A stretch of 64,000 bases of DNA from Oscillospiraceae bacterium (GTDB lineage Bacteria; Bacillota; Clostridia; Oscillospirales; CAG-272). Under the pieces are notes generated by a model that saw nothing but the letters and a program-made list of their open reading frames with translations, was not told where the DNA came from and searched no databases. Location of the stretch: assembly GCA_015064845.1 (NCBI GenBank), contig SVRL01000006.1, positions 6,865 through 70,864 of the forward strand, in the 5' to 3' direction. The position numbers and the translations under genes are program-made. Shown here piece by piece: positions 1-64,000 of this stretch; position 1 is the first letter of the stretch; each line of letters opens with the position of its first letter.

Positions 1-774
1 CTCAAAGGTTGTTGAGGTATCAAGTACCTTGCGTAGTGTCTGCCGTAGCTTCTCTTTGTCGGTTTCAAATTTCGTGGTGCGTGGTGTCAGCCCATCAGCG
101 GTAATTTTTCCATTTCGCTTGTCAAGCTCGGCTTGTCCCTTTTTCTGCGCCCAATACTCACGCTCGGTAACGCGGTTTGCGCTGCCGTGTAGCAGATCAA
201 TCTGATAGAGATTTTCGCGGTGGCACATTTCCATCACTTCGGATTTAAAATATTCCATAGCCGCGTCCGTACACCGGTGCTTGCAACCCTGCCGCGTATC
301 GGCGGGTCTGTCCATGTACGGGAGCAATGGGACTTCCTCTATTCGCAGAGAATTGATAACGATATGAACGTGGATATTGCCGCTGTGGTTATGCCCATCG
401 GGATGGGTACAGACAAGTGCTTGGTGTCCGCGAAAATGTGTTTTGCAAAATTCCTCGCCCAACTGCTGTGCGCGGTCAACGGTAAGTCCATTGTCTGTGC
501 CGTCCCGTGGGTCAAAGGAAATAATGTAGTGGTGGCTTTTCACATCTTCGCGTTTTTGGTTTTTGCCGTAACGGAGATTTGCCCGCATACAGGCAATCGC
601 AAAATCTTCATCACCACAGCCTATCGTGGCAATTCTGAAATTCTCGCGTGGTATGAGCCGCCCGTTTTCGTCAAGCGTGGGCTTCATAGAAAACTCATCG
701 TGGGCAAAGGTCAGATATTTTTCGGCTGCGCCGTAATCAGCATTTTTAGAGCTGATATGTTTGAACGTAGCCAT
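1..774 (-). CDS. MOBP-type relaxase, N-terminal 258 codons (continues beyond base 1; absent from the ORF track)
   Basis: Manual translation MATFKHISSKNADYGAAEKYL... with motif HPDGHNHSGNIHVHIVINS; overlaps the mobC stop. Confidence 0.93.
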   Translation of the reverse strand, partial: MATFKHISSKNADYGAAEKYLTFAHDEFSMKPTLDENGRLIPRENFRIATIGCGDEDFAIACMRANLRYGKNQKREDVKSHHYIISFDPRDGTDNGLTVDRAQQLGEEFCKTHFRGHQALVCTHPDGHNHSGNIHVHIVINSLRIEEVPLLPYMDRPADTRQGCKHRCTDAAMEYFKSEVMEMCHRENLYQIDLLHGSANRVTEREYWAQKKGQAELDKRNGKITADGLTPRTTKFETDKEKLRQTLRKVLDTSTTFE

Positions 775-1150
775 TCAGTTCACCTACCTTTTGCAAGACT
801 TCATATTTCAGCGCGGCGAGATCTGAAGCGGCGGCTTGTATCTCGGCGGCAAGCTGTGGGTAAGGGTTTCGCCATTCATTCAGCATCCGAGCTATCTGAT
901 TGATGTTGTTGCCGATCTTGTTGTATTCGGCAACGAGCTTACCGAGGGTAGCAAGCACTTCATCGTTGACGGGATTGACACGGATAATCGGTTTTACAAC
1001 TGCACCGTCAATGGCTTGCCGTATAAACTCGGATTGGCTCATTTCGTAATTTTTCATTCGCTCCATAAAGAAGCTGTGTTCTTCCTCGGTCAAGCGTGTC
1101 TTGACTACGAAAGTGCGGTGTGGCGTGTTGTACTTTTTTGGCATAGGCAT
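746..1150 (-). CDS. mobC: Relaxosome accessory protein MobC (ribbon-helix-helix)
   Basis: KTRLTEEE...SQSEFIRQAI and KIGNNINQIAR motifs; RBS GAAAGGAG before ATG at 1150; directly upstream of the relaxase. Confidence 0.9.
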   Translation of the reverse strand: MPMPKKYNTPHRTFVVKTRLTEEEHSFFMERMKNYEMSQSEFIRQAIDGAVVKPIIRVNPVNDEVLATLGKLVAEYNKIGNNINQIARMLNEWRNPYPQLAAEIQAAASDLAALKYEVLQKVGELNGYVQTYQL

Positions 1151-1440
1151 AACTCCTTTCACTTACCGTATTTTTTTAGAGGTTTTAGCAACCCATTTTG
1201 AAAAGTCCCTCTATATACCGCCTTTTTTTAGCCGATTTTTAAGGGTATTTTTGAAAAATCCGAAAAATATTTTTCACCTATCGCCGTTTTTCTTCGGCTT
1301 TAGCAACCGTCAAAAATTTGTCCCTCTATTTAACATCTTTTTTCAGTGGTTTTAGCCCCCTGTTTTTTGCGATTTCTGAAAACAACAAATTTTCTTTGAT
1401 GGATTTCTGCGAGATAACGTAAAAGCTTGGTTGTTCCGCT

Positions 1441-1570
1441 TCACCTAACCCATCGTGGAAAGTGGTTTTGCAAGGTAGGTGAGAAAAATATTTTTGCGAA
1501 AATCTCATAAGACTTGATAAGCTGCTCTCCACCTAACCCATCGTGGAGAGCGATTATTCAAGGTAGGTCG
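1441..1570. repeat. Direct repeat CACCTAACCCATCGTGGA-N11-CAAGGTAGGT (2 copies), each partly self-complementary
   Basis: Copies start at 1442 and about 1530; the second forms stem CTCTCCAC/GTGGAGAG around loop CTAACCCATC. Confidence 0.8.
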
Positions 1571-1664
1571 CAAATTTTTTCAAATCTTCTCTTGCTCCCT
1601 ACAACACCGCAGATGGCAGAATTGCCAAACGGAGCGAGAAGAAAATTTGCGGCGTTAGCCGATA

Positions 1665-1700
1665 AGCAGGGTTTGGGGAAGGCACTCCCCAACAAGATCA
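1665..1700. other. Candidate oriT core
   Basis: Hairpin TTGGGGA-AGGCAC-TCCCCAA next to ATCTTGT on the minus strand, resembling MOBP nic sites (YATCCTG/Y type); lies in the non-coding gap upstream of mobC. Confidence 0.5.
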
Positions 1701-2224
1701 ACACAAAGGCGAAAATGAGCAGTAGGCGAAATTTGGCACCGTGGTAGAATCTTGCTCTAACAACTTCCGCTATCCTCTGAACGGGGATTTTTGTGATACC
1801 CCTCTACTTAACAACGGACAAAATCTGAGAAAAACTTGGTAGTGCTTTCACAATTCAACGGATATTTTTTTGCTGAATTAGGGGGTACTCCTTTGAAAAA
1901 AATTTAAAAGTTGAAAATGCCTTTCATTGTATTCGGAATTTCAGAAAGCAAAAATCAACGGCAATTCAAAAATTTCTTTGAAAAATTTTCTCTCTACTTG
2001 TTAGGACATTTGCGGGAGAAAAATCAACGGTCTGAAAAACACCTTTCACCTATTTGGAATTTCAGAGGGGTGAAATTCAACCGTTTTCAAAAATTTTTCT
2101 CCGTTCACTTATTACAGGTCTTGGCAAGGTGCGTTTTAGCTGATTTTGAAAAATTTTTTTCTTTTGGTTTCTTCCACGGCACAAAGATCGAAAATGCCAA
2201 ACATCGGAGATTATTTTCAGGCAT

Positions 2225-2260
2225 AAAAAATGCGCCCTCGATTTTTGAAACGAGAGCGCA
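2225..2260 (-). terminator. Intrinsic terminator insulating the mob promoter region
   Basis: TGCGCTCTCG-loop-CGAGGGCGCA followed by TTTTTT on the minus strand. Confidence 0.7.
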
Positions 2261-2389
2261 GCACCTGTGCGGCTATTCGGTTGTAAGGCGCATTCAAGCA
2301 TTTTTAATTATTCCCATATTAATAAATGCTTTTTGTAACACTTTAGCTACGCAGTTTTCACCGGTTTCTGTTGCTGTTGCGTAGTTGTG

Positions 2390-2430
2390 TATTGGAAATG
2401 GCAGTACTATATTTTCTGCCATTTCCAATA
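2390..2430 (-). terminator. Hairpin downstream of the ChW-M23 gene
   Basis: Perfect 15-bp stem TATTGGAAATGGCAG/CTGCCATTTCCAATA. Confidence 0.7.
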
Positions 2431-2519
2431 TAATTTGCTGTTAGAAAATTAGTTTTCAAACTTATCAAGTCAACAAGGTTTGTACATTCTTCTCTAATAA
2501 CATTAGCCTTCCAAGTATA

Positions 2520-3569
2520 TTATGGAAGTTTTTCGTTATTAATAACATACATAGGATTAAAAAATGTAATACCGCTCCTGTTCTCATACATCGAATGGCT
2601 GTTGAAGGCTTTTCTATCCGATGTGTAACCGTAATAAGAACCAGCACGAAATGTATCTGCAATTGCGAAATGGAGGTGTGCGCCAGTACTGCTACCAGTA
2701 TTTCCGCATGTTCCAATTTCGGTCCCTTTCTGTATTTTTTGTTCGGGTTTTACTTTGATGGAACCGTATTGCAAATGTCCATACATTGAATATACTTTTT
2801 TTCCACCTATAGTGTGTTCAATAACTACATAATAACCATTTCCTCTCGGATTTGATATTGTTGATGCATCTGCACCAGTTCCATTCAATCCTGTTGCTAC
2901 AACCTTACCATCGGCGGCTGCATATACGGTTGAATCTGAGGTGCTTTTAATATCGATTCCAAGATGTCCTGATTTTCCAAACGCCTGAGTGGTAATAACA
3001 TTTCCTCTCATTGGCATCTGCCATTCATCAGATATTGCATTTTTAGCTATTAATTTGACCTGAATGGCTTCCAACCTTAAAGATTTTCCCTCAGTTCCTG
3101 CTACTGCACCGTTTCTAACCCACGGCATCCAACCAATATTTTGAACATGAACACGGTATTCAACATCATAATACTTTGCAATTTCACCAGTAAGTTCTAT
3201 CTTCACTGCCTCCATGCGCAGTGATTTTCCTACTGTACCACTAATCGCATTATTTGAAGAATAATTTGTCCACCCCACATTTTGAATATGTGTGCTATAT
3301 TTTACACCGCCAGAGATACCGCTCACTTTGATTTTAATGGCTTCGCCTCTTAAAGATAGTCCTTCCGTGCCAGCTACTGTGCCATTCATACGATACGATT
3401 GCCAACCAATATTTTGAACATGCATCGAGTACTGTATTGAAGGAGTTTGTGTATTGGATGCTGCCGAAACGGGGATGGTCATAACTGTGAAGCAAGCCAT
3501 AAGGGAAACTATGGCGAGTGCGAAAGAGATGATTTTTTTGAAAGTTGAATTTTGAGTTAAAGTTTTCAT
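2520..3569 (-). CDS. Secreted M23 metallopeptidase with three clostridial hydrophobic-W (ChW) repeats
   Basis: Signal peptide ending VSA-A; three HVQNIGW...G(T/K)(E/S)..LR.EA repeats; Zn motifs HLGID and HLH intact; RBS GGAGG. Confidence 0.9.
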   Translation of the reverse strand: MKTLTQNSTFKKIISFALAIVSLMACFTVMTIPVSAASNTQTPSIQYSMHVQNIGWQSYRMNGTVAGTEGLSLRGEAIKIKVSGISGGVKYSTHIQNVGWTNYSSNNAISGTVGKSLRMEAVKIELTGEIAKYYDVEYRVHVQNIGWMPWVRNGAVAGTEGKSLRLEAIQVKLIAKNAISDEWQMPMRGNVITTQAFGKSGHLGIDIKSTSDSTVYAAADGKVVATGLNGTGADASTISNPRGNGYYVVIEHTIGGKKVYSMYGHLQYGSIKVKPEQKIQKGTEIGTCGNTGSSTGAHLHFAIADTFRAGSYYGYTSDRKAFNSHSMYENRSGITFFNPMYVINNEKLP

Positions 3570-3624
3570 GGTAATACCTCCAAAGTAAAAATTTTTTTAA
3601 TGGATTACAAAGCCGCGCGCCTTG

Positions 3625-3707
3625 CTTTGTTTTCTGACTCTATTGTACCATACTAAAATGCAAACTTCCATGCATTCATATATGTAAGTTTTCCGAAAGA
3701 GATGTAA
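3625..3707 (-). promoter_or_regulatory. Duplicated promoter/operator module, copy 1 (upstream of ChW-M23)
   Basis: Shares CATATATGTAAGTTTTCCGAAAGA(G/C)ATGTAA (3677-3707) and the extended -10/+1 block with 4649-4732. Confidence 0.85.
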
Positions 3708-3782
3708 TTTTTCACATTTCCGAATTATGATTGTACATCCATTTAAGGATTGCCTTGATCCAGGATATGTTGGGGTTGCCAA

Positions 3783-4175
3783 TTACCAGTGACCGTTTTT
3801 ATCAGGGTTAATATATCCTTCTTCTACCCATCTCTGTATATATTTTTGTTCTAAAATTTCCGATTCTGTTTTGGGAACATCAATTAAATGAAGATTGGGG
3901 TTATCTGCTATTTTTTTGCATATGGATTCTATTACCTCTTCATAAAAACTTCCTATTTCATATAAAGGAATATTTCGTCCTGCGTAGTAGTCGTCAGAAT
4001 CCGCAATTTTATATTCTTTGTCTGCGCCATTTGGCACAATGGTTACGTTCAGATAGAGATTAGGGGCTTCAAACCCCTTCTCGTTGTACGCTTGATAACG
4101 AATACTCCAGACACAAGTTGACGGGATATGAAGAATAACGGAATCTGCGTAATGGCTGTTGTATTTAATATACAT
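3783..4175 (-). CDS. Hypothetical acidic protein, 130 aa
   Basis: ORF with RBS GAGGAG; no family recognised. Confidence 0.7.
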   Translation of the reverse strand: MYIKYNSHYADSVILHIPSTCVWSIRYQAYNEKGFEAPNLYLNVTIVPNGADKEYKIADSDDYYAGRNIPLYEIGSFYEEVIESICKKIADNPNLHLIDVPKTESEILEQKYIQRWVEEGYINPDKNGHW

Positions 4176-4244
4176 AACATTGTTCTCCTCGATTTCTATG
4201 ATTATTTTATTACAACTTTTAATAGCTGATTAATTATATATTAC

Positions 4245-4586
4245 TCAATATGTAATGTTGTCCACTATCCTTTGAAAAACATTCAAATATTTTTTGTCGT
4301 TTTTCTTTTTCAGGAAATGAGATATTATAATGATCTTCGTGTTATCCACCGCGTATAAGAGCCGAATCTGGAGATTATCGGACACGCTTTTATAGACATA
4401 ATAATCGCGTGTGCGTCCGTGTATGATGTCATGTATCAGAACGTCATCGCCGAATATTTTACTTATCGGGATATTATAAGAATTGAATCTTGTTTGAAGC
4501 TTATCAATTGATTTTGAAATAACCTTTTTTGTGCTGGGATCTAATTTGAAAAAATGTTCGTCTAAAATTAAAATGTTGTTTTCCAT
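4245..4586 (-). CDS. RelE/HigB (Gp49-like) superfamily protein, putative mRNA interferase
   Basis: 113 aa; C-terminal pattern QIRLLYAVDNTKIIIISHFLKK resembles the R(I/L)LYF...IILLHGF.KK signature. Confidence 0.55.
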   Translation of the reverse strand: MENNILILDEHFFKLDPSTKKVISKSIDKLQTRFNSYNIPISKIFGDDVLIHDIIHGRTRDYYVYKSVSDNLQIRLLYAVDNTKIIIISHFLKKKNDKKYLNVFQRIVDNITY

Positions 4587-4648
4587 GTCCTATCCTTTCA
4601 TATACAGTGATGTTTGTTTTATCTTTGAATGCCGATTTATGTATACGA

Positions 4649-4732
4649 CTTCGTTTTCTGACTATAGTTTACCACATAAGAATAGGGACTTACACGTATG
4701 CATATATGTAAGTTTTCCGAAAGACATGTAAA
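4649..4732 (-). promoter_or_regulatory. Duplicated promoter/operator module, copy 2 (upstream of the RelE-like gene, back-to-back with the STAND promoter)
   Basis: 31-bp near-identical repeat at 4701-4731; palindrome CTTACA-N12-TGTAAG at 4689-4712; TGG-TAAACT extended -10. Confidence 0.85.
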
Positions 4733-4751
4733 TGTTCATGTTGTTTTTCCA

Positions 4752-4780
4752 TTGACAAAAAACTCATTTTTTCTTATAAT
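4752..4780 (+). promoter_or_regulatory. Consensus sigma-A promoter of the STAND gene
   Basis: TTGACA-17 nt-TATAAT. Confidence 0.85.
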
Positions 4781-4817
4781 TATATTAGTAATATTTTACA
4801 GAAAAAGGAGGCATTTT

Positions 4818-7394
4818 ATGTTATACTTGGAGTTTATTGAAATAATGAGTTCGTGCACAAGTATTTTGGGTCGAGAAAAATGTAGCAGATTTGACATAGA
4901 GAAATTGATTTTCGCGCCTCAAGATGACAAGGGTACATACTCGTTTAAATATAAAGGTTCAAAATCAAATGAAGTTCCGGTATATTTACCGGCATCTCAG
5001 GCTATTAGACTTATTAGTGTAAAACAAAAAGATGAAAAACTTCTGCCAATATATTTCCTTCCATCAAACTGGAAAATAGCACTAAGCCATTCCGATAATT
5101 ACCCAAGGCTTTGGCAAAATGTTGAATCTTATATTAATAAAAATACGGAAAATATACGAGAAATCAACTATGAAGGATTAGCAGGGAAATTGAGGTCAAC
5201 CGAAGAAGTGGCACTGTTCATAAATAAATATTTGAAAAATATTCCTCTTGATGATAAAAATTTTTGCATGATAGGAATTTTTATCGGCATACAAATAATT
5301 GCAAATGAAAAAGTAGTGGAAGCTCCTTCTGATAAATTAATCAAAATCTTAACGGAGAAGATATCGTCTTTTTCTGCGATGTCTGGAGCCGTTATAAAAA
5401 AAGAAAATAAAGATCAAAAACTCCTTTCATCTCCTAAACCCATTTCCAAAACGATCTACGGCAGAGATAAAATTATTGATGATGTAGCGCAACAGTTAAA
5501 AGAGAATCACGTTATTTTTCTTTATGGCATAGGCGGTATAGGAAAGACGCAAATAGCGAAGAACTATGTAAAAAAATATAGCTCAAATTATGACACAATC
5601 ATTTACGGAACATATCCAAATACGGATAACAGCAAATCTAATGACGAACCTAACGATGGCTTAAAAGAGTTGCTGCTTTCAGAAGATGTATTTGCTTTCG
5701 AACCAAAAATGAATCGAAGAGTGTTGTCGGACGGAAGTTTGGAAAATGATGATGACTACGCAGGAAGAAAACTTCAAAAGATCAAAGATTTGTCAAATGA
5801 GCGGACTCTTATCATTGTAGATAACTTTGATGTTATGAACGATAAATTACTCTCTGAATTCATAAACGGAAGATATCATTTGTTAATAACCACACGTTGT
5901 TCCTATGAAAATATGTATCCAATGATAAAAGTCAAAGAGATTGAAGATATTGACGATATCAAACAAATATTTTTCAAAAATTATCGATGTGATATTGTAA
6001 CTTGTGATGATCCTCATTTGGAAGAGTTGATTGAATTGGTAAATAGGCACACCTATACGATTGAATTAATTGCAAAACATATGTCAAATAGTGGGCAATC
6101 CACATTGGAAATGATAGATTTACTGAAAAAAGAAGGGATCATATGTTTAAACGAAGAAATTCGAAATGACGATTGCTCTACAGAGGTAGCATTTGAAAAT
6201 TTAAAGAAAATGTTTAAGATTTTCAGGCTTTCAGATGAGGAAAAGCAAATTCTTCAGTATATGTGTCTTATGCCTTTGAGCGGTGTAAAAAAGAGCGATT
6301 TTAAAAGGTGGGCAGGTTTAAAATCTCTATCAAAAGTTAATAATCTTATAGATCGGAGCTGGATTATCCAAAATACCAATGGTATTGCACTTCATCCCAT
6401 TATTCGCGATGTTGTTCGAAAACAATTACCCTTGACAAACGATAATATTGAATTTTTCATCATTAATTTTATAAATGATATGAATGATGTTCATAATACA
6501 TTGAGAAAACATCATTTGATATACAGAGAACGCAAAATTCATTTAGATATAGCAGAGACACTAATCGAAAAAATCACATCAGAAAAATTATTATATGATC
6601 AATTGAGATTTATATATGCTTACTGTGTTTTTGATACGGGCAATAGCAATCGTGCTGTCCAACTCTTTGAAGAATTGCTGCAAACTAGCAACAACTTAGC
6701 ATTCAAATTAAACTGCTATGAAAAAGTAATTCAAAATTATGTTTTGTTGGGAGAAGCTGCTATCGCTGTAGAAATTGCATTAAAAGCTTATGAAGAAGTT
6801 AAACCTTTTGCAGCGAATATAAATTCCCCAGACATAGGAAGACATTATATTTGCTTACTTCATCGTCTTATTGAAGCATATAGACTACTTGGTGATTATG
6901 AAAAATCTTTGTATTATGGAACTTTATGCTTGTCACAAAGTGATAAATTTTTCGAAATATACAAAGATGACTTGACTGCATGGACAAAATATCATATCGG
7001 GCGAACATTGGTATTGAAAGGAGAGCCTTGTGAAGAATTTCTAAAAGAAGCCATGGAAGTATTTCTATCAAATCAAGACGATTTAGCAGTTGCTAACTGT
7101 AATGATATTTTGGCATTGGTCTATAAACAAAAGGGATTATTTGTCGAAGCCTTAACGATTAATGAAGAAGCATATAAAATGCACACCCATTTGTTGGGCA
7201 ATTTTCATATCGATATTGCCAATAATCAAAAATGGCGTGGTGATATTTTCTTGAAAATGAAAAAGTTTGACGATGCTGAAAAATGTTATCAGAATGCAAT
7301 TTTAATATATAAAAATAAGAATTGTAGAATTCATGTGGAAGAAGTCATTGCCATTTTAAATTATATTAAGCATATGAAAAATTTGGAGGAATAG
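4818..7394 (+). CDS. STAND (NB-ARC-like) NTPase with C-terminal TPR array and a ~200-aa unassigned N-terminal domain
   Basis: IYGRD, Walker A GIGGIGKT, Walker B IIVDNFD, sensor LITTR, winged-helix LHPIIR, then TPR-like helices; start moved to ATG 4818 after RBS AAAGGAGG. Confidence 0.88.
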   Translation: MLYLEFIEIMSSCTSILGREKCSRFDIEKLIFAPQDDKGTYSFKYKGSKSNEVPVYLPASQAIRLISVKQKDEKLLPIYFLPSNWKIALSHSDNYPRLWQNVESYINKNTENIREINYEGLAGKLRSTEEVALFINKYLKNIPLDDKNFCMIGIFIGIQIIANEKVVEAPSDKLIKILTEKISSFSAMSGAVIKKENKDQKLLSSPKPISKTIYGRDKIIDDVAQQLKENHVIFLYGIGGIGKTQIAKNYVKKYSSNYDTIIYGTYPNTDNSKSNDEPNDGLKELLLSEDVFAFEPKMNRRVLSDGSLENDDDYAGRKLQKIKDLSNERTLIIVDNFDVMNDKLLSEFINGRYHLLITTRCSYENMYPMIKVKEIEDIDDIKQIFFKNYRCDIVTCDDPHLEELIELVNRHTYTIELIAKHMSNSGQSTLEMIDLLKKEGIICLNEEIRNDDCSTEVAFENLKKMFKIFRLSDEEKQILQYMCLMPLSGVKKSDFKRWAGLKSLSKVNNLIDRSWIIQNTNGIALHPIIRDVVRKQLPLTNDNIEFFIINFINDMNDVHNTLRKHHLIYRERKIHLDIAETLIEKITSEKLLYDQLRFIYAYCVFDTGNSNRAVQLFEELLQTSNNLAFKLNCYEKVIQNYVLLGEAAIAVEIALKAYEEVKPFAANINSPDIGRHYICLLHRLIEAYRLLGDYEKSLYYGTLCLSQSDKFFEIYKDDLTAWTKYHIGRTLVLKGEPCEEFLKEAMEVFLSNQDDLAVANCNDILALVYKQKGLFVEALTINEEAYKMHTHLLGNFHIDIANNQKWRGDIFLKMKKFDDAEKCYQNAILIYKNKNCRIHVEEVIAILNYIKHMKNLEE

Positions 7395-7465
7395 TAAAAC
7401 GTGGGACTTTTCTTAATAAAGATTGTCTCGATATTATAGGGTGTTCAATACCCATAGGAGAAAGT

Positions 7466-8287
7466 ATGGATTTTCTTATTGAAGATGGTGTTTTAGAAAA
7501 GTACCTAGGAAGTAAATCCGTTGTCGTTGTCCCGGATGGTGTACACTGCATCGGCAGAGCTGCTTTTCAAAATTGTCAAAGCATAAAAAATGTTATCGTT
7601 CCCAAAAGTGTATCATTGATTGGAGAATGGGCTTTTGCTGGATGCGAATCACTAGAGTGCGTTCAAATCATAGGAAATGCTGTACTGAAAAAAGGTTCTT
7701 TTTATAAATGTGCCAATCTGAAAGAACTGATTGCACCGAACGGATTGTCGGAAATCGAAGACTCGGCTTTTGTGGGATGCAAAAGTTTACATTCAGACCT
7801 ATTGAGCGCAATAACCTTTGAATTACATACGGTTGTTAGTATGCATAATGATGTTACTTATCCGAATGATGAAGATATTTGCATAAAAGCTTACCCATGG
7901 AAAGAGTATCAAAAAATCACAGCAATGACTTTAGATTATGCACTTATATATTCCACGGAAAAATATAATGAACTGGAAAGACCTGAAATACCTACTTTGT
8001 GGAAAAAAAGCAAGCCGATTTCCGATGATTTGATATTAGTGAAAGATAGCAGTTTTGCAGGATGTTTGGTAGAAGAAGAACGCATATATATGTACGATTA
8101 CAAGAATCCTCATATGCGTTTGGCAATTGTTCGTCTAGACGGTAAAGCCATTCGCATACGTTCTCGGGATGGTAACAACTTGCCATTTGATATGTATGAA
8201 AAAACGGATGTTATTCTAAAAAAACATTGCGAAAACGCACATTGGAGCAGGTCGGTCAATTCAATTCTCAAAACCGTTTTAAGTTGA
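7466..8287 (+). CDS. Cytoplasmic BspA-type leucine-rich-repeat protein with unassigned C-terminal domain
   Basis: IEDGVLEKY..VVVPDGVHCIGRAAFQNC and further IGxxAFxxC repeats; no signal peptide. Confidence 0.8.
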   Translation: MDFLIEDGVLEKYLGSKSVVVVPDGVHCIGRAAFQNCQSIKNVIVPKSVSLIGEWAFAGCESLECVQIIGNAVLKKGSFYKCANLKELIAPNGLSEIEDSAFVGCKSLHSDLLSAITFELHTVVSMHNDVTYPNDEDICIKAYPWKEYQKITAMTLDYALIYSTEKYNELERPEIPTLWKKSKPISDDLILVKDSSFAGCLVEEERIYMYDYKNPHMRLAIVRLDGKAIRIRSRDGNNLPFDMYEKTDVILKKHCENAHWSRSVNSILKTVLS

Positions 8288-8333
8288 AAATTTCGCACTT
8301 TGGATGTTTTAAAACATCCGAAGTGCGAAATTT
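8288..8333. terminator. 46-bp near-perfect palindrome between convergent genes (bidirectional terminator or cruciform)
   Basis: AAATTTCGCACTTTGGATGTTTT|AAAACATCCGAAGTGCGAAATTT, one mismatch. Confidence 0.75.
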
Positions 8334-8405
8334 GTATTCCGAAAAATACGCCAGATCATATTTCCATTATAATTTATAGCATTAAAAAACAAATATTAAT
8401 GATAT

Positions 8406-8963
8406 CTACCAAGATTTCAACTCTTCGTAAAATAAATTTGTTGCCGAATAGTGGATTTTGATATGTCCATAGTTAAACTGCTCTGAATAATAAATGCTTA
8501 CATCGTTAGAACCACTTTTGTCTAAAGGAAATTTTTTTCTTAGTTGAATTACTGCGTTATGAGCAATAACTTTAGCCAAAGCAATACGTTCTGCATTACT
8601 TTCCAAGTTTGGATAGCGATGTTGACAAAAATCATATGACCAAGATTGAGTAATACCAACATCATCAGCATCATATTGACTGGTCGTATGACCGTGAACT
8701 TGATATGTATCTACGCTAAATGTATAGTAAACATCTATCGTTTTAAGTGTTTTAGGACGAGATTCATTTATAATCTCAATAGCCATATTATTTACTATTT
8801 GTTCAATAGCATATTTTGCTGCAGGCGAGTTTTCAAACTGAGATATATAATCTTTTGCTAAGGATGCGTTAATTTTCCTGGGAATAGAATCTTGTGCCCA
8901 TATCGCCAAAATTAATCCGAAAATTGCTGCCATTGCACATAGAATAAAAACAAGTATTATCAT
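8406..8963 (-). CDS. Hypothetical protein with N-terminal membrane anchor, last gene of the ABC operon
   Basis: Hydrophobic MIILVFILCAMAAIFGLILAIWA; RBS AAGGAGG. Confidence 0.7.
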   Translation of the reverse strand: MIILVFILCAMAAIFGLILAIWAQDSIPRKINASLAKDYISQFENSPAAKYAIEQIVNNMAIEIINESRPKTLKTIDVYYTFSVDTYQVHGHTTSQYDADDVGITQSWSYDFCQHRYPNLESNAERIALAKVIAHNAVIQLRKKFPLDKSGSNDVSIYYSEQFNYGHIKIHYSATNLFYEELKSW

Positions 8964-9007
8964 AATAGATGCCTCCTTAAGTTATTTTTCAACAGTAAAC
9001 CTATACT

Positions 9008-10147
9008 TTATTTACTAATAACTTTTTCACTGCTCATAAGTGCGTAACCAATCAATAAGAAAAACAATCCATATATGGTTGTTGAAACTATTGTGATTAT
9101 AAAATGCGTGGCAATAGTTGTACCGCTAAAAACGGCTTTTAGGGCATTAAGCGTATTAATAATGGGAATAAAGTTGGTTGCCGTTGAGATATTGCCCGTC
9201 TCTATATACATAGCTGCACCGCCAATAATTGTAGGTAGCAAAGTGAACAGATTAATTCTCAAAGAGCCTTCTTTAACAGTTTTTGCACTCAAAGACAGCA
9301 TACTAATAACAGAAGCTGTAAAGAAGGCAAATATTCCTGTTACAATAAAAAATAATAAAACTTGATGTGCAGACATTCCAATGCCTTTAAAATCATCTTC
9401 CAATGCAAAAGAAATAAGGTATCCTCCTACCGATACCAAGGTGCTTAAACACACGAATAGGAACACCGTTACCGTCTTGGCAAAATACAAAGCCTTACGA
9501 CTTATTTTTGTTGCAAGTAGGCTCTCAAGGGAACCTCTTTCTTTTTCTCCACAGAATAAATCCAGCGCTATTCCAGATCCACCAGTCGCAATAAACATTA
9601 CAATTAGCATTGGTCCGATTACCGAAATCATAGAATTATGATTGTCATTATCGGTAATTGTTGCGACATCCTCACAAACATAATGATATTCAGAAAGAAT
9701 GTCAATACTTTCACCATGAACTGTGAGCACTTCATATAGCATTGCCGTCTTGGCAGATTCAATAGCGCTGCTGGCAATGGCAGTGGCTTTGGTGGATTTT
9801 ATGGAATTTTGGTCATAAATAATCTGAAAACCATTTTCATCATTTTTATTTACAATCAAAGAAACTTGTCCCGATTTTAACTCTGTAGCAGCATCTTCTG
9901 TCACAATTATATCAACATCGATACCATTCAAGGAAATAATTTCAGCAATCTCTTTGATTTTGCTTTCATCATTTGTTGCCAAAATGATTTGTTTTGAAAG
10001 GCTTTCATCTGCCGATGCGATCTGACGATTGTAGATATTCAGCAACAGCGGAAAAATGAAAAGCGGTAAAATCATCATTACCAAGGAGCGTTTATCTCTA
10101 AAACAATCCAACAGTTCTTTTCTCAGCACAACAAAAAAACTTTTCAC
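9008..10147 (-). CDS. ABC-2 type exporter permease (NatB-like)
   Basis: RKELLDCFRDKRSL start, GEKERGSLESLLAT motif, multiple TM helices. Confidence 0.9.
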   Translation of the reverse strand: MKSFFVVLRKELLDCFRDKRSLVMMILPLFIFPLLLNIYNRQIASADESLSKQIILATNDESKIKEIAEIISLNGIDVDIIVTEDAATELKSGQVSLIVNKNDENGFQIIYDQNSIKSTKATAIASSAIESAKTAMLYEVLTVHGESIDILSEYHYVCEDVATITDNDNHNSMISVIGPMLIVMFIATGGSGIALDLFCGEKERGSLESLLATKISRKALYFAKTVTVFLFVCLSTLVSVGGYLISFALEDDFKGIGMSAHQVLLFFIVTGIFAFFTASVISMLSLSAKTVKEGSLRINLFTLLPTIIGGAAMYIETGNISTATNFIPIINTLNALKAVFSGTTIATHFIITIVSTTIYGLFFLLIGYALMSSEKVISK

Positions 10148-10872
10148 TTTGCTTTCGTCCTTTCTCTAAAGTAGAAAAACAAGCTTGAAACACTTTTGCA
10201 ACCGGTTTTCTCCAAAAGTTCTGCTTTGGATCCTTGTCCTATAACCTTGCCCTGTTCCAAGAAGACAAGATTGTCGCAAAGAGCCATCTCTGTTGGATTA
10301 TGGGTCGACAACAGTATCGTTTTACCTTGTTTTTTACAGTGTAGTATGAAATTTTGAACATCACAGATAGAATTGATATCGAGCCCTGTGGAAGGCTCGT
10401 CCAATAAAAGTATATCGGGCGAGTGGATAATGGATTTAGCAAACGCAATCTTCTGGCGCATACCTCTTGAGAAACCGGAAACTTGACGATCAAGATACTC
10501 ATTCATTCCAAGCAATGCAGAGAGCTCCATCAGTCTTTTTTCTGAAACTGTGCGCTTCATTCCTTGCAAATCCGCAAAATAGAGAATATTTTCTTTCGCT
10601 GTCAAACGGTCATACAGAGTAATATCGCCTCCGAGGAGAATACCGATTTTTTCACGGGCTTTTTGCGGTGATTTAACAACATCAATATTATCCATCATAA
10701 TGGATCCGGAGGTTGGTTTTAACAAAGTACACATCAGCCGCATCGAAGTGCTCTTACCTGCTCCGTTAGAGCCGATTAATCCGGTGATCCTACCAGTGGG
10801 TGCGGAAAAAGAAATATTATTAACAGCGAATTTCTCGCCAAATTTTTTGCTTACATTTTTTACAGTTATCAT
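10144..10872 (-). CDS. ABC exporter ATP-binding subunit (NatA-like)
   Basis: GSNGAGKS, FSRGMRQK signature, LLLDEP; 4-bp overlap with the permease. Confidence 0.95.
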   Translation of the reverse strand: MITVKNVSKKFGEKFAVNNISFSAPTGRITGLIGSNGAGKSTSMRLMCTLLKPTSGSIMMDNIDVVKSPQKAREKIGILLGGDITLYDRLTAKENILYFADLQGMKRTVSEKRLMELSALLGMNEYLDRQVSGFSRGMRQKIAFAKSIIHSPDILLLDEPSTGLDINSICDVQNFILHCKKQGKTILLSTHNPTEMALCDNLVFLEQGKVIGQGSKAELLEKTGCKSVSSLFFYFRERTKAK

Positions 10873-10893
10873 GGTATCCTCCCGTGATATATT

Positions 10894-10924
10894 AGAGTCG
10901 GTAGCAGATTTTACTACCGACTCT
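10894..10924. promoter_or_regulatory. Hairpin between peptide B and the ABC ATPase RBS (possible attenuator)
   Basis: Perfect 11-bp stem AGAGTCGGTAG/CTACCGACTCT. Confidence 0.6.
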
Positions 10925-10941
10925 TCGATTTTGCATTATGC

Positions 10942-11022
10942 TTATTTGAGAACTGTTCTCAATACACGACAACCATTAATTACAATCCAGCATGCCATGA
11001 ACAAATTACACAAAGTAACCAT
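10942..11022 (-). CDS. Unannotated 26-aa hydrophobic peptide B, MVTLCNLFMACWIVINGCRVLRTVLK
   Basis: Manual translation; strong RBS AAAGGAGG 5 nt before ATG; below the ORF-track cutoff. Confidence 0.6.
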   Translation of the reverse strand: MVTLCNLFMACWIVINGCRVLRTVLK

Positions 11023-11059
11023 AATTGCCTCCTTTCTCACAAAAAATCAATAAATTCTG

Positions 11060-11088
11060 TTTACAAAATTTTCGCTTTGTGATAAAAT
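11060..11088 (+). promoter_or_regulatory. Sigma-A promoter firing antisense into peptide A
   Basis: TTTACA-17 nt-(TG.)TAAAAT. Confidence 0.65.
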
Positions 11089-11090
11089 GA

Positions 11091-11350
11091 AAGGTAAGAT
11101 ATACAGGGAAACGGGCATTTCCCTGTATATCGGCGATTCCAAATCGCTTTCCTTGACGGGAGAAGAATCAAAAGCATGTTCGCCAACAGTTTTATTCTCT
11201 CCCCGTCTCTTGAATCACTGCAATCACAATGGATTCAACTGATATCATCTGCAAAGCTTAATGAGCGTATAGCTTGATTGCAGTGCTACAGCGCTATAAA
11301 CGATACAGAAAGTCAAAACAAATGTAGCCATATATCGAAGCCTCCCTTCA
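11091..11350 (+). ncRNA. Candidate structured antisense RNA
   Basis: Perfect 14-bp stem 11098-11131, 6-bp stem, long stem 11155-11207, perfect 11-bp stem 11216-11285 and a CCTCC-loop hairpin at about 11337-11349; follows the + promoter. Confidence 0.55.
11245..11331 (-). CDS. Unannotated 28-aa hydrophobic peptide A, MATFVLTFCIVYSAVALQSSYTLIKLCR
   Basis: Manual translation; RBS AAGGGAGG; own promoter TCGACA-17-TATTAT at 11411-11383. Confidence 0.6.
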   Translation of the reverse strand: MATFVLTFCIVYSAVALQSSYTLIKLCR

Positions 11351-11480
11351 TGTGGATTACACCTGTGATCTAGTGTGTTTTTATAATAGCACATTTTTCT
11401 ATGCTTGTCGAGAGGATTATTAAACCATTGTTATAAACGCGAGTATGTTTGTTGTTTCTCAAAAATAATATAGTGAAAGC

Positions 11481-11533
11481 TTGTTGTTAACAAGACTGTG
11501 CTTGTTGACAACAATGTTAAATTTGTTTAAAAT
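11481..11533 (+). promoter_or_regulatory. Promoter TTGACA-17-TAAAAT overlapped by two TTGTT-N3-AACAA palindromes
   Basis: Palindromes at 11481-11493 and 11502-11514; -35 at 11505-11510, -10 at 11528-11533. Confidence 0.7.
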
Positions 11534-11550
11534 AATTGAGGAGGTTATAT

Positions 11551-12939
11551 ATGCATTATTCTTTAAATGAGATTATTGCGAGATTATCGCTTCATAAATA
11601 TTTTGAAAAAATTCAAAAGAAAGAATCCAAAAATTACAAAGAAATTCTTCTTAAAAGATTATTTGATATAGATTATTACGGTGCGCCTAGTGGACGGGAT
11701 GCATTCTTTCGCGGCAATTACAAGCATCCAGGAAATGAGGACTTCCCCTCTTTACAAAAAGAAACAGATTTAACCCAAAAAATTACTGAACTTTTTTTTG
11801 ATAATAATTATATACAAACATTATTCGAAAAAATTAAACAAAATATATGGGAGCCTCTACAACACGATACAGAGAAAATATTGTCGGAACATCGCAAAGA
11901 TATTTTCGGAGATTTTCGATATGACACTGTAACTAAAACTAATCGAATGCTGGATAACGATTTAATAAAAACAATTGAAATCTTGTTGGAATCAGAATCA
12001 AAAGACTCATTCATTTATGTCATTTTATTATTCATTTTAATTGCCATATTCCATGAAGATATTACTACTCAACCTGTTTCTATCGTATTAAAGGAAGAAA
12101 CAATAGAAAGCATTCTAAAAATTGGATTTAGCAAAAATAATTATCCTACATCCATCTCAAATACATTAAATGGATCTATAACAAACGAATATAATAAATT
12201 ATTCGTTCATCCTCAATACAAAAACTTTAAAATCTATCTTTACAACGATACAGGGAACTACACTTCCGATTTTTGTTTCGGAGAAATCCATTTTATGGAT
12301 AATGGTAATGTGACACTTAGTTATCAAAATGAAAATTCAACAGGAACAACTAAGTATTCCGGCAAAGCATATCTTTTTACCGTTAATGAATTGGTTCATA
12401 TAACTCTTGAAGACGAGGCTACACATAGAGGGGCTTTCATTTGTTTTCATTATACTGAATTTCAAAAGGGACCTAAAAAATGTTTGCTTAGAAAAGGATT
12501 ATTCATTTCAACCGGTGCTGCCTCCGAGAATTTTAGGCCGTTTGTGAAAAATATTATTTTATTACACAAAGAGCCAACACAACAAGAGTTTGTACGTGGT
12601 TTGTTAAAATGTTGCGATATGCGAAACGGAAACGAATTTATTATTATACAAAAAAACTCAGTGAACCATTTCATAGATCGACTTTATGAATTTGATTTTA
12701 TGCTTTCTCTCAGTAATTCAAAATTGCTTTTTAAACAATTTTTTGCTAAACATGAGCACAATAATTACTGTTTTGTCAAAGAAAATGAGTTCTTAGTTTT
12801 TTTAATGGAAAATTTCAAACCATTTTTAAATGAATGGGAACGCATAGAAATTATTTTGCTCCTTAAGTCATTTTCAGAATTACCTAATGCAATCTATCCC
12901 TATGCAACACCGGATCCCACGTTCCAAATTTTTCGTTAA
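11551..12939 (+). CDS. Hypothetical protein (helical N-terminus, beta-rich middle domain)
   Basis: Long AT-rich ORF; start after RBS GAGGAGG; no family recognised. Confidence 0.75.
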   Translation: MHYSLNEIIARLSLHKYFEKIQKKESKNYKEILLKRLFDIDYYGAPSGRDAFFRGNYKHPGNEDFPSLQKETDLTQKITELFFDNNYIQTLFEKIKQNIWEPLQHDTEKILSEHRKDIFGDFRYDTVTKTNRMLDNDLIKTIEILLESESKDSFIYVILLFILIAIFHEDITTQPVSIVLKEETIESILKIGFSKNNYPTSISNTLNGSITNEYNKLFVHPQYKNFKIYLYNDTGNYTSDFCFGEIHFMDNGNVTLSYQNENSTGTTKYSGKAYLFTVNELVHITLEDEATHRGAFICFHYTEFQKGPKKCLLRKGLFISTGAASENFRPFVKNIILLHKEPTQQEFVRGLLKCCDMRNGNEFIIIQKNSVNHFIDRLYEFDFMLSLSNSKLLFKQFFAKHEHNNYCFVKENEFLVFLMENFKPFLNEWERIEIILLLKSFSELPNAIYPYATPDPTFQIFR

Positions 12940-12983
12940 ATAGAATTCAAAGAGTTTAAAAGAAAACTATAAAATAAAGAATT

Positions 12984-13027
12984 AAGCAGGTAACTGAATT
13001 TGGATTTCATCCATCAGTTACCTGCTT
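12984..13027. terminator. Bidirectional terminator
   Basis: 14-bp stem AAGCAGGTAACTGA/TCAGTTACCTGCTT between convergent genes. Confidence 0.8.
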
Positions 13028-13042
13028 TTAACATTAGGTTAT

Positions 13043-13288
13043 TTATTCAATTGGCTTATATTCCGTTACTGCTTTCAAATATGCTTCGGGATCGCCGTTC
13101 AAGATAAGGTCTGCATACTCCAATGGCGCATTGTAGATCAGATAGTCAAGCTCTGACCGTTCATACATATTACGGGCAATCTCGTTCTCAACGGCAATCG
13201 TGTCAATCGCAATCATACTGCCATCGCTGAAATTAAGTTCTACACAGCAGCTATCGAAGTTATATTCACAGGATATAAGGCGTTTCAT
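13043..13288 (-). CDS. DUF6061-like protein typical of clostridial ICE termini
   Basis: CVEL.FSDGSMIAIDTIAVENE..RNMYERSELDYLIYNAPLEYADLILNGD pattern recognised from memory. Confidence 0.75.
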   Translation of the reverse strand: MKRLISCEYNFDSCCVELNFSDGSMIAIDTIAVENEIARNMYERSELDYLIYNAPLEYADLILNGDPEAYLKAVTEYKPIE

Positions 13289-13353
13289 AGGGTTTTGCCT
13301 CCAAAATTGTTTTGTTTGGAAGTAATGTAAGCGTGGGTTTTAGTGTGGTATCT

Positions 13354-13488
13354 TTAAGTTTGGGAAACTCCAGATTCCCAGCGTGAAACGGCCTGAGCGG
13401 TTACACCGAGCGCTTCAGCAAGATGATCTTGTGTGCATCCATCTCGTCGACGCAATTCTCTGATTTTAGTACCTAAGTTAAGTCGCAT
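13354..13488 (-). pseudogene. Truncated XRE-family HTH gene (44 aa)
   Basis: [44 protein letters not shown]; RBS GGAGGAG; stops where the conserved (S/Y)PD should follow. Confidence 0.85.
13361..13380. other. Candidate att junction (serine-recombinase style)
   Basis: TGGGAATCT-GG-AGTTTCCCA on the minus strand: 9-bp arms with one mismatch around a 2-bp core at 13370-13371. Confidence 0.6.
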
Positions 13489-13610
13489 AAAAACTCCTCC
13501 TTAAAATCGTTATCACCGGTGTGATTCTATTATAACGCATATTTATGAAAAAAACAATTCTCAAATAGTTGTTTGCAACTCAACCGATATTTGATTTTCG
13601 AAACAGCATA

Positions 13611-13633
13611 GAAAAACCCCGCGCGAGGCGGGG
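13611..13633 (-). terminator. Intrinsic terminator
   Basis: CCCCGC/GCGGGG stem plus TTTTTC; a sister copy lies at 14648-14670. Confidence 0.7.
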
Positions 13634-13645
13634 CGGTAAAGTCAT

Positions 13646-14464
13646 TCAGCCTATGAGATATTGAGAAACGGTACAATTCTTTTTATTTAGTACATACATT
13701 GCTGTAAGTACCATGTATGCAGCAATACCGCAATGACCGCAAATTAAATATCCTCTGTTATCCGAACGATTTTCTGCTACAAATTCAATAATACGATTTT
13801 CAGTAAACAAAAGCAAGAGCTCATTCAATCGGGATACTTCAATATTGGCTTTTTCAATAAGTGCTTGTTTTGATGTTGGAACGTCACAATTCAAAGCTAA
13901 TATTAACTTTTGGCCTTCTTCACTGCAAAGTGCCTGCATGACTTCTATCGTGTTTGAGTCGAAGGGAGAAATCTGCTTAATAAGTGATGATTTAATCACG
14001 CAAGCTACCCCGGCGTCATCCCAAATTTTTGTTCCATACGAACCAATAATTCTAAGGTTTCCTTGATTTTTACTTTCTTCTTGAATCTTTTGATTCCCGG
14101 TTTCTGCGAAATAGATACCCTTCCACATTTTCCAAAGGTCATCGCCCAGTTCTTGATGAAGATTATTACTGTATCTATCACAGTTTGCTGTTGCCCAAAT
14201 AAATTCTGTTCCAAGCTGTTCAATTTTGCTTGAAACGACATCAATATCGCCGTCAGATTCTGTTTCAAGCAGAACATCTGCCGAAATCTTATAAACATCG
14301 CTGATCGCTTTCAGATTAAAGCAATCGGGCAGACAGTCTCCCGATTCCCATTTAGAAATCGCCTGAGGAGAAACACCTACTTTTTCCGCAACATCTTCTT
14401 GAGTCATACCAAGCTTTTTTCTGTGATTGCGAAGTTTTTCGCCAAATATTTTTTGATTTAACAT
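13646..14464 (-). CDS. XRE-family HTH transcriptional regulator
   Basis: TQEDVAEKVGVSPQAISKWESGDCLPD. Confidence 0.9.
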   Translation of the reverse strand: MLNQKIFGEKLRNHRKKLGMTQEDVAEKVGVSPQAISKWESGDCLPDCFNLKAISDVYKISADVLLETESDGDIDVVSSKIEQLGTEFIWATANCDRYSNNLHQELGDDLWKMWKGIYFAETGNQKIQEESKNQGNLRIIGSYGTKIWDDAGVACVIKSSLIKQISPFDSNTIEVMQALCSEEGQKLILALNCDVPTSKQALIEKANIEVSRLNELLLLFTENRIIEFVAENRSDNRGYLICGHCGIAAYMVLTAMYVLNKKNCTVSQYLIG

Positions 14465-14647
14465 AATTTTATCCTCCGGGATGTTTTCGAGATAGCTATC
14501 TTGTGATTCTATTTTACCATATTTGAAATCAACTTACAATAGTAAGAATGTTGAGTTTAATTCCCATAATTCTACTTAGAGTTGATTTTTTAGCGGATGA
14601 TGATTTTTCAGATGAAAAAACTGTAATCAGCATCATGATTTTATATA

Positions 14648-14670
14648 GAAAAACCCCGCCGAAGCGGGGC
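14648..14670 (-). terminator. Intrinsic terminator
   Basis: CCCCGC-TTCG-GCGGGG plus TTTTTC. Confidence 0.75.
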
Positions 14671-14681
14671 AAAGATCAATT

Positions 14682-15755
14682 TTATCTGTACTTATCTAAA
14701 ACAGCTCTGTACTCGGGATTCTTGAGAAGCTCGGCTCGTCTACCACCCATAGCGTTAGTGCGATAATCAAGATTGTATTTGAAAAAGTTTTTGCTTATTG
14801 CTTCGCCATAACGATCAAAGGCGCGATTCAATGCTTCATTTTTCATTCTCATATCTTCGATTTTTTTCGTCACATACAGGTTTTTATCCATAACTGCGGT
14901 GATTTGTTCCTCCGTTCCGCCGCGATAGTATAGGTCGTTTTCCATCCTTTCGAGGAAAGACCTTGCAAGCATAAGGAAGAAGGCTTCTCCGGTTTCTTCA
15001 AATGCATTTATCATCAGATCACCGCACCGTAATGTATGTTTTGCCTTTTCCTCCATTGATAGAGAAGGATTGAAAAACACGGTTCTGCCGAGCTTATCTG
15101 CCGCAAAATCGACAAGCTCGTACATATTCTTTTGAACATGGAAATAATACTCGCTTGTGTCTTTTGCAAACAGCTGCTCGGTCTTTTGTCCGCTGGTGGT
15201 AAACCAATCAGTGAATTTTGATTTGTAAATCTCCAGTGCCTCGTCCGTTTTGCCTTCCGCATGAAGTATTTTCGCGCGCATATTCCACGCGCCAAGCCGT
15301 AGCCTTTCTTCGGTACATCCTTCCAGTATCTTTTCACAGATAGCAAGAAATTCATCTTTGTGCGCAACCAAAACAAAGGGATCATTGTCAGCCAAATCAC
15401 CGGCGATATTCCACATATAGTAGTGCATAATTCTATAATCGTTCGGATAATCGTGATATGCCTTAACAATAATTTCCCTACCTATTTCTTTATGCCTATT
15501 TTTAATATACAGCGCAACCACTTCATCAATTTCGGCTTGAACCTTTTCTTGATTATAACCCATAAGCTCATCGAGAGTTACTCCAAAGAAATAAGCCAAT
15601 GGTTGAAGAAGCGTAATGTCCGGATAAGTTTCGCCTCGTTCCCATTTGCTGACTGCCGCACAAGTAACATTCATCGCAACCGAAAGCTGTTCCTGCGTGA
15701 TGTTTTTTGTCATGCGCAACCGCTTGATATTTGCGCCAATCGTCATTTTCATCAT
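14682..15755 (-). CDS. XRE-family HTH regulator with helical (TPR-like) C-terminus
   Basis: TQEQLSVAMNVTCAAVSKWERGETYPDITLL. Confidence 0.9.
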   Translation of the reverse strand: MMKMTIGANIKRLRMTKNITQEQLSVAMNVTCAAVSKWERGETYPDITLLQPLAYFFGVTLDELMGYNQEKVQAEIDEVVALYIKNRHKEIGREIIVKAYHDYPNDYRIMHYYMWNIAGDLADNDPFVLVAHKDEFLAICEKILEGCTEERLRLGAWNMRAKILHAEGKTDEALEIYKSKFTDWFTTSGQKTEQLFAKDTSEYYFHVQKNMYELVDFAADKLGRTVFFNPSLSMEEKAKHTLRCGDLMINAFEETGEAFFLMLARSFLERMENDLYYRGGTEEQITAVMDKNLYVTKKIEDMRMKNEALNRAFDRYGEAISKNFFKYNLDYRTNAMGGRRAELLKNPEYRAVLDKYR

Positions 15756-15910
15756 GACACCTCCTGATAAAAGTAAGCCGACGTCTGCTTCTGTCTGTAT
15801 TATAGCACAAAAACAAAAGTCTTAAAAGGTATTGTCAGGAAACATAATGTTAACCACAGGTTAAAAAAATATCCCCGCCGGTACAGCAGAGATACTTTAC
15901 AATATTTCAT

Positions 15911-16597
15911 TCAAACACCGTATTTGATTTTGATTCTCCCCAATTTTTCCGAAAAAGGTTTTGCAAACAAAATCAAAAAAATCACGTTGGAAACGGCATA
16001 CAAAACCGTGTGAGGCAAAGAAGTTACGAGCTTTGCAAAATAGAGCGAGGGAATAAATTCACCCGCAAGCCAAACGGCACTCCACACGTCCATCAACAAA
16101 GAAAATAAAACGGCGGCAAGAATACCGTAAAAATACAGGAACAAACGGCTCTTTTTCAACGGGGATGCAAGAACACCCGCAAAAAATCCGATCAATCCCC
16201 AAGCCAGCATTTGAAACGGTGTCCAAGGTCCGTGTCCGAAATAAAAATTGGAGATCAGCGCGGAAAAGGAACCGACGAGAAAGCCCGCTTCCGAACCGAG
16301 AAACATACCCGAAATCACGGCAAACGCCGTCACGGGCTTGATAACGGGAAACATTCTGCCTGCCACGGAAAGCGCAATCATCACGGCAACGATAACCAAT
16401 CGGCGGTTTCCGATTTTTTTCTTTTCAAATCCGCAAAAAAACAGAAGAAGCGAACAAACTGCCACGAAAAAGGAAACGAGGGCGTGATACTGACTTTCCA
16501 CGGCAAAAATACCGAGCGCAACGATGGCAGGAATCAGAACGAACGGCAAAATCACACGCAAAATCCGACGTGCGGATGCATTTCGGATGACAATCAT
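15911..16597 (-). CDS. ECF transporter S component (cobalamin, CbrT-like)
   Basis: IKPVTAFAVISGMFLGSEAGFLVG...GPWTPFQMLAWG; ATGA overlap with the ATPase. Confidence 0.85.
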   Translation of the reverse strand: MIVIRNASARRILRVILPFVLIPAIVALGIFAVESQYHALVSFFVAVCSLLLFFCGFEKKKIGNRRLVIVAVMIALSVAGRMFPVIKPVTAFAVISGMFLGSEAGFLVGSFSALISNFYFGHGPWTPFQMLAWGLIGFFAGVLASPLKKSRLFLYFYGILAAVLFSLLMDVWSAVWLAGEFIPSLYFAKLVTSLPHTVLYAVSNVIFLILFAKPFSEKLGRIKIKYGV

Positions 16598-18225
16598 GGT
16601 TTTGCCTCCTTTTCCCCGTTGGCAAGGCAAAGAGAAACGGCATCGGAAACGGTAACGGCGTTTTTATAATATCCCCTCGTCATACGGCTGACGGGCGTGG
16701 TATAAAAACGGTTTGCCGAAAAGAAATTTCTCGGCGTATCCGAAGAAATCAGTTCTCCGCGGAAAAATAACGCCACTCGGTCGGCAAGCTCCGCTGAAAA
16801 TTCAGTATCGTGGGTTACCGCGATCACGGTAACGTTTTTTTCTTTTAATGCGCGCAAAACCGAAACAATTTCGGCTTTCGCATGGGCATCCAAGCCTTTG
16901 GTCGGTTCATCCAACAAAAGCACCTTTGGATCGCTTGCCAGAATTTTTGCAAGCGCAACCAATTGACGCTCTCCTCCGCTGAGATCATAGGGATGTTTTT
17001 CAAGCAAAGGAGAAAAATCATACGGAAAGTCAGAAAGCGAAACTTTTGAATCCTCCAATTCTTCGCGAACGGTATTGCACAAAAATACGGTCGTAACGTC
17101 CTGCGGAAGATATGCCAGATTTTGTTTATAAAGAGAACCGTTCGTATATTCCTTCAATTTTTTTCCGAATAAGCGAACCGTACCGCTGTAAGGCTTCAAA
17201 AGTCCCGAGGTTACACCGAGCATGGTGGATTTTCCCGCGCCGTTTCCGCCGAGAATACAAAAACATTCTCCCTCAAAAACGGAAAAACAAAGATTGGAAA
17301 GAATATCCACGCCGTTTTTCTCATATCGAAAGAAAACGCGATTCCATTCCAGTACTTTTTCCTTTTTGGTAAACGGTTCATCGGGAATCGAAAGAATTTC
17401 ATTTTTATAGATACGCCGAACCCATTCCCTGCCTTCCCGAACCGTCATCGGCGCAGTATTTTCCGAATTTTCGGGAAGTGCATGGGAAAGACGGACCGCG
17501 CAAGGCATGGAAAGCAAGAGATCTTCTCTGTTTTCTAATTTTTTAACCGCTTCTCTCGGCGGTTCAAGAGCAAAAAGTTCACCGTTTTCCAAAATCAGCA
17601 ACCGATCCGAAAGAGGCATTACCTCTTCCAAACGGTGTTCAATTAAAATAACGGTCAAAGAAAATTCCCGATGGAGCTTATGAAGTGTCGCAATGAAATC
17701 CGAAGCGGCAATCGGATCCAACTGTGCGGTCGGTTCATCCAATAAAAGAATCTTCGGATTCATAACCATAACGGCAGCCAAATTCAAAAGCTGATTCTGC
17801 CCACCCGAAAGCGAGGAAGTATCCCGAAAGAAAAGATCCTCCATGCCGAAATAACTTGCCATTTCCGCCACGCGTCTGCGGATTTCGCTCTGCGGAAGAT
17901 TCTGATTTTCCAAACCAAACGCAAGCTCATGCCAAACCTTATCCGTTACGATCTGCTGTTCGGGATGTTGCATAACGTATCCGATCTCCGGAGCGGTTTC
18001 TTCTTCGGAAATTGCCTTTCCGTCCAAAAGAATTTCTCCACCGCATTCGCCGACGGGTGCAAGCTCCTTCTTTAAAAGACGCAAAAGCGTGGATTTTCCG
18101 CTTCCCGTTGCTCCGCAAACGGTCAGAAATTCACCTTCTTCCACAGAAAAAGAAAGATTTTTCAGCGTATGAACGGGATTCGTCGGATAACGAAAGCTTA
18201 AATTTTTGACTGTAAGTATTTCCAT
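16594..18225 (-). CDS. ECF transporter fused double ATPase
   Basis: Two Walker A (GATGSGKS, GGNGAGKS), two LSGG signatures, two LLLDEP. Confidence 0.93.
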   Translation of the reverse strand: MEILTVKNLSFRYPTNPVHTLKNLSFSVEEGEFLTVCGATGSGKSTLLRLLKKELAPVGECGGEILLDGKAISEEETAPEIGYVMQHPEQQIVTDKVWHELAFGLENQNLPQSEIRRRVAEMASYFGMEDLFFRDTSSLSGGQNQLLNLAAVMVMNPKILLLDEPTAQLDPIAASDFIATLHKLHREFSLTVILIEHRLEEVMPLSDRLLILENGELFALEPPREAVKKLENREDLLLSMPCAVRLSHALPENSENTAPMTVREGREWVRRIYKNEILSIPDEPFTKKEKVLEWNRVFFRYEKNGVDILSNLCFSVFEGECFCILGGNGAGKSTMLGVTSGLLKPYSGTVRLFGKKLKEYTNGSLYKQNLAYLPQDVTTVFLCNTVREELEDSKVSLSDFPYDFSPLLEKHPYDLSGGERQLVALAKILASDPKVLLLDEPTKGLDAHAKAEIVSVLRALKEKNVTVIAVTHDTEFSAELADRVALFFRGELISSDTPRNFFSANRFYTTPVSRMTRGYYKNAVTVSDAVSLCLANGEKEAKP

Positions 18226-19067
18226 TTGATTTTTTCTCCTGCTTCTGCCGCCGTCGGTAAAAATGCAAGTATGCCGTAAGCACCGTACGCCAAAATTGAT
18301 ATCAGTGTTTGTTCATGTCTGAGGATGAACGGATAATATTGAAATGCCACCGCTTCGGTTGCAATTCCGTAAACGGCAATCGAAAAAAGTATGCCGATCA
18401 GCGCAAGATATAATCCGTCTTTGCGATAAAAACGGAAAACGGCAAAGGCGCTTCTCTTTCCCATTCCGTAACCTCTTGCTTCCATGCTGTCCGCCGTTAA
18501 AATTCCCGTTTCCAATGCCCAGGTTACCGTAACGGAAAAGACGCGTATAGAGCCGCGAATACGGTCAAGCATATTGTCTTCCTTGAAATATCCCATTGCC
18601 TTCTGCGCTTGCGTCGTTTTTTTCAGTTGCAAACCGAAAAGCGGAATATATCTCATTGCCATGGAAAGAAGGAGCGCAAGTTTTGGTGAAATTCTGCCGA
18701 AAAGATACAGGATTTTATCACTCGTCATCAATTCCGAAAAGCTTCGGAACCAATAAAGCGTTGCCAGCAACATCAGCGCGGCAACCGCGCCGTAGATACA
18801 AGCTTCCTTTGTAACGGGATTTCCGTTCAACACAAAGAGAACCGTTGCGCCGTTGTGCTGAAACAGCGGATTCAGTACCGCCACCGTAAGCGCAGTCAGA
18901 AAAATCGGAAGATGCATTCCCGTTTTCTTCCCCGCATTTCGCACAAAAAAGAAACTCAGCGCACCCGCAAGTGAAACGGTCTGTATTACGGGATTCATGG
19001 AAAACATGGAAATCCCGGCCGCGGCGGCAAAATAGCAAAGTAAAACAAAAGGATTGAGATGTGTCAT
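18198..19067 (-). CDS. ECF transporter T component
   Basis: AMRYIP and SMEARGYG motifs, TM-rich. Confidence 0.9.
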   Translation of the reverse strand: MTHLNPFVLLCYFAAAAGISMFSMNPVIQTVSLAGALSFFFVRNAGKKTGMHLPIFLTALTVAVLNPLFQHNGATVLFVLNGNPVTKEACIYGAVAALMLLATLYWFRSFSELMTSDKILYLFGRISPKLALLLSMAMRYIPLFGLQLKKTTQAQKAMGYFKEDNMLDRIRGSIRVFSVTVTWALETGILTADSMEARGYGMGKRSAFAVFRFYRKDGLYLALIGILFSIAVYGIATEAVAFQYYPFILRHEQTLISILAYGAYGILAFLPTAAEAGEKIKWKYLQSKI

Positions 19068-19070
19068 GTT

Positions 19071-20618
19071 TTATTCCTGCGGAATGTCCTTTCCCTGATT
19101 CAAGGTATAATGCCATACGATCGTATCTCCGTCGGAAAGCGTATAAGTAGCACAGCCGACAGAGGGAGATTCTCCGTTTACATGATAAACCCAACCGGAA
19201 AGATCTCCGTAGGCAAGCTCATAAAGATATCCCAGACCTTTGATATAGATCAAATCTCCCGTTCCGCCGTATTCCATCTGAATACGGTTTGCACGAACGG
19301 CTTCCTCCAGAATATCAAAAACACTTTCGCCTTCGGCAAGCGCAAATTCCGTTTTTTTCAAAATAATGCCATCCTCGGGAACGTAGGAAAGCTCGTTTTT
19401 TCCGTTCAGTACGTCACATCGAATTTCCAGCGTAACCGTTCCGATCACGTTTTCCTTCGGAGATTGCGCCCCGTAGTAATCGTCCGCGCTTTGAAAATCA
19501 AGTGTGAAAACGAGCAAACAAAGAACCGCGCCCGTCAATAAGACAAGCAAGAAATTCTTATAATGGCGTTTTTTGAAAATCAACAGCAATACACACCCGA
19601 AAACAGACATTGCTACAATGATAATCAACGCATAAACACGCCACGAAACGGCAGGTTCTTCTTCCGCAACGGAAGAAGGCGTATATACGATATGAGAAAG
19701 ATCGTCCAGACCTTTCAATTGATAAAAAGAACCATTTTCCAAAGCGCAAAACGCAAGATACGCCTGTACGGTTGCCTGAGAATTCGCTTTCGTTCCGATC
19801 GTATGTGAAAACGCCCCTTCTTCACAGCGGAAAGAAAGCAACGCATCCAAAACGGTATTTCCGTTTTTTAGGAATCGGCTGTCTGTCAGCTCAATATCAA
19901 GCATCGTCATCGAAATGATAACCTGCGCCGAGCTTTCGGCATTTTCCACACCGTAATTGACAAAGCCGCCGTTTTCCGTTTGCGCTTCCGAAAGCCGCTT
20001 CAGCGCTCTTTCTATCACAGGCTTTACGTTCTCATCATTCCGATACGGAGCAAGCGCTTGCAAAACCATTGCTGTCACGTCCGTATCAAACAAGTTTCCC
20101 GTCACGGCAAAGCCGCCGTTTTCGAGTTCTTTTTCTAAAATTTTCCGAACGATATCTGCGCAAGACATTTCCTTCGGTTCAAATCCGTTTTCGGCGAGAT
20201 GAAGCGCATAAACGTAGCTCATGATACCAAGCTTTCCGACACATTCGTCGACAGTTTTTGAGACGAAATCGGAAGAATATCCGCTCGCTAAAAGTGCAAG
20301 CGCATATTTTTGCTTGGTAACGGGATTGGTAATTTCATTTTCATTGACGTATCTTACCAAAGCACGGGCATAGGCTGAAAAATCATATTCTCCCGTTTGG
20401 GAAAGCGCAAGAACGTACCATTCCGCGATACCGTCAAACGATTGAGGCAAAACGGAATCAATCCATTCCTGTACGCTTGCTTTCTTTGATTTTTGAAGTT
20501 CGTAAGATAAAATGTCGTTTTGAATATCCGAAACGGCATTTTCTGCCGAAACGGGAAGAACGATGCTTGCGAAAACGAACAGAACGCAAAGCAAACAAAT
20601 AAAACTTTTCTTAAACAT
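19071..20618 (-). CDS. Membrane-anchored transcobalamin-like protein (alpha/alpha barrel + 2 TM + DUF4430-like domain)
   Basis: Signal peptide; DTDVTAMVLQAL and ENAESSAQVI barrel repeats; C-terminal YIKGLGYLYELAYGDLSGWVYHVNGESPSVG. Confidence 0.8.
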   Translation of the reverse strand: MFKKSFICLLCVLFVFASIVLPVSAENAVSDIQNDILSYELQKSKKASVQEWIDSVLPQSFDGIAEWYVLALSQTGEYDFSAYARALVRYVNENEITNPVTKQKYALALLASGYSSDFVSKTVDECVGKLGIMSYVYALHLAENGFEPKEMSCADIVRKILEKELENGGFAVTGNLFDTDVTAMVLQALAPYRNDENVKPVIERALKRLSEAQTENGGFVNYGVENAESSAQVIISMTMLDIELTDSRFLKNGNTVLDALLSFRCEEGAFSHTIGTKANSQATVQAYLAFCALENGSFYQLKGLDDLSHIVYTPSSVAEEEPAVSWRVYALIIIVAMSVFGCVLLLIFKKRHYKNFLLVLLTGAVLCLLVFTLDFQSADDYYGAQSPKENVIGTVTLEIRCDVLNGKNELSYVPEDGIILKKTEFALAEGESVFDILEEAVRANRIQMEYGGTGDLIYIKGLGYLYELAYGDLSGWVYHVNGESPSVGCATYTLSDGDTIVWHYTLNQGKDIPQE

Positions 20619-21423
20619 GATTTCTGCGTTTTTTCACAACGATCACAACCGCAACTGCAATTCCGGCGATTGCAACAACAGAAAGTACGGTCATGGCAAG
20701 CAGCAGATCCGCCGAATCCGTATCAAAAACGGACGGAACACGAATGATGCAGACGGGCGCAACGATCGTCTGCAAATCGGATTTTGCGCTGACCGTCATA
20801 TTGCGCCAGTTTTTAACGGGAATCTCCGCTTTACCGTTTTCATCGGTCATAATACCCGAAGCTTTGCCGTCAATCAGAATTTCCGCGCCCGAAACGGGAG
20901 TTTTCACAACGTTCCAATTGGCATCGTAAGTATTCGCATACAAAGTCAGCGTTACCGTGTCATTGATTTCCGCAGAAACAAAGGTCTGATCGAAAAAGCA
21001 ATACAAATCGGAAAAATTTTCCGTATCCGTATAAATAAAGGCTTTGATGTGGTCACCCTCTTTGATGGGATCGTAACAACTCATCGCAGAGCTGTCATTG
21101 ACGCAATAACCGTAGCCGTTACCGCCCGCAAAGCCCCAAAGCTTCGTGATGGAACAACCGTATGCTGTTTCTTCGGAAGCAAAGCCTTGCGCGCCGTCTT
21201 TGTAATACTCTTTATGCGCACCGATCAATGCATCGTTTACGGTCAGATTTCCGTCGCCGTCTTCGTCGGCAAGCGTAACGGAAGCGTACGTCAGCACGAG
21301 AGCGCCGTTTTCATCGGAAATGCTGACATAAACATCGTGGGGAGGCACTTCCGCACAAACGGAAAACCCGAAAAGTGAAAGGGTAAGCAACATACAAAGT
21401 GTGAGGGAAATGATTTTTTTCAT
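20611..21423 (-). CDS. Surface protein with DUF4430-like N-domain, Ig-like domain and C-terminal TM anchor
   Basis: Start MKKIISLTLC after RBS AAGAAAGG; ITKLWG..GYGYCVND motif. Confidence 0.65.
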   Translation of the reverse strand: MKKIISLTLCMLLTLSLFGFSVCAEVPPHDVYVSISDENGALVLTYASVTLADEDGDGNLTVNDALIGAHKEYYKDGAQGFASEETAYGCSITKLWGFAGGNGYGYCVNDSSAMSCYDPIKEGDHIKAFIYTDTENFSDLYCFFDQTFVSAEINDTVTLTLYANTYDANWNVVKTPVSGAEILIDGKASGIMTDENGKAEIPVKNWRNMTVSAKSDLQTIVAPVCIIRVPSVFDTDSADLLLAMTVLSVVAIAGIAVAVVIVVKKRRNHV

Positions 21424-21485
21424 AAGAAAATTCCTTTCTTTTTTTGCGGAAACCGCATTTTTCGAGAGCTTTTCTTTTGAGAGAA

Positions 21486-21740
21486 TCATCGATTCTCATT
21501 TTTCTTTCGTTTGGCACGAATCCTTTTTTCCCGATTCTTTTCCGAAGAATCGTCTTCTCTTTTCGGTTTCAATCCCGCCGCCTCCAATGCGCGCGGCCAC
21601 GGACCGAGAAACGCTTTGATGTAAGCCACCTCTTCTTCCGTAAAATCGGAACGCTTGGGATAACGCCCCTGCAAGCGCAGAGCCTCTCCCTTCTTTCGGA
21701 GCAATTCCAGACAGATTTCTTTGGTATAACGCGAATTCAT
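21486..21740 (-). CDS. Small protein of the homing-endonuclease-associated repeat type (84 aa)
   Basis: YTKEICLELL...YPKRSDF...YIKAFLGPWPRALEAAGL then a basic tail; RBS GGAGG before ATG 21740. Confidence 0.65.
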   Translation of the reverse strand: MNSRYTKEICLELLRKKGEALRLQGRYPKRSDFTEEEVAYIKAFLGPWPRALEAAGLKPKREDDSSEKNREKRIRAKRKKNENR

Positions 21741-21787
21741 GTCAAACCTCCAGTCGGGCATCACGGGAATCGGAACAGTTTTATATA

Positions 21788-21826
21788 ACAAAAACTGCGC
21801 CTTTCGAAAAAAGCGCAGTCTGTTTT
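21788..21826 (-). terminator. Riboswitch expression-platform terminator
   Basis: GACTGCGC-TTTTTTCGAAAG-GCGCAGTT followed by a T-tract. Confidence 0.75.
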
Positions 21827-21949
21827 CATCAAAATCCCGCGTGAAAAGCACATCCGAAAAACGCGGAACAAAACCGTTTGAAGCCTCAAACGATTTCCAA
21901 AAACGGCTGCACTTTTCATACCCAAAAATGTTTCATCATGCCTCACAAT

Positions 21950-22075
21950 GGGACGAGTATTCCGACTTGAGTTTCTGTCCGACAGGACAAAAACAGTTAC
22001 GGTAATGGCGGTTGCGACGGATTTTCACCGAACTTCCCTCTGATCCGCAGAAAGCGGAGCCCCAAAGCGATTCTA
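21950..22075 (-). promoter_or_regulatory. Cobalamin riboswitch
   Basis: AGGGAAGTTCGGTGAAAATCCGTCGC...ACCGTAA...AAGTCGGAATAC core; promoter TTGACA-16-TACAAT at 22118-22091; upstream of B12-type ECF genes. Confidence 0.85.
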
Positions 22076-22114
22076 TATGATTGTACTTTTATTGTATCAC
22101 GGAAATTGTATTTG

Positions 22115-22732
22115 TCAAGAAGAAAATGAAAGAAAATTTCCGATGTATTCCGCAACGTGTTCTCCGAGCTTTCTTGCTGCTTCCTTTTCAAAATGAATCC
22201 CATCCGTCTGCGGAAATATTTGGGCATCGGAGGTCAGCGCATAGAGATCATGATACGCATATCCGTTTTCCTTTGCCAGACGAAGCAAAACTTCGTTACG
22301 CGGGATCACGTGAGCGCCTCCGTTTCCGTGATCCGTCGGCGTACTCGCCGCAAGTATCAGCTTAGCTTGCGGTTGATTTTTCTTCAATACACAAAGGATC
22401 TCGCGGATACCCTTTTCATAAACGTCAAGAGAAATCTGCGTATCGTTGCAACCGCCGTGTAAACCGTTATTGAAATGGATGACATCGTAAGTATAGCCGT
22501 TCAAAGGTCCCGTTGCCAAGTCCAGCTCTGCTGTCAGTACGGGATCGCCCGCGCACCGCGAACCGCAAAGCTGATCCACCGCAATTTTTTTCGGTTTATA
22601 AAGTTCCTGCACACGGCCGCGATAACTTTTCGTTACGGAATCGCCGATTAGAAGAATTCTGCGGCGGGAGAAATCTCCTGCCTTTTCCCACCAAAAATCG
22701 GACCATTCCGCATATTCTCTCGGAAATATCAT
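22115..22732 (-). CDS. SGNH/GDSL esterase
   Basis: LIGDSVT, HFNNGLHG, DGIHF. Confidence 0.85.
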   Translation of the reverse strand: MIFPREYAEWSDFWWEKAGDFSRRRILLIGDSVTKSYRGRVQELYKPKKIAVDQLCGSRCAGDPVLTAELDLATGPLNGYTYDVIHFNNGLHGGCNDTQISLDVYEKGIREILCVLKKNQPQAKLILAASTPTDHGNGGAHVIPRNEVLLRLAKENGYAYHDLYALTSDAQIFPQTDGIHFEKEAARKLGEHVAEYIGNFLSFSS

Positions 22733-22757
22733 GTTCCTTCCTCCGTTACGATTTTAT

Positions 22758-23843
22758 TTATCGGCTGTTTTTCACAGCTTCGCCAAATTCACGAACTGCT
22801 TTATAATAAGCCTCCGGCACGGAGCCGTCTGCGCGGGGAGCAATATTCAAAAGCAAATTTCCTCCCCATTTTTTGCAGGTTTCATACTGTTGCATAGTAA
22901 TAGAAATATCACGGTATTTATCTGCATTTTTAACGTAAGACCATCCGCCGCCAACATGCCAGATATGACAGGTTTCCCAAGGCATTCCGGGATCTTCTTT
23001 GGGCAAACGGCACTCATATTGAGAACAATAATCACCTACCCCAAAGCCCCACAAACGGTCGTTGATAACCATCTGCGGCTGAAGCGCACGCATTTCTTCA
23101 GCAGTGATCACATTCGTGATATCCTTTACGGAGCCATCAAACCAAAACAGATCGATCTGCCCGTAATTTGTCAACAGTTCACGGACTTGCGCGTTGATAT
23201 ATTCAATGTAACGATCATAATGTTCCTTGGGCATTTCGGGAAGTTCGCCCGGAATATCATTATGGTCAATATCCTTATGCAGCCTGTCGGGATACGCAGC
23301 CGAACGAGAGCCGTTCATAAAGGACATATAATTCTGATTCCATCTCCAATCGGGGGGAGAATAATAAAGTCCGACCTTTAAGCCGAGTTTACGGCAGGCT
23401 TCGATGTACTCTTTGACAAGATCTCTGCCGTTCAGATAATTTTTCGTGGAAAAATCACTCACTTCGGAGGGCCAAAGAGAAAAACCGTCGTGGTGCTTCG
23501 TCGTCAGAATCGCATAGGAAAAACCCGCTTCCTTTGCGGTGCTCAGCCATTCCTCCGGGCGATATTGGTCGGGATTGAATTTTTCCGCCAACGCCCAATA
23601 TTCGCGCGGTGTCAAAATTCCGTTTTTCTTTTTGCGGCGTTCGGGATTTTCCATCATACCCCATGAAATATCCAGATCACCGTGTACGGTAGAAATGCCG
23701 TAGTGGATGAAAAGACCGAGATTTACGGGCTGATAAAACCATTTTGCACCCGGATGTTCGGTTCTTTTGAATACGATTTCCTTTGAGTTGCCGCTGTTTC
23801 CGATGATCTCGTGCTGTTCGGCAACCGTTTTGTTTGCGCTCAT
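22758..23843 (-). CDS. Alpha-L-fucosidase (GH29)
   Basis: GLFIHYG, TTKHHDGF, LFWFDG, WETC motifs. Confidence 0.92.
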   Translation of the reverse strand: MSANKTVAEQHEIIGNSGNSKEIVFKRTEHPGAKWFYQPVNLGLFIHYGISTVHGDLDISWGMMENPERRKKKNGILTPREYWALAEKFNPDQYRPEEWLSTAKEAGFSYAILTTKHHDGFSLWPSEVSDFSTKNYLNGRDLVKEYIEACRKLGLKVGLYYSPPDWRWNQNYMSFMNGSRSAAYPDRLHKDIDHNDIPGELPEMPKEHYDRYIEYINAQVRELLTNYGQIDLFWFDGSVKDITNVITAEEMRALQPQMVINDRLWGFGVGDYCSQYECRLPKEDPGMPWETCHIWHVGGGWSYVKNADKYRDISITMQQYETCKKWGGNLLLNIAPRADGSVPEAYYKAVREFGEAVKNSR

Positions 23844-24028
23844 GATAAAATTCCTTTCAAGCTCTGCTTTTTTCATTGTATTTTTTGCAGAAAAGCTTTT
23901 ATCTTGGAAAACCTTTTCGGTTTTCCCGAGGGTATTTTAACAGAAAAGATTTCTCTTGTCAATCTTTTTTCGCTTTTTCCATAGATTACACATAGAAAGG
24001 TAATGGAAAAAACATCATTTACGGACTG

Positions 24029-24502
24029 CTATACAATATCACAAGCAGAAATACGGATGATTTGCTGTAAAGAGGAAAAAGGCATTTCGATCTGATATCC
24101 TATTTTTCCCGCGCTGAAAAAAATCGTTTCAAACGAAGGCGCTGTTTCGTGAATAACTGTTACAAACTGTTTTTTCATGCCGATGGGAGAGCAACCGCCA
24201 TGAATATATCCCGTCAGGGGAAGCAATTCCTTGGCTTTGATCATTTCCACAGATTTTTCTCCGACGGCAGCCGCCGCTTTTTTCAAATGTAATCCTTTTT
24301 CGGCAGGAACCATAAAAACGTAATGATTTCCCGATTTTCCGACCGTAACCAAGGTTTTGAAAACGCGGGCAGGATCTTCTCCGAGCATTTTTGCAAGATC
24401 AACTGCCGTATGTTCACCCGTCGCGGGAACGCTGTAGCTTTGATACGGTATTTTCGCTTGATTCAAAATACGCATAACATTGGTTTTTTCAGACTGCTTC
24501 AC
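24029..24502 (-). CDS. ybaK: Cys-tRNA(Pro) deacylase YbaK
   Basis: KTNVMRIL, VFKTLV, TGYIHGGCSPIG; GTG start after AAAGGAGG. Confidence 0.92.
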   Translation of the reverse strand: MKQSEKTNVMRILNQAKIPYQSYSVPATGEHTAVDLAKMLGEDPARVFKTLVTVGKSGNHYVFMVPAEKGLHLKKAAAAVGEKSVEMIKAKELLPLTGYIHGGCSPIGMKKQFVTVIHETAPSFETIFFSAGKIGYQIEMPFSSLQQIIRISACDIV

Positions 24503-24506
24503 GGCT

Positions 24507-25907
24507 TTATTCCTCCTTTCCGAGATTTCGGAAATTCTTGATGGTATGGAAAGTGGAATAATTGGCATCGTGGAAATTATGAGCGTTGTTGATTGCGGTT
24601 CGGCAAAGATAAATGATATCGTCTCCCTCAAATTCAAAATCCACGTATTGAAATCCCACCTTTTCACGATCATGAGATCGAAAATCAAAAAGGTCGCAAA
24701 CCACCGTCCAATGAACGAGGTCTTCCGAGCGGAACAAGGAAAGCAAATTTCTGGCGCCCGCATATTCGCGATCATAAACACGGGTAGCAACGCTGTAATA
24801 CGCGTCGAAATCCGCATCGTATTTGATCATGAATTTTGAATAATTCGCAGGGAATTCCATGCAACGCAGGAAAGAAAGCGGTGCTTCGTGATTTTCGGTA
24901 TCAACCCGATAAACCAAAGCCGTCCCGTATTTACCGAAACGCATGATATTCAGCAGTTTCCCCTCCCGATCGGTAACGAGCGTTCCTTCAATGGTCATGG
25001 TATGAAGCGGAAGATTTTGCAATTCTTCCGTAAAATGAGCAAACGGACGAGGTTCACTGAAGCTCCAATTTTCGGGAACCAGCAAATCGTCGTTTTCATC
25101 ACAGGACATCACCATGGCGGCATGACCGTACACACGGTTTGACCACGTTCCCCATTCCAGCGTTTCATAAATCCTGCCGTCGTAATACACGATATTCTGC
25201 GGATTTTTATGCACACCCGAATTTCCGTGTTTTCCGTTGGAACCGCGCAAGAGCGTGACAGGCGCGGAAAACGTTTTTCCTCCGTCCGTGGATTTTCCGA
25301 TTAAAAGATCGCCGTATTCCGTGGAACAGGAAAGCATATAAAGCTCACCTTTATGGATGAACATTTTTCCCCAGAAGCAAGGCATAAGCTCGCTTACGTA
25401 ATGCCATGTTGCCCCATCGTCATCGGAACGGAAGATCAAGGTCAGATTCTGCGGATGGTTTCCCGCAAACAAGTCCATGGAAGCCAGCAAAAATCCGTCG
25501 GGATGGCGAACCAAAGAGGGGGAGCAAAGATATCTGCCCGAAAATGCATATGCTTCATCATCGGGATGCAAGTAATTGACGACCGTTCCCACGGGAGCGC
25601 CGCAAAGCGCAAGACGCACACGGCTTTTTCCCTTTTTCGAAGCAACGTAAAACTCATATTCTTTTCCTTCGGTCAATCCCGTGATATCACAAGCGCATTC
25701 CGCAGTATTTTTCCAATGCAAAAATATTTCCGTTCCCCGCTCTCGGTAATAGACCGCATATTCCGAGCCGTTTTCCAACCATTCAAAATGAATTTTTTCT
25801 CTGTCAGGAACGACACGGCAAATATAGGGATCTCCGACCTCTGTTAAAAACGGACGGTACGGACGAAAACTCCAAGATGATATTCCTTTCATAATGATCT
25901 CCTTCAA
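24507..25907 (-). CDS. BNR/Asp-box beta-propeller glycosidase-like protein with N-terminal FN3-like domain
   Basis: Asp-boxes SDDDGATW, STDGGKTF, SEDLVHW. Confidence 0.7.
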   Translation of the reverse strand: MKEIIMKGISSWSFRPYRPFLTEVGDPYICRVVPDREKIHFEWLENGSEYAVYYRERGTEIFLHWKNTAECACDITGLTEGKEYEFYVASKKGKSRVRLALCGAPVGTVVNYLHPDDEAYAFSGRYLCSPSLVRHPDGFLLASMDLFAGNHPQNLTLIFRSDDDGATWHYVSELMPCFWGKMFIHKGELYMLSCSTEYGDLLIGKSTDGGKTFSAPVTLLRGSNGKHGNSGVHKNPQNIVYYDGRIYETLEWGTWSNRVYGHAAMVMSCDENDDLLVPENWSFSEPRPFAHFTEELQNLPLHTMTIEGTLVTDREGKLLNIMRFGKYGTALVYRVDTENHEAPLSFLRCMEFPANYSKFMIKYDADFDAYYSVATRVYDREYAGARNLLSLFRSEDLVHWTVVCDLFDFRSHDREKVGFQYVDFEFEGDDIIYLCRTAINNAHNFHDANYSTFHTIKNFRNLGKEE

Positions 25908-26059
25908 AAATGAAAATTGTTTGCTGTTTTTCTTTCATTATATCAAAAATTTTTTTGAAAATCTATATTTTTCCGAGAAAAAAAGACTCCCACGGGATTT
26001 TCCCATGCAAGTCTTCGTTTGGGTATAAATTTCGCTTTCGCGGCAACGATTTTTTGATT

Positions 26060-26455
26060 TTATCCGACGATATATCCCGATGTCGTAACGTATGCGTTGA
26101 GCGCACCGGTATCGTCGTATATGGATATTTTATAAAAACAAGTCTTTCTGCCGCCACGTATTTTTTCGGTTTCGGCGTAAAGCGTCGTTCCCTTAACGGG
26201 AGAAAGATAGACGATCTGAGAAGTCTGTGTTACCGTTGGAGGCTGCTTGAAATTGGATGCGATCGCGAAGGCATAGTCTGCCATAACGAAAAACACACCG
26301 CCCATCACCTGTCCCAAGGCATTTTTGTGCTTATCTTCAATCCTCAGACTGCATTTTGCGTGTCCCGGCGCCGCTTCCAGTATTTCAATGCCCGTCGTTT
26401 GCGTTGCGTAAAGATCTTTACCGAAAAATTCCTTTGCTTCTTCCAAATTGCCCAT
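26060..26455 (-). CDS. PaaI-family thioesterase
   Basis: NALGQVMGGVFFVMADYAF hot-dog motif. Confidence 0.88.
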   Translation of the reverse strand: MGNLEEAKEFFGKDLYATQTTGIEILEAAPGHAKCSLRIEDKHKNALGQVMGGVFFVMADYAFAIASNFKQPPTVTQTSQIVYLSPVKGTTLYAETEKIRGGRKTCFYKISIYDDTGALNAYVTTSGYIVG

Positions 26456-26595
26456 TGCAATTACCTCCGTATATATCCTTGGAATTCGTGAGAAATTATA
26501 TCACAAACGAAAAGTTTTGTCAATGATGGTTTTATCTCAGATAAAAAGACCTGCACAGGATTTTCCCATGCAAGTCTTTGTTTTGAATCTTAAAA

Positions 26596-29004
26596 TTAAT
26601 AGCGAGAAACGGTGCCATCGGAGCAAACGATCTCCTTAACGCCGGACCCCAAAAACAAAGATGAACCTTTCTCAATGGCTTCCCATTCTGCCTTGGTACC
26701 GGCATATCGAACGCTCGTCAGACTGCTGCATCCATAAAACGCAACATCGCCTATGCTCGTTACACTGTCCGGTATTTCTACGCTCGTCAGACTGCTGCAT
26801 CCATAAAACGCATAATCGCCTATGCTCGTTACACTGTCCGGTATTTCCACACTCGTCAGACTGCTGCATCCGCAAAACGTCATATAGCCTATGCTCGTTA
26901 CACTGTCCGGTATTTCCACGCTCGTCAGACTGCTGCATCCGCTAAACGCACCACTGCCTATGCTCGTTACACTGTCCGGTATTTCCACACTCGTCAGACT
27001 GCTGCAATTCTCAAACGCATAATTGCCTATGCTCATTACACTGTCTCCGATCTCCACACTCGTCAGACTGCTGCATCCGCTAAACGCCCTATTGACTATG
27101 CTCGTTACACTGTCCGGTATTTCCACGCTCGTCAGACTGCTGCAATTCTCAAACGCCTCATAGCCTATGCTCGTTACACTGTCCGGTATTTCCACGATCG
27201 TTAGACTGCTGCATCCATAAAACCAACCCCTGCCTATGCTCGTTACGCTGTCCGGTATTTCCACGCTCGTCAGACTGCTGCATCTGCTAAACGCATAATC
27301 GCCTATGCTCGTTACACTGTCCGGTATTTCCACGCTCGTCAGACTGCTGCAATCCCTAAACGCATAATCGCCTATGCTCGTTACACTGTCCGGTATTTCC
27401 ACGCTCGTCAGACTGCTGCAATTCTCAAACGCCCCACTGCCTATGCTCGTTACACTGTCCGGTATTTCCACACTCGTCAGACTGCTGCAATCAGCAAACG
27501 CATATTCGCCTATGCTCGTTACACTGTCCGGTATTTCCACACTCGTCAGACTGCTGCATCCTTTAAACGCATAATTGCCTATGCTCGTTACACTGTCCGG
27601 TATTTCCACGATCGTCAGACTGCTGCATCCATAAAACGCAATACTGCCTATGCTCGTTACACTGTCCGGTATTTCCACGCTCGTCAGACTGCTGCAACCC
27701 CTAAACGCATAATCGCCTATGCTCGTTACACTGTCCGGTATTTCCACACTCGTCAGACTGCTGCATCCATAAAACGCACTATTGCCTATGCTCGTTACAC
27801 TGTCCGGTATTTCCACGCTCGTCAGACCACTGCAATCCCTAAACGCGCTACTGCCTATGCTCGTTATACTGTCCGGTATTTCCACGCTCGTCAGACTCCT
27901 GCATCCTCTAAACGCCTCCCAACCTATGCTCGTTACACTGTCCGGTATTTCCACGATCGTCAGACTGCTGCATCCATAAAACGCATAATTGCCTATGCTC
28001 GTTACACTATTTCCAATTAAAACGGATTCCAATGCATTCATCCCTTCGCATATATAAGCAGGAACCATTGTGCCGCCAAACACAATTTTTTTAACGGAAG
28101 GGATATTCATAAATGGGTTTTCGCTTGAATAATACGTGGAATTGTAATACACCGTGGTCAGATTGTCTGCTTTGAAGAAAATCTGTGTGCCGATTTCTTT
28201 CACCGTGGCGGGAATGGTAATTTCTTTCATCGTTTTACAGTCATAAAACGCTCTTTTTGCAATTGCCGTAACTTGATAACCGTTGAGAGAAGCAGGGATG
28301 ACCACTTCCGCATCGGTGCAAGTGCCAATACCGGTAATCGTGCAGGTTTTGCCGTCTGCATTCACGGTGTAAGCAAGACCCAGAGAACCTGTTGCAGGAA
28401 GAGTTTCCGTGGCGGTTTTTTCCCCACAAACGGTGCATTTCTGCTCTTTGAGACCGTCTTCTTTGGCAGTCGGTTCTTTTACTGTAATCCATTCACCGAG
28501 GGTGTGACCCTTGGCGCCCAACGTTTGTTTTTCCTTTTCTCCGCAAGCGCAGGCTCTTTCCTGCGCTCCTTCTGTAAGGCAGGTTGCTTCTTTCGTTACA
28601 CCCCATTCTCCGAACGTATGGAAACCTTTGGATTTAATTACCTCAATTTCCTTTTCGCCGCAAGCGCAGACTCTTTCCTGCGCCCCATCTGCAAGGCAGG
28701 TCGCTTCTTTCGTTACAACCCATTCTTCGAACGTATGGGAACCTTTAGCTTTAATTATCTCAATTTCCTTTTCGCCGCAAGCGCAGGCTCTTTCCTGCGC
28801 CCCATCTGCAAGGCAGGTCGCTTCTTTCGTTATCACCCATTCTCCAAAGCTGTGGGTATGGGTTATGTTTCCTTCCTGTTCGGAAGATTGATTGCTTCCC
28901 GTTGTGCCGTCTGTCGAATTATTTTCATTGCAAGAAGTCAGAAATGCCATGCAAAGAATCAATGATAAACACAACAAAAGCAGCGTTTTGATTGTTTTTT
29001 TCAT
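26596..29004 (-). CDS. BspA-type LRR surface lipoprotein
   Basis: Lipobox FLTS-C; His/Cys repeats; 19 LRRs of 23 aa. Confidence 0.92.
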   Translation of the reverse strand: MKKTIKTLLLLCLSLILCMAFLTSCNENNSTDGTTGSNQSSEQEGNITHTHSFGEWVITKEATCLADGAQERACACGEKEIEIIKAKGSHTFEEWVVTKEATCLADGAQERVCACGEKEIEVIKSKGFHTFGEWGVTKEATCLTEGAQERACACGEKEKQTLGAKGHTLGEWITVKEPTAKEDGLKEQKCTVCGEKTATETLPATGSLGLAYTVNADGKTCTITGIGTCTDAEVVIPASLNGYQVTAIAKRAFYDCKTMKEITIPATVKEIGTQIFFKADNLTTVYYNSTYYSSENPFMNIPSVKKIVFGGTMVPAYICEGMNALESVLIGNSVTSIGNYAFYGCSSLTIVEIPDSVTSIGWEAFRGCRSLTSVEIPDSITSIGSSAFRDCSGLTSVEIPDSVTSIGNSAFYGCSSLTSVEIPDSVTSIGDYAFRGCSSLTSVEIPDSVTSIGSIAFYGCSSLTIVEIPDSVTSIGNYAFKGCSSLTSVEIPDSVTSIGEYAFADCSSLTSVEIPDSVTSIGSGAFENCSSLTSVEIPDSVTSIGDYAFRDCSSLTSVEIPDSVTSIGDYAFSRCSSLTSVEIPDSVTSIGRGWFYGCSSLTIVEIPDSVTSIGYEAFENCSSLTSVEIPDSVTSIVNRAFSGCSSLTSVEIGDSVMSIGNYAFENCSSLTSVEIPDSVTSIGSGAFSGCSSLTSVEIPDSVTSIGYMTFCGCSSLTSVEIPDSVTSIGDYAFYGCSSLTSVEIPDSVTSIGDVAFYGCSSLTSVRYAGTKAEWEAIEKGSSLFLGSGVKEIVCSDGTVSRY
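26701..28011 (-). repeat. 19 x 69-bp coding tandem repeat (DSVTSIGxxAFxxCSSLTSVEIP)
   Basis: Units counted in the translation; DNA near-identical outside two codon pairs. Confidence 0.95.
28390..28860 (-). repeat. About 4 x 114-123-bp coding repeats (H.F.EW...EATC...G..ER.C.CGE)
   Basis: Units begin at 28860, 28737, 28620 and 28506. Confidence 0.85.
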
Positions 29005-29159
29005 TTTTCGTTCTCCTTTTTAATTCAAGAAATTACTACAGAATTTACATTCTGTGGTAAAACTCGCTGTGTGGTTTATTATAACATTCGAAAAATGCGA
29101 TGTCAAGAAATATTTACAAAACTGTTATAAACATGGTATGTTTTATACAATAAATTAAA

Positions 29160-29200
29160 AAGAGCCGAAACGGATGTTACTCCGAATCGGCTCTTTCTTA
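29160..29200 (-). terminator. Terminator of pfkA
   Basis: AAGAGCCGA...TCGGCTCTT stem. Confidence 0.7.
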
Positions 29201-29227
29201 TAACTGATCAAACAAATAAAAATTTGA

Positions 29228-30301
29228 TCAGCAGATATTATTTGCAATGTCGTAAAGTCTCTGCATATCGGCAAGGAGTTTCGCGCAACGAGCTTCCATC
29301 CATTCTTTATCTTCTGCGGAAAGCGCTGCATATTCTTCTTCGGTCATTTTCTTCTTGAACATACGGTCAACGAGAAGCGCATCGGAAATATTCTTATAAC
29401 CGATCTTGCCGTCTTCTTTGCAAACGACGATATCGGATTTGCCTTCCAGGAGATACTGAATTGCAGTATAACCCAATTCGGAAGCCAAAAGTCTATCCTG
29501 AAGGGTGGGTTTACCACCACGCTGCACATGCGCAAATTTTGCAAATTTGGTTTCGATTCCGGTCTTCTCCTGAATGGTTTTTGCAAGTTTTTCCGCATAA
29601 CCGACAAGACCTTCGGAAACAACTACGATAAAGGAACGTTTACCGTGTTCTTTCTGTTCAATAATCTTCTTGATTGCAGCATCTTCGTCAAAAGGAATTT
29701 CGGGAATGGCAATCGCAGATGCGCCGCTTGCAACACCGGTACGCAAAGCAATATTACCGGACCAACGGCCCATAACTTCGATAACGTTGCAACGAGCATG
29801 GGATTCACAGGTATCACGGAGGTTATCGATCAGATTCATGGCAGTATTCATTGCCGTATCGAAACCGATGGTAACGTCTGTGGAAGTGATGTCGTTGTCA
29901 ATGGTACCGGGAATGCCGATGGTGGGAATACCGTGCTTGGAAAGGTCTGTTGCGCCGCGGAACGTACCGTCGCCGCCGATGGCAATGACACCGCCGATTC
30001 TTCTTCTCTTGCAGTTTTCAAGAACTTTTGCCATACCTTCGGGTGTTTTGAAATCATCGCAACGCGCGGTATAAAGATACGTACCGCTCTTATTGATGAT
30101 ATTGCAAAGTTCTCTGGGCGATTTGTAAAGTTTCATGTTGGCATCGATCAAACCCTGATAGCCTTCATAAACACCGTAAACCTCAATACCTTGATTCAAA
30201 GCCGCTCTTGCAGCCGCTCTGATTGCGGCATTCATGCCGGGAGCATCGCCGCCGGATGTCAGAATTGCAATTCTTTTTATTTGTTTCTGAGTAGTAGCCA
30301 T
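29228..30301 (-). CDS. pfkA: 6-phosphofructokinase
   Basis: TSGGDAPGMNA, IGGDGT, PGTIDND, EVMGR, HVQRGG. Confidence 0.96.
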   Translation of the reverse strand: MATTQKQIKRIAILTSGGDAPGMNAAIRAAARAALNQGIEVYGVYEGYQGLIDANMKLYKSPRELCNIINKSGTYLYTARCDDFKTPEGMAKVLENCKRRRIGGVIAIGGDGTFRGATDLSKHGIPTIGIPGTIDNDITSTDVTIGFDTAMNTAMNLIDNLRDTCESHARCNVIEVMGRWSGNIALRTGVASGASAIAIPEIPFDEDAAIKKIIEQKEHGKRSFIVVVSEGLVGYAEKLAKTIQEKTGIETKFAKFAHVQRGGKPTLQDRLLASELGYTAIQYLLEGKSDIVVCKEDGKIGYKNISDALLVDRMFKKKMTEEEYAALSAEDKEWMEARCAKLLADMQRLYDIANNIC

Positions 30302-30353
30302 AATTTTTATATCTCCTTTATTATTATATAACAAATTTATTACAATCTATAGA

Positions 30354-31064
30354 TTAAAGTTTTGTATTTTTACCGCCCGTCAGGAAAGAGATCGCCCTCG
30401 GAATGGCATCCTTTGCATTATACCACGGTTCATTATCATAACGGTAATCGAATTTTTTGCAGAACCAGGAAACATCGCCGCCAAGCTCGGAAATATACGC
30501 TTTTTCGATTTCGCGCGCGGTTTTGAAATATTCGGAAAAATCTCTTTTCGAAAGTTTGTTTCTGCCATATTCCAAAAGCTGTCTGTAATGGGGAAGACAG
30601 AAATATTTCTGATTTTTGAATTTTTCACGGAAATCCATATCCGTTTCCCAAAGATAAACCATGTTATCCATCATTTTCACAAAGGAATCGTTCATGCGTT
30701 CACAGATATAACAGGTTTCATCCAAGGTTTTCAGTTTATTCTGTTCTTTTTCTCCCTTTCCGTCAAAGAAAGTACCGCCTTCAAAAATTTTCTTTTCCAC
30801 TTCGGCAAGATGGCTTTCCAGAACGAGAGCAAGCCCCAGACGGTTTCCGTTTTCGTAGATTCTCTCCAGATGGTGTTTGCAAAAGCCCTTTTTATTCGTT
30901 TGTATACGGATATCCGGCTCCATCATGGAAGCACCCATGATGATTTCCAATTCATTGCGTTCCAGCATATCGTTAAGCAAACAAAACGGACAATCGCAAG
31001 GCTCATTTTCAATCGCCTGTTCAAAAGCTTCGTTGATCGGTATGGTATATATTTTCTCTGCCAC
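30354..31064 (-). CDS. DUF6062-like Cys-rich protein
   Basis: CPFC, MMEPDIRIQTNKKGFCKHH, CYIC, FCLPH. Confidence 0.7.
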   Translation of the reverse strand: MAEKIYTIPINEAFEQAIENEPCDCPFCLLNDMLERNELEIIMGASMMEPDIRIQTNKKGFCKHHLERIYENGNRLGLALVLESHLAEVEKKIFEGGTFFDGKGEKEQNKLKTLDETCYICERMNDSFVKMMDNMVYLWETDMDFREKFKNQKYFCLPHYRQLLEYGRNKLSKRDFSEYFKTAREIEKAYISELGGDVSWFCKKFDYRYDNEPWYNAKDAIPRAISFLTGGKNTKL

Positions 31065-31068
31065 GGCA

Positions 31069-31860
31069 TTATCCTTTCACGTCGTCAAGAAGTTCGACGT
31101 TTGCGATATAAGGCTTATGGTCGGAAAGGATCAAATCGGGAATCTCAACGGATTCGATCTTGAAATGACGGCTGAAAAGAATATAGTCGATTCTTTCATA
31201 AGAGGAAGGACTATATTGCGGGAACATTTCGGGTTTGCAGGGCCATGTGAAAACGGTTTGATCGGGATAATAATCGAAGCTGTCCTGAAGCTCATCCAAA
31301 AGCGGCTTCATAATGGGATTATCCGAAGTCATATTGAAGTCGCCCATGACAACAACGGGATTATTCGTAATGCGGATGAAGGGCAACAGCGTTTTGATGG
31401 CGTTTTCTTTTTCGGGTTTATATAAACCAACGTGAGTAACGAAAAATTCAACGTCTCTGCCTTCGATATCTACGGTTGCATGAAGAATAACACGAGGTTC
31501 ATAAGAAGCGCCTTCTTCTTTTGTTTCGGGATTGGGAATCGGAATAATTTCCGTTTCTTTGATCGGATATTTGGAAAGAAAACCGTTTCCGTACGTACCA
31601 ATGCCGTATTTGTTGGTCCAGGTAACGGCAGGAGCAAACGCACTTTCATAACCTGCGGCATCGCCGATCATTTTTGCCATTCTCACGCGCGCACTTCTGG
31701 GCAAACGGTAATCCACTTCGTTCAAACCACAGACAGCAGGTGCAAATTCCTTGATTTTTTCAGCGTAAGTCAGTTCTGCGTGAATGATCGGACGGTAATC
31801 GGGACCTTTTTCAAAGCTTCTGCCCGCCGCGATATTATAGGACATAATTTTCAATTTCAT
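31069..31860 (-). CDS. Endonuclease/exonuclease/phosphatase family protein
   Basis: MSYNI, GLNEVD, MGDFN, IDYI, SDHKP. Confidence 0.88.
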   Translation of the reverse strand: MKLKIMSYNIAAGRSFEKGPDYRPIIHAELTYAEKIKEFAPAVCGLNEVDYRLPRSARVRMAKMIGDAAGYESAFAPAVTWTNKYGIGTYGNGFLSKYPIKETEIIPIPNPETKEEGASYEPRVILHATVDIEGRDVEFFVTHVGLYKPEKENAIKTLLPFIRITNNPVVVMGDFNMTSDNPIMKPLLDELQDSFDYYPDQTVFTWPCKPEMFPQYSPSSYERIDYILFSRHFKIESVEIPDLILSDHKPYIANVELLDDVKG

Positions 31861-31877
31861 CGAAAGATCCTCCCTTT

Positions 31878-32651
31878 TCAAATGGTTTCATCATCGAGAA
31901 GCTCGACGTTTGCAATATAAGGCTTATGGTCGGAAAGGAGCAGCTCTGGAATTTCAACGGATTCCACTTTAAAATGCTTGCTGACAAAAATATAGTCGAT
32001 CTTATTATAGTGTTCAGGCTTCTGTGTAATAATGGGATCGGAAGGATACGTATATACATCCTTATCGGGATATACTGCAAAAGTATCCTGCAACATTTCA
32101 AAGAACGGAGCCAGAATCGGGTCGGTCATCGGAAGATTGAAGTCGCCCATAAGGATCACGGGATTTTCACATCTCTTGATGAGTTCCGTCAAAGTGTTGG
32201 CAGCATTCTGTGCTTCTGCTCTGGCAAGTCCGAAATGAGTAACGAAAACGTCCACATCTCTGCCGCCCATCTCCACAACGGTATGCAGAACGACACGGGA
32301 TTCGTAATAAGCATCCTCATTCTTTTCTTCGGGGTCGGGAATGGGATACACTTCGGTTTCCTTGATCGGATACTTGGAGATAAAGCCGTTTCCGTATGTG
32401 CCGAGTCCCCATGTAACCGCAGGCGCAAACGCGCTTTCATAACCGAGCGCATTGCCGAGCATTTCAGCCATCTTCACACGGCAGCTTCTTGGAAGCTTAT
32501 AGTCCACTTCGTTTAAACCGCAAATATCGGGCGCAAATCCCTTCAGCGCTTCGATATACGGATCAAACTCACGCGTGATCGGACGAAAATCCGGCCCCAA
32601 TTTGTAATTGCGGCAACTTGCGATATTGTAAGTCATGATTTTGAATTTCAT
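31878..32651 (-). CDS. Endonuclease/exonuclease/phosphatase family protein (tandem paralog)
   Basis: MTYNI, GLNEVD, MGDFN, IDYI, SDHKP. Confidence 0.88.
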   Translation of the reverse strand: MKFKIMTYNIASCRNYKLGPDFRPITREFDPYIEALKGFAPDICGLNEVDYKLPRSCRVKMAEMLGNALGYESAFAPAVTWGLGTYGNGFISKYPIKETEVYPIPDPEEKNEDAYYESRVVLHTVVEMGGRDVDVFVTHFGLARAEAQNAANTLTELIKRCENPVILMGDFNLPMTDPILAPFFEMLQDTFAVYPDKDVYTYPSDPIITQKPEHYNKIDYIFVSKHFKVESVEIPELLLSDHKPYIANVELLDDETI

Positions 32652-32700
32652 CTTGCAATCCTTCTTTCTATCATAATTTATATAATTTATTTTTTATACC

Positions 32701-32796
32701 ATAGGAAATTGCGCAAAATGGATCTTGCCGTTTTGCATTGTTTGGATATAAGCAAAACTCGGATAGGCAAGCAGTTTCGAGCGGGCGTTGCCCACT
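32701..32796 (-). repeat. Dispersed ~95-bp leader element, copy A
   Basis: Aligns with 33389-33507, 50628-50721 and partially 38965-39015. Confidence 0.8.
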
Positions 32797-32862
32797 TTTT
32801 TATTTTCTAAAAAATCGGCTCCAATCAACCGCTCTGTCTTGCATTGCTCAAACACATACGAT

Positions 32863-33243
32863 TCAGGTTTCTTCATACTGATTGAAGTTTTCAAGAGGAA
32901 TGACCTTAACGGGAACACCAAATGCCACACAGGTTGCGACGGTATGTGCCGTTCCGTGTGAAACGCCGTCCCAAAAAGCAAGAACATATTGCGCGTAACG
33001 GATGATTTCTTCATTTCGGACCAAAGGTGCGCGTTTGCCGAAACTTTTGTAGTCCGGTTTAAAAACAGTCAGCCGCAGACGGTTTCTTTCCGCATAAACT
33101 TCTGCAAGCGTATCTATTCCCGTGGCGCCCCCGCTGACAATTTCCGTCGTATTGGCAGGCACATAACGGCAAAGAAGCTCATAAACGCTTTCTTCATTTT
33201 CAATATTTCTGGAACCGACAATCGCAACACGCATAGAATCCAC
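32863..33243 (-). CDS. Stand-alone SLOG-family (DUF2493/YspA-like) protein
   Basis: VAIVGSR, IVSGGATGID, APLVRNEEI, AFWDG.S.GT. Confidence 0.8.
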   Translation of the reverse strand: MDSMRVAIVGSRNIENEESVYELLCRYVPANTTEIVSGGATGIDTLAEVYAERNRLRLTVFKPDYKSFGKRAPLVRNEEIIRYAQYVLAFWDGVSHGTAHTVATCVAFGVPVKVIPLENFNQYEET

Positions 33244-33388
33244 CGTTTATCTTTTCAAAATAATATACTTTATTATATTCTAACAAATTTTGATGGAAAA
33301 TTCAATAGAAAAAAGAAAATATACGACGAGTTACAGAAAAATTGCTATACATAAATTTTGATATATGCAGCAAATTAAAAACAAGCGC

Positions 33389-33507
33389 AAAAAGTGGGTA
33401 ACAGTTTGTTTACAATCTGTGCGCCCACCGGAAGTTGTTCGCCTATCGCAGTCCTGCTTGCATTCTAACAATGCAAACGGAGAGGTCGATTCCCGGCAAT
33501 TTCCTAT
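33389..33507 (+). repeat. Dispersed leader element, copy B (with a loop insertion)
   Basis: GTGGG...CCCAC, GCCTATC, AACAATGCAAACGG, GCAATTTCCTAT shared with copy A. Confidence 0.75.
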
Positions 33508-33554
33508 AGCACAAAACACGCTTAAAATAAATGCTGTTATAAGAAAGGAAAATT

Positions 33555-34565
33555 ATGAGAAAAAAAATCAGAGCAGTTTCTGCCGTTTTGTTGGCTTTAC
33601 TGATGATCCTTGCCGTTCCGCTCGGTGTTTGCGCCAAAAAGCCCTCCGAACTGATCGTTGCGGGAATTCCGTTTGGCGTAAAATTTCATATGGAAGGTGT
33701 GATCGTCGCAGGGATTCCGAGCGAGCAAGGTCCGGCAGCCGAGGCAGGCATCCGAAGGGGCGATATCATCACGTCCATTGACGGCGAGCCGATTGCTTCC
33801 GCCGAAAAATTTGCCGAAATAATTAAGCTTTCCGACGGAAAAACCCTGACGTTGGAATATACGAGCGATTCCGTTTCCCGCACGGCACAAGTAACACCGT
33901 GCGCAGATGAAAGCGGAGAATACAAACTCGGAATATGGATCAAGGACAGTGCCGCAGGCATTGGAACCATCACGTTTATCGATCCCGAAACCATGTCCTT
34001 TGCGGGACTCGGACACGGCATTTGCGACAGCGCGGGAGGAGAACCGCTTCCCTTTTCATTCGGAAGCGCAGAAGAAGTTTCTCTGACGGGAATCGTGGCA
34101 GGCAAAGCCGGCGCACCCGGAGAGCTTCGGGGCTCTTTTGCGGGACATAAAATCGGAAAACTTCTGAAAAATGATCTGACGGGGGTATACGGTGTACTTG
34201 CGGAAATGCCCGAACAATTGGAAAAAGAAAAATATCCCGTTTGTAAATCTTCCGAAATCAAAGAAGGAAAAGCGTATATTTTCGCCACCGTGGACGGCGA
34301 AGGCAGAAAACGCTATGAAATTGAAATTTTTGATATCGTCAAAGACGGCAAAGATAAGAATTTTTCCGTTCGTATTACCGATGAAACTTTGCTTGCCAAA
34401 ACGGGAGGCATCGTGCAAGGGATGAGCGGCTCACCCATCATCCAAAACGATAAAATCATCGGCGCCGTTACCCATGTTCTCGTCAACGATCCCGCAAGAG
34501 GCTACGGCATTTTTATTGAAAATATGCTGAAGGCGGCAAACGCACCGTTGGCAAAGACATCGTAA
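33555..34565 (+). CDS. spoIVB: SpoIVB peptidase S55 (PDZ + protease)
   Basis: GIWIKDSAAGIGT, AGLGHGI, GGIVQGMSGSPIIQ. Confidence 0.9.
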   Translation: MRKKIRAVSAVLLALLMILAVPLGVCAKKPSELIVAGIPFGVKFHMEGVIVAGIPSEQGPAAEAGIRRGDIITSIDGEPIASAEKFAEIIKLSDGKTLTLEYTSDSVSRTAQVTPCADESGEYKLGIWIKDSAAGIGTITFIDPETMSFAGLGHGICDSAGGEPLPFSFGSAEEVSLTGIVAGKAGAPGELRGSFAGHKIGKLLKNDLTGVYGVLAEMPEQLEKEKYPVCKSSEIKEGKAYIFATVDGEGRKRYEIEIFDIVKDGKDKNFSVRITDETLLAKTGGIVQGMSGSPIIQNDKIIGAVTHVLVNDPARGYGIFIENMLKAANAPLAKTS

Positions 34566-34620
34566 AAGCAAAAGGGCAATACCATTCCGAGATAAAATCG
34601 GTTTGATATTGTCCTTTTTC
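34566..34620. terminator. Related hairpin family, copy after spoIVB
   Basis: AAAGGGCAATA...TATTGTCCTTT; similar to 36003-36055. Confidence 0.65.
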
Positions 34621-34742
34621 TACAGTTTATTTAAAAAATAATCATTGATTTTTTTCATCGGTTGGACTATAATGAATACCATAAAGCGATGTTTCCATGA
34701 TAAAATCAAAAACAATTCAAACGTTCAAAAGGAGATTTTTCA

Positions 34743-35969
34743 ATGAACCGCATAGAAATCGCAGAAGAAAACATGCTTTCGGGCGATATCAAGAAAAACA
34801 AAATAAAAGCAATCATTGCCTATACGGCCCGTACCGTCGCTCTGATGTGCGCATCGGGTACACTCATGCAAACGTTCCTTTCCTCACTTGGCTTCGAAAG
34901 CTCTCTGATCTATCTGCATTCCACACTTTTGCAAGCGGCAAACGTACTTACGATCATCCTTGCTTCAGGTTGGGCAAATAACGGCTCTCCAATCAAAAAA
35001 TCGGCGTTTACAACGATACCGATCGGGCTTTTGTTTCTCTGCTACGTTCCGATTGCAATTGCCAACCACGCCACACCTTTGACTTACGTATTGTTGGCGG
35101 CTTTCGGTATTTTGCAGCAGATTGCCTATGGATTTTTTACCGTTTGCGAGTACAAAACACCTTATTACATCTATAAAGCCGATGAATATGGTATGATGCT
35201 CTCCGTCTGCGGCATCATTTCCTCTGTTTTTTCACTTTTGCTCGGTTATTTTATTACGTTTCTGACTTCAAAATTCGAATTTACCGTCATCATGAAATTT
35301 GCATTCATCATCTCCGCCGTTTTGATGTTGATTGCTTTCATTGCCATCTATTTCGAAAAAAGCCTGAGAAAAGAAACGCCGGAAGAAACAGTATCCGAAA
35401 ACAAGAAAAATATGAAAGTCAGACTTCTGAAAACTCCCGTCTTTACACGCCTTATCCATGCAAATCTGATGCGTGGTTTTGCAACGGGCGTCATCAGCGT
35501 CCTTGCCGCCGTTGCCCTTGATCTCGGCCACACGGAAACGCTGACAGCCTCCATGGTTTTCGCGCAATCCCTCGCTTCACTTGCCGCTTGCGCCTTTTTC
35601 GCAATGGTTTCCAAAAAAATCTCGGAAAGAGCCATTGTGATCGCAGGCAGTTTATTCGTCGTTCTGATTCCGCTTTTGCTGATTAAAGACAGTATGACTT
35701 TCCTTATTATATATACGGTAATTATCGTGGGCAGAACCCTGATCGATTATTCGGTACCTTCCATGCTGCTCAAAGCGGTTCCCGTTGAGATTGCAGGACC
35801 TTACCACGCATGGCGTATGGCTCTGCAAAACGCGGGAATGTTGATTGCTACTTCCCTTGCCACGGTCATTCCCGTTCCGTATTTGCTCGCAGCTGCGGCA
35901 GTATTTCAGCTGATATCCGGAGTGTCGTTTGCAAAAGTCGTCTGGACGTATACTCAAAACAAGATGTGA
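34743..35969 (+). CDS. MFS transporter
   Basis: About 12 hydrophobic segments, 408 aa. Confidence 0.75.
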   Translation: MNRIEIAEENMLSGDIKKNKIKAIIAYTARTVALMCASGTLMQTFLSSLGFESSLIYLHSTLLQAANVLTIILASGWANNGSPIKKSAFTTIPIGLLFLCYVPIAIANHATPLTYVLLAAFGILQQIAYGFFTVCEYKTPYYIYKADEYGMMLSVCGIISSVFSLLLGYFITFLTSKFEFTVIMKFAFIISAVLMLIAFIAIYFEKSLRKETPEETVSENKKNMKVRLLKTPVFTRLIHANLMRGFATGVISVLAAVALDLGHTETLTASMVFAQSLASLAACAFFAMVSKKISERAIVIAGSLFVVLIPLLLIKDSMTFLIIYTVIIVGRTLIDYSVPSMLLKAVPVEIAGPYHAWRMALQNAGMLIATSLATVIPVPYLLAAAAVFQLISGVSFAKVVWTYTQNKM

Positions 35970-36002
35970 ACGACTTCAACTGTATAAAACTGTAATATTT
36001 TG

Positions 36003-36055
36003 AAACAAAAAGGCAATCTCATTCGGTAAAAATCCGTTTGATATTGCCTTATTTT
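36003..36055. terminator. Related hairpin family, copy after the MFS gene
   Basis: AAGGCAAT...ATTGCCTT stem between convergent genes. Confidence 0.65.
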
Positions 36056-36060
36056 CAAAA

Positions 36061-36819
36061 TTATAAAAGTTCCATTGCAGTCCTTTCCGTATTCACGCAG
36101 GAAGCTTTGCTTCTTTCGTTTACACCGTCAAATTTCTCATACGCCCGATAGTAACGAATTCCAAGTTCTTTCAGTGCGTCGGCATTGAAATGAAGACGGT
36201 CGGAATTAGATTCGAGCCCTTCGGCGGAAGCAAAAGCGCAATTCGGATATTCCGCGCCCAATTCTTGCAGTATGCGATTGATCTTTACGTAATTTTGAGC
36301 AACTTCCGGATATTTCTCAAATTTACCGAGAAAATCACCGAGCCCGCCAATGACGATGGGAAGATCGGGAAAGCCGAGTTCTCCGCGCAGTTCATTCATG
36401 ACGAAACGAAATCTTTTTGCATATAATGTGTAATTTTCACCAAAGCAATCATTTTCGCCTTGATGCCACAATATGCCTTTGAGAACAGAAGTTCGCATGG
36501 CAAGCTTGGCGCAATGCAAAGCATTGTCAAACAAAATCTCTCTCGGCAACCATTGCGAAATCTGCGTTCCGCCATCCGCGCAGGGAATGATTCCGACTTG
36601 GATTCCGGGATGCGCAAGCACATATTCTTTTGCGAAACTCTCGGCAAAACAAACGCCCGAAGTATGTCTGTCGGGGTTCACGGGACGGAACATATTTACC
36701 CACAAGCCGTTCCGAAAAACCTTTAATTTACCTCCGCAGGTATCAAGCGGCTCCGCTTCCGAAAGAAAGCCCCTTCCCGCCGCATTGGATTGTCCGATCA
36801 GTAAAAATGAATGTATCAT
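36061..36819 (-). CDS. Sialate O-acetylesterase (SASA/DUF303) family
   Basis: LIGQSNAAG, ILWHQGEND, D.LHF. Confidence 0.85.
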   Translation of the reverse strand: MIHSFLLIGQSNAAGRGFLSEAEPLDTCGGKLKVFRNGLWVNMFRPVNPDRHTSGVCFAESFAKEYVLAHPGIQVGIIPCADGGTQISQWLPREILFDNALHCAKLAMRTSVLKGILWHQGENDCFGENYTLYAKRFRFVMNELRGELGFPDLPIVIGGLGDFLGKFEKYPEVAQNYVKINRILQELGAEYPNCAFASAEGLESNSDRLHFNADALKELGIRYYRAYEKFDGVNERSKASCVNTERTAMELL

Positions 36820-37011
36820 ATTTTTTATTCCTTATTCATCGATTTTATAGACCGCAAAACAGAAATTTTTGAGAATTTCCATCTTGCGTTCATACTATTA
36901 TGATACATAACTTCCAAAGAATTGTCAACGTGAAATTTTTTCAAAATTCACTTGACAGCAGTCTTACAAAAATATATACTGATAACAGAAATTTTACAAG
37001 GAGATCCGCAA

Positions 37012-37452
37012 ATGAAAAAAGCTTGGATTACAATTGCTTTTGTTATCGTTTTCATTGTTCCGACTTTCTTATGTATTCATTTGTATCAACAAAAAGCAAC
37101 CGAACATAAAAACTTGGAAGCGACATGTGAAAACAGCATAACCTCATCTTTGGAATATTTTCAATCATATCTTGCTACGGAAAAAGAATCCGATTATATT
37201 GCGGGCGTTTCCGAATTTCGTGTTTATATGGCTTCTTATCATTGTCTTATGAAGATGGAGAACAACACCAACTACGTTTGGTGCAACGCACTTTACGGAG
37301 AAATGGTTTTGAATGCCGAAGAAATGAAATCGCATATTCCCAAATTGATTGCAGCCTTGGAGTATCTTGCAACAGATTATCAACATCCGAACGGATTCCA
37401 ATTGATTTTTAATCTAACCAATCAAATCGAGAGCAAGCCTTCATCAAATTAA
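37012..37452 (+). CDS. Hypothetical membrane-anchored protein
   Basis: N-terminal TM; RBS AGGAG. Confidence 0.7.
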   Translation: MKKAWITIAFVIVFIVPTFLCIHLYQQKATEHKNLEATCENSITSSLEYFQSYLATEKESDYIAGVSEFRVYMASYHCLMKMENNTNYVWCNALYGEMVLNAEEMKSHIPKLIAALEYLATDYQHPNGFQLIFNLTNQIESKPSSN

Positions 37453-37568
37453 AAAAGCAATCAAATACAACAATTGTTTCGTGCAATATTCCAATCGTTA
37501 AACAAATCCTCCCTCGGCAGAACCTTCTGCTTCGGGAGGATTTTTCTCATACAAACACAAATATTTGC

Positions 37569-38813
37569 TTATGAAGATGAAATCAGGACATAAAGGAGTT
37601 CTGCCGCAGATGCACGTGTCAAAACGGCTTTACGTTCCGCATCCGCAAGCAATCCTACGGAAGCAAGCATGGCAAGCCCGTCATCGGAAATCACACCTTC
37701 CTCATCAATGGAAGCTGCAACGGCTTCTCCAAAGGAAAGCTCTTTATAATTCGCAATTCTGCCGAGCAAAGTGGAAGCTTGTTCGGAGGTAATGGCTTCG
37801 TTGGGACAGAAGCATCTTCCTTCCTCTGTATCCAGACCGATGATCAGTCCCATTCTTGCCGCTGTTGCGATATAACGGTTTTGCATATCGGTGAAGCTTG
37901 CGCGGTCCGCAAAATTTGATTGATTGGAAGCCATCAGCGTCGTATCAATATCACACATTTTCATCGCCATCATCAGAAAATCCGCGCGCGTTACCGTTTT
38001 TTCGGGATAAAAATTCCATTCTTCTCCGAGTTTCTCTCCAATCAATGCGCCTTTTTCGGCAAGCACGGCAGCGGGAAGCGCACATTCCTTATCTTTCAAA
38101 TCCGAATAGATGATACCGCTTGTATTGGGTGTTGTGGTAACGAAAACGACCGCAGGTTCCGAACGGTTTCCATAGCAATCGGAAACGTAATATGAAAAAC
38201 GATCTGAGCCGGATCCGTTTTCACTTGCGGTATATAATATTTTCCCATCCTTCGAAAGTGTCAGCTTTCCGTTTTTCGGAGCTTCTGCCAAATGATAAGT
38301 GATGGCATCTCCGTCGGGATCGGATGCGTTCAAGGAAGCATAAACGGGAATATTTTCTTTTGCCGTCAGCACGGATGCATTGGCAGATGGCGCAAAATTC
38401 AGTGTATCCAGCATATAGACCGTACAAAGGAAAGGTTTTTCATATTCCGTTCCCAACGGCAAAAAACGAAAAACCGCAGTCTTTCCTTCCTCGGCGGGAA
38501 TAAAGCGAAGCGCCGCCAGCATTTCCCTTTCGATGACATCGCCCTGTTCAAGAGATTTTGTTCCAAGTTTTAAAACACCGTCGGAATCATCCGGCAGCGA
38601 TTGCAGTTTGATTCCCGTGAAATCCGATGCACCAAGCAATTCTTCAAAATCCTCTTCTCCAAAAGAAACGGTATTGGTTCCCACACCCGTCTTTATCATT
38701 TCAAAATCTTCCTGCATAACGGCTATGGCGGGAGAAAGCGCAGTACCGCCCACCGTAAGTCCCAGACAAAAAAGCCAAAAAATCAAAAGTCCGAAAAATC
38801 CGATTTTTTTCAT
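37569..38813 (-). CDS. Secreted Ig-like (Big_9-type) + S-layer homology domain protein
   Basis: DPDGDAITY, PEKTVTRADF, PNEAITSEQA, TRASAA SLH motifs. Confidence 0.8.
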   Translation of the reverse strand: MKKIGFFGLLIFWLFCLGLTVGGTALSPAIAVMQEDFEMIKTGVGTNTVSFGEEDFEELLGASDFTGIKLQSLPDDSDGVLKLGTKSLEQGDVIEREMLAALRFIPAEEGKTAVFRFLPLGTEYEKPFLCTVYMLDTLNFAPSANASVLTAKENIPVYASLNASDPDGDAITYHLAEAPKNGKLTLSKDGKILYTASENGSGSDRFSYYVSDCYGNRSEPAVVFVTTTPNTSGIIYSDLKDKECALPAAVLAEKGALIGEKLGEEWNFYPEKTVTRADFLMMAMKMCDIDTTLMASNQSNFADRASFTDMQNRYIATAARMGLIIGLDTEEGRCFCPNEAITSEQASTLLGRIANYKELSFGEAVAASIDEEGVISDDGLAMLASVGLLADAERKAVLTRASAAELLYVLISSS

Positions 38814-38964
38814 ATTTCAATGGATTCCTTTCTGAAAATTTGATATGGATATTTTACCCACGCCCAATTTTTTTATGCAAAAACTTGACAATGCGTAAAA
38901 AAAGTAATAAAATAATCCTACACGATACACAAATAGCTACTCGGTCCAACGACGGAAAATCGTG

Positions 38965-39015
38965 AGTGGGCAACGCCCGCAAAAAACGGTTGCTTCGAAA
39001 AATCGGAGCAATTTC
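38965..39015 (+). repeat. Dispersed leader element, copy D (internally deleted)
   Basis: Exact 16-mer AGTGGGCAACGCCCGC shared with copy A; ends in GCAATTTC. Confidence 0.6.
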
Positions 39016-39061
39016 AAACCAATAAAACAGCCGCGGAATCTGCGGCGGAAAAGGAGTCGTT

Positions 39062-40060
39062 ATGACATTATTTCTCATCGGCGCAATCGCCATCCTCATT
39101 TCCGTAATTGCCCTCGTATACGTTTCGAGCAAGTGTAAACGCGGTGCATATCCCAATCAGAAAAAAGTCGGTCTGATCATTTTCGCAGTTACCTTTCTCA
39201 TCGGCATCGGCGGAATGACGGCAGACTGCATTACCACAGTCCCCACAGGACACACCGGTATCGTTACCACGTTCGGACGCGTGGAAGACAAAACCTTTGA
39301 AGCGGGCGTTCACGTAAAAGCCCCTTGGCAACAGGTTGTTGTCATGGATAACCGCATCCAGAAAGCAGGCTTGGAAATGCTTTGTTTCTCAAGCGATATG
39401 CAAGAAGTTGTAACCAACTACACCGTAAACTACCAGATTGAAAAAGCAAACGCGCAAACCATTTACAAGGATATCGGACAAGACTATTATAACATCGTGA
39501 TCGCGCCTCGCATTCAGCAAGCCGTAAAAGACGGAATCAAAAAATACAACGCGGAAGAACTGATTGCAAACAGAGAAATTCTTGCCGCTGAAATCAAAGA
39601 AAATCTTGCGGAAAAGCTTGCCGCATACAATATCGCGCTGATCGATACTTCCATTGAAAATCTTGATTTTTCCGATAAATTTACCGATGCCGTGGAAGCG
39701 AAACAAGTGGCATCTCAGGAAAAGCTGAAAGCGGAAATCCAGCAGGAACAGGCAAATCTTGAAGCAAAAGCCAAAGCGGAACGCGAAATGATTGCCGCGC
39801 AGGCAGAAGCGGAAAAGAAAATTCTCGCTGCGGAAGCAGAAGCGGAAGCGAAAAAGAAAGAAGCCGATGCCCTCGCATACGCAGGCGAAAAGCAAGCGGA
39901 AGCCAATGAAAAGATCGCAGCAAGCCTTTCCAAAGATCTGATTGAATATAAAACCATTGAACAATGGGACGGTAAACTTCCTTCGTTCGTCGGCGGAGAA
40001 GGTTCCATCCCCGTTTTGAATTTCGGAAATAACAGCAATGACCAAAACACAGCCGAATAA
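39062..40060 (+). CDS. SPFH/prohibitin family membrane protein
   Basis: VPTGHTGIVTTFG, FTDAVEAKQVA, QWDGKLP. Confidence 0.9.
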   Translation: MTLFLIGAIAILISVIALVYVSSKCKRGAYPNQKKVGLIIFAVTFLIGIGGMTADCITTVPTGHTGIVTTFGRVEDKTFEAGVHVKAPWQQVVVMDNRIQKAGLEMLCFSSDMQEVVTNYTVNYQIEKANAQTIYKDIGQDYYNIVIAPRIQQAVKDGIKKYNAEELIANREILAAEIKENLAEKLAAYNIALIDTSIENLDFSDKFTDAVEAKQVASQEKLKAEIQQEQANLEAKAKAEREMIAAQAEAEKKILAAEAEAEAKKKEADALAYAGEKQAEANEKIAASLSKDLIEYKTIEQWDGKLPSFVGGEGSIPVLNFGNNSNDQNTAE

Positions 40061-40844
40061 GACGCAAGAAGAAAAGCAGTCCAAAAAAAATCCTGCCCTC
40101 GCAAGAGCGATTTTGATTTCTGTTTTTCTGTTTTGCATTGCGGCAGGACTTTTACTTTTCTTCCTGAACAAAGAAGAAAAAAACACATATTCCTATTCTC
40201 CGGAAACCAAAATCCTGTTATACCACTTAGTACGCGATGAAACCTACGGAGATTACGAATACTTATTCGTCAGGGAATCGGATTTTGAAAATCAGCTTCT
40301 GGAAATTCAGCGTTTGGGATATCAAACCGTTTTCGCGGACGAGCTTTCCAAGCTGAAAGACGGAGAAAAAGCAGTTGTTCTGACCTTTGACGACGGATAT
40401 TCCGACTGTTACGACACCGTATACCCCTTGCTTCAAAAATATGGGATGAAGGCTACCTTTTTCATTTCCACTGCCTTGCTGGGAGAAGAAAATCATTTGA
40501 CCGAAGCGCAAATTCTGGAAATGCAGGAAAGCGGACTTTGCCGTTTCGGCAGCCATACCGTAACTCATATCCGTCTGGATGAAGCACTCACGGAGGAGGC
40601 GGAACGTGAACTTTCCGAATCAAAAAAAGCGCTCGAAGATCTGACGGGAGAAAAAATTATATCCCTCGCTTATCCGAACGGTGCTTACAATGATCTCGTG
40701 GAATTGTTGGCCGAAAAATGCGGTTATCTCTACTGTTATACCACCAATGCTCCCACAGAGCCTTACTATGAAAATACAGCTCTGCCTCGAAGCTACGTGG
40801 TCAGAGATATGACGGCGGAAGAATTTTCCGCGATTTTGAAATAA
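40038..40844 (+). CDS. Polysaccharide deacetylase (CE4)
   Basis: LTFDDGY, GSHT.TH, LAYPNG. Confidence 0.9.
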   Translation: MTKTQPNKTQEEKQSKKNPALARAILISVFLFCIAAGLLLFFLNKEEKNTYSYSPETKILLYHLVRDETYGDYEYLFVRESDFENQLLEIQRLGYQTVFADELSKLKDGEKAVVLTFDDGYSDCYDTVYPLLQKYGMKATFFISTALLGEENHLTEAQILEMQESGLCRFGSHTVTHIRLDEALTEEAERELSESKKALEDLTGEKIISLAYPNGAYNDLVELLAEKCGYLYCYTTNAPTEPYYENTALPRSYVVRDMTAEEFSAILK

Positions 40845-40855
40845 AGGAGTTTCAG

Positions 40856-41905
40856 ATGAATCAACTACCCCTTGTAATCCAAACGGGAATCCGGCACGGC
40901 GGACATATACAAGGTATTGCCGTTGACCGCGAAAGAAACTATATTTACTGTTCGTTCACAACTGAATTGATAAAACTCGATATGAAAGGCAATTTGATCG
41001 GTTCCGTCAAAGGCTTTACGGGACATCTCGGCTGTCTTGCCTATTCGGAACGGGACGGACGCGTTTACGCCTCTCTGGAATACAAAAACGATGTAATCGG
41101 GAAAAGCATTCTCCATACGCTCGGCATTGCCAACGAGATCAAAAATGCTTTTTACGTCGCCATGTTCGACGTAGAGAAGATCAATCGCCTCAACATGAAT
41201 GCCGAAACCGACGGCGTCATGACCACCGTTTTTCTGCGTGAACCGACGGAAGATTATCTTGCCGAATGGGAAGAAAACGGGAAACTCCAAAAACACCGCT
41301 TTGGCTGTTCCGGCATCGACGGAATCACGTTTGCGCCCATCGGCAATGAAATGCGCTTACTCGTCGCTTACGGCGTTTACAGCGATCTCGAACGCACGGA
41401 TAACGACCATCAGGTTTTAATTTCCTATGTTCCCGAAGAATTGAAGCCATACGAAACCGTTTTAACCGCTGAAAACATTCACGAAAACGGTCCATCTTCT
41501 TGCAAAGAACGCTTTTTCGTCTATACGGGTAACACCAATTTCGGTGTTCAGAATATGGAATACGATCCTTTCACGGGAGATATCTTCCTTGCGGTTTATC
41601 CCGGAAGAAAGCCTTGCTTCCCGAATTTCAAGATGTATGTCATCAACGGCAGAAAAAATCCTGAAGAACGACCGCTTGACGGATTGAACGGAACCAAAGG
41701 AAAAGTTCTTTGGCTGAAAGAAGCAGGTCTTTGTGACAACGCCATTTACGGATATCGTTTCCCTTACGGCTCCACGGGAATGGCTTCTTTGGGTAACGGA
41801 TATTTCTATTTTTCCCAAGATCACAGCGATAAAGGTGCATACTCTTCCGAAATTCGCCTTTACCGTTATACGGGAAATGCCGAAAAACCCTTTATCCCCG
41901 TTTAA
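40856..41905 (+). CDS. Conserved hypothetical, probable beta-propeller
   Basis: Repeating HIQGIAVD / SGIDGITF / QNMEYD blade-like motifs. Confidence 0.6.
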   Translation: MNQLPLVIQTGIRHGGHIQGIAVDRERNYIYCSFTTELIKLDMKGNLIGSVKGFTGHLGCLAYSERDGRVYASLEYKNDVIGKSILHTLGIANEIKNAFYVAMFDVEKINRLNMNAETDGVMTTVFLREPTEDYLAEWEENGKLQKHRFGCSGIDGITFAPIGNEMRLLVAYGVYSDLERTDNDHQVLISYVPEELKPYETVLTAENIHENGPSSCKERFFVYTGNTNFGVQNMEYDPFTGDIFLAVYPGRKPCFPNFKMYVINGRKNPEERPLDGLNGTKGKVLWLKEAGLCDNAIYGYRFPYGSTGMASLGNGYFYFSQDHSDKGAYSSEIRLYRYTGNAEKPFIPV

Positions 41906-41955
41906 AAATTCAAAAATCACATGACAAAGCAATTGAGCCGCAGAGGCGGCACAGA

Positions 41956-43953
41956 ATGGAGACTCTTATGAAACAATCCAAATGGATCTGGAAGCCCGGC
42001 GATTTTGAGCTTTACCACAGCATGCTCGTGCACAACAGAAGAACTTATCAGAACATTTATTACCCTCCCATGTGGCGCATCGACCCACCTTCCTCCAACG
42101 TCATACTCTATAAACGCAGAGATCTGGAAGCACCCGAAACTCTGACCGTTTACGCCAACACCGATCAGGCAAGTTTTCTCGTCAACGACCAACGTTATCC
42201 CATCGGCACTACGGTTACATTACAGCCGGGACGCAATTTCATTAAGCTGGCGGGTTACAAACCCGATGCGTTTCCCGCCTTTTATTGCGTCGGCGATACT
42301 TTCGCCTCCGATGAAAGCTGGAAATTCGGTTCTTTTGGTGCAAGAGATCTGCATGCGGGTACCAACGATATGTATACGGAACTTTCCGACCGTCCCGAAA
42401 TTTTCAAATTCTCTTACGAAAGAATTTTTCCCGTTACGTCGGAATCCGTAAACGGCGGTATTCTTTACGACTTCGGCAAAGAAACTTTCGGCAAACTGAT
42501 TTTTGAAAATCTTTCCGACGATGCATGCGCAACCGTGGTTTGCGGTGAATCCCGTGAAGAAGCCCTTTCCGACGGACAAGCCATCGTTTACGTTCCGCTG
42601 AAAGCAGAAAACAACACGTTTATTTCCACTCCCGTTGCATTCCGTTACGTTTTTGTTCCCGCTCTTCCCTGTGAATACAGTTTTTCCGCAGATTACGAAT
42701 ATCTTCCCTTTGAACAAAAAGGTTCCTTCCGTTCAGACGATGCGCTGATCAATCAAATCTGGGATGTTGCGGATTATACACTCCGGCTGAATGCTCGCGA
42801 AGGATTTTTTGACGGACTGAAACGCGACCGCTGGATTTGGGGCGGCGATGCTTACCAAAGTTATTTCGTCAATTATTATCTGATGAATGATAAGGATATC
42901 GTTCGCCGTACACAGCGCATGCTCCGCGGAGAAAATCCCGTTACCATGCACATCAATACCATTGCCGATTATACTTTCTATTGGATTGCCGCAATGTGGG
43001 AATACTATTTCCATACGGGCGATATTGGATTTATTCATTCTTCCTATCCCAATATGCTGACTACCATGAACTTTGTAACCAGCCGTTTGGATGAAGACGG
43101 TCTTTACACCAAACGCCGCGGAGATTGGGTTTTCGTGGATTGGACGAATTTCTTCGATCCCGATGCCGGTCCCATCTGCGCAGAACAAATGCTTCTCTGC
43201 CGCGCTTACGATTGTATGGCAAAATGCTCCGCTTTGGTGGAAGATACCAAAAACACAGAAAAATTCACGGCTTTGAAAAACGATCTTTATGAAAAGATCA
43301 ACGCGCGTTATTGGGATGAAGAGAAAAACGCATTTATTGACGATTACCGCACGGGAAACCGAAACGTTACCCGCCACGCCAATATTTTCGCTTTGCTCTA
43401 TCAGTTAACAACACCCGACCGTTTGGAAAAAATCATTCGCCACGTCATTCAAAATCCCGAAATTCCCGCCATTACCACACCCTATTTTGAATTTTTCGAA
43501 TTGGATGCCATGTGCGGAATCGGAGAATTTTCCTATATGACCGATATGCTCCGCAACTATTGGGGCGGAATGCTGAAGCAGGGCGCAACAACCTTCTGGG
43601 AAGAATATTTCCCCGAAAAATCCCGTGTGGAAAACTATGCCATGTATGGAAAAGAATATGGTAGAAGCCTTTGCCACGCATGGGGCGCTTCTCCGATCTA
43701 TCTGCTCGGTAAATATGCCCTCGGTGTCCGTCCGACCGCTCCGGCATATCAGACGTACGAGGTCCGTCCGAACCTTATGTGCTTCGGAGAATTCGAAGGA
43801 ACCGTTCCCGCAGGAGACGGCTTGATCCGTGTAAAAATGAACCGAGAGTCCGTTACCGTCCTCTCCGATATTGAAGGAGGAACGCTCGTTCTTGGCGAAA
43901 AAACGTATCCCATCGAGAAAAATATTCCTTTGACCGCAGCAATCGAAAAATAA
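41956..43953 (+). CDS. Alpha-L-rhamnosidase (GH78)
   Basis: DGLKRDRWIWGGD, TTFWEEY, SLCHAWGASP. Confidence 0.9.
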   Translation: METLMKQSKWIWKPGDFELYHSMLVHNRRTYQNIYYPPMWRIDPPSSNVILYKRRDLEAPETLTVYANTDQASFLVNDQRYPIGTTVTLQPGRNFIKLAGYKPDAFPAFYCVGDTFASDESWKFGSFGARDLHAGTNDMYTELSDRPEIFKFSYERIFPVTSESVNGGILYDFGKETFGKLIFENLSDDACATVVCGESREEALSDGQAIVYVPLKAENNTFISTPVAFRYVFVPALPCEYSFSADYEYLPFEQKGSFRSDDALINQIWDVADYTLRLNAREGFFDGLKRDRWIWGGDAYQSYFVNYYLMNDKDIVRRTQRMLRGENPVTMHINTIADYTFYWIAAMWEYYFHTGDIGFIHSSYPNMLTTMNFVTSRLDEDGLYTKRRGDWVFVDWTNFFDPDAGPICAEQMLLCRAYDCMAKCSALVEDTKNTEKFTALKNDLYEKINARYWDEEKNAFIDDYRTGNRNVTRHANIFALLYQLTTPDRLEKIIRHVIQNPEIPAITTPYFEFFELDAMCGIGEFSYMTDMLRNYWGGMLKQGATTFWEEYFPEKSRVENYAMYGKEYGRSLCHAWGASPIYLLGKYALGVRPTAPAYQTYEVRPNLMCFGEFEGTVPAGDGLIRVKMNRESVTVLSDIEGGTLVLGEKTYPIEKNIPLTAAIEK

Positions 43954-44026
43954 TACTCCGTTATATCGCTTCCCGACCGCATTTCAATGGCGGTCGGGAT
44001 TCTTCTTTAAAGCCCATCGAAAAAAG

Positions 44027-44215
44027 TTTTCCAAATAGTTTTCCACAGTTTGTGGAAAACCATCTTTTTCAGAAAAGCAAAAAGCAAACCTCGGATTTTA
44101 TGATATAAATATCTCGGATTTTACAATGTTTTTCCGGCAAATTCTGCTTTTCCATCGGAAATCGGTAAAATTTTGAATGTGTTTTTCCGAACGTTTTCCA
44201 CAATGCTGTGGTTTC
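44027..44215. promoter_or_regulatory. DnaA-box cluster
   Basis: TTTTCCACA at 44039-44047 and 44194-44202, TGTGGAAAA at 44051-44059, TTTTCCAAA at 44027-44035. Confidence 0.5.
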
Positions 44216-44318
44216 TGAAAATATCCGACAAAATTCTCGAAAATTTCCGTATATACAGAAATCCTTTCATTTTTTTGTAAATTTGCACAAAAATTTCGGC
44301 ACTTCACAAAAAAATCAG

Positions 44319-44348
44319 TTGACAAGAAGTGTGAAAGTACGATATAAT
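44319..44348 (+). promoter_or_regulatory. Sigma-A promoter of the yicC-gmk operon
   Basis: TTGACA-18 nt-TATAAT. Confidence 0.8.
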
Positions 44349-44430
44349 ATATATTATAATATTTAATAAAACAGCACATCGGCGGTATCTCCGCCCGATT
44401 CGTGATAGAAAAAGAAAGGAATCTCCCGTT

Positions 44431-45312
44431 ATGATCAGAAGTATGACAGGGTATGGTCGCGCCAAAAGAGAGATCGGCGGCAGAAATATCCTCGTTGAAA
44501 TCAAATCCGTTAACAACCGTTATTTGGATTGTTCCGTAAAACTCCCCAAAATTTTTGGTTTTCTGGAAGATAAAATCAAATCGTATATCTCCACAAAAGG
44601 AATTTCCCGCGGAAAAATTGAAATTTACGTCTCCATTGATATTCTGGAAGAAATCGGTGTCAGTGTGGAACTTGATAGCGCGTATACAGCAAGTTATATC
44701 GCCGCTTTGCGCCGTCTCGCAAATGAATTTCATCTTCCGGACGACATTACCGTGATGTCCGTTGCCGCCAACCGTGATATTTTCGCCGTGAAAAAAGCGG
44801 ACGAGGATATGGAAAAAGAATGGTCCTGCGTTCTTCCCGTTTTGGAAGAAGCAACCTCAGCTTTCATTTCTGCCAGAGAACGCGAAGGCGCAAACATGAA
44901 AGCTGATATTGAAGCGAAAAAACGCCGCGTGGAAGAACTCGTCGAACAAATTGCCCCCCTTTCCGCAGCTGACGTAAAGAATCAATACAACAAAATCAAA
45001 ACACGCATAAAACAGCTGATCGGAGATGTTACCGTTGACGAAGCAAGACTGATCACGGAAAGTGCCGTTTTCGCAGACAAGATCGCCATTGACGAGGAAT
45101 TGGTTCGCCTGCGTTCCCATTTCGAAGCTTTCGATTCTATCCTCGCTTCCGATGTCCCCGTCGGAAGAAAGCTTGATTTTCTTCTCCAGGAAATCAACAG
45201 AGAAACTAATACCATCGGTTCCAAAGCATGCGATCTTGAAATCGCAAAGCTGGTAGTTGAAATCAAGAGCGAACTCGAAAAGATCCGCGAACAGATTCAG
45301 AACATCGAATAA
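44431..45312 (+). CDS. yicC: YicC/YloC family endoribonuclease
   Basis: SMTGYG, EIKSVNNRYLD, GRKLDFLLQEINRETNTIGSK. Confidence 0.95.
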   Translation: MIRSMTGYGRAKREIGGRNILVEIKSVNNRYLDCSVKLPKIFGFLEDKIKSYISTKGISRGKIEIYVSIDILEEIGVSVELDSAYTASYIAALRRLANEFHLPDDITVMSVAANRDIFAVKKADEDMEKEWSCVLPVLEEATSAFISAREREGANMKADIEAKKRRVEELVEQIAPLSAADVKNQYNKIKTRIKQLIGDVTVDEARLITESAVFADKIAIDEELVRLRSHFEAFDSILASDVPVGRKLDFLLQEINRETNTIGSKACDLEIAKLVVEIKSELEKIREQIQNIE

Positions 45313-45355
45313 GCTTCGCTTAAATTAAAAGTTTACGAAAGGAACATCGGATATC

Positions 45356-45628
45356 ATGAAATTCATCAGCATTGGCAACGGCAATATGGTTGCGGCGCAC
45401 AGAGTCATTTCCATTGTCAGTCCCGATTCCGCTCCGATCAAGCGTTATATCCAGGATGCAAGAGATGCGGGACGCGTGATTGACGTTTCCTGCGGAAGAA
45501 GAACCCGTTCCGTCATTTTCACAGACAGCGACCACGTCATTCTCTCCGCCATCAAAGCGGAAACCATTTCCAATCGCCTGAACGGACAGTACGAACAGGA
45601 CGATGAGGAAGAAAACGAAGAAGAATAA
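45356..45628 (+). CDS. remA: RemA/DUF370 family regulator
   Basis: [25 protein letters not shown]...[19 protein letters not shown]. Confidence 0.92.
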
Positions 45629-45650
45629 ATCAAAGAAAGGATATCACTCC

Positions 45651-46256
45651 ATGAAAAAAGGATTACTTGTTATCATCTCCGGTCCCGCAGGAAGCGGAAA
45701 GGGTACGATCGTGAAAAGAGTCCGCGAGCTTGCCCCCTTTGATTTTTCCGTTTCCGCAACCACACGCAAACCCAGACAAGGCGAAGAAGAAGGCGTTCAC
45801 TATTACTTCGTCACCAAAGAAGATTTTGAAAAGAAAATCGCGGAAGGCGAAATGCTCGAATACGCACAGTACGTCGGTAATTATTACGGAACGCCGAAAA
45901 AACCCGTGGAAAAAGCACTTGCCGAGGGAAAAAATATCATTCTTGATATTGAAGTCAAAGGCGCGCTTCAGGTAAAGGAAAAAATGCCGGAAGCCGTCAT
46001 GATCTACGTTTTGCCTCCCGATTACGAAACCCTTCTTGCAAGAATCCGCGGCAGAGGAACGGAAACGGAAGATGTTATTCAAAAAAGAATGACCGAAGCC
46101 AGAACCGAAATCAAAACGTTCCCGAAATACGATTACGTTGTCATCAACCGTGAAAACGGAATCGATGAAGCGGCAAACGATGTTCTTGCGATTCTTCACG
46201 CCGAAACCATGAGAACCTCCCGAAACGCTGAAATTCCCGAAACGTTTTTCTCATAA
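45651..46256 (+). CDS. gmk: Guanylate kinase
   Basis: SGPAGSGKGT, SATTRKPR.GE, NYYGTP. Confidence 0.96.
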   Translation: MKKGLLVIISGPAGSGKGTIVKRVRELAPFDFSVSATTRKPRQGEEEGVHYYFVTKEDFEKKIAEGEMLEYAQYVGNYYGTPKKPVEKALAEGKNIILDIEVKGALQVKEKMPEAVMIYVLPPDYETLLARIRGRGTETEDVIQKRMTEARTEIKTFPKYDYVVINRENGIDEAANDVLAILHAETMRTSRNAEIPETFFS

Positions 46257-46355
46257 GCGGCAAACGCCTGTATGAAATTCCACCCACTTTTCCATATAAT
46301 CAAAAAGCTATCACCAATCAAGAAACAAATCATTTAAAAAGGAGATTGAACCGTT

Positions 46356-46643
46356 ATGATGATCACACCTTCCATTGAACAACTCACACAAGGTAAATTT
46401 AACCGTTATGCCCTCGTTATCGCAACCGCAAAATGCGCAAGAATCGTTACCGATGAATATGTAGCGCAAAGAGAAGAAGCAGAAAAGAAAATTGCGGATA
46501 AGAAAACCGAAAAAACCCTCGCATCCCAGATTGACAGAGATATCCGCGACAACAAAGCCGTCGAAAATGCCGTTCAGCGTCTTTACAAAGGCGATTTCAA
46601 CGTTGTTCTTCCCGAAGAAGCAACCACCGAACAGCTGAAGTAA
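46356..46643 (+). CDS. rpoZ: RNA polymerase omega subunit
   Basis: PSIEQL...NRYALVIATAKCAR; position after gmk. Confidence 0.85.
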   Translation: MMITPSIEQLTQGKFNRYALVIATAKCARIVTDEYVAQREEAEKKIADKKTEKTLASQIDRDIRDNKAVENAVQRLYKGDFNVVLPEEATTEQLK

Positions 46644-49093
46644 TGGAGGCTTATACAAACACCGTCGGCGTACGCCTGCTGGATCTTCCCTTCTATCATC
46701 TGGACCGCGAATATTTCTATTACGTTCCGGACACGCTTTGTTTTTCTCCCGCCATCGGCGATTTTGCCGTTGTTCCGTTCGGCGGAGCCAACAAGAAGCA
46801 TATCGCCTTGATTACTTCCGTCGGGAAAACGAACGATTACGGAAAGCTCAAGCCCGTTCTTGCTCAGATCAACCGTTCTCTTTCTCTGACGGAAGAAATG
46901 ATGGAACTCATCCGCTTTCTCTGCGGACGAACCCTCTGCACAATGGGCGATGCCGTACGCAGACTGATTCCCGCCGATGCGTTTGCAAAAGCAACCGAGT
47001 TTTTTTCTCCGAAACCGATTGAACCTTGTATTCGGGATGCCTTCTCTGTGCGAATGAAAGCGGTTTTCGCTTTCATCGAATCCCATGCGCCCGTAAGGGA
47101 AGAACGCCTGACAAAAGAGTTCGGCACAGATGTTTCCCCCATTTTGCGTAAGCTCCTTTCCGAAGGACATATCTCTTCGGAACTGACCATCAAAGAAAGC
47201 AAAGGGGCTTCCACGGAGTTGATCTATCCTGTTTCGGATGCGGATACGGGAATCTTATTGAAACCTCGTACGCCCGAAGCGCAGCGCAAGCTTTTTTCGC
47301 GTATTTGCGAAGAAGAATACATTTCTTCTCAAACGCTCCTCGCCGAAGGGTATACCTCCGCGCAGATCAAGGCGCTTGTAAAAAAAGGACTGATCCAAAC
47401 CGAGAAAAAAGAATTTCTACGCAATCATTACGGAAATCTTTCCGTTTCCCCCTCCGAACTAAAACTTTCCGAAGAACAACAGCAAGCGTTTGAAACGCTT
47501 GCCGGTTTTATGGAAGAGCATAAACCGCACGCCGCACTCCTGCACGGAGTTACGGGAAGCGGAAAAACGAGCGTCGTGCTTGCGCTTTGCGAAAAAGCGC
47601 TTTCGATGAAAAGAAAAGCCGTCATTCTGATTCCCGAAATCGCGCTGACGTGGCAATCCGTGGAAGCTTTTACTTCCAGATTCGGAAAAAGAATCGCCGT
47701 CATGCACTCGGGTCTTTCCGACGGAGAGCGCTTTGATGCATATAAACGCATCCGCAGAGGCGACATTGATATCGTTCTCGGTACACGCTCCGCCATCTTT
47801 GCACCTATTTCCGATATCGGTCTGATCGTTATTGATGAAGAACAGGAGAGCGCATATAAATCCGATATGCCTCCGAAATATCACGCGCGCGACATTGCCA
47901 AACACAGAGCCGCGGCAAACAATTCCCTGCTTCTGATGGCTTCCGCAACCCCCTCCGTGGAAAGCCGCAGAGAAGCGGAAAAAGGAAACTATTCTCTGGT
48001 CAGACTGACCAAGCGATATACAGGTTCGGCACTCCCTACCGTAAAAATCGTGGATATGCGAAAAGAAACCCTCGAGGGAGAAGCGCAGATCGGAAGCGAG
48101 CTTCGCGCTCTTCTCTGCGAAAACTTTGAAAACGGCAAACAATCCATGCTGTTTCTCAATCGGAGAGGTTTTCACAGCATGCTTTCCTGCCACGCTTGCG
48201 GAGAGACTTTGCTTTGCCCCAACTGTTCCGTTTCCCTGACACATCACAAAACGGCAAAAGGAAGCCGTTTGATCTGCCATTACTGCGGACACAGCATTCC
48301 CATTCCCCATTTCTGTCCGAAATGCGCAAGCGAGCATTTGGGTTTCGGCGGATACGGCACCCAACTGATCGAAGAAGAAATTAAAAGCTTTCTGCCCAAT
48401 GCAAAAATTCTCCGCATGGATGCGGATACCACGAAAGAACGTTTTTCTCAGGATGAGATCACGGGAGCATTCAGCAGAGGCGAAGCTGATATTCTCGTCG
48501 GCACACAAATGATTGCCAAAGGTCATAATTTTCCGAAATTATCTCTGGTCGGTGTCGTTGCGGCAGATAATTCTCTGTTTTTGGATGATTTCCGCGCCAA
48601 TGAGCGCACGTTTTCTCTGATTACGCAGGTCATCGGACGCGCGGGACGTTCCGAAGGCGGCGGCATTGCCGTTATTCAGACATATAACCCCGATAACGAA
48701 ACCATCCGTCTTTCCGCAAAACAAGATTACGATGCGTTTTATAAAAATGAAATTGCCGTACGAAAAGCGCTTGTTTTTCCTCCGTTTTGCGATATTGCCG
48801 TGTTTTCCATCGGCGCAGACGAAGAAACAGAACTTCGTAATTTCGCAAAAGAGTTTTCCGAGGCGCTTGATAAAAAGCAGAAAACTGCTTTCAGCGACGT
48901 AAAAATGTTGACATTCGGTCCCTTTGAAGCGCCCGTTTTCAAAATCAAAAATAAATTTCGTATGCGCATCGTCATAAAATTCAAAAATAACAAACGTACC
49001 CGTGCGCTCTTTGAAGAATTGTTGCTTGAATACGGTAAAAAGGCGGCGGGAAAAATCTCGTTGTCCGTGGATATCAATCCTTCCGGAACCTGA
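46643..49093 (+). CDS. priA: Primosomal protein N'
   Basis: GVTGSGKT, DEEQ, CxxC zinc motifs, GTQMIAKGHNFP, QVIGRAGR. Confidence 0.96.
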   Translation: MEAYTNTVGVRLLDLPFYHLDREYFYYVPDTLCFSPAIGDFAVVPFGGANKKHIALITSVGKTNDYGKLKPVLAQINRSLSLTEEMMELIRFLCGRTLCTMGDAVRRLIPADAFAKATEFFSPKPIEPCIRDAFSVRMKAVFAFIESHAPVREERLTKEFGTDVSPILRKLLSEGHISSELTIKESKGASTELIYPVSDADTGILLKPRTPEAQRKLFSRICEEEYISSQTLLAEGYTSAQIKALVKKGLIQTEKKEFLRNHYGNLSVSPSELKLSEEQQQAFETLAGFMEEHKPHAALLHGVTGSGKTSVVLALCEKALSMKRKAVILIPEIALTWQSVEAFTSRFGKRIAVMHSGLSDGERFDAYKRIRRGDIDIVLGTRSAIFAPISDIGLIVIDEEQESAYKSDMPPKYHARDIAKHRAAANNSLLLMASATPSVESRREAEKGNYSLVRLTKRYTGSALPTVKIVDMRKETLEGEAQIGSELRALLCENFENGKQSMLFLNRRGFHSMLSCHACGETLLCPNCSVSLTHHKTAKGSRLICHYCGHSIPIPHFCPKCASEHLGFGGYGTQLIEEEIKSFLPNAKILRMDADTTKERFSQDEITGAFSRGEADILVGTQMIAKGHNFPKLSLVGVVAADNSLFLDDFRANERTFSLITQVIGRAGRSEGGGIAVIQTYNPDNETIRLSAKQDYDAFYKNEIAVRKALVFPPFCDIAVFSIGADEETELRNFAKEFSEALDKKQKTAFSDVKMLTFGPFEAPVFKIKNKFRMRIVIKFKNNKRTRALFEELLLEYGKKAAGKISLSVDINPSGT

Positions 49094-49161
49094 CGAAAAC
49101 CAATCATCTCTACAGATATCATAAAGAAAATTTGAAATGAAGAAAGGACTTTACTTTTATC

Positions 49162-49650
49162 ATGGCAAAACTCACAATCCTGAAAGAAGGCGAAGCAACG
49201 CTTCGCAAAACCTGCCGTCCCGTAACGGAAATTACAAAAAGAACTATCACGCTTCTTGACGATATGTTGGAAACCATGCGCCACGCAGACGGCGTAGGTC
49301 TTGCAGCACCCCAGGTCGGCGTTCTTCGCCGTATCGTTGTTATCGAAGTGGAAGAAGGCGAAGTCCTTGAACTCATCAATCCCGAAATTATTGAAGCATC
49401 CGGTTCCGTCAGCGGCGTGGAAGGCTGTCTTTCCGTTCCCGGAAAACAGGGCGTTGTAAAGCGTCCCGCTTATGTCCGTGTCCGCGCACTTGACAGAAAC
49501 GGCGTTATGCAGACATACGAAGGAACCGATCTTCTCGCAAGATGCTTCTGCCACGAAATCGACCATCTCGACGGCCACCTTTATGTTGATAAGGCCGATC
49601 GATTCCTCTATCCCGCCGAAGACGGCGAATATTACGACGATGAGGATTAA
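49162..49650 (+). CDS. def: Peptide deformylase
   Basis: GVGLAAPQ, EGCLS, HEIDH. Confidence 0.97.
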   Translation: MAKLTILKEGEATLRKTCRPVTEITKRTITLLDDMLETMRHADGVGLAAPQVGVLRRIVVIEVEEGEVLELINPEIIEASGSVSGVEGCLSVPGKQGVVKRPAYVRVRALDRNGVMQTYEGTDLLARCFCHEIDHLDGHLYVDKADRFLYPAEDGEYYDDED

Positions 49651-49688
49651 TCCTTAAAAAATCCAGCAAACGTAAGGAGAATAAAGTT

Positions 49689-50627
49689 ATGCGTATTTTA
49701 TTTATGGGTACACCCGAATTTGCAAGAACTGCGCTTTGGGAAATCCAAAAAGCATATCCCGGCGAAATCGTCGGTGTTATCACAAGACAAGACACTCCCA
49801 AAAACCGCGGACACATTATGACACCCCCTCCCGTAAAAACTGCCGCTCTTGAGCTCAGCATTCCCGTATATCAGCCTGTAAATCTCAAAAAGGAAAATTT
49901 TGCGGATATCTTACAGGAAATGAATCCCGATATCATCGTCGTGGTTGCATACGGCAAACTTCTGCCTCCTTACGTATTGGAATATCCCCGTTTCGGTTGC
50001 ATCAACATTCACGGTTCGATCCTTCCAAAATACAGAGGAGCCGCTCCCATCCAACGCGCAATTCTCGCGGGCGAAAAGGAAATGGGTGTTACCATCATCA
50101 AAATGGCGGAAGGACTTGATACCGGCGATATGTATGCAAAAGCAACCATGGACTCTTCCACGGGCAATTTCGAAGAAATTCACGACCGCCTTGCAGACCT
50201 CGGCGGTAAACTCGTTGTGGAAACCATGAAAAAAATCTTTGACGGCACTGCCGTTGCCGAACCGCAGGACGATGCCCTCTCCACTTACGCTTCCAAAATC
50301 GAAAAGGCAGACCGTATTCTTGATTTCAGCCAACCGGCAGAAATCATCATCAATAAAATCCGCACGTTTGCCCCCACCCCCGGTGCCGAAACGAAGCTTC
50401 CTTCGGGAAAAGTCAAAATCACTTCCGCAATCCGTCTGGATGAAGCACCCGAAGGCGAACCCGGAACGGTTGCCGCTCTTTCCGCAAAGGGCTTGGGACT
50501 TTTGACCGTCAATACCGTTGATGCCAAAATTAAAATCGAACGTCTGATTCCCGAAGGCAAAAAAGAAATGTCCGCAGGCGATTTTATCCGCGGCAGACGC
50601 ATTACGCAAACAGACCGTTTTGAATAA
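49689..50627 (+). CDS. fmt: Methionyl-tRNA formyltransferase
   Basis: FMGTPEFA, NIHGSILPKYRGAAPIQ, LDTGD. Confidence 0.97.
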   Translation: MRILFMGTPEFARTALWEIQKAYPGEIVGVITRQDTPKNRGHIMTPPPVKTAALELSIPVYQPVNLKKENFADILQEMNPDIIVVVAYGKLLPPYVLEYPRFGCINIHGSILPKYRGAAPIQRAILAGEKEMGVTIIKMAEGLDTGDMYAKATMDSSTGNFEEIHDRLADLGGKLVVETMKKIFDGTAVAEPQDDALSTYASKIEKADRILDFSQPAEIIINKIRTFAPTPGAETKLPSGKVKITSAIRLDEAPEGEPGTVAALSAKGLGLLTVNTVDAKIKIERLIPEGKKEMSAGDFIRGRRITQTDRFE

Positions 50628-50721
50628 GAGGACAACGCCCGCCGTACAACTCAGTTTTTCTAAGTTTTATTTATATTCAAATCATGCAAAACGGCAAGAT
50701 TGATTTTCTATAATTTCTTAT
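50628..50721 (+). repeat. Dispersed leader element, copy C
   Basis: Exact 17-mer ATGCAAAACGGCAAGAT (50684-50700) shared with copy A, plus CAACGCCCGC. Confidence 0.8.
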
Positions 50722-50745
50722 CATTTAAGAAAGGACTTCTCCATC

Positions 50746-52059
50746 ATGAACGCAAGAGAATCCGCTTTCCTCTCTCTCCAGAAATATGAAAACAGCGGCG
50801 TATATTCCAACATTGAGCTTTCTTACGCCATTGAACGCGGCAATCTGGAAGGCTCGGAAAAATCGCTGTACACCGCTCTCTTTTACGGCGTAATCGAACG
50901 CAAGCTGACCTTGGATTATTATATTTCTCTCCTTTCCGACCGCAAAGATATCGACATGAACGTCCGCATCATTTTGCGGCTGGGTTTGTATCAGCTTCTT
51001 TATATGACCAAAATTCCCGAATCCGCAGCCGTCAACGAAAGCGTTAAGCTCGCAACCCGCTTTTACGCAAGAAAAAACAGCGGAAATTACGTCAACGCCG
51101 TTTTAAGAAGTTTTTTGCGCAAAAAAGACGGTCTTGCTCTCCCCGATGAAAATAAAGAACCTTTTCGCAGACTTTCCGTGGAATATTCCGTTCCAGAATG
51201 GATCTGCCGTTTGTGGGCGAATGCTTACGGAAAAGAAAAAACCGTACGCATCTTAAAAACAGTCAACAATCATCCCTCACTGACCTTAACGGTCAACACT
51301 TTGAAAACCATGCCCGCCGCACTTTCGGAAGCATTGAATCTCGCAGGAATCAAAGCTGAGATCAGTCCCGTTTCCAAATACAGCATTCTGCTGGACGGCG
51401 CAGTACCGATGAGCCGTCTCGAACCCTTTGAAGGACAATTTTTCGTTCAGGATGAAGCATCCGCTCTTTGCGTTGCGGCAATGGATGCCAAACCCGGAGA
51501 AAGTATTCTGGATGCATGTGCCTGCCCCGGCGGAAAAAGCTTCGGAATGGCAATGTCCATGCAAAACAAGGGCGTGATCCGTTCGCTTGACTTGCATAAA
51601 AATAAGCTTTCGCTGATTGAAACGGGCGCGCAGAAATTGGGAATTTCCATCATTGAAACAGGCGTGCAAAACGCATCCGTACACAATTCCGAAATGCCCG
51701 TTTTCGATAAGATTCTCTGCGACGCTCCCTGTTCGGGACTTGGTGTCATCGCCAAAAAACCCGATATCCGTTATAAATCCGAAGAAGATATTACCCGTCT
51801 TCCCCTTCTGCAAGCCAAGATCCTTGAAACCAACGCCGCATATCTGAAAGAGGGCGGCACGCTCGTTTATTCCACTTGTACGCTGAATCCCGCAGAAAAC
51901 CGTGAGATCGTGGAAGGCTTCCTGAAAAACCATCCCGAATTTTCCCTTTGCCCCTTCCGTGCAGGAATTGCCGTTTGCGACGGTATGCTGGAAATTCTTC
52001 CCTACGAATACGGAACCGACGGCTTCTTCATTGCAAAGCTGTGCAAGAAAAAAGTCTGA
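50746..52059 (+). CDS. rsmB: 16S rRNA m5C967 methyltransferase
   Basis: NusB-like N-terminus; DACACPGGKS, DAPCSG.G, YSTCT. Confidence 0.95.
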   Translation: MNARESAFLSLQKYENSGVYSNIELSYAIERGNLEGSEKSLYTALFYGVIERKLTLDYYISLLSDRKDIDMNVRIILRLGLYQLLYMTKIPESAAVNESVKLATRFYARKNSGNYVNAVLRSFLRKKDGLALPDENKEPFRRLSVEYSVPEWICRLWANAYGKEKTVRILKTVNNHPSLTLTVNTLKTMPAALSEALNLAGIKAEISPVSKYSILLDGAVPMSRLEPFEGQFFVQDEASALCVAAMDAKPGESILDACACPGGKSFGMAMSMQNKGVIRSLDLHKNKLSLIETGAQKLGISIIETGVQNASVHNSEMPVFDKILCDAPCSGLGVIAKKPDIRYKSEEDITRLPLLQAKILETNAAYLKEGGTLVYSTCTLNPAENREIVEGFLKNHPEFSLCPFRAGIAVCDGMLEILPYEYGTDGFFIAKLCKKKV

Positions 52060-52090
52060 AAGTCTAAACACGCCGTGAAAGGAACGTTTT

Positions 52091-53125
52091 ATGGAAAAAA
52101 TTGATATTTTAAGCATGAATAAAGAGGAACTGACCGCATATATCGTGTCCCTCGGCGAACCGAAATTCCGCGCTTCCCAGATTTGGGGTTGGCTTCTCAA
52201 AGGCGCTGACTTTTCCGAAATGAAAAATCTTCCTGCCGCACTTCGCGCAAAGCTTGCGGAAAACGCTTTCGTGGCTTCCGCAAAAATTGCCAAAAAATTC
52301 GTTTCCAAGGATGGAACGATCAAATATCTTTACGAACTTTACGACGGCGAGAGAATCGAATCCGTTTTCATGCGTTATAAGCATGGAAACACCATCTGTC
52401 TTTCTACAGAAGCAGGTTGTCCGATGGGTTGCGCTTTTTGCGCTTCAACCTTAAAAGGACTTTCACGCCGACTTTTGCCTTCGGAAATACTTTCCCAGAT
52501 TCTTTCCACACAAAAAGACACGGGCGAACGTGTGGACGGTATTGTGCTGATGGGAATCGGAGAACCTCTTGACAATTATGACAATGTCATCAAATTTCTC
52601 CGTCTGGTCGGTTCTCCCGACGGTCTGAATATCGGTTACCGACACATTTCCCTTTCCACCTGCGGATTGGTAGACCGCATGGAAAAGCTTGCCAAAGAAA
52701 ATCTGCCCATCACGCTTTCCATTTCCCTTCACGCAGCAGATGATCAAACACGCTCTTCTCTTATGCCCGTAAATAAACGTTGGAACATCGAACAGCTTCT
52801 GAAAGCTTGCCGTTCTTATTTTGATCAAACGGGAAGAAGACTTTCCTTTGAATATACTTTGGTGCGCGGAAAAAATGATTCTACGGCTGATGCCAATCGT
52901 TTGGCTGATGTTCTTTACCGTTATTGCTCGGGTATGCCTTTACACGTAAATCTGATTCCCGTCAACAACGTAGAAGAAAGAGGATTTTTGCCAAGTGAAA
53001 AATCGGGAATCGAAGCTTTTGCCGCCACTTTGGAAGGCAGAAAAATTACTGCAACGGTACGTCGCAAACTCGGTTCCGATATCGATGCATCCTGCGGACA
53101 GCTCCGCGCAGAACATAGTTCTTAA
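52091..53125 (+). CDS. rlmN: 23S rRNA m2A2503 / tRNA methyltransferase RlmN
   Basis: CPMGCAFC radical SAM motif, MGIGEPL, DIDASCGQL. Confidence 0.96.
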   Translation: MEKIDILSMNKEELTAYIVSLGEPKFRASQIWGWLLKGADFSEMKNLPAALRAKLAENAFVASAKIAKKFVSKDGTIKYLYELYDGERIESVFMRYKHGNTICLSTEAGCPMGCAFCASTLKGLSRRLLPSEILSQILSTQKDTGERVDGIVLMGIGEPLDNYDNVIKFLRLVGSPDGLNIGYRHISLSTCGLVDRMEKLAKENLPITLSISLHAADDQTRSSLMPVNKRWNIEQLLKACRSYFDQTGRRLSFEYTLVRGKNDSTADANRLADVLYRYCSGMPLHVNLIPVNNVEERGFLPSEKSGIEAFAATLEGRKITATVRRKLGSDIDASCGQLRAEHSS

Positions 53126-53211
53126 CCCGAATCAAAAGATTCGTTACCATATAAATGAAAGATTACGGGCATTGCCCAACGCAGTGCTCCGGAAAGGAAT
53201 GAAATACATCA

Positions 53212-53988
53212 ATGAAATTTTGCGGAAAAACCGATGTCGGTATGCACCGACAGGTAAACCAAGACAGTTACCGAGCGCTTCGCGTCTGGAATGACGAAGC
53301 TACGCTTCTCGTGGTTTGCGACGGTATGGGCGGTCATAAAGCAGGCGAAATCGCAAGCAGTACCGCCGTGGATATTTTTTGTGAGAAAATCGCCTCCTCG
53401 CCCTGTGAGGAAACCGAACCCGATAAAATACTGGAATTTATCCGCTACACACTCGTATGCGCAGCTTCGGAAGCAAACGCCGCCATTTTCCATCTTGCCG
53501 ATGAAAACGATGAATATCAGGGCATGGGCACCACAATGGTTGCCGCCATCATTTACAAAGACTATTTTTATGCTATCAATATCGGCGACAGCCGTTTTTA
53601 TATCGTTACAAAAGAAGAAACTACCCTTGTTACCAAAGACCATTCCTTCGTGCAATATCTGATTGACAACGGAAAGCTTTCCGAAGAAGAAGCCAAAGAT
53701 TGTCCCCGTAAGAACGTCATTACCCGTGCGGTCGGCATCTCCGATAAGTTGGACGTGGATTTCTTCAGCGCGCCTCTTGCGCCTTGGGAAAGCGGATATC
53801 TTGTTCTCTGCTCAGACGGTCTTTCCAATTATCTGGACCAAAAAGCCATGGAAGAAATTCTTTTTGCTCCCTCCCATTGGTTTGTATCTCAGGAAGAAGA
53901 TCTTGCCCGAAAAGCGGATGCTTTGATTGCTTTTGCCAACGATAAAGGCGGAAGTGATAACATCACTGCCGTTCTCGCCCGTTTTTAA
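53212..53988 (+). CDS. stp: PP2C-family Ser/Thr phosphatase (Stp1/PrpC)
   Basis: NQDS, VCDGMGGH, CSDGL, GSDNIT. Confidence 0.92.
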   Translation: MKFCGKTDVGMHRQVNQDSYRALRVWNDEATLLVVCDGMGGHKAGEIASSTAVDIFCEKIASSPCEETEPDKILEFIRYTLVCAASEANAAIFHLADENDEYQGMGTTMVAAIIYKDYFYAINIGDSRFYIVTKEETTLVTKDHSFVQYLIDNGKLSEEEAKDCPRKNVITRAVGISDKLDVDFFSAPLAPWESGYLVLCSDGLSNYLDQKAMEEILFAPSHWFVSQEEDLARKADALIAFANDKGGSDNITAVLARF

Positions 53989-54023
53989 GCTGTAAGACAT
54001 CGACATAACGAAAGGATATAGCC

Positions 54024-55286
54024 ATGGACGTTTGGAAAAAACACATAAACGCAATCTTTGACGGACGATATCAGATCGTTGATACTGTCGGCGAAGGCGG
54101 AATGGCAGTCGTTTATAAAGCAACAGACTTAAAAACGGGAGACACCGTTGCTTTGAAAATGCTGAAAGACTCCATTTCCGATAATCCGCAAGCATTGCGC
54201 CGTTTCATCAACGAATCCAAAGCGGTTGCCATGATGGATCATGCAAATATCGTAAAGATTCTTGATGTTTCCGTTAAAACAGAACATAAATTTATCGTCA
54301 TGGAATACATTAAAGGTATTACCCTGCGCGATTACATGACAAAAAAAGTAAGGCTGAGCTGGCAAGAAGCCACAGCTTTTCTTGCGCAAATTCTGCAAGC
54401 ACTGGACCACGCGCATATGAGAGGCGTTATTCACAGAGATATCAAACCGCAGAACATCATGGTCATGGAAGGCGGTTTCATTAAGGTTGCCGATTTCGGG
54501 ATTGCAAAACTGCCGAATGCGGAAACCGTTACCATGATCGACCATGCTGTCGGAACAATCTATTATATCAGCCCCGAACAGGCAAGAGGCAAAAAAATCG
54601 ACCCCAGAAGCGATCTTTATTCGCTCGGCGTCATGTTTTATGAAATGCTGACGGGAGAGCTTCCGTTTATGGCGGACACTTCATACGCCATTATGACCAA
54701 GCACATCAATGAAGCACCCACACCTCCCAGACAGCTTGTACCTCAGTTGCCCGTCGGCATTGAACAAATCATTCTTTGTTCGATGGAGAAAGATCCTGCG
54801 CGCCGTTATCAGAGTGCGTCGCAAATGCTCCGCCACATTTACCGTATTCAGCAAAATCCCACCACTGTTTTTCAAAAACAACCCTCTCAACCCCGTACGA
54901 CAAATGCAGATATCGTTGCTAAAAAAGCAGAGGGGAACTCCGATCAATATATTATCAAAGCTCAACAAACGGTCAATACACCGATGACTGAACACAAACC
55001 AACCAGACCGCAAAACGCGGGTGCCCGTCAATCCTATGCGCAAACAAACACGAAAAAACCAACGCAGTTACCAAATCCGAACAGAAAAAAATCGGAAAGC
55101 GCTCCTTTTTCCGTTGTCATTTTAATTTGCGCAATTTTCTTTATCCTTGCCGCCATCGGATTTTTTATGCTTTTCAATATGCTTTACGGACCAAGTGCTT
55201 CGTCGACGGATACATCTTTGATTTCTCCGGTACAAAATTACTTTTTATGCCGAATGGGAATCGGAACAGGAATGAGATTCTTATGA
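54024..55286 (+). CDS. pknB: Hanks-type Ser/Thr kinase (PknB/PrkC position), TM-anchored, no PASTA domains
   Basis: GEGGMAVVY, HRDIKPQN, DFGIA, GTIYYISPEQ; single TM then about 30 aa. Confidence 0.9.
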   Translation: MDVWKKHINAIFDGRYQIVDTVGEGGMAVVYKATDLKTGDTVALKMLKDSISDNPQALRRFINESKAVAMMDHANIVKILDVSVKTEHKFIVMEYIKGITLRDYMTKKVRLSWQEATAFLAQILQALDHAHMRGVIHRDIKPQNIMVMEGGFIKVADFGIAKLPNAETVTMIDHAVGTIYYISPEQARGKKIDPRSDLYSLGVMFYEMLTGELPFMADTSYAIMTKHINEAPTPPRQLVPQLPVGIEQIILCSMEKDPARRYQSASQMLRHIYRIQQNPTTVFQKQPSQPRTTNADIVAKKAEGNSDQYIIKAQQTVNTPMTEHKPTRPQNAGARQSYAQTNTKKPTQLPNPNRKKSESAPFSVVILICAIFFILAAIGFFMLFNMLYGPSASSTDTSLISPVQNYFLCRMGIGTGMRFL

Positions 55287-56221
55287 CGGAAAATTTAAAT
55301 GGTATTATCGTAAGCGGTGTCGGCGGACTTTATTTCGTCCGCGCCGAAAGCGGAGAAGTTTTTCCCTGCCGTGCCAAAGGGGCCTTCCGCAAAAAAGGGC
55401 TTTCTCCTCTTGCGGGAGATACGGTTTCCATCCGTCCGCCCGAAGTCAGCGGAAAGGAATATTTCATTGAAGCGATCGCAGAGAGAAAAAATTCACTGAT
55501 CCGACCTCCTATGGCAAATCTGCAAACGCTTTTCGTTACGTTTGCGCCAAAAAACCCCGAACCCAGTACGCTTTATCTGGATAAGCTCTTATCCATTGCG
55601 GTCTTTAACCGCATTACCCCCGTCGTCGTCATTACCAAATCGGATATTTCTCCCGAATTGGCAGAACATTACGCGGAAATTTATAAAAAAGCAGGATTTC
55701 CCGTCTTTGTTTCTTCTTCCGAAAACGGAGAAGGCGTGGAAGCATTGAAGGATCATATTTCTTCTTTGGATGGAATCTGCGCTTTCGCGGGAGCTTCAGG
55801 CGTTGGAAAATCCACGCTGATGAATGCTCTCTTCCCTTCTCTCGCATTGGATACGGGTGCGCTCTCCGAAAAGATTTCCCGCGGTAAACACACCACCCGA
55901 AGCGTAACGCTTTATCCCATGAAGGAGCTCCTCGATTCTGCTCCCGATTCCGCTTACATTGCGGACACACCCGGATTTTCCATGCTGGATTTCATTGAAT
56001 TTGATTTCTATTCCGTGGAAGATCTTCCCCATTGCTTCCCCGAATTTGAACCGTATCTTTCCGAGTGCCGTTACACGGATTGCTCTCACACCAAAGAATC
56101 CGCAAGCGACTGCGCCATTGCGGCGGCAATCGAACAGGGAAAGATCTCCAAGGAACGGCACGAAAGTTATCTTTCCATTTATGCCGACCTTGTCGGAAAA
56201 CGCCCTTGGAAGAAAAAATGA
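55283..56221 (+). CDS. rsgA: Ribosome small subunit-dependent GTPase A
   Basis: TKSD, GASGVGKS, GKHTT, DTPGF, C.Y.DC.H; ATGA overlap with the kinase. Confidence 0.95.
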   Translation: MTENLNGIIVSGVGGLYFVRAESGEVFPCRAKGAFRKKGLSPLAGDTVSIRPPEVSGKEYFIEAIAERKNSLIRPPMANLQTLFVTFAPKNPEPSTLYLDKLLSIAVFNRITPVVVITKSDISPELAEHYAEIYKKAGFPVFVSSSENGEGVEALKDHISSLDGICAFAGASGVGKSTLMNALFPSLALDTGALSEKISRGKHTTRSVTLYPMKELLDSAPDSAYIADTPGFSMLDFIEFDFYSVEDLPHCFPEFEPYLSECRYTDCSHTKESASDCAIAAAIEQGKISKERHESYLSIYADLVGKRPWKKK

Positions 56222-56234
56222 TTGAATCTATCAT

Positions 56235-56277
56235 AAAAATCAACGCTCCGTAGCTTTTTACGGAGCGTTGATTTTTA
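56235..56277. terminator. Bidirectional terminator
   Basis: AAAATCAACGCTCCGTA/TACGGAGCGTTGATTTT. Confidence 0.8.
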
Positions 56278-56278
56278 G

Positions 56279-56776
56279 TCAATCTTTTCCTGCTGAAAAC
56301 TCACTGTCAAACACGGTTGCAATTTGGTATACATCAGATTTACTGATTATATTCGCCTCATAGGCTTCTTCAACTGTGTAAAAATATCCATTCCGATAGA
56401 CATAGACAGGCTGCCCATCAGAAAAACAAAAAGTATATCCTGCAACATGAACCGGTCTGAATGCTTGGGTATATATCATTCCGTCTCCACCCATCATCAC
56501 AATATGCCCACTTCCAACTTCTCCTTCGTAGCGAGAAACAAATATATCCGATGCCTGAAAAGTACATTCACCTCCAAAATTTTTCTCACACGCAAATCGA
56601 AAATATGCTGTTTTAATTTCAGATGACAATTCCCGGTTCATGTTTTGACAATCATTTTCATGAATAGGCAATAACAATTCGGAAGAATCCGTCAAATAAT
56701 CATCAGGTATATCAGCACAAGAAGCAAATGTAACAAAAAGAAAAATTGTAAGTAACAAAACAATATACTTTTTCAT
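56279..56776 (-). CDS. Hypothetical lipoprotein
   Basis: MKKYIVLLL...FAS-C lipobox after RBS AGGGAGG. Confidence 0.7.
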   Translation of the reverse strand: MKKYIVLLLTIFLFVTFASCADIPDDYLTDSSELLLPIHENDCQNMNRELSSEIKTAYFRFACEKNFGGECTFQASDIFVSRYEGEVGSGHIVMMGGDGMIYTQAFRPVHVAGYTFCFSDGQPVYVYRNGYFYTVEEAYEANIISKSDVYQIATVFDSEFSAGKD

Positions 56777-56834
56777 ATAACCCTCCCTTAACATATCAGG
56801 AATAATATTTATAATTTTTAGATATATGGATTCA

Positions 56835-57560
56835 TTAACCATATTGTATCATGGAGTCTATTAGCATGAGCGCTTCTTCCACGGATGTGCTGTTTGGAAC
56901 GGTCAATAAAAACTCAGATTTTCCGTCGTTCCAAAAAAAGGTTTTTATTCCGTTTTTTTCACTGAAAGCAATTTTCTTATCATTCCGTTCTATGATGGTA
57001 TAGTCCAATACAGAGGAAGAATTTTCCAATGCGCCATGCAAAGAATCTTCCGTATCAAATATGGAAGTTCCCGAAAAAATGCTTTGCGATAAAATAATTC
57101 GTTCTCCGTTTGTATTTCTCCAAAGCATATCCGTTTTGATATCAGTAATAATAAATTCTTCCACAACATATCCATTCGGAATCATTCCGAGCGTATATAC
57201 CGTTTCTAATTTGTCCCGTGTTGAATCCGCACCGTTTTTTCCGAGAATAACCTCTGCAAATTTTGCGAAGTTATCAGCCAAAAACATACATGTTGATTCA
57301 CGCACGGATGGCACCGCCATGAAACAACCCAACACAATAAATGCTGCCACCGCAATTCCCGCAATACGCTTACCCACGGTATTAAAATATCTTTGAAATG
57401 GATTTTTTGAGCGTTTGATCAGACGATTCATATACCTCTCATAATCATCACCTAAATCAAGTTCTCCTTCATAACGGGGATATTGATCACAATAGGCAGA
57501 GCAGCATCCGCGCAATGCTTCTTCCAAAACTTCACGCCCTGTCATTTTCTTTTCTGACAT
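56835..57560 (-). CDS. Putative anti-sigma factor (DUF4367-like extracytoplasmic domain)
   Basis: Single TM; YTLGMIPNGY and WRN..GERIIL.Q pattern; overlaps the sigma gene. Confidence 0.7.
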   Translation of the reverse strand: MSEKKMTGREVLEEALRGCCSAYCDQYPRYEGELDLGDDYERYMNRLIKRSKNPFQRYFNTVGKRIAGIAVAAFIVLGCFMAVPSVRESTCMFLADNFAKFAEVILGKNGADSTRDKLETVYTLGMIPNGYVVEEFIITDIKTDMLWRNTNGERIILSQSIFSGTSIFDTEDSLHGALENSSSVLDYTIIERNDKKIAFSEKNGIKTFFWNDGKSEFLLTVPNSTSVEEALMLIDSMIQYG

Positions 57561-58101
57561 ATACACCCCTCCTTGTCAGCAATTTCATTAAGCGCACTCT
57601 CCCGTGATTCCATCTGGATTCCGCAACAACTTCCGAAATACCAAACAGCTCGGCAATTTCTTTTATGGAATGATGATATAAATAATACATGATAATAACA
57701 TCCTTTTGCGCATCACTCAGCATATCAACACATTCCATTACCCTTGAAATTCCTTCATCCTCACATATCGAAAATAAATCTTCATCATCAATCAACTCTT
57801 CAGATTGACAATGATTGAACAACGCTTTTTCCTTTCGCCTCTTCCGAAAAACCGATATGCTTTGATTTCTTGCAATACTCATAATATACGCCTTTACAGT
57901 CCCCTCATCCTTATCACAAAACAATTCCATACTTTTCAGTACACGCAGCCATGTTTCTTGCATAACGTCCTTGACATCTTCATCATTTCTCAAAATACGA
58001 TACGTGCGCTTAAGAATATCATCGTGATATTTCAAATAAATTTGCTCAAAAGTCCGCTTTTCCGTTTCTGTATCAAGCATGAATAAATAAAACGCTAACA
58101 A
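57532..58101 (-). CDS. ECF RNA polymerase sigma factor
   Basis: DVMQETWLRV (region 2), LSDAQKDVIIMYY...SIKEIAELFG (region 4); TTG start after AAAGGAGG. Confidence 0.9.
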   Translation of the reverse strand: MLAFYLFMLDTETEKRTFEQIYLKYHDDILKRTYRILRNDEDVKDVMQETWLRVLKSMELFCDKDEGTVKAYIMSIARNQSISVFRKRRKEKALFNHCQSEELIDDEDLFSICEDEGISRVMECVDMLSDAQKDVIIMYYLYHHSIKEIAELFGISEVVAESRWNHGRVRLMKLLTRRGVYVRKENDRA

Positions 58102-58131
58102 GCCATCTCCTCCTTTCATCGCATTGTCGGA

Positions 58132-58178
58132 ATACGATGTTATAACAATGATTATAACATCGTATCAAATCCGAGTCA
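58132..58178 (-). promoter_or_regulatory. TTGACT-17-TATAAT promoter overlapped by a perfect 14-bp inverted repeat
   Basis: ATACGATGTTATAA-N6-TTATAACATCGTAT at 58132-58165. Confidence 0.75.
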
Positions 58179-58284
58179 AATATATAAGCCCAACGAAAGT
58201 TGTTCTTTGCTTATATAGACGAATCAGCCCCCCTCAACCCACCGCATTTTATTTTTTGTTCACAAATTGTTAACAATTCAAGCT

Positions 58285-59262
58285 CTAATTTCCAATTCTG
58301 CTTGCCAAATCTCCTTTTTTTACCAAAGAGTAGGAAATCAATTTTTCTCCGTTCAGGTTTTCCCTGTGCATATCGATGCCGATAATCGAAGAATTTTCAT
58401 AAGTTCTGTAATAATAGATTCCCCGCTCCGTATTACAACAAGAAGAATACGCCGTAAATTCAAAATCACCCTTCAAATGAACACAGCCCTTTTGTTGTGC
58501 CGCAATATCGAGAATATGAAAAAAACGATGCACGTTTTCCGTTTCATCCAAGCCTTTCAAGGTGTGAAATTTCGTAAAGACCGTCCGTACGAAACGGGAA
58601 GAAGAAGAAAGATCGCCGGGAAGACCGAGCGCCCCCATGCCTCTGCTGTAATCGCAAAACGGAATTTTTGAAGAAAATCGGTTTTCAATCGGCTCGGAAG
58701 AAAGTCCCATAAAAAGATTCAGATATTGCATTTGAAAATCAAAGGAAGGCGCGTTTGTCAATACCCCGACAGGATTTTCAAAAATCCTCAAACCATCCTT
58801 CATCGGTTCTGCCGTGAATGATTTTTCGGCATCGGAAATCAAAAAATGCAACGGCGTCAACGGAAGCTCCTTGCTGAACGGAACACGGACGATATCGGTA
58901 TTTTCCAGCAATCTTTTTGCCTGTTCTGCCGTTCCACAATCGGAAAGAATGAAAGGAATCCATTCCCATGGCGTAACGGGAAAAAAATCTTTCCGAGGTT
59001 CCCGATAATATGCTTCCTTCGGAAAGCTGAGTGCCGCAACGGAAAGGCCTTTTTCATTCACTGCATCGTAATAAAGCGGATATCCTTCGGCAATATGCGC
59101 CATTCCGATCATCGCATAATGAGAGCGAAAAATTTTACCCCCGTAAAAACAAAAAGGAAAGTTTCTCGGCGTAATGGTTACACACTCGTCAAAAAAATTT
59201 TCCACGTCCAGATTTCGTCCGAAATAATGAAAATCTGCCCGGTAAGAAATTGCCGTACACAT
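58285..59262 (-). CDS. bsh: Choloylglycine hydrolase (bile salt hydrolase / penicillin V acylase family)
   Basis: N-terminal M-C-T nucleophile, FGRNLD, DAVNEKGL, VLTNAP, PGD.SS.SRF. Confidence 0.85.
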   Translation of the reverse strand: MCTAISYRADFHYFGRNLDVENFFDECVTITPRNFPFCFYGGKIFRSHYAMIGMAHIAEGYPLYYDAVNEKGLSVAALSFPKEAYYREPRKDFFPVTPWEWIPFILSDCGTAEQAKRLLENTDIVRVPFSKELPLTPLHFLISDAEKSFTAEPMKDGLRIFENPVGVLTNAPSFDFQMQYLNLFMGLSSEPIENRFSSKIPFCDYSRGMGALGLPGDLSSSSRFVRTVFTKFHTLKGLDETENVHRFFHILDIAAQQKGCVHLKGDFEFTAYSSCCNTERGIYYYRTYENSSIIGIDMHRENLNGEKLISYSLVKKGDLASRIGN

Positions 59263-59458
59263 AAAAAATCCTCTTTTCTTTACAAATATGTACCAAGTTT
59301 GAGAGAATGCAAAGGATTTTATACAAAAAAATTCTTTTTTTCATTCAAAAAAACACAAAAATAAAAAAATGCTGTTGCGTTCTTTACAGTTTTGATGTAT
59401 AATAAAATGTGAATAATTATATACTACTTGCTTTTACAGCAAAAGGAGTTATCTAAAA

Positions 59459-61198
59459 ATGGAAACAATAAAATATCATATTGCGCAAGCGATTTCCGAA
59501 GCAAGCGCCAAGATCTGGGGAGAGGCTCTTGCCATCTCTGCAGAAAGCATTCCCGATTCTCTTGAGTATCCGCCCGATACTTCCATGGGCGATCTTGCTT
59601 TCCCGTGCTTCAAACTCAGCCGTACGCTTCGCGCCGCTCCTCCCGTGATTGCAAATAAACTTTTTGCAGAGCTTTCCGCAAAACGCCCCGAAGGCATCGG
59701 AGAAGTTCGTATCAAAGGCGGTTATCTGAATTTTGTCATTGACAACCGCTATCTTTCCGGAAAAATCGTCCGTGAAATCATCGAAAAAGGTGCAAACTTC
59801 GGCGCGCACACATTCGGTAACGGAAAAACCGTTGTTCTGGACTATTCTTCCCCCAACGTGGCAAAGCCCTTCCACATCGGACATCTCGGAACGACCGTTA
59901 TCGGTCACTCTTTGAAATTGCTCCACGAATATGCGGGATATACCTGCATTGGGATCAACCACCTCGGCGACTGGGGCACGCAGTTCGGTAAACTGATCGT
60001 TGCTTTCCACAAATGGGGCAACAAAGAAACCGTTGAACAGGGCGGTGTTGATGCACTCGTTGCACTTTACGTCCGCATCAACAATGAGATAGAAGCGGAA
60101 GCCGCTCAGGGCATCACAACCCTTGCAGATGCCGCACGCGCCGAATTTACCAAGCTGGAACACGGCGACGAAGAAAATATCGCTCTTTGGAAATGGTTCA
60201 AGGAAATCAGCCTTGCCGAATACGAAAAAACTTATAAACAGCTCGGAATTACCTTTGACAGTTATAACGGCGAAGCTTTCTATACGGACAAGATGCCCGA
60301 ACAGGTACAGGTTCTGAAAGATAAAAATCTGATGCGCATCGATAACGGCGCCTCCATCGTCGATCTTTCCGATTATAATATGCCTCCCTGTCTGATTCTG
60401 AAATCCGACGGCTCCACCCTGTATCCCACCCGTGATATTGCAGCCGCTGTTTACAGAGACCGCAACTATCATTTTGACAAATGTATTTACGTAACATCTG
60501 CAGGTCAATCTCTCCACTTTGCGCAATGGTTCAAGGTTGTTGACCTCATGGGCTATGATTTTGCGGACAAGCTTTACCACGTTCCTTACGGTACCGTAAG
60601 CATCGCCGGCGCAAAGCTTGCCACCAGAACGGGTAACGTTATTCTGCTCCGCGATCTGATCGCAAACGCAGTTGATAAATGCCGCGCCATCATCGAAGAA
60701 AAGAATCCTTCCCTTGAAAACAAAGAAGAAACCGCTCAGGCTGTCGGCATCGGCGCGATCCTCTTCTATTATCTCTACGGAAACCGTGTCAGAGATATCA
60801 ACTTCATCATGGATGATGCGCTGGACTTCAATGGCAATACCGGTCCTTACGCGCAATATACTTACGCAAGAACCAGCGGTATTCTCGCAAAAGCCGGAAA
60901 TTTTGCCGATATGACCTCCGTAAACGAAATGACGGCAACCGAACGTGAATTGATTAAAACACTTTCCCTCTTCCCGAATAAAACGAAAGCGGCAATTGAT
61001 GAAATGGAACCCTCCGTCATTACCCGTTACGCAATCGATATTTGTAACGCATTCAACCGTTTTTATCAGGAATGCCCCATCATCTCCTGCGAAAATGAAG
61101 AAATTCGCGATTTCCGTCTGACACTGACCAAATGCGTACGAGATATCCTCGGCCGCGCTTTGGAACTTATTTGCGTAAAACACCCCGATAAAATTTAG
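59459..61198 (+). CDS. argS: Arginine--tRNA ligase
   Basis: SSPNVAKPFHIGHL, GDWGTQFG, GNTGPYAQY. Confidence 0.97.
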   Translation: METIKYHIAQAISEASAKIWGEALAISAESIPDSLEYPPDTSMGDLAFPCFKLSRTLRAAPPVIANKLFAELSAKRPEGIGEVRIKGGYLNFVIDNRYLSGKIVREIIEKGANFGAHTFGNGKTVVLDYSSPNVAKPFHIGHLGTTVIGHSLKLLHEYAGYTCIGINHLGDWGTQFGKLIVAFHKWGNKETVEQGGVDALVALYVRINNEIEAEAAQGITTLADAARAEFTKLEHGDEENIALWKWFKEISLAEYEKTYKQLGITFDSYNGEAFYTDKMPEQVQVLKDKNLMRIDNGASIVDLSDYNMPPCLILKSDGSTLYPTRDIAAAVYRDRNYHFDKCIYVTSAGQSLHFAQWFKVVDLMGYDFADKLYHVPYGTVSIAGAKLATRTGNVILLRDLIANAVDKCRAIIEEKNPSLENKEETAQAVGIGAILFYYLYGNRVRDINFIMDDALDFNGNTGPYAQYTYARTSGILAKAGNFADMTSVNEMTATERELIKTLSLFPNKTKAAIDEMEPSVITRYAIDICNAFNRFYQECPIISCENEEIRDFRLTLTKCVRDILGRALELICVKHPDKI

Positions 61199-61259
61199 GC
61201 ACTCCATTTTACTCGCATATCATATACTATATTTCAGATAAAAGAAAGGAATTTTTACC

Positions 61260-62000
61260 ATGTCAGGACATAGCAAATGGAAAAATATTATGCATAAGAA
61301 AGAGAAAACCGACGCACAAAAAGCAAAGGTTTTCACAAAAATCGGTAAGGAAATTGCCATCGCCGTAAAAGAAGGCGGTTCCGATCCCGGTTCCAACGCA
61401 AAGCTTCGCGATCTTATCCAGAAAGCAAAATCCAATAACGTTCCCAACGATAACATCGACCGTATCATCAAAAAGGCTTCCGGCGCGGATGCCGTTGCTT
61501 ACGAAGAAATCACATATGAAGGTTACGGTCCTTGCGGCGTTGCCGTTATTGTAGAAGCAGCTACCGATAACCGTAACCGCACCGCAGGCGATGTTCGTCA
61601 CTACTTCGATAAATTCGGCGGCAACCTCGGACAGGTCGGATGCGTAAGCTTCCTCTTTGAAAAGAAAGGCGTTATCGCTATTTCCGCTCTTGATGAATGG
61701 GGCGATCGTGTCGTTGACGGCGATAAGCTCATGGAAGAAGCTTTGGAAGCAGGCGCTGCCGACTTTGCCGAAGAAGGCGACGTTTATGAAATTTATTGTG
61801 AACCCGACGATCTTTCCGCAGTTGCAGAAACGCTTTCCGAACTCGGATATTCCTTCATTTCTTCCGAAATCGAACAGGTTCCTTCCACTTACGTTACCCT
61901 CGAAGGCGAAGACGATATCAAGCATATGTCTCTTTTGATTGAAAACTTGGAAGAAAACGAAGATATCGTTAACGTTTGGCACAACTGGGAAGAAGCTTAA
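61260..62000 (+). CDS. yebC: YebC/PmpR family protein
   Basis: MSGHSKWKNI, YEGYGPCGVA, TDNRNRT. Confidence 0.96.
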   Translation: MSGHSKWKNIMHKKEKTDAQKAKVFTKIGKEIAIAVKEGGSDPGSNAKLRDLIQKAKSNNVPNDNIDRIIKKASGADAVAYEEITYEGYGPCGVAVIVEAATDNRNRTAGDVRHYFDKFGGNLGQVGCVSFLFEKKGVIAISALDEWGDRVVDGDKLMEEALEAGAADFAEEGDVYEIYCEPDDLSAVAETLSELGYSFISSEIEQVPSTYVTLEGEDDIKHMSLLIENLEENEDIVNVWHNWEEA

Positions 62001-62048
62001 TCTCCCAAAATTTCCTTTGAAAAATTTTTTCCGAAAGGTGTTTTTATT

Positions 62049-63479
62049 ATGATTCACAATCCGAATTATTCCCTTGCATTTTGCAGCATGTTCCGTGAAT
62101 ACGACATTCGCGGAAGAGTTTCCGAAGACGAACTCAATCCCGAGAACGTCCACAAGATCGTAAAAGCATACGCGCAGTATCTCCAGAAGAGAAACATCAA
62201 CAGAGCCGTTGTCGGTTACGACAGCCGCGATTGCTCTCCCTCTTTTGCAGAAGCTGCAATCGCTGCTCTTCGCGAAGAAGGTATTGACGTTTACTTCATC
62301 GGTCTTGCGCTCTCCCCTCTTACCTACTTTGCGCAGTATCATCTCAAGTGCGAAGGCGCCGTTATGATTACGGCAAGCCATAACCCCAACGGTTGGTCCG
62401 GCTTCAAATTTGCAAACGGCTATTCCAAAACACTGGAACCTCATGACATCATTGAAGTTGCTGAACTTTTGGATAGACCCACGCAGAGCAAACGCTTCGG
62501 CGCTTACGAAGAAGTTGACGTTCGTGATGCGTATATCGAAGATATCGTTTCCCGTATTCACATGGGTCCCAAGAAAATCCGCGTTGCGCTCGATGCTGCC
62601 AACGGCGGCGCAGGTCTTTTCATTTATGAAGTATTCCAGCGCCTCGGTTGCATGACTTTCCAGCTCAACTGCGACCCTGATACCACATTCCCCCACTACT
62701 TCCCCAACCCCTCCGAATTGGAATGCAGAGAACGTCTGCGCCATATGCTCCGCCATCCTTATGTTCATGCGGATATCGGTCTTTCCTTTGACGGTGACGG
62801 CGACCGCATCGGCGTTATCGATGAAAAAGGTCAAGACGTATGGAGTGATATCGTTCTTGCACTTCTCGCAAAACAGCTTCTCGAAAAGAAGCCCGGCGCA
62901 AAGGTTATTTACGACGTAAAATGCTCCAAAGCACTTGAAGACGTTGTTAATGCAAACGGCGGTACACCCGTTATGTGGAAAACAGGTCACTCTTATATCA
63001 AATCCAAACTTCATGAACTCGATGCAGAACTCGCAGGCGAACGCAGCGGTCACATTTTCGTTTCCGGTGATGACTGGTACGGCTTTGACGATGCTATCTT
63101 CGTTGCGGCAAAACTCGTTGAGTATCTTTCCAACAGAGAAGAAACCGTTTCCGAAATCATCGAAACATTCCCTCACTACGTTGTTTCTCCTGAAATCAAG
63201 GCACACTGCGCAGACACCGTAAAATATGGTATTGTTGATGACATTACCAAGAAAATGAAAAATGATTTCCCGGGTAAGGTTTGCGATATCAACGGCGCGA
63301 GAGTACAGTTTGAAAACGGCTGGGGTCTTGTCAGAGCATCTTCCAACATGCCCGAACTCGTTTTGATTTTCGAAGCAGACACCATGGAACATCTCCTTGA
63401 AATCCGCTCGATCTTCAAGAGCTACACCCGAGAATACGAAGAAATTTCCGATAACTGGAAGAATGACGTAGAAGCTTAA
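62049..63479 (+). CDS. Phosphomannomutase/phosphoglucomutase
   Basis: FREYDIRG, ITASHNP, FDGDGDR, GERSGH, RASSN.P. Confidence 0.93.
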   Translation: MIHNPNYSLAFCSMFREYDIRGRVSEDELNPENVHKIVKAYAQYLQKRNINRAVVGYDSRDCSPSFAEAAIAALREEGIDVYFIGLALSPLTYFAQYHLKCEGAVMITASHNPNGWSGFKFANGYSKTLEPHDIIEVAELLDRPTQSKRFGAYEEVDVRDAYIEDIVSRIHMGPKKIRVALDAANGGAGLFIYEVFQRLGCMTFQLNCDPDTTFPHYFPNPSELECRERLRHMLRHPYVHADIGLSFDGDGDRIGVIDEKGQDVWSDIVLALLAKQLLEKKPGAKVIYDVKCSKALEDVVNANGGTPVMWKTGHSYIKSKLHELDAELAGERSGHIFVSGDDWYGFDDAIFVAAKLVEYLSNREETVSEIIETFPHYVVSPEIKAHCADTVKYGIVDDITKKMKNDFPGKVCDINGARVQFENGWGLVRASSNMPELVLIFEADTMEHLLEIRSIFKSYTREYEEISDNWKNDVEA

Positions 63480-63519
63480 TGTCGAAAAAGCGCACATACG
63501 ATTAAAGCAACCCAAAGCA

Positions 63520-63560
63520 AGAGAGTTGAGGGGTAAACTTCCCTTCAGCCCTCTTTTTTT
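63520..63560 (+). terminator. Intrinsic terminator
   Basis: GAGAGTTGAGGGG...CCCTTCAGCCCTC plus TTTTTTT. Confidence 0.75.
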
Positions 63561-63679
63561 GGTTTTGTATCTTTTTAAATCAAAATCCAACGATTTTTTC
63601 CCGATTGGCGACTCTTTTTTCGCGCAAAAACAGTCCAAAAAATTTCTCCAAAAAAATCAAAAAAATTTCAAAAAAGGTA

Positions 63680-63708
63680 TTGACAAATCAAATTGTTTGT
63701 GGTATACT
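63680..63708 (+). promoter_or_regulatory. Stable-RNA promoter
   Basis: TTGACA-17-TATACT with an A-rich UP element. Confidence 0.85.
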
Positions 63709-63751
63709 CTATATCGTTCGAGAGCGAAAGTAACGAGCGAACAAACAAAAT

Positions 63752-63827
63752 GGGAGCATAGCTCAGCTGGGAGAGCATCTGCCTTACAAGCAGAGGGTCA
63801 TAGGTTCGAGCCCTATTGTTCCCACCA
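63752..63827 (+). tRNA. tRNA-Val(TAC)
   Basis: Cloverleaf, anticodon loop CTTACAA, encoded CCA. Confidence 0.97.
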
Positions 63828-63831
63828 TTTT

Positions 63832-63908
63832 GGCCCGGTAGTTCAGTTGGTTAGAACGCTAGCCTGTCACGCTAGAGGTCGTGGGTTCGAGTCCCATCCG
63901 GGTCGCCA
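63832..63908 (+). tRNA. tRNA-Asp(GTC)
   Basis: Cloverleaf, anticodon loop CTGTCAC, encoded CCA. Confidence 0.97.
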
Positions 63909-63927
63909 TCTTGTTTATACAAGATTT

Positions 63928-64000
63928 GCCTCTGTAGCTCAGTTGGTAGAGCAGGGGACTGAAAATCCCCGTGTCGTTGGTTCGATTCCGATCGGAGGCA
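63928..64000 (+). tRNA. tRNA-Phe(GAA), ends at the window edge
   Basis: Cloverleaf, anticodon loop CTGAAAA. Confidence 0.95.

Follow-up and report, generated by a model that had tools for sequence, protein, structure and literature searches.

The window, which is the whole stretch of 64,000 nucleotides that was analysed, carries a group of genes that travels as cargo on an integrative mobilizable element of about 18 kb from ruminant-gut Clostridia. From the recombinase to the att end, the element comprises a serine recombinase, an IstB-like ATPase, a replisome organiser, a relaxase, MobC and the cargo, and no type IV secretion or mating-pair genes lie between those two limits. Having no type IV secretion genes of its own, the element is mobilizable and falls outside the ICEs; the term "ICE-borne", given to the cargo in an earlier sequence-only reading, was thus imprecise, as a relaxase and MobC are present and the secretion genes are not. 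The region was not found in a search of plasmids. All the genes and promoters that the earlier reading described are present, and they are listed here with the other features of the locus.

1..1162, minus strand: relaxase (truncated at the window edge) and MobC of the ~18-kb element, from gene content
2520..3569, minus strand: Sec-exported wall hydrolase, 349 aa, from Pfam and direct reading
3607..3630, minus strand: 5' stem-loop of the hydrolase leader, ACAAAGC-loop-GCTTTGT, kept in loci L047, L202 and L006 A/B
3625..3714, minus strand: promoter copy A, of the hydrolase, with iterons, a 31-nt spacer without a -35, an extended -10 and a start block
3702-3713, minus strand: copy A iteron GAAAAATTACAT
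3682-3693, minus strand: copy A iteron GAAAACTTACAT
3642-3650, minus strand: copy A extended -10 TGGTACAAT
3629-3639, minus strand: copy A start block AGTCAGAAAAC
3783..4175, minus strand: acidic orphan ORF of 130 aa, pI 4.9, second gene of a pair, no family
4245..4586, minus strand: basic protein of 113 aa, pI 9.4, first gene of the pair, weak Gp49/HigB(RelE)-like match
4649..4738, minus strand: promoter copy B, of the 113/130-aa pair, with iterons, a 31-nt spacer, an extended -10 and a start block
4726-4737 and 4706-4717, minus strand: copy B iterons
4666-4674, minus strand: copy B extended -10 TGGTAAACT
4653-4663, minus strand: copy B start block AGTCAGAAAAC
4752..4780, plus strand: consensus sigma-A promoter of the STAND-LRR operon, TTGACA-17-TATAAT
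4818..5363, plus strand: class-A N-domain of the STAND protein, aa 1-182, rare and exchangeable, no family match
5364..7394, plus strand: STAND body, an NB-ARC-type P-loop NTPase with C-terminal TPRs, from Pfam and motifs
7466..8287, plus strand: BspA-type LRR protein, 273 aa, cytoplasmic, LRR_5 at 74.4 bits (cut-off 27.7)
8288..8333, no strand: perfect palindrome with 23-nt arms (inverted repeat I2, 96% complementary)
11536..12939, plus strand: orf467, 467 aa, whose N-terminal ~180 aa are related to the class-B N-domain

In Pfam, the hydrolase scored 169 bits for its three ChW repeats and 76.8 bits for Peptidase_M23. The zinc motifs of the peptidase are intact (HLGID at aa 202 and HLH at aa 298), and a signal peptide, MKTLTQNSTFKKIISFALAIVSLMACFTVMTIPVSA followed by AS and ending VSA/AS, was read directly. 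The HxxxD and HxH ligands, the ChW repeats and the export signal that mark an M23/ChW enzyme are therefore all in place, and the secreted ChW-M23 hydrolase of the earlier description was borne out. A GGAGG ribosome-binding site at 3577-3581 comes after the stem-loop in the leader; the stem is altered on both sides in L049 (ATCGAAG/CTTCGAT) and is missing from the leader of the 113-aa gene. In relatives of the locus, the mature part of the protein is exchanged behind a constant promoter, leader and signal peptide, giving an M23 protein, one that is CHAP-like by eye, or an FG-GAP protein. The enzyme resembles the lysostaphin/zoocin-type M23 bacteriolysins and the ChW hydrolases of clostridia in its signal peptide, its wall-binding module and its M23 domain with intact motifs and, like the lysostaphin/zoocin-type bacteriolysins, it is borne on a mobile element. 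It differs from the bacteriolysins in that no Fem-type immunity gene was seen here, and from both groups in that the mature part is swapped in relatives behind a fixed export leader.

The promoter of the hydrolase is found again in front of the 113-aa gene, and what had been described as two copies of one ~84-bp promoter was confirmed as a 90-nt repeat (3625-3714 versus 4649-4738, 79% identity). Its 24-nt exact core occurs twice, against 0.00 occurrences expected by chance, and nowhere else in the genome. The 12-nt iterons are found in the window solely at copies A and B, 20 nt apart and centred near -52 and -72, and in both copies, as in L047 and L202, they lie exactly 31 nt 5' of the extended -10. 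Between A and B, the iteron block is the same at 30 of 31 nt and the -10 and start block are kept, while the spacer has diverged; the constancy of iterons, -10, start block and spacing may be read as signs of selection on the promoter. Loci with a class-A N-domain have iterons of the type GAAAAyTTnCAT, two in the window, three in L202 and a looser version in L049. The class-B element has the same leader but a TGTGGTT palindrome in place of the iterons, and the hydrolase promoter of class-B loci has a good -35 (TTGACC). The type of operator thus appears to track the class of the N-domain, as seen with two classes only and with iterons that physically adjoin the N-domain gene. Replication-origin iterons were considered as the identity of the 20-nt repeats and rejected, given their fixed distance from the promoter and their position far from the rep gene.

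The wider searches with these elements gave the following. The 19-nt iteron core had chance matches only in GTDB genomes (L039 was checked), and the leader pattern TCAGAAA..CAAAG..CTTTGTAA, which is too loose for a specific search, had 28 viral and at least 120 metagenome matches, none of them related by tblastn. The -10 plus start-block pattern, run over 400 genomes of the order, picked out nothing but the usual strong promoters in front of housekeeping genes, so the AGTCAGAAA block alone is not specific. On the opposite strand, the perfect sigma-A promoter reported before the STAND gene was confirmed at 4752-4780(+), where TTGACA-17-TATAAT is the sole 12/12 match in the region; near-consensus equivalents are present in L005/L202, L049 and L006.

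The 113-aa and 130-aa genes sit on a 1,024-nt insertion between the two promoter copies. The sole support for calling the first of them RelE-like was a Pfam match to Gp49/HigB-like PF05973 (E=6.4e-5), which at 23.4 bits is below the cut-off of 23.9. None of its three homologs matches PF05973 and a profile search of PDB sequences with the 113-aa protein found no RelE or HigB, so that this identity did not hold up. The homologs, at 29-35% identity, have QLRxxY and KKKNxKxY in common and varied neighbours; no conserved partner lies beside them, the downstream genes being different in L031, L032 and L033. The 130-aa protein has no HTH and no family in Pfam, NCBIfam, PHROGs or PADLOC, and its relatives among 5.8 billion proteins are near-identical copies only. 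The likeness to HigB/Gp49 (PF05973) toxins with HigA is that the 113-aa protein is small and basic, is encoded first and has the weak PF05973 match; unlike them, it is paired with an acidic orphan instead of an HTH antitoxin, and its homologs are without a conserved partner. Both by the family threshold and by the absence of an adjacent conserved antitoxin, the 113-aa protein falls outside the HigB/Gp49 type II toxins.

The sister locus L047 has no 113/130-aa pair, and a single promoter copy lies there between an M23-like hydrolase and the STAND gene. This single intergenic region is copy-B-like on the STAND side (upstream) and copy-A-like on the hydrolase side (downstream). The pair is a later insertion that came in when two copies of this type of promoter recombined, and by arriving in this way it took over the same control. 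The duplicated promoter thereby gains a clear and checkable history, in which the recombination of promoter copies captured a small toxin-like gene pair. Expression data come from a few low-depth metatranscriptome contigs, among them a gut contig that covers 3793-3997 in the 130-aa ORF.

The STAND protein starts at the ATG at 4818, behind an AAGGAGG ribosome-binding site (4805-4811), and is 858 aa long, the start at 4698 in the ORF list being too early. Its NTPase passed the Pfam cut-offs for NB-ARC (24.3 bits; cut-off 23.5) and nSTAND6 (31.5 bits; cut-off 27.7), TPR_12 scored 46.6 bits alongside other TPR families, and kinesin-light-chain TPRs were matched in the PDB. A Walker A motif (GIGGIGKT, aa 237-244), a Walker B motif (LIIVDN, aa 331-336) and a sensor-1 TTR (aa 358) were all found intact. 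With these NTPase motifs and a C-terminal TPR sensor region, the protein belongs with the NLR-like NB-ARC STANDs, in agreement with the original description of an NB-ARC-like NTPase with TPRs. The closest relatives of the body are TIR-STAND proteins (E~1e-110), mostly with TIR at the N-terminus; among the top ~120 body homologs, 66 have TIR and 44 have a second type of N-domain in the same position. The sequence-only reading had left room for an immune sensor; no curated defence model in PADLOC fits the STAND, and among its relatives only the TIR part touches ThsB models. A weak NCBIfam match to AfsR (E=5e-4) involves the TPR part only.

Among 1.84 billion representative proteins, only four clusters are related to the class-A N-domain. 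N-domains have been swapped reciprocally, with junctions at aa ~182: in P0003, a class-B N-domain is joined to a body with 94% identity to that of the window, and P0006 has an N-domain 97% identical to that of the window on a body that is ~30-50% identical. From these comparisons, the N-domain looks like a rare, freely recombining output module. It had no match in Pfam (E<=1, aa 1-195), NCBIfam or a profile search of PDB sequences; no recognised effector (TIR, nuclease, protease or SIR2) was found in Pfam, NCBIfam, PDB sequences or Foldseek; and neither the OmpR-type winged helix with BTAD nor an HTH or LuxR HTH was found by Pfam, the PDB profile search or Foldseek, the last with a moderate model. 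The best Foldseek match in the PDB had E=1.8 and a TM below 0.2. AF2 with a 6-sequence alignment gave a moderate pLDDT of 59.9 and a helical bundle at aa 83-190, and AF2 from the single sequence was useless (pLDDT 38). The earlier statement that the N-terminus has no recognisable effector was therefore confirmed, and there is no recognisable HTH either; profiles and structure, the latter at that pLDDT of 59.9, matched neither side of the choice between HTH and effector that had been posed.

The N-domain is not basic (pI 6.0-8.3) and its extreme N-terminus is invariant (MxY). In both N-domain classes, a hydrophobic helix comes just before the NTPase (Kyte-Doolittle 19-residue means of 1.55-2.14), and AF2 puts it within the helical bundle. 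Comparison of class-A with class-B N-domains by hhalign gave no significant similarity, which is a weak negative, as alignment A2 was padded with full-length rows. A class-A profile found nothing related in the JGI metagenomes, the sole match of a class-B profile across 400 genomes of the class was orf467 of the window itself, and P0003 was not found in viral contigs. Two WD40 proteins, P0126 and P0127, came up as matches of the N-domain and were dismissed as spurious once their sequences had been read. With no second class-A copy in the window, the N-domain was judged unlikely to be a homotypic adaptor.

Downstream of the STAND gene, the LRR protein was confirmed to be signal-less, its N-terminus (MDFLIEDGVLEKYLGSK, read directly) having no hydrophobic signal. 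It has the LRR_5 repeats of BspA-type surface proteins but not their export or anchoring signal, and its 160-aa C-terminal half is without an assigned family. The full-length family is narrow (75-100% identity). Its gene comes after STAND variants in L029, L047 and L048 and after a 285-aa non-STAND protein in L042, and is absent beside the closest full-length STAND relatives, P0004, P0005 and P0123; the LRR protein is best regarded as an optional accessory, outside the core. In the window, the STAND and LRR genes look co-transcribed, and the palindrome at 8288..8333 is a probable two-way terminator that ends their operon.

All five genes occur together in at least 22 metagenome contigs, every one a near-identical copy of the same element. 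The proposal that they form one system had been made to depend on their co-occurrence in other elements, and with copies of a single element only it was largely refuted. Divergence between the window and L029 is a mosaic, with 61-91% inside the STAND gene and 79-90% over the LRR gene, compared with 99-100% in the flanks; the TPR part is 99-100% identical between the two.

The association of the STAND gene with the hydrolase fared better. An exported wall-active gene is faced by the class-A loci of the window (ChW-M23), L047 (M23-like), L202/L005 (M23; P0123/P0004) and L049, the last having a 37-39% identical N-domain on a non-STAND tail (P0125) that faces a 363-aa secreted protein, CHAP-like by eye and with no family match. 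In the class-B element L006/L007, the divergent partners are an FG-GAP protein and an M23-like protein. The pairing is thus seen at every class-A locus whose upstream DNA is intact and visible, plus the one class-B element seen, and the paired loci are spread over two or more distinct element backbones. At L009/L010, the upstream DNA has been replaced by an IS end. Among TIR-type or "FICYRGG"-type relatives, a divergent exported wall-active gene was found at none of four loci, and the gene order on either side of the STAND gene varies between relatives. The sequence of the promoter, leader and signal peptide is common to all the paired loci, which makes them one lineage, in which common descent and not selection may account for the pairing; where swaps have the signal peptide as their anchor, any new partner would automatically be "secreted". 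The recurring core is a rare-N-domain protein under a near-consensus promoter, head-to-head with a Sec-exported wall-active protein. The link between STAND and hydrolase in the sequence-only reading was supported in outline by this recurrence, whereas the 113/130-aa pair and the LRR gene dropped out of the core.

Bacterial TIR-NB-ARC-TPR proteins have the same architecture as plant TNPs (PMC9806590), and Avs/AVAST are cited as NLR-like STAND defence proteins (PMC12931631). The window STAND has the NB-ARC and TPR body in common with such proteins (34-56% identity over 41-84% of the query), as well as the layout of N-terminal output, central switch and C-terminal repeats, with exchangeable N-domains. 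It differs in that TIR is replaced by a ~182-aa domain matching no family or fold, with no PADLOC match, and in its consistent head-to-head partnership with an exported hydrolase, a feature not seen in the TIR-type relatives. AfsR/SARP, GutR and MalT/LAL are STAND transcription activators that join a P-loop STAND to a TPR-like sensor. The window protein shares the STAND and the TPR-like sensor, and is encoded divergently from a direct-repeat promoter with a weak or absent -35, but it has no OmpR-type winged helix, BTAD or LuxR HTH, and its nearest body relatives are TIR proteins. LytTR-type control of lysins and bacteriocins is known from AgrA, ComE and BlpR and from the competence-induced CbpD. 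The promoter logic here is the same, with direct repeats about two helical turns apart, immediately 5' of a poor -35, that drive an exported murein hydrolase, but Pfam finds no LytTR domain and the candidate regulator is a STAND ATPase, not a response regulator.

Taken together, it is quite possible, if still short of probable, that the STAND is a ligand-gated switch functionally coupled to the exported hydrolase. The most likely form of coupling would be transcriptional, with the N-domain acting at the iterons, a more specific claim that by itself is rather unlikely. STAND proteins in general have an off state, bind a ligand and oligomerise with ATP. In the same way, the STAND would be held off until its TPR region binds a ligand, upon which it would oligomerise via ATP binding and expose the N-domain as output. 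The N-domain would then act, directly or through RNA polymerase, at the iterons near -52 and -72, and the hydrolase promoter would be turned on and, in this element, also the duplicated copy before the 113/130-aa pair. If this coupling is real, either an immune-type STAND chassis has become a regulator by way of a new DNA-binding module, or an NLR-like switch brings about lysis together with a pre-exported enzyme.

Several observations count against this reading. The N-domain shows no DNA-binding fold, in a moderate AF2 model, and its pI is 6.0-8.3. In the nearest body relatives, this position is occupied by TIR, which is a death or signalling effector and so favours an effector reading. The paired loci are one lineage, the class-B -35 is good and an extended -10 is able to function without an activator.

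The usual view of bacterial NLR-like STANDs is that each is a self-contained sensor with its own toxic effector, and a reading along these lines, somewhat doubtful in our estimate, would have the window STAND as a stand-alone abortive-infection or defence protein beside independent cargo. Its N-domain would be a toxic effector in the place of TIR, the hydrolase would serve separately as a bacteriolysin or mating-aid enzyme, and the 113/130-aa pair would be an addiction-type module in its own right, all brought together by a cargo hot spot of the element and by recombination at the common promoter and leader. The TIR (66) and second-type (44) N-domains among the top ~120 body homologs, the shuffling of N-domains, the strong, constitutive-type STAND promoter, the changing gene order around the STAND gene, the single lineage of the paired loci and the mosaic divergence from L029 (STAND 61-91% and LRR gene 79-90%, versus flanks at 99-100%) all fit such a reading. 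Yet no PADLOC model fits the STAND, with only the TIR part of relatives touching ThsB models, and a fast-evolving sensor would not be expected to have a TPR part that is 99-100% identical in the window and L029. The pairing also occurs in every class-A/B locus with intact upstream DNA and in none of the four loci of other relatives, includes a case with 37-39% N-domain identity and one on a different backbone, and comes with an exact spacing of iterons to the hydrolase promoter and no other conserved regulator in sight.

Phages of Gram-positive bacteria combine holins with Sec-dependent endolysins, and a comparable logic, in which a sensor triggers lysis without transcription, is an improbable alternative. 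The invariant MxY N-terminus and the conserved 15-residue hydrophobic helix would act on the membrane, and the loss of potential would free the pre-exported hydrolase. This would suit the presence of the helix before the NTPase in both N-domain classes, the invariant extreme N-terminus, the effector position held in common with TIR and the conserved pairing with exported hydrolases, but AF2 sets the helix inside the helical bundle, 15 residues are short for a membrane span, Foldseek found no known pore-former of similar fold, the partners include an FG-GAP protein, which is no obvious lysin, and the iterons with their fixed spacing are left unexplained. The original five-gene scheme, in which the STAND and the LRR protein form a split sensor and turn on the wall hydrolase together with a RelE-like RNase, now seems very unlikely. 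Both target units do carry the same promoter, the STAND and LRR genes look co-transcribed and at least 22 metagenome contigs of this one element carry the complete set; however, the 113/130-aa pair is absent from L047, the 130-aa gene has orphan status, the match behind the RelE label falls short of the Pfam threshold and does not extend to the homologs, and the LRR gene is missing beside P0004, P0005 and P0123 and found without a STAND in L042.

Returning to the coupling of STAND and hydrolase, the locus can tentatively be seen as a portable "sensor plus exported hydrolase" cassette, in which an undescribed N-domain output, in two rare classes, would gate hydrolases with swapped domains. The N-domain would be either a new DNA-binding or activation module on the 12-nt iterons or a holin-like trigger. 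If true, this would mean a new output class for bacterial NLR-like proteins, and mobile elements would be seen to gate lysis or the release of bacteriolysins in a new manner.

A further relative of these N-domains lies elsewhere in the window. The gene of orf467 is divergent to an ABC-2 exporter operon, and the N-terminal part of the protein is 33-37% identical to the N-domains of L006 STAND887, P0003 and P0005 (tblastn/blastp; alignment A3). Its hydrophobic helix has a Kyte-Doolittle mean of 3.08 over 15 residues.

The following genes make up the cassette in the window.

2520-3569, minus strand: wall hydrolase of 349 aa, with three ChW repeats and an M23 peptidase domain
3783-4175, minus strand: 130-aa ORF, second gene of an inserted pair
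4245-4586, minus strand: basic protein of 113 aa, matching PF05973 (Gp49/HigB-like) at 23.4 bits
Start ATG at 4818 with AAGGAGG upstream, plus strand: STAND ATPase of 858 aa, with NB-ARC/nSTAND6 and TPR_12 matches
7466-8287, plus strand: LRR_5 protein of 273 aa, with an LRR_5 match

The STAND had been described in the sequence-only reading as an NB-ARC-like NTPase with TPRs, and these matches bear this out, with Walker A, Walker B and TTR intact; the LRR_5 protein indeed has no export signal. The hydrolase carries a signal peptide, its HLGID and HLH motifs are intact, and by its sequence it is a regular ChW-M23 enzyme. The call of the 113-aa protein as RelE-like stays tentative, as its sole support, the PF05973 match, falls below the 23.9-bit cut-off. 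The perfect sigma-A promoter (TTGACA-17-TATAAT) was found at 4752-4780, and the region has no other perfect match. The two copies of one promoter were likewise recovered, copy A of the hydrolase at 3625-3714 and copy B of the 113/130-aa pair at 4649-4738, with 79% identity over 90 nt and an exact core of 24 nt (two occurrences against 0.00 expected) that is found nowhere else in the genome. Short, low-depth contigs from one gut metatranscriptome lie over 3562-3760, 3793-3997, 6419-6659 and 7531-7784; they are compatible with expression but too thin for start-site mapping.

That STAND and LRR protein switch on the other three genes as a five-gene system is very improbable, for the genes are not conserved together. 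Outside this element, the STAND's closest relatives of full or near-full length are P0004 and P0005, and neither has an LRR, 113-aa, 130-aa or ChW-M23 gene beside it. The 130-aa protein, an orphan, could be assigned to no Pfam, NCBIfam, PHROGs or PADLOC family. Homologs of the 113-aa protein are few (29-35% identity, other Clostridia) and have different downstream genes; none matches PF05973, and a PDB profile search yielded no RelE or HigB sequence. One of them (locus L031) lies in a conjugative-element-like context, preceded by a JAB/MPN-type protein and a cysteine-rich 80-aa ORF and followed by a VirD4/TraG-like coupling protein. The full-length family of the LRR protein is narrow, its gene following STAND variants in L029, L047 and L048, and a 285-aa unknown protein in L042.

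The STAND has the chassis of TIR-STAND proteins with an exchanged N-domain. Only P0002, P0004 and P0006 among its best ~120 homologs can be aligned with it from end to end; the others match from about residue 190 on (E~1e-110). Clustering of the N-termini gave 66 TIR domains, 44 with a 'FICYRGG' start, five of the window's type (class A) and three of a second rare type (class B). When residues 1-190 were searched against 1.84 billion representative proteins, only four real relatives came up: P0004 and P0123 (~60% identity), the 73-aa fragment P0124, and P0125 (39%), a 397-aa non-STAND protein. The swaps of N-domains are reciprocal, with a common junction near residue 182: P0006 joins an N-domain 97% identical to that of the window to a body 30-50% identical, and P0003 joins a class-B N-domain to a body 94% identical. 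As supposed earlier, no catalytic effector can be recognized in the N-terminus, which has no match in Pfam, NCBIfam or a PDB profile search; an AF2 model built from six sequences (pLDDT 59.9) has a helical bundle at residues 83-190, and Foldseek found nothing (best E=1.8). The window STAND is built like an NLR-type STAND switch and would work like one, but it differs from curated antiviral STAND systems, having no match among the PADLOC defence models and no known effector, and from STAND regulators, having no known DNA-binding domain.

At every class-A locus with intact, visible upstream DNA, a divergent, signal-peptide-bearing, wall-active gene is present.

Divergent partners at class-A loci
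Window: ChW-M23
L047: M23-like gene
L202/L005: M23; the two contigs end within their common intergenic region
L049: 363-aa secreted protein facing P0125, with a CCAGYV...GHWAIV motif

The L049 protein looks CHAP-like by eye and has no Pfam match. At L009/L010, which hold copies of P0006, an IS end replaces the STAND upstream region; this IS-type transposase end (...RIATRYDKL...) reaches ~35 nt before the RBS, and the consensus promoter and iterons are gone. The single class-B element seen (L006/L007) is laid out likewise, its partners being an FG-GAP protein and an M23-like protein. None of the four loci with TIR-type or 'FICYRGG'-type relatives (L002, L003, L051, L053) has such an exported partner, and in two of them the relative sits behind a 291-aa AAA_21/AAA_15 ATPase. 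This ATPase (MK.YLESF.LASRS...) is conserved on the same strand before the TIR-NB-ARC-TPR relatives of L002 and L051/L052, a possible two-gene defence operon. Within the window's own element, a 467-aa ORF without family (11536-12939, plus strand) has an N-terminal ~180 aa related to class B (33-37% identity to the STANDs of L006, P0003 and P0005) and is divergent to an ABC-2 exporter operon, once more a rare N-domain protein head-to-head with an export operon.

The hydrolase genes of the paired loci share an extended -10, a 5' stem-loop leader and similar signal peptides. The stem-loop (3607-3630, minus strand) directly follows the mRNA start block and recurs in the leaders of L047, L202, L006 and L049; both sides of the stem are changed in L049, from CAAAG/CTTTG to ATCGAAG/CTTCGAT, and the loop remains GC-rich. 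It could be a 5' mRNA stabiliser or a downstream operator. Signal peptides of the type ...SLFLxLATxLSCFTFLAxPVSA, compared between window 3455-3569 and L006, L007, L042, L047, L049 and L202, precede unrelated mature domains (ChW-M23, M23, FG-GAP and the secreted protein of CHAP-like look), and it looks as if mature parts had been exchanged behind a fixed unit of promoter, leader and signal peptide. Class-A iterons (GAAAAyTTnCAT) number two per window copy, 20 nt apart, and three in L202. In each of the four promoters examined, whose spacers differ, the distance from the last iteron to the downstream TGGTAnAnT is exactly 31 nt. The leader is retained in the class-B element, where a TGTGGTT-type palindrome takes the place of the iterons, together with a good -35.

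In L047, the M23-like hydrolase and a STAND with a class-A N-domain and a different body are separated by one intergenic region of 226 nt, which contains a single promoter and is copy B-like on the STAND side and copy A-like on the hydrolase side. This mosaic implies that the 1,024-nt segment of the window, which contains the 113-aa gene, the 130-aa gene and the second promoter copy, is an insertion via recombination between two such promoters. Copies A and B have retained the iteron block, -10 and start block over a diverged spacer, signs of selection on both as promoters. Compared with L007, L006 has an extra STAND (887 aa) and M23-like gene between the FG-GAP gene and STAND879, and its two intergenic regions are near-duplicate; this makes a second instance of a cassette acquired through recombination between promoters. 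The L005 and L202 contigs, from one sample, end ~148 nt upstream of their STAND genes within identical intergenic sequence, so that genome evidently has the promoter region in more than one copy, which breaks the assembly.

Head-to-head layouts of this kind are classically read as a regulator beside its target. The constant partner, the precisely spaced iterons and the change of operator with N-domain class argue for a functional coupling of the STAND switch to the exported hydrolase, which we would put slightly short of an even chance. Transcriptional control via the N-domain would be the likelier route, though rather unlikely when taken by itself; a membrane-active N-domain that triggers the exported hydrolase would be another, and is improbable. 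It is also quite conceivable, if well below even, that the STAND is an unlinked defence gene: its chassis and the shuffling at the N-position point to an NLR-like protein that contains its own effector. The paired loci clearly stem from a single module, and recombination anchored in leader and signal peptide would tend to preserve secreted partners, which makes the pairing weaker evidence for coupling than the contrast of 5/5 with 0/4 suggests. What is left goes to other readings, for instance an adaptor domain. There is a real, if unproven, chance that the locus represents an output class new among bacterial NLR-like proteins.

The STAND recurs in identical copies on at least 22 metagenome contigs with constant gene order, and the sequence is present in runs from bovine, gut and faecal metagenomes. 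The order in L019 is serine recombinase, IstB-like ATPase, replisome organiser, relaxase, MobC, cargo, DUF6061 and a cut HTH gene, followed by chromosomal ComEC and PGI; contig C50 has the same left arm directly upstream of the window. No type IV secretion genes are present in the element, which is therefore mobilizable, of ~18 kb, rather than the ICE first proposed. In L029, which holds the same element, the flanks and the TPR part are 99-100% identical to the window, and divergence is confined to 5015-6364 (61-91% identity) and 7265-8164 (79-90%; the STAND end and most of the LRR gene); these look like recombination patches, not a hypervariable sensor. Contigs X8 and X9, from two runs of unknown type, join 7355 to 7836 and skip 480 nt (STAND stop, spacer and the LRR half of the LRR gene); being only 90-99% like the window, they probably represent a variant of a related strain. 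The stretch at 1200-2500, between MobC and the hydrolase, is gene-poor, with a 155-aa ORF called in metagenome copies, and has local direct repeats at 1439-1480/1527-1568 (86% identity) and 1205-1238/1320-1353; it may contain oriT or regulatory DNA.

Follow-up and report, generated by a model that had tools for sequence, protein, structure and literature searches.

Putative leaderless micro-peptide genes linked to a clade of type V ABC-2 exporters in gut Clostridia

In the window, that is, the whole 64,000-nucleotide stretch of Oscillospiraceae DNA analysed here, an ABC exporter operon on the minus strand is preceded by a 678-nt gap in which the initial annotation placed two micro-ORFs. The question raised by this locus is whether these are genes and, if so, what they have to do with the pump behind them.

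The micro-ORFs, the pump and the RNA between them

Both ORFs and their ribosome-binding sites were confirmed in position and sequence. Peptide A (28 aa, MATFVLTFCIVYSAVALQSSYTLIKLCR), as read from its ORF and translation, is encoded on the minus strand at 11331-11245 including the stop codon, with the ribosome-binding site GGGAGG at 11346-11341, 9 nt 5' of the ATG. About 300 nt further on, peptide B (26 aa, MVTLCNLFMACWIVINGCRVLRTVLK), likewise read from ORF and translation, is encoded on the same strand at 11022-10942 including the stop codon, with the ribosome-binding site AAAGGAGG at 11035-11028, 5 nt 5' of the ATG. Their description as hydrophobic, Cys-containing and C-terminally basic holds for both, each consisting of ~18-20 hydrophobic residues followed by a basic tail, and both are in addition free of acidic residues. 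This combination is rare: of the ORFs in the 2.44-Mb genome that start with ATG, follow a strong ribosome-binding site and measure 20-35 aa, 135 in all, only three encode a hydrophobic, acid-free and basic-tailed peptide, two of them being A and B. Judged from these sequence features, the two micro-ORFs in the gap are real, unannotated genes for leaderless, predicted single-span membrane micro-peptides. They represent an annotation gap, lying under the length cut-off of standard gene callers.

The pump genes follow directly. The ABC ATPase (242 aa; 10144..10872, minus strand; ABC_tran, 4.1e-29) has its ribosome-binding site, GGGAGG, at 10883-10878, and its best subfamily is of the DrrA type, with a score under that model's cut-off. 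The ABC-2 permease (379 aa; 9008..10147, minus strand), placed in type V on its modelled fold, has TM1 and TM2 on either side of an extracytoplasmic domain. It matches ABC2_membrane_3 (5.4e-18) and ABC2_membrane_2 (1.4e-15), both of which, like ABC_tran, score above their cut-offs, and its best model, the ABC-permease part of a permease/CPBP-protease fusion family, is reached under that family's cut-off. The predicted structure (pLDDT 72) matches the folds of ABCH-9C (best, E 4.6e-05), NosY, ABCG and PmtCD, and the pump is thus, as far as a modelled fold can tell, an ABC-2 exporter with a type V transmembrane fold. No match was obtained among solved structures searched by permease sequence, Pfam gave none to an EcsB-type permease, and anti-phage defence models returned generic ATPase similarity only.

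Two neighbouring genes had to be considered as further components. The gene 3' of the permease encodes a membrane-anchored orphan of 185 aa (8406..8963, minus strand) and had been put forward as an immunity candidate, but is rejected here as a core part: the protein has no family match and falls into three database clusters, and the gene is carried only by the window, L038 and L005, where it is cut by the contig end. Being restricted to the window's own lineage, it lies outside the conserved module. The divergent gene, encoding 462 aa, was tried as a receptor, regulator or processing enzyme and was set aside for want of any family match (no HTH) and of a link to the pump. It belongs to a rare family of eight clusters, whose N-terminus varies and which has a single hydrophobic span, yields a poor model (pLDDT 56) with weak lipocalin-like matches only (E >= 0.02), and is missing from six other pump-carrying genomes, five of which have a micro-ORF. 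More generally, the neighbours of the module vary by lineage, and a modification enzyme or receptor never co-travels with it. An integron-like cassette was also entertained, as an integrase adjoins the module in L007 and L008, and was dropped because no integrase is nearby in most lineages.

The strong hairpins reported to separate A, B and the ATPase are present, all on the minus strand. Peptide A is followed by a long hairpin with a 14-bp stem and a 25-nt loop (11207-11155), a small one, GCGATT-TGG-AATCGC (11147-11133), and an intrinsic-terminator-like hairpin of 15 pairs with a T-rich tail that stands between A and B (11131-11098). L005 and L006, which are the closest relatives, have a different stem sequence in the first, which nevertheless pairs, and largely keep its loop; the other two hairpins are retained in both. 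A further hairpin, with an 11-13-bp stem and without a U-tract (10924-10894), is predicted to separate peptide B from the ribosome-binding site of the ATPase, the B-to-ATPase spacer as a whole folding at -23.7 kcal/mol (z = -5.0). Rfam, searched over 8000-13500 at E <= 10, yielded no riboswitch or leader family, its sole matches being miRNA-like ones, attributable to chance, in a palindrome at 8282-8341.

The claim that the only clear minus-strand promoter lies above peptide A stands in part. A promoter-like site is there (TCGACA-17-TATTAT, TG-extended, 11411-11383, 10/12 matches), and its -10 element and the 5' leader are kept in L005 and L006. It is not the sole one, as TTGAGA-16-CATAAT, within the 3' end of the peptide B gene on the same strand (10962-10935), equals its score of 10/12, is identical in L005 and could drive the exporter genes alone. 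On the plus strand, a TG-extended site, TTTACA-17-TAAAAT (11060..11088 region, 10/12 matches), is kept in L005 and L006 and would give rise to a transcript antisense to peptide A. Promoter-like matches of this kind show no clear enrichment in the region, with 24 observed against 15.8 +/- 4.1 expected. Peptide B has, in the window's lineage, no recognisable promoter of its own. Transcript evidence comes from bovine-gut metatranscriptome contigs of low depth, strandless and possibly including DNA, which span 10970-11219 of a close variant (96-97% identical) and cross the terminator-like hairpin between A and B; the start region of peptide B is kept in this variant with one synonymous change.

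Recurrence and replacement across exporter lineages

Since the gap DNA had no real match among 60 relatives or elsewhere in its own genome, the comparison was run through the permease protein. Carriers are rumen and gut Clostridia, their records being labelled Oscillospiraceae or Eubacteriales. A peptide-B-type ORF, defined by a length of 24-33 aa, one hydrophobic span, a basic C-tail and an AAAGGAG-type site, lies 139-213 nt 5' of the ATPase start in 10 of the 16 lineages of the exporter clade (the window, L007, L008/9, L010-12, L018/21/30, L020, L031, L032, L033 and L037), and in none of 21 outgroup ABC-2 exporters. A strong hairpin 3' of this ORF is significant in nine of the ten (z from -2.6 to -6.0). 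The lineage hairpins comprise several unrelated stem sequences at one position, ending 6-24 nt 5' of the ATPase ATG, such that the place of the window's hairpin is taken by unrelated hairpin sequences in eight other lineages. What recurs in these gut Clostridia is thus a module running from a micro-peptide gene through a stable RNA hairpin to an ABC ATPase and an ABC-2 (type V) permease, which bears out the proposed coupling of the micro-ORFs to the exporter. Wider scans added little: a genome collection gave four useful loci, and JGI metagenomes only distant NatB-like pumps (24-29%).

The pattern held to speak against this coupling, an exporter that is kept while the frames are lost, is found in part. 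The frames recur in ten lineages, and the other six (L005, L006, L013-15, L016-17, L019 and L035/36) keep the pump and lack a B-type ORF, from which it follows that the pump is useful without peptide B. On the strength of these comparisons, the micro-peptides can be regarded as real genes travelling with a defined clade of ABC-2 exporters.

The peptides are more uniform in design than in sequence. None of 12 micro-peptides contains Asp or Glu, their net charge is +1 to +4, and, at 24-33 aa, they open with the hydrophobic segment itself, no signal or leader coming before it; sequence conservation among them is low. Searches with ten of them returned nothing in Pfam at E <= 10 and no meaningful family in NCBIfam, where two chance-level matches appeared (E ~0.17), and the described leaderless-bacteriocin families in both collections were unmatched. 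Inspection revealed no lipobox or CAAX motif. When seven were looked up in a collection of 15 billion proteins, one 30-aa member alone was present, unnamed.

Where two peptides are close enough for comparison, as in L018 and L010, dN is 0.18 and dS 1.25, and the resulting dN/dS of ~0.15, from one pair, points to purifying, coding selection. Elsewhere the peptide stretch has been exchanged outright. L007 and L008 are mostly 97-100% identical over the integrase and most of the pump genes and 78-90% identical in the 5' part of the ATPase gene, with mostly synonymous differences, and just 32-42% identical in the peptide ORF and hairpin. Between L018 and L020, the spacer is 86% identical and the ORF 58%. 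In a contig of run X27, positions 2124-2215 of L018 are swapped for 83 other letters with both flanks retained, the swapped segment corresponding to the L018 ORF (2130-2207) to within 8 nt on either side. In L005 and L006, the place of peptide A is taken by another hydrophobic peptide of 26 aa, MAGLTGAFIFFLAASAVAGWGKTFLS, behind the same leader. Altogether, the peptide stretch has been replaced wholesale three times within conserved DNA, with near-identical flanks in one pair. Such allele swaps amid conserved flanks point to selection for diversity, as known for toxins, bacteriocins and signals, the pattern being plain to see and this cause being the one suggested for it. The low conservation as such would equally be expected from relaxed constraint on a simple membrane anchor.

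L005 and L006 also bear on the two genes of the window. Their pump frames and their different peptide A are intact, and peptide B has been deleted in each of them independently, its ribosome-binding site being deleted in L005 and mutated in L006. Given these two losses in sister elements, the peptide A module, with its promoter, hairpin and terminator, appears to be the copy retained in the window's lineage. Peptide B of the window, which has been lost from both nearest relatives and has no recognisable promoter of its own, may be decaying.

Possible roles of the micro-peptides

Because the layout of peptide, hairpin and pump recurs in about ten gut Clostridia lineages with fast-changing peptides, the micro-peptide is, to judge from these sequences, probably the cargo or a partner of the pump. 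The preferred form of this reading, at a probability of about 0.4, holds that the leaderless peptides enter the membrane, that the pump extracts or exports them, and that the hairpin sets the ratio of peptide to pump. The peptide would be synthesised without a signal sequence and enter the membrane of the cell that makes it, its basic tail facing the cytoplasm. By analogy with PmtCD and with the immunity pumps of the ABC type that go with leaderless bacteriocins, the presumably co-transcribed type V exporter may then extract it from the bilayer and release it, which would amount to both secretion and protection of the producer. The hairpin would act as a partial terminator or RNA-stability element that leaves more peptide message than pump message, and the peptide alleles would be exchanged for unrelated ones under diversity selection. 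In favour of a role as cargo, relatives with the type V fold handle lipids and membrane-embedded peptides, PmtCD being one of them. Against it, the uniform hydrophobicity is more in keeping with a protein that resides in the membrane than with a toxin secreted in soluble form, and the basic tail would have to traverse the membrane. From the earlier proposal of a leaderless toxin or signal with its exporter and an immunity gene, the link to the exporter survives, whereas the immunity gene falls away and the likeness to phenol-soluble modulins proves loose.

A role as an accessory subunit of the pump, which is possible, if on balance doubtful, would have the single-span micro-peptide stay in the membrane, bind the permease or ATPase, and tune its stability, activity or choice of substrate. 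VraH with VraDE, KdpF with KdpABC and AcrZ with AcrB are small membrane partners of transporters of this kind. Small proteins that reside in the membrane typically combine transmembrane-like hydrophobicity with little amphipathicity and a positive-inside tail, as is seen here. The product is a single-span protein of < 50 aa encoded with a transporter, in ten lineages its gene occupies one set place within the operon of the pump, and the module requires no further gene. Co-retention with the pump is mixed, given that the peptide is present in ten lineages, that six have an intact pump without a B-type ORF, and that L005 and L006 have lost B and kept A; the window, moreover, has tandem peptide genes. 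Wholesale replacement of the peptide beside a pump that is mostly 97-100% identical is unexpected for a co-adapted partner. A hairpin that lowers pump relative to peptide expression suggests an excess of peptide rather than a fixed proportion.

The cargo reading can be taken further, in a form that is more speculative and rather improbable as it stands, to a mobile unit that is complete in itself, a "peptide and antidote pump" carried by gut Oscillospiraceae and related Clostridia, in which a cationic, membrane-resident leaderless peptide would harm membranes that lack the matching pump, be exported against neighbours and diversify by allele replacement. In that case, either leaderless bacteriocins would gain an ultra-short class not recognised before, or the module would serve in kin discrimination or addiction, and its peptide genes, at under 30 codons, would have escaped gene callers.

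It is unlikely that peptide A acts on its own as a type I toxin, independently of the exporter, from an mRNA running from ~11376 to 11095 and opposed by an antisense RNA from the 11060-11088 site. Firmicute type I toxins usually have a hydrophobic body and a basic tail, as peptide A does, and the gene has its own promoter-like site and terminator-like hairpin. Its predicted transcript is unusually structured (-93.4 kcal/mol, z = -4.6), with the ribosome-binding site and start codon within a stem, and the TG-extended plus-strand site that faces it is kept in L005 and L006. This conservation says little, however, because the whole surrounding block is ~92% conserved, and promoter-like matches are common in the AT-rich DNA here. 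The metatranscriptome contigs begin at ~10970, beyond the predicted antisense start, and therefore do not show a discrete antisense RNA. Peptide A, furthermore, shares its design and orientation with the exporter-linked peptides, is retained with the pump in L005 and L006, and matches no toxin family model.

Least probable, and quite unlikely, is that the micro-ORFs are cis-acting leaders in the manner of BmrB, ErmCL or MifM, whose translation, stalling or membrane insertion gates read-through into, or translation of, the exporter genes via the hairpin. The arrangement invites this thought: a small ORF with a strong ribosome-binding site precedes a stable hairpin close to the ATPase start, with the structure conserved and the sequence not, a short U-run follows the hairpin in the L007, L010, L018 and L020 lineages, a terminator-like hairpin stands between A and B, and bmrB-bmrCD provides a precedent (PMC4191407). 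The hairpin, however, starts 7-24 nt past the stop codon, outside the ORF and unlike that of bmrB; a U-tract is missing 3' of it in the window, L008, L032, L033 and L037; and the ATPase ribosome-binding site does not lie within it. Pairing of the ORF with the 5' arm of the hairpin was within the shuffled range in all eight lineages in which the main hairpin was correctly picked, the window and L033, in which a minor hairpin was taken, being outside this valid set and having their spacers refolded separately. Visual inspection had suggested that TTTCTGTATCG, in the frame of peptide A, might pair with the terminator on its 5' arm, an idea that was dropped because the L005 allele lacks this pairing. 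At the protein level, the 12 peptides share a physical design of transmembrane span, basic tail and freedom from acidic residues and show no stalling motif, and purifying selection acts on the protein in one pair. The double leader-peptide attenuator that had been offered as the second option gains no support, as the hairpins lie outside the ORFs, pairing does not exceed shuffled controls, and the hairpin between B and the ATPase in the window has no U-tract.

What is at stake depends on which role applies. If the peptides are the cargo, as preferred here, the leaderless toxins or signals of anaerobic gut bacteria would gain a class that is ultra-short and very hydrophobic, and the extraction of peptides from membranes by type V exporters could be studied in a simple system of two parts. 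If the peptides are subunits, a third component may have been overlooked in many "two-gene" ABC-2 pumps. Either way, the precise swapping of a 25-codon gene within conserved DNA is a clear and testable case of diversifying evolution in a micro-gene.

Comparison with known systems

The likeness to phenol-soluble modulins, with which the initial annotation had compared the peptides, consists of leaderless peptides of 20-30 aa made without a signal sequence and, as far as the modelled fold goes, of a pump in the same type V class. For the Pmt pump, of the ABC-2 (type V) kind, uptake of hydrophobic peptides out of the membrane and protection of the producer have been proposed (PMC9974410, PMC7527219), with PmtCD taking the more hydrophobic ones and export from the membrane being proposed for it (PMC9974410). 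Phenol-soluble modulins are amphipathic, whereas the peptides described here are transmembrane-like, with a best 18-residue mean hydrophobicity of 0.59-0.82 and a whole-peptide hydrophobic moment of 0.01-0.34. The pumps differ too, Pmt having two ATPases and two small permeases in place of one ATPase and one 379-aa permease with an outer domain, and the present pump scores 109.6 bits on the PmtA equivalog model, far under its cut-off of 350. In staphylococci, the psm genes are located away from the pump operon; here the peptide gene lies inside it, and its alleles are hypervariable.

Leaderless (class IId) bacteriocins are produced in active form without a leader, and the adjacent ABC transporter serves in export or immunity (PMC10598978, PMC7332713). 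Members of the enterocin L50/DD14 type, aureocin A70, and LsbB with LmrB share with the present module the lack of a leader, the adjacent ABC pump, tandem peptide genes and pump-only genotypes, and their loci are often on mobile DNA. These bacteriocins are, in contrast, longer (30-55 aa), soluble, amphipathic and rich in Lys and Trp, and the peptides here match no family model tried. The signalling peptides SHP, ComS and PrgQ/iCF10 are likewise leaderless and hydrophobic, at 17-35 aa, and rely on an ABC-2-type exporter (PptAB). The terminator behind prgQ gates the downstream genes, and an antisense RNA opposes it. Precursors of this group have a basic N-terminus and a hydrophobic C-terminus, a polarity that is reversed in the peptides here, and SHP and PrgQ systems work with an Rgg- or PrgX-type HTH receptor encoded next to them, which this locus lacks.

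Among resident membrane proteins, VraH, KdpF and AcrZ, and also YohP, likewise have a single transmembrane span and < 50 aa, the first three being encoded with their transporters. Membrane proteins of the YohP type, of 27 aa, insert without a signal peptide (PMC7549839). Transporter partners are conserved in sequence within a family and are not known to be swapped for unrelated alleles or to be set apart from their pump genes by a strong hairpin, whereas both apply to the present peptides. In Bacillus subtilis, finally, bmrB is a small ORF directly 5' of the bmrCD ABC genes and co-transcribed with them, with stem-loops between (PMC4191407), and the present module resembles it in having a small ORF 5' of ABC exporter genes with a hairpin between. 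The bmrB terminator is located within the coding region and three alternative stem-loops can form, whereas here a single hairpin lies past the stop codon, with no alternative pairing above shuffled controls, and the physical design of the peptides is conserved.

Micro-genes ahead of the ABC-2 exporter

The pump consists of an ABC_tran ATPase (10144-10872) and an ABC-2 permease (9008-10147), both on the minus strand, and a 678-nt gap lies between the ATPase gene and a divergent gene of 462 aa (11551-12939). Read on the exporter (minus) strand, the gap begins with a promoter-like site (11411-11383), followed by peptide A (11331-11245; 28 aa, with GGGAGG ahead), a long hairpin 3' of it (11207-11155), a small hairpin (11147-11133), and a terminator-like hairpin (11131-11098) that separates peptide A from peptide B (11022-10942; 26 aa, with AAAGGAGG ahead). 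A second promoter-like site lies within the 3' end of peptide B (10962-10935), and a further hairpin (10924-10894) stands between peptide B and the ATPase ribosome-binding site. Rfam returned zero family matches in the gap region. A sequence scan revealed no recognisable promoter of peptide B's own; its expression may depend on read-through of the terminator at 11131-11098, and the site at 10962-10935 could drive the pump alone. Short contigs from three bovine-gut metatranscriptome runs, representing a variant 96-97% identical to the window, cover 10970-11219 and run on into the diverged peptide A region, crossing the A-B terminator and retaining the start region of peptide B with one synonymous change. 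Being of low depth, without strand information and open to DNA carry-over, these contigs lend weak support to transcription across the A-B junction.

Throughout the 2.44-Mb assembly, 135 ATG-initiated ORFs of 20-35 aa are preceded by a strong ribosome-binding site, and three of them also pass a filter for a Kyte-Doolittle mean of at least 0.8, no Asp or Glu, and at least two Lys or Arg among the final eight residues; peptides A and B are two of the three, and the other sits within a long ORF. Pfam and NCBIfam gave no meaningful match for ten peptides tried, even at E <= 10, and one of the seven looked up in a 15-billion-protein collection is present there, as an unnamed 30-aa member. On the plus strand, a 117-aa ORF (10700-11053) that runs antisense to the ATPase start and to the whole of peptide B is without support and probably spurious; in ORF-based annotation it would mask peptide B.

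Conservation across one pump clade

Structural matches to the permease model (pLDDT 72) are type V exporters, with ABCH-9C first and NosY, ABCG, and PmtCD after it. In NCBIfam the permease scores best, under the cut-off, against the ABC-permease portion of a family of permease/CPBP-protease fusions. No DNA-level relatives of the gap occur in 60 related genomes. The permease clade is sharply bounded, with about 50 proteins at 43-95% identity before a fall to 28%, and rare, with three matching genomes among the family's 401. The loci compared represent 16 lineages of this clade, the window itself and L031 (permease identity 34%) both counted among them. In 10 of the 16 lineages, a micro-ORF of 24-33 aa with an AAAGGAG-type site ahead begins 139-213 nt before the ATPase ATG, encoding a stretch of some 18-20 hydrophobic residues followed by a basic tail (e.g. 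RRK, RRKK, KYGRK, KYWR, RRWFR, RTVLK). All 12 peptides lack acidic residues, carry a net charge of +1 to +4, reach a best 18-residue mean hydrophobicity of 0.59-0.82 (Eisenberg scale), and show low amphipathicity over their whole length. Such an ORF is found in none of 21 more distant ABC-2 pumps, 15 of the same class (permease identity 27-30%) and six marine. Amino-acid conservation between peptides is low; dN is 0.18 and dS 1.25 in the closest informative pair, L018 and L010, and the protein is therefore under selection. The micro-ORFs exist as the initial annotation claimed, and the conservation it proposed to look for upstream of exporter homologs, in reading frame and ribosome-binding site, strengthens that observation. 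The lineages of L013-17, L019, and L035/36 have the pump and no micro-ORF, and therefore the pump can stand alone. Two distant module carriers, L032 (1249-2541) and L037 (1755-3049), have in common an upstream TM2-domain protein and Sel1-repeat protein.

The spacer from micro-ORF to ATPase gene measures 58-83 nt and holds a strong hairpin in nine of ten lineages (-20.7 to -28.7 kcal/mol, z -2.6 to -6.0), starting 7-24 nt past the stop codon and ending 6-24 nt ahead of the ATPase ATG. At this position the window, L008, L032, L033, L037, and the L007/L010/L018/L020 group have stems unrelated in sequence, and a short U-run follows the hairpin in that last group alone.

Allele replacement, loss, and genomic setting

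Loci L007 and L008 have the same neighbourhood; for the most part they are 97-100% identical across a stretch of more than 3 kb that takes in the integrase and the bulk of the ATPase and permease genes. They are 78-90% identical in the 5' third of the ATPase gene, and 32-42% identical over some 150 nt with the peptide ORF and the hairpin (L007:3340-3500, L008:4120-4270), each of which is unrelated in sequence between the two loci. Codon differences in the ATPase gene are mostly synonymous (46 versus 20 non-synonymous). The pattern resembles a recombination tract with the micro-gene at its centre. Between L018 and L020, the ORF is 58% and the spacer 86% identical. A contig of the public sequencing run X27 has 83 other letters in place of L018 2124-2215, covering the ORF (2130-2207, 25 codons) and a few flanking bases, while the flanks on either side, towards the ribosome-binding site and towards the hairpin, are kept.

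The window and its nearest relatives, L005 and L006 (permeases 91-93% identical), have in common the peptide A leader, small hairpin, terminator, and B-to-ATPase hairpin. As peptide A, L005 and L006 encode another hydrophobic peptide, of 26 aa; the hairpin after it has a changed stem sequence with pairing kept, and the divergent tract is wider, taking in the N-terminus of the 462-aa gene. A 48-nt deletion in L005 takes out the peptide B ribosome-binding site and first 13 codons, and in L006 peptide B is destroyed by an independent deletion of some 60 nt together with a mutated site; both pumps are intact, full-length frames. Loss of a reading frame beside a retained exporter, which the initial annotation had named as part of what would count against it, is seen for peptide B but not for peptide A, which both relatives keep and which looks like the maintained copy in this lineage.

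The 462-aa family is rare (eight clusters) and absent from six other pump-carrying genomes; its N-terminal ~100 aa are highly variable, one hydrophobic span lies at residues ~154-168, and the C-terminal part is conserved. The structure model is poor, and its low-confidence C-terminal part gives only weak lipocalin-like matches. Between the window and L005, the gene's N-terminus and the peptide A region have diverged together. The best plus-strand promoter-like site before this gene (11505-11533, 11/12 matches) is overlapped by an operator-like 14-bp inverted repeat, TTGTTGTTAACAAG...CTTGTTGACAACAA (11481-11514). L007 (3270-3300), L008 (4055-4085), and L018 (2063-2090) carry a near-perfect palindrome, ACTACATAAT-NCA-AATTATGTAGT, some 40-50 nt ahead of the ribosome-binding site of the micro-ORF, and other lineages have different palindromes at the corresponding position, for example ACCAACAGG-N6-CCTGTTGGT in L010. 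The palindromes resemble operators for a repressor, and L010 and L033 have small XRE-type HTH genes close by.

Downstream of the pump, the 185-aa gene (8406-8963) is an orphan limited to the window's lineage, and its proposed role in immunity is not borne out. Between it and the LRR gene convergent with it (7466-8287) lies a long near-perfect palindrome (8282-8341), which probably terminates transcription in both directions; the palindrome also gave rise to Rfam miRNA matches, which are spurious. The operon lies in a low-GC stretch (~1000-16000; 30-40% GC versus 43-50% further on) with pump, STAND-like, LRR, and HTH genes. L005 and L006 carry the same block (truncated HTH, DUF6061, 474-aa gene, peptides, and pump) in two different chromosomal contexts, which fits a mobile element.

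Readings of the module

The comparison shows micro-genes of defined physical design and a hairpin, both conserved, a specific tie to one pump clade, and rapid allele turnover. We favour, tentatively and with a probability of about 0.4, the reading that the peptide is exported by the pump. The peptide, made without a leader, would settle in the membrane with the basic tail on the inner side. From there the type V pump would extract it, providing both secretion and producer protection, by analogy with PmtCD, which favours peptides of greater hydrophobicity and is proposed to work from the membrane (PMC9974410). Allele turnover, tandem copies, and genotypes with the pump alone are more in keeping with a toxin, bacteriocin, or signal than with a structural subunit. 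A uniformly hydrophobic, non-amphipathic peptide suits a resident subunit of the pump more than a soluble product; this second reading is rather unlikely. For peptide A alone, a role as type I toxin countered by an antisense RNA is improbable. Least probable is a cis-acting leader. Pairing of the ORF with the 5' arm of the hairpin is not above shuffled controls in the eight lineages where the main hairpin was the one compared, all but the window and L033. Taken with the other features of the hairpin, this leads us to read it as a partial terminator or RNA-stability element that would uncouple peptide from pump expression, rather than as a switch for leader-peptide attenuation. Of the earlier interpretation, the micro-genes tied to the pump clade stand; the attenuator and the 185-aa immunity gene find no support.

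In bmrB-bmrCD, the terminator is located within the ORF of the leader peptide, and there are three alternative stem-loops (PMC4191407), whereas the hairpin here follows the stop codon. Taken as an exported peptide with its pump, the module would be of a known kind, a leaderless peptide with a dedicated ABC exporter, and new as an unannotated, hypervariable module in gut Clostridia.

What the first reader, a model, noticed from the sequence alone, without database searches (positions are those of the whole stretch)
11060..11350. Structured ~250-nt antisense RNA overlapping peptide A: type I toxin-antitoxin-like architecture
Seen: a + strand promoter (TTTACA-17-TAAAAT) converges on the peptide A promoter. 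The intervening sequence folds into a three-way junction with a perfect 14-bp stem, a long second hairpin and an 11-bp stem overlapping the 3' half of peptide A. A CCTCC loop is complementary to peptide A's SD. Known: Firmicute type I TA loci (txpA/ratA, bsrG/SR4, fst) pair a short hydrophobic peptide with a convergent antisense RNA. Inference: a new type I TA, or an antisense switch that also gates read-through into the exporter.
Basis: partly seen in the sequence, partly recalled or inferred. Interest (0 to 1): 0.65.

Follow-up and report, generated by a model that had tools for sequence, protein, structure and literature searches.

The report
Face-to-face promoters around a micro-peptide gene
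The stem-loops and the backward-pointing promoter are real and recur in related DNA, but they look less like a toxin-antitoxin pair than like a two-promoter antisense switch shared by a tiny peptide gene and a neighbouring gene for an unknown 462-residue protein.

Summary
These are the + strand promoter TTTACA-17-TGaTAAAAT (11060-11088), a perfect 14/15-bp hairpin (11098-11131), a long second hairpin (11155-11207) and an 11-bp pairing reaching into peptide A. The region folds far better than shuffles (z -4.7 and -5.4).

The key new result is comparative. Peptide A and the divergent 462-aa gene (11551-12939) form a rare module found in six sequence-distinct loci. Each locus has a different SD-led micro-peptide. 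Each also has a strong promoter just downstream of the peptide ORF on the opposite strand, pointing back through it towards the 462-aa gene. Predicted TSS-to-TSS overlap is 167-281 nt.

A proximal promoter of equal quality for the 462-aa gene exists only in the window. The hairpins fold equally on both strands, carry U-rich tails and wobble pairs on the peptide strand, and are absent from two loci that keep the promoter.

Best reading: a prgQ/prgX-like convergent-transcription switch. The stem-loops would be the peptide transcript's terminator, gating read-through into peptide B and the ABC-2 exporter. Type I toxin-antitoxin is a minority rival. No RNA data could be obtained.

The parts
11060..11088 (+). 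Convergent sigma-A-type promoter TTTACA-17-TGaTAAAAT. Predicted start about 11094-11097, 2-4 nt before the big hairpin.
   Evidence: 10 of 12 matches plus TG. Best antisense-strand match in the peptide-to-next-gene spacer, shuffle P 0.005. Identical or equivalent promoters in L024/L025, L035, L037/L043 and L040.
11098..11131 (.). Perfect hairpin, 15 bp on the - strand and 14 bp on the + strand. On the - strand it is followed by CUUACCUUUCAUUUUAUC. Read as the terminator of the peptide A transcript; its complement would be the 5' stem-loop of the + RNA.
   Evidence: (flagged terminator-like on the - strand). L025 keeps it through a T-A to C-G double change plus a G.U closing pair that exists only on the peptide strand. 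L037/L043 have an unrelated 13-bp hairpin at the same place, with a U.G pair on the peptide strand.
11132..11148 (.). Small hairpin or palindrome GCGATT-NNN-AATCGC, conserved in sequence.
   Evidence: Single occurrence in the window. Present at the homologous place in L024, L025, L037, L038 and L043. On the regulator strand it is followed by UUUC and was flagged terminator-like in L043.
11155..11207 (.). Long bulged hairpin (H2).
   Evidence: A helix is kept with different sequence in L024/L025, L037 and L043.
11216..11285 (.). 11-bp pairing: 11216-11226 with 11275-11285, the latter arm inside peptide A codons 16-19. On the - strand it competes with a local hairpin.
   Evidence: Not conserved: relatives have only a local hairpin after the stop codon.
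11245..11331 (-). Peptide A ORF, MATFVLTFCIVYSAVALQSSYTLIKLCR (28 aa), with SD GGGAGG at 11346..11341.
   Evidence: An SD-led micro-ORF sits at the same place in every related locus, with a different sequence each time.
11383..11411 (-). Peptide A promoter TCGACA-17-TGcTATTAT. Predicted start about 11376; conserved 5' UTR with a small stem-loop.
   Evidence: Conserved in L024, L025 and L040, with equivalents in L035, L037, L043 and L044.
11481..11514 (+). 14-bp inverted repeat just upstream of the 462-aa gene. It could be a leader hairpin/attenuator or an operator. Its 3' arm holds the -35 of a window-specific proximal promoter (11505-11533).
   Evidence: A strong inverted repeat of different sequence lies at the same place in L024, L037, L040, L041, L043 and L044.
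11551..12939 (+). Gene for the 462-aa protein of unknown function that the convergent promoter points at.
   Evidence: no Pfam. Rare family. Model pLDDT 83: helical N domain, 8-strand beta-barrel, alpha/beta C domain.
10942..11022 (-). Peptide B ORF, MVTLCNLFMACWIVINGCRVLRTVLK. It is followed by a 13-bp hairpin (10925..10895) and the ABC ATPase SD.
   Evidence: Homologous peptides precede the ABC-2 operon in L022, L027 and L029. It is truncated in L024 and L025.
9008..10872 (-). Downstream cargo: ABC ATPase (10872..10144) and ABC-2 permease (10147..9008).

Best explanation
The segment is the overlap zone of two face-to-face transcription units.

On the - strand, a promoter at 11411..11383 makes a short mRNA for the 28-aa peptide A. 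This mRNA runs into a series of stem-loops ending in a 15-bp hairpin with a U-rich tail (11131..11098). I read that hairpin as its terminator. Whatever reads through continues into peptide B and the ABC-2 exporter genes.

Immediately beyond that terminator, a conserved + strand promoter (11060-11088) fires back. Its RNA starts about 11095. It is perfectly complementary to the whole peptide A transcript and to that transcript's promoter, over about 280 nt. It runs on towards the 462-aa gene at 11551 and probably serves as that gene's long leader. It may also be cut or terminated to give a shorter antisense RNA.

The two promoters would therefore oppose each other through polymerase collision and RNA-RNA pairing. 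This would set how much transcription passes the terminator into the exporter genes and how much 462-aa protein is made. The logic is that of prgQ/prgX on plasmid pCF10.

Shown: the sequence elements, their folding, and their conservation across diverged loci. Inferred: that both RNAs are made, where they end, and the regulatory outcome.
For: (1) Promoter and hairpins are present and fold beyond chance.

(2) Homologues of the 462-aa protein were placed in context. Every locus with upstream DNA has a divergent SD-led micro-ORF.

(3) In each of these loci the best promoter match on the antisense strand lies between the peptide stop codon and the next gene:
- window, L024, L025: TTTACA-17-TGaTAAAAT
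- L035: TTTACA-17-TGtTACAAT
- L037, L043: TTGAAA-17-TGcTATGAT
- L040: TTGACA-17-TATAAT (12 of 12)
Per-locus shuffle P ranges from 0.037 down to 0 of 2000. The tool's own scans agree. L035 and L040 lack the GC-rich hairpins, so the promoter is not a by-product of terminator U-tracts.

(4) A proximal regulator-strand promoter scoring at least 10 of 12 is seen only in the window, with a weaker one in L037. None is seen in L024, L025, L035, L040 or L043.

(5) Predicted TSS-to-TSS overlaps are 167-281 nt. pCF10 has 223 nt (PMC3181467).

(6) Terminator reading: the scan flags the 15-bp hairpin as terminator-like on the peptide strand in the window and in L024. The wobble pairs in L025 and in L037/L043 exist only on the peptide strand. 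A helix is kept despite complete sequence turnover.

(7) No good - strand promoter lies between the terminator and peptide B; the best match is 8 of 12. Exporter expression therefore plausibly depends on read-through.
Against:
- Folding energies do not tell the strands apart. Window -60.0 versus -56.4, L024 -52.0 versus -55.9, L037 -70.7 versus -69.0, L043 -48.5 versus -50.7 kcal/mol.
- Promoter-like matches are common in AT-rich spacers: 15 found against 10.2 expected in 2.5 kb.
- The window has its own near-consensus proximal promoter for the 462-aa gene (11505-11533). Weak 9-of-12 candidates exist in other loci. The long-leader idea is therefore not forced.
- A 10-of-12 match at 10962..10935 could drive the ABC genes independently.
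- The 462-aa protein shows no DNA-binding or peptide-binding family signature.
- Only about six independent loci exist, all from metagenomes.
Confidence: 0.5

Rival explanations
1. No functional antisense RNA. The stem-loops are simply terminator or stabiliser hairpins at the 3' end of the peptide A mRNA. The + strand promoter-like sequences are AT-rich look-alikes, or weak and irrelevant.
For: Promoter-like matches are frequent here. The window's -10 TAAAAT is the complement of the terminator's U-rich tail. Hairpin features favour the peptide strand. The window has a proximal promoter for the 462-aa gene.
Against: Strong matches of at least 10 of 12 plus TG, or 12 of 12, recur at the same relative place and orientation in four sequence-unrelated versions of the spacer. 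These include two loci with no terminator hairpin. In every locus the sense strand of the same spacers scores lower once the extended -10 (TG) is counted.
Confidence: 0.2
2. Type I toxin-antitoxin. Peptide A would be a membrane toxin, and the + strand RNA would be its antisense antitoxin, blocking translation or triggering RNase III decay.
For: Peptide A is 28 aa with a 16-17-residue hydrophobic core and K25/R28 near the C-terminus. There is a conserved convergent promoter with a long perfect overlap, as in the Clostridioides difficile modules (PMC6563280). The locus lies on a mobile element.
Against: - It is never a stand-alone pair. It is always linked to the ~460-aa gene on one side and to co-oriented cargo on the other: an exporter, or Sec-signal wall hydrolases.
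- The L035 peptide has only 9 uncharged residues in a row. The L037 and L043 peptides have no charged residue at all.
- There is no Pfam hit for any peptide and no Rfam hit; the best is FinP at 17 bits against a threshold of 45.
- No short antisense RNA with a conserved terminator can be defined.
Confidence: 0.12
3. A short (~55-60 nt) + strand sRNA. It would run from the start at about 11095 through the big hairpin and the small hairpin to UUUCCUU (ends about 11150). Like Anti-Q, it would act only on the terminator region of the nascent peptide A transcript and would not cover the ORF.
For: The small hairpin is the only part conserved in sequence across all hairpin-bearing loci, and it is always followed by UUUC on the regulator strand. 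The scan flags it as terminator-like in L043.
Against: The stem is weak (6-8 bp, -4 to -7 kcal/mol) and the U-tract is short. The scan does not flag it in the window, L024 or L037. It is absent in L035 and L040.
Confidence: 0.1
4. Reversed roles. The 462-aa protein would be a harmful effector, and the abundant peptide A transcript would be the antisense RNA that silences its long leader.
For: The N-terminal domain, with a 22-residue very hydrophobic helix, is shared with the N-terminus of a STAND NTPase, the position where such proteins carry effector domains. The best structural match of the beta-barrel is the Cap15 cyclic-dinucleotide receptor of a membrane-disrupting effector (E 0.015, not significant).
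Against: Structural matches are weak, with none at E <= 0.001. There is no PADLOC hit. The consistent link to Sec-secreted wall hydrolases and an exporter looks more like regulated cargo.
Confidence: 0.08

Closest known systems
prgQ/prgX control region of Enterococcus faecalis plasmid pCF10 (Qs and Anti-Q RNAs, IRS1 terminator; PMC3181467)
   Same: Two face-to-face promoters give transcripts whose 5' parts are perfectly complementary: 223 nt in pCF10, a predicted 167-281 nt here. A small hydrophobic peptide ORF lies inside the overlap. A terminator decides read-through into downstream cargo. The opposing promoter also leads to the neighbouring protein gene.
   Different: The partner protein is not an RRNPP/PrgX-type HTH-TPR repressor. 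It has an unknown helical domain plus a beta-barrel. The peptides lack the basic N-terminal region of PrgQ. Here the terminator lies inside the overlap, just before the opposing promoter, rather than beyond it. Two related loci have no terminator hairpin. Nothing is shown experimentally.
Convergent type I toxin-antitoxin modules of Firmicutes (txpA/RatA, bsrG/SR4, fst/RNAII; C. difficile CD2517.1/RCd8; PMC6563280)
   Same: A peptide under 60 aa with a hydrophobic N-terminal part. A convergent cis-antisense promoter with long perfect complementarity. A location on a mobile element.
   Different: It is not a self-contained pair. The charged C-terminus and the membrane-spanning length are not conserved among relatives. 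There is no family match for peptide or RNA. The antisense transcript has no defined short end and points at a protein gene.
Rgg/SHP-type peptide signalling cassettes of streptococci (from general knowledge, not tested against a paper here)
   Same: A short hydrophobic peptide gene is divergent from a larger protein gene. The peptide promoter leads into variable downstream target genes. Peptide sequence varies between alleles.
   Different: The protein has no HTH or TPR domain. No antisense promoter is part of the Rgg/SHP definition. The peptides lack the basic N-terminus.

Membership tests
Type I toxin-antitoxin | Toxin under 60 aa with a predicted transmembrane segment | tested here: inconclusive
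   Window peptide A: best 17-aa Kyte-Doolittle window 2.15, met. Among relatives, the L035 peptide reaches only 0.43 with 9 uncharged residues in a row, not met.
Type I toxin-antitoxin | Cluster of charged residues at the toxin C-terminus (PMC6563280) | tested here: not met
   Window peptide A has only K25 and R28. The L037 and L043 peptides have no charged residue, and L024 has one K.
Type I toxin-antitoxin | Cis-encoded antisense RNA with its own promoter overlapping the toxin mRNA | tested here: inconclusive
   The promoter is conserved in six loci.
Type I toxin-antitoxin | Self-contained two-gene module | tested here: not met
   The pair is always flanked by the ~460-aa gene and by co-oriented cargo.
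Type I toxin-antitoxin | Match to a described toxin (Pfam) or antitoxin (Rfam) family | tested here: not met
   No Pfam hit for nine peptides at E <= 10. No Rfam family near its gathering score.
Type I toxin-antitoxin | Toxicity on overexpression, relieved by the RNA | not testable with these tools
   Needs a bench experiment.
prgQ/prgX-type convergent switch | Face-to-face promoters whose transcripts overlap at their 5' ends | tested here: met
   Met at the sequence level. Both promoters score at least 10 of 12 in every locus, with predicted overlaps of 167-281 nt.
prgQ/prgX-type convergent switch | Small peptide ORF within the overlap | tested here: met
prgQ/prgX-type convergent switch | Factor-independent terminator gating read-through into downstream genes | tested here: inconclusive
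   A terminator-like hairpin is present in the window, L024/L025 and L037/L043. It is absent in L035 and L040. Its position relative to the opposing promoter differs from IRS1.
prgQ/prgX-type convergent switch | Partner gene encodes an RRNPP-family peptide-binding repressor | tested here: not met
   No HTH or TPR by Pfam or NCBIfam. No PDB sequence relative. The fold is a helical domain plus a calycin-like beta-barrel.
Ribosome-dependent attenuator (leader peptide) | Alternative pairing linking the leader ORF to the terminator arm | tested here: not met
   The terminator is a perfect self-contained hairpin; the only other copy of the arm in the genome is its own partner arm. The ORF-overlapping 11-bp pairing is not conserved.

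The most novel reading that the evidence does not exclude
This could be a previously unrecognised peptide-linked switch family on mobile elements of gut or rumen Clostridia. Its parts would be a hypervariable micro-peptide, a non-RRNPP partner protein (helical output domain shared with a STAND NTPase, plus a ligand-binding beta-barrel) and prgQ/prgX-style counter-transcription. Together they would control Sec-secreted wall hydrolases or an exporter. The peptide, the protein's N-terminal ~100 residues and the upstream inverted repeat are exchanged together between alleles. That pattern is what specificity-determining partners would show, as in pherotypes.
Probability: 0.2. Interest if true: 0.8.

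Novelty: new variant of a known kind. Interest (0 to 1): 0.55.

Why it matters
If the two RNAs are made as predicted, this is a second, independently evolved example of the pCF10-type counter-transcription switch around a micro-peptide. It is built with an unrelated and wholly uncharacterised protein family, and it sits on mobile elements of uncultured gut anaerobes. It would give a function to a ~460-aa family with no annotation. It would also flag a class of unannotated 21-31-aa genes, and explain how secreted wall hydrolases or exporters on these elements are kept switchable. For annotation practice, it shows that a 'type I TA-like' look (small hydrophobic ORF plus convergent promoter plus hairpins) can belong to a larger regulatory cassette.

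Tried and rejected
- DNA search with 10930-11420 in the window's own genome and in 300 genomes of the family found only chance AT-rich matches.
- Two metagenome-contig scans found nothing: a permease profile and the exact hairpin.
- Viral contigs, plasmid and phage collections hold no relative of the 462-aa protein. None was found in 400 genomes of the order either.
- Rfam at gathering and at E <= 10 gave nothing meaningful.
- Assigning the strand by folding energy was inconclusive.
- RNAalifold on a MAFFT alignment recovered the three helices, but the L037-type hairpin was out of register and the covariation term was unfavourable. I therefore relied on per-sequence folds.
- The three-way junction and the ORF-overlapping 11-bp stem are rejected as conserved features.
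- A ribosome-attenuator reading is rejected because no alternative pairing to the terminator arm exists.
- A holin-like role for the peptide is rejected because the hydrolase cargo has Sec signal peptides.
- The first AlphaFold model (8 sequences, pLDDT 60) was too poor to use. The second (28 sequences, pLDDT 83) gave only weak fold matches.

Full report
**What is in the sequence.** On the - strand, a promoter TCGACA-17-TGcTATTAT (11411..11383) precedes a conserved 5' UTR, an SD (GGGAGG, 11346..11341) and a 28-codon ORF. This is peptide A (11331..11245, MATFVLTFCIVYSAVALQSSYTLIKLCR). Downstream on that strand lie five elements:
- an 11-nt segment (11226..11216) that can pair with codons 16-19 of the ORF (11285..11275);
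- a long bulged hairpin (11207..11155);
- a small hairpin GCGATT-NNN-AATCGC (11148..11132);
- a perfect 15-bp hairpin (11131..11098);
- a U-rich tail, CUUACCUUUCAUUUUAUC.

The scan flags the 15-bp hairpin as terminator-like on the - strand. About 75 nt further on come a second micro-ORF (peptide B, 11022..10942), another hairpin (10925..10895), and then an ABC ATPase, an ABC-2 permease and a 185-aa protein.

On the + strand, TTTACA-17-TGaTAAAAT occupies 11060-11088. A transcript from it would begin 2-4 nt before the big hairpin and run antisense through everything above. Further along the + strand are a 14-bp inverted repeat (11481-11514), a promoter-like TTGACA-17-TAAAAT (11505-11533) and a 462-codon gene (11551-12939) with no Pfam domain.

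**Check of the observation.** Folding is far better than shuffled controls on both strands (z -4.70 and -5.41, no shuffle as good). Three details do not hold up as features:
- The 'three-way junction' is one of several near-equal folds and depends on a weak closing helix.
- The 11-bp ORF-overlapping pairing is not kept in relatives.
- The 'CCTCC complementary to the SD' is automatic for any antisense of an SD.

No Rfam family matches at gathering score. At E <= 10 the best match on the + strand is FinP at 17 bits against a threshold of 45.

**Finding relatives.** The DNA has no homologue in 300 genomes of the same family. Two metagenome scans also failed. Protein anchors worked.

Homologues of the permease gave L024 and L025, the same element at 91-93% identity. 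They also gave L022/L023, L027 and L029 at about 60-65%. In this second group a single micro-peptide related to peptide B directly precedes the ATPase, with a GC-rich hairpin between them:
- L022: MGFWIVWGILFVCVTAASAKTLRRK
- L029: MGFWVAWGLIFIFVVSASAKTLRRK
- L027: MFTFAVGCKAFLAAWTVVNACGLLRRTIYK

There is no peptide A, no structured spacer and no 462-aa gene. So peptide B belongs with the exporter, and peptide A does not.

Homologues of the 462-aa protein form a very small family: 8 clusters in 5.8 billion proteins, and 30 hits in 1.8 billion representatives. They gave L035/L036, L037/L038, L040, L041, L043 and L044. Every one of these with upstream DNA carries a divergent micro-ORF with a GAAAGGAG-type SD, but each has a different sequence:

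| Locus | Micro-peptide |
|---|---|
| L024/L025 | MAGLTGAFIFFLAASAVAGWGKTFLS |
| L035 | MIFSFTIIIRGNKSKTWLPYINPRDS |
| L037 | MIPTFTVVCWTMAAFMFGTLF |
| L040 | MCFLGSSICSAVVSIGGSYTLSKRSKFRDSS |
| L043 | MSFLIGSLFYAAGNLIWAGYCLFG |

The genes downstream of the peptide differ between loci. The window and L024/L025 have the ABC-2 exporter. The others have Sec-signal proteins with PG-binding/C39-like or FG-GAP/NlpC-P60 domains. The conserved unit is therefore the ~460-aa gene plus the divergent micro-peptide, placed in front of variable cargo.

**The decisive comparative result.** In each locus I took the spacer between the peptide stop codon and the next gene and scored sigma-70-type matches on both strands. 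The best match is always on the strand antisense to the peptide:

| Locus | Antisense-strand promoter | Shuffle P (2000 shuffles) |
|---|---|---|
| window | TTTACA-17-TGaTAAAAT | 0.005 |
| L024 | TTTACA-17-TGaTAAAAT | 0.02 |
| L025 | TTTACA-17-TGaTAAAAT | 0.017 |
| L035 | TTTACA-17-TGtTACAAT | 0.037 |
| L037 | TTGAAA-17-TGcTATGAT | 0.012 |
| L043 | TTGAAA-17-TGcTATGAT | 0.0105 |
| L040 | TTGACA-17-TATAAT (12 of 12) | 0 of 2000 |

The built-in scans list the same sites. The L037/L043 and L040 spacers share no recognisable sequence with the window's. L035 and L040 have no GC-rich hairpins. So the promoter cannot be explained as the complement of a terminator's U-tract or as inherited sequence. 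This is the strongest evidence available here that a + strand transcript is real.

Predicted start-to-start overlaps are 281 nt (window), 278 (L024), 275 (L037), 235 (L043), 214 (L035) and 167 (L040), derived.

**Where the antisense transcript goes.** On the regulator strand, between the peptide promoter and the ~460-aa start codon, a promoter match of at least 10 of 12 is present only in the window, with a weaker one in L037. L024, L025, L035, L040 and L043 have none at that level; some 9-of-12 candidates exist. The convergent promoter is thus the best conserved promoter upstream of the ~460-aa gene. The simplest reading is that it drives that gene through a long leader, about 450 nt in the window, that is antisense to the peptide gene.

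Each locus also has a strong inverted repeat of locus-specific sequence 20-50 nt before the gene's SD. This could be a leader hairpin or attenuator: it is flagged terminator-like in the window and in L040. It could equally be an operator. I cannot tell which.

**What the stem-loops are.** They fold about equally well on either strand, so energy does not assign them. Three things point to the peptide strand:
- U-rich tails follow the big hairpin there in the window, L024 and L025, and a second hairpin plus U6 follows it in L037/L043.
- In L025 a T-A to C-G double change keeps the stem, and its closing G.U pair exists only on the peptide strand.
- In L037/L043 an unrelated 13-bp hairpin sits at the same place and uses a U.G pair that would be A.C on the other strand.

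H2 is likewise kept as a helix with different sequence in three versions. RNAalifold on a plain MAFFT alignment recovers H2, the small hairpin and the big hairpin. 15 of 37 pairs show a both-sides change, although the L037-type hairpin is out of register there.

The small hairpin is conserved in sequence rather than by covariation. It could be a protein site, or, with its UUUC tail on the other strand, a weak terminator for a short antisense RNA.

I read the array as the terminator region of the peptide transcript. No - strand promoter better than 8 of 12 lies between it and peptide B. Read-through would therefore feed the exporter genes, although a 10-of-12 match at 10962..10935 could also do so.

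**Mechanism proposed.** Two face-to-face promoters about 280 nt apart flank a micro-ORF. A terminator ends one transcript where the other begins. Established work on pCF10 shows what such an arrangement does: transcriptional interference, an antisense RNA that promotes termination before the cargo genes, and reciprocal RNase III-dependent silencing of the opposing mRNA (PMC3181467). I propose the same logic here at about 50% confidence. The existence of the + transcript I put at about 75%. The peptide-strand terminator role of the hairpins I put at about 65%.

**Type I toxin-antitoxin reading.** Peptide A alone fits loosely: 28 aa, a hydrophobic core, and K/R near the end. The family does not fit. 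One member is not membrane-like, and three of the five relatives have no or only one positive residue at the C-terminus (criteria from PMC6563280). The pair is never self-contained, and no known toxin or antitoxin family matches. I keep this reading at about 12%. It is not exclusive of the switch model, because a leader RNA could also silence a harmful peptide.

**The partner protein.** With 28 sequences AlphaFold gives pLDDT 83: a helical N domain (1-190) with a very hydrophobic 22-residue helix, an eight-strand beta-barrel (225-338) and an alpha/beta C domain. Fold matches are weak, with none at E <= 0.001. The best are the Cap15 cyclic-dinucleotide receptor barrel and lipocalin-like barrels.

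Residues about 100-175 are 37% identical to the N-terminus of a STAND-TPR NTPase, P0073. P0073 shares several identical short stretches with the STAND protein encoded at 4698-7394 of this window, so it looks like a relative.

Between the window and L024 the protein's first ~100 residues cannot be aligned, while the rest is 70% identical. Over the same comparison the ATPase is 91% and the DUF6061 protein 100% identical. The peptide, H2/H3 and the upstream inverted repeat are exchanged along with those residues. That pattern would suit specificity partners, but this is inference only.

**Limits.** Only about six independent loci are known, all metagenomic. The promoter scoring is a consensus match, not a measurement.

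Noticed in passing
window 10942-11022 (-); L022 3130-3207; L027 2622-2714; L029 2635-2711: A second micro-peptide family (peptide B) sits directly before the ABC-2 ATPase, with a GC-rich hairpin between them. It has a hydrophobic N-terminal part and a basic tail such as KTLRRK, LRRTIYK or LRTVLK. It is conserved from about 60 to 95% permease identity. In L024 and L025 it is truncated by two different deletions.
   Followed up: partly
window 11551-11850 (+) compared with L024 2613..2300 (-): The first ~100 residues of the 462-aa protein cannot be aligned between two otherwise 70-100% identical elements. They are exchanged together with peptide A, two hairpins and the upstream inverted repeat, a cassette-like allelic swap.
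   Followed up: partly
window 11851-12075 (+), residues ~100-175 of the 462-aa protein; P0073 residues 111-181: This helical segment, including the hydrophobic helix FIYVILLFILIAIFHEDI, is shared with the N-terminus of a STAND-TPR NTPase. That NTPase shares identical short stretches with the window's own STAND protein at 4698-7394. The domain appears to be a movable output module.
   Followed up: partly
L035 1658-2953, L037 1327-2946, L040 966-1988, L043 2-499: In other loci the gene downstream of the micro-peptide encodes a Sec-signal protein with PG-binding/peptidase C39-like or FG-GAP/NlpC-P60 domains, that is, likely secreted wall hydrolases, instead of an ABC exporter.
   Followed up: partly
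L022 2838-2870 and 3063-3090; L027 2325-2352 and 2558-2585: Near-perfect palindromes of about 22 bp (for example CTACATAATGCAAATTATGTAG) bracket the peptide B promoter region next to a tyrosine recombinase gene. They look like operators.
   Followed up: no
window 21935-22079 (-): A cobalamin riboswitch match scores exactly at the Rfam gathering score (31.5 bits). Three tRNA genes lie at 63752-64000.
   Followed up: no
L025 3378-5065: In this relative the ABC ATPase (184 aa called) and permease (354 aa) are shortened and the peptide B region is deleted. The exporter operon seems to be decaying while the peptide A-type cassette stays intact.
   Followed up: no
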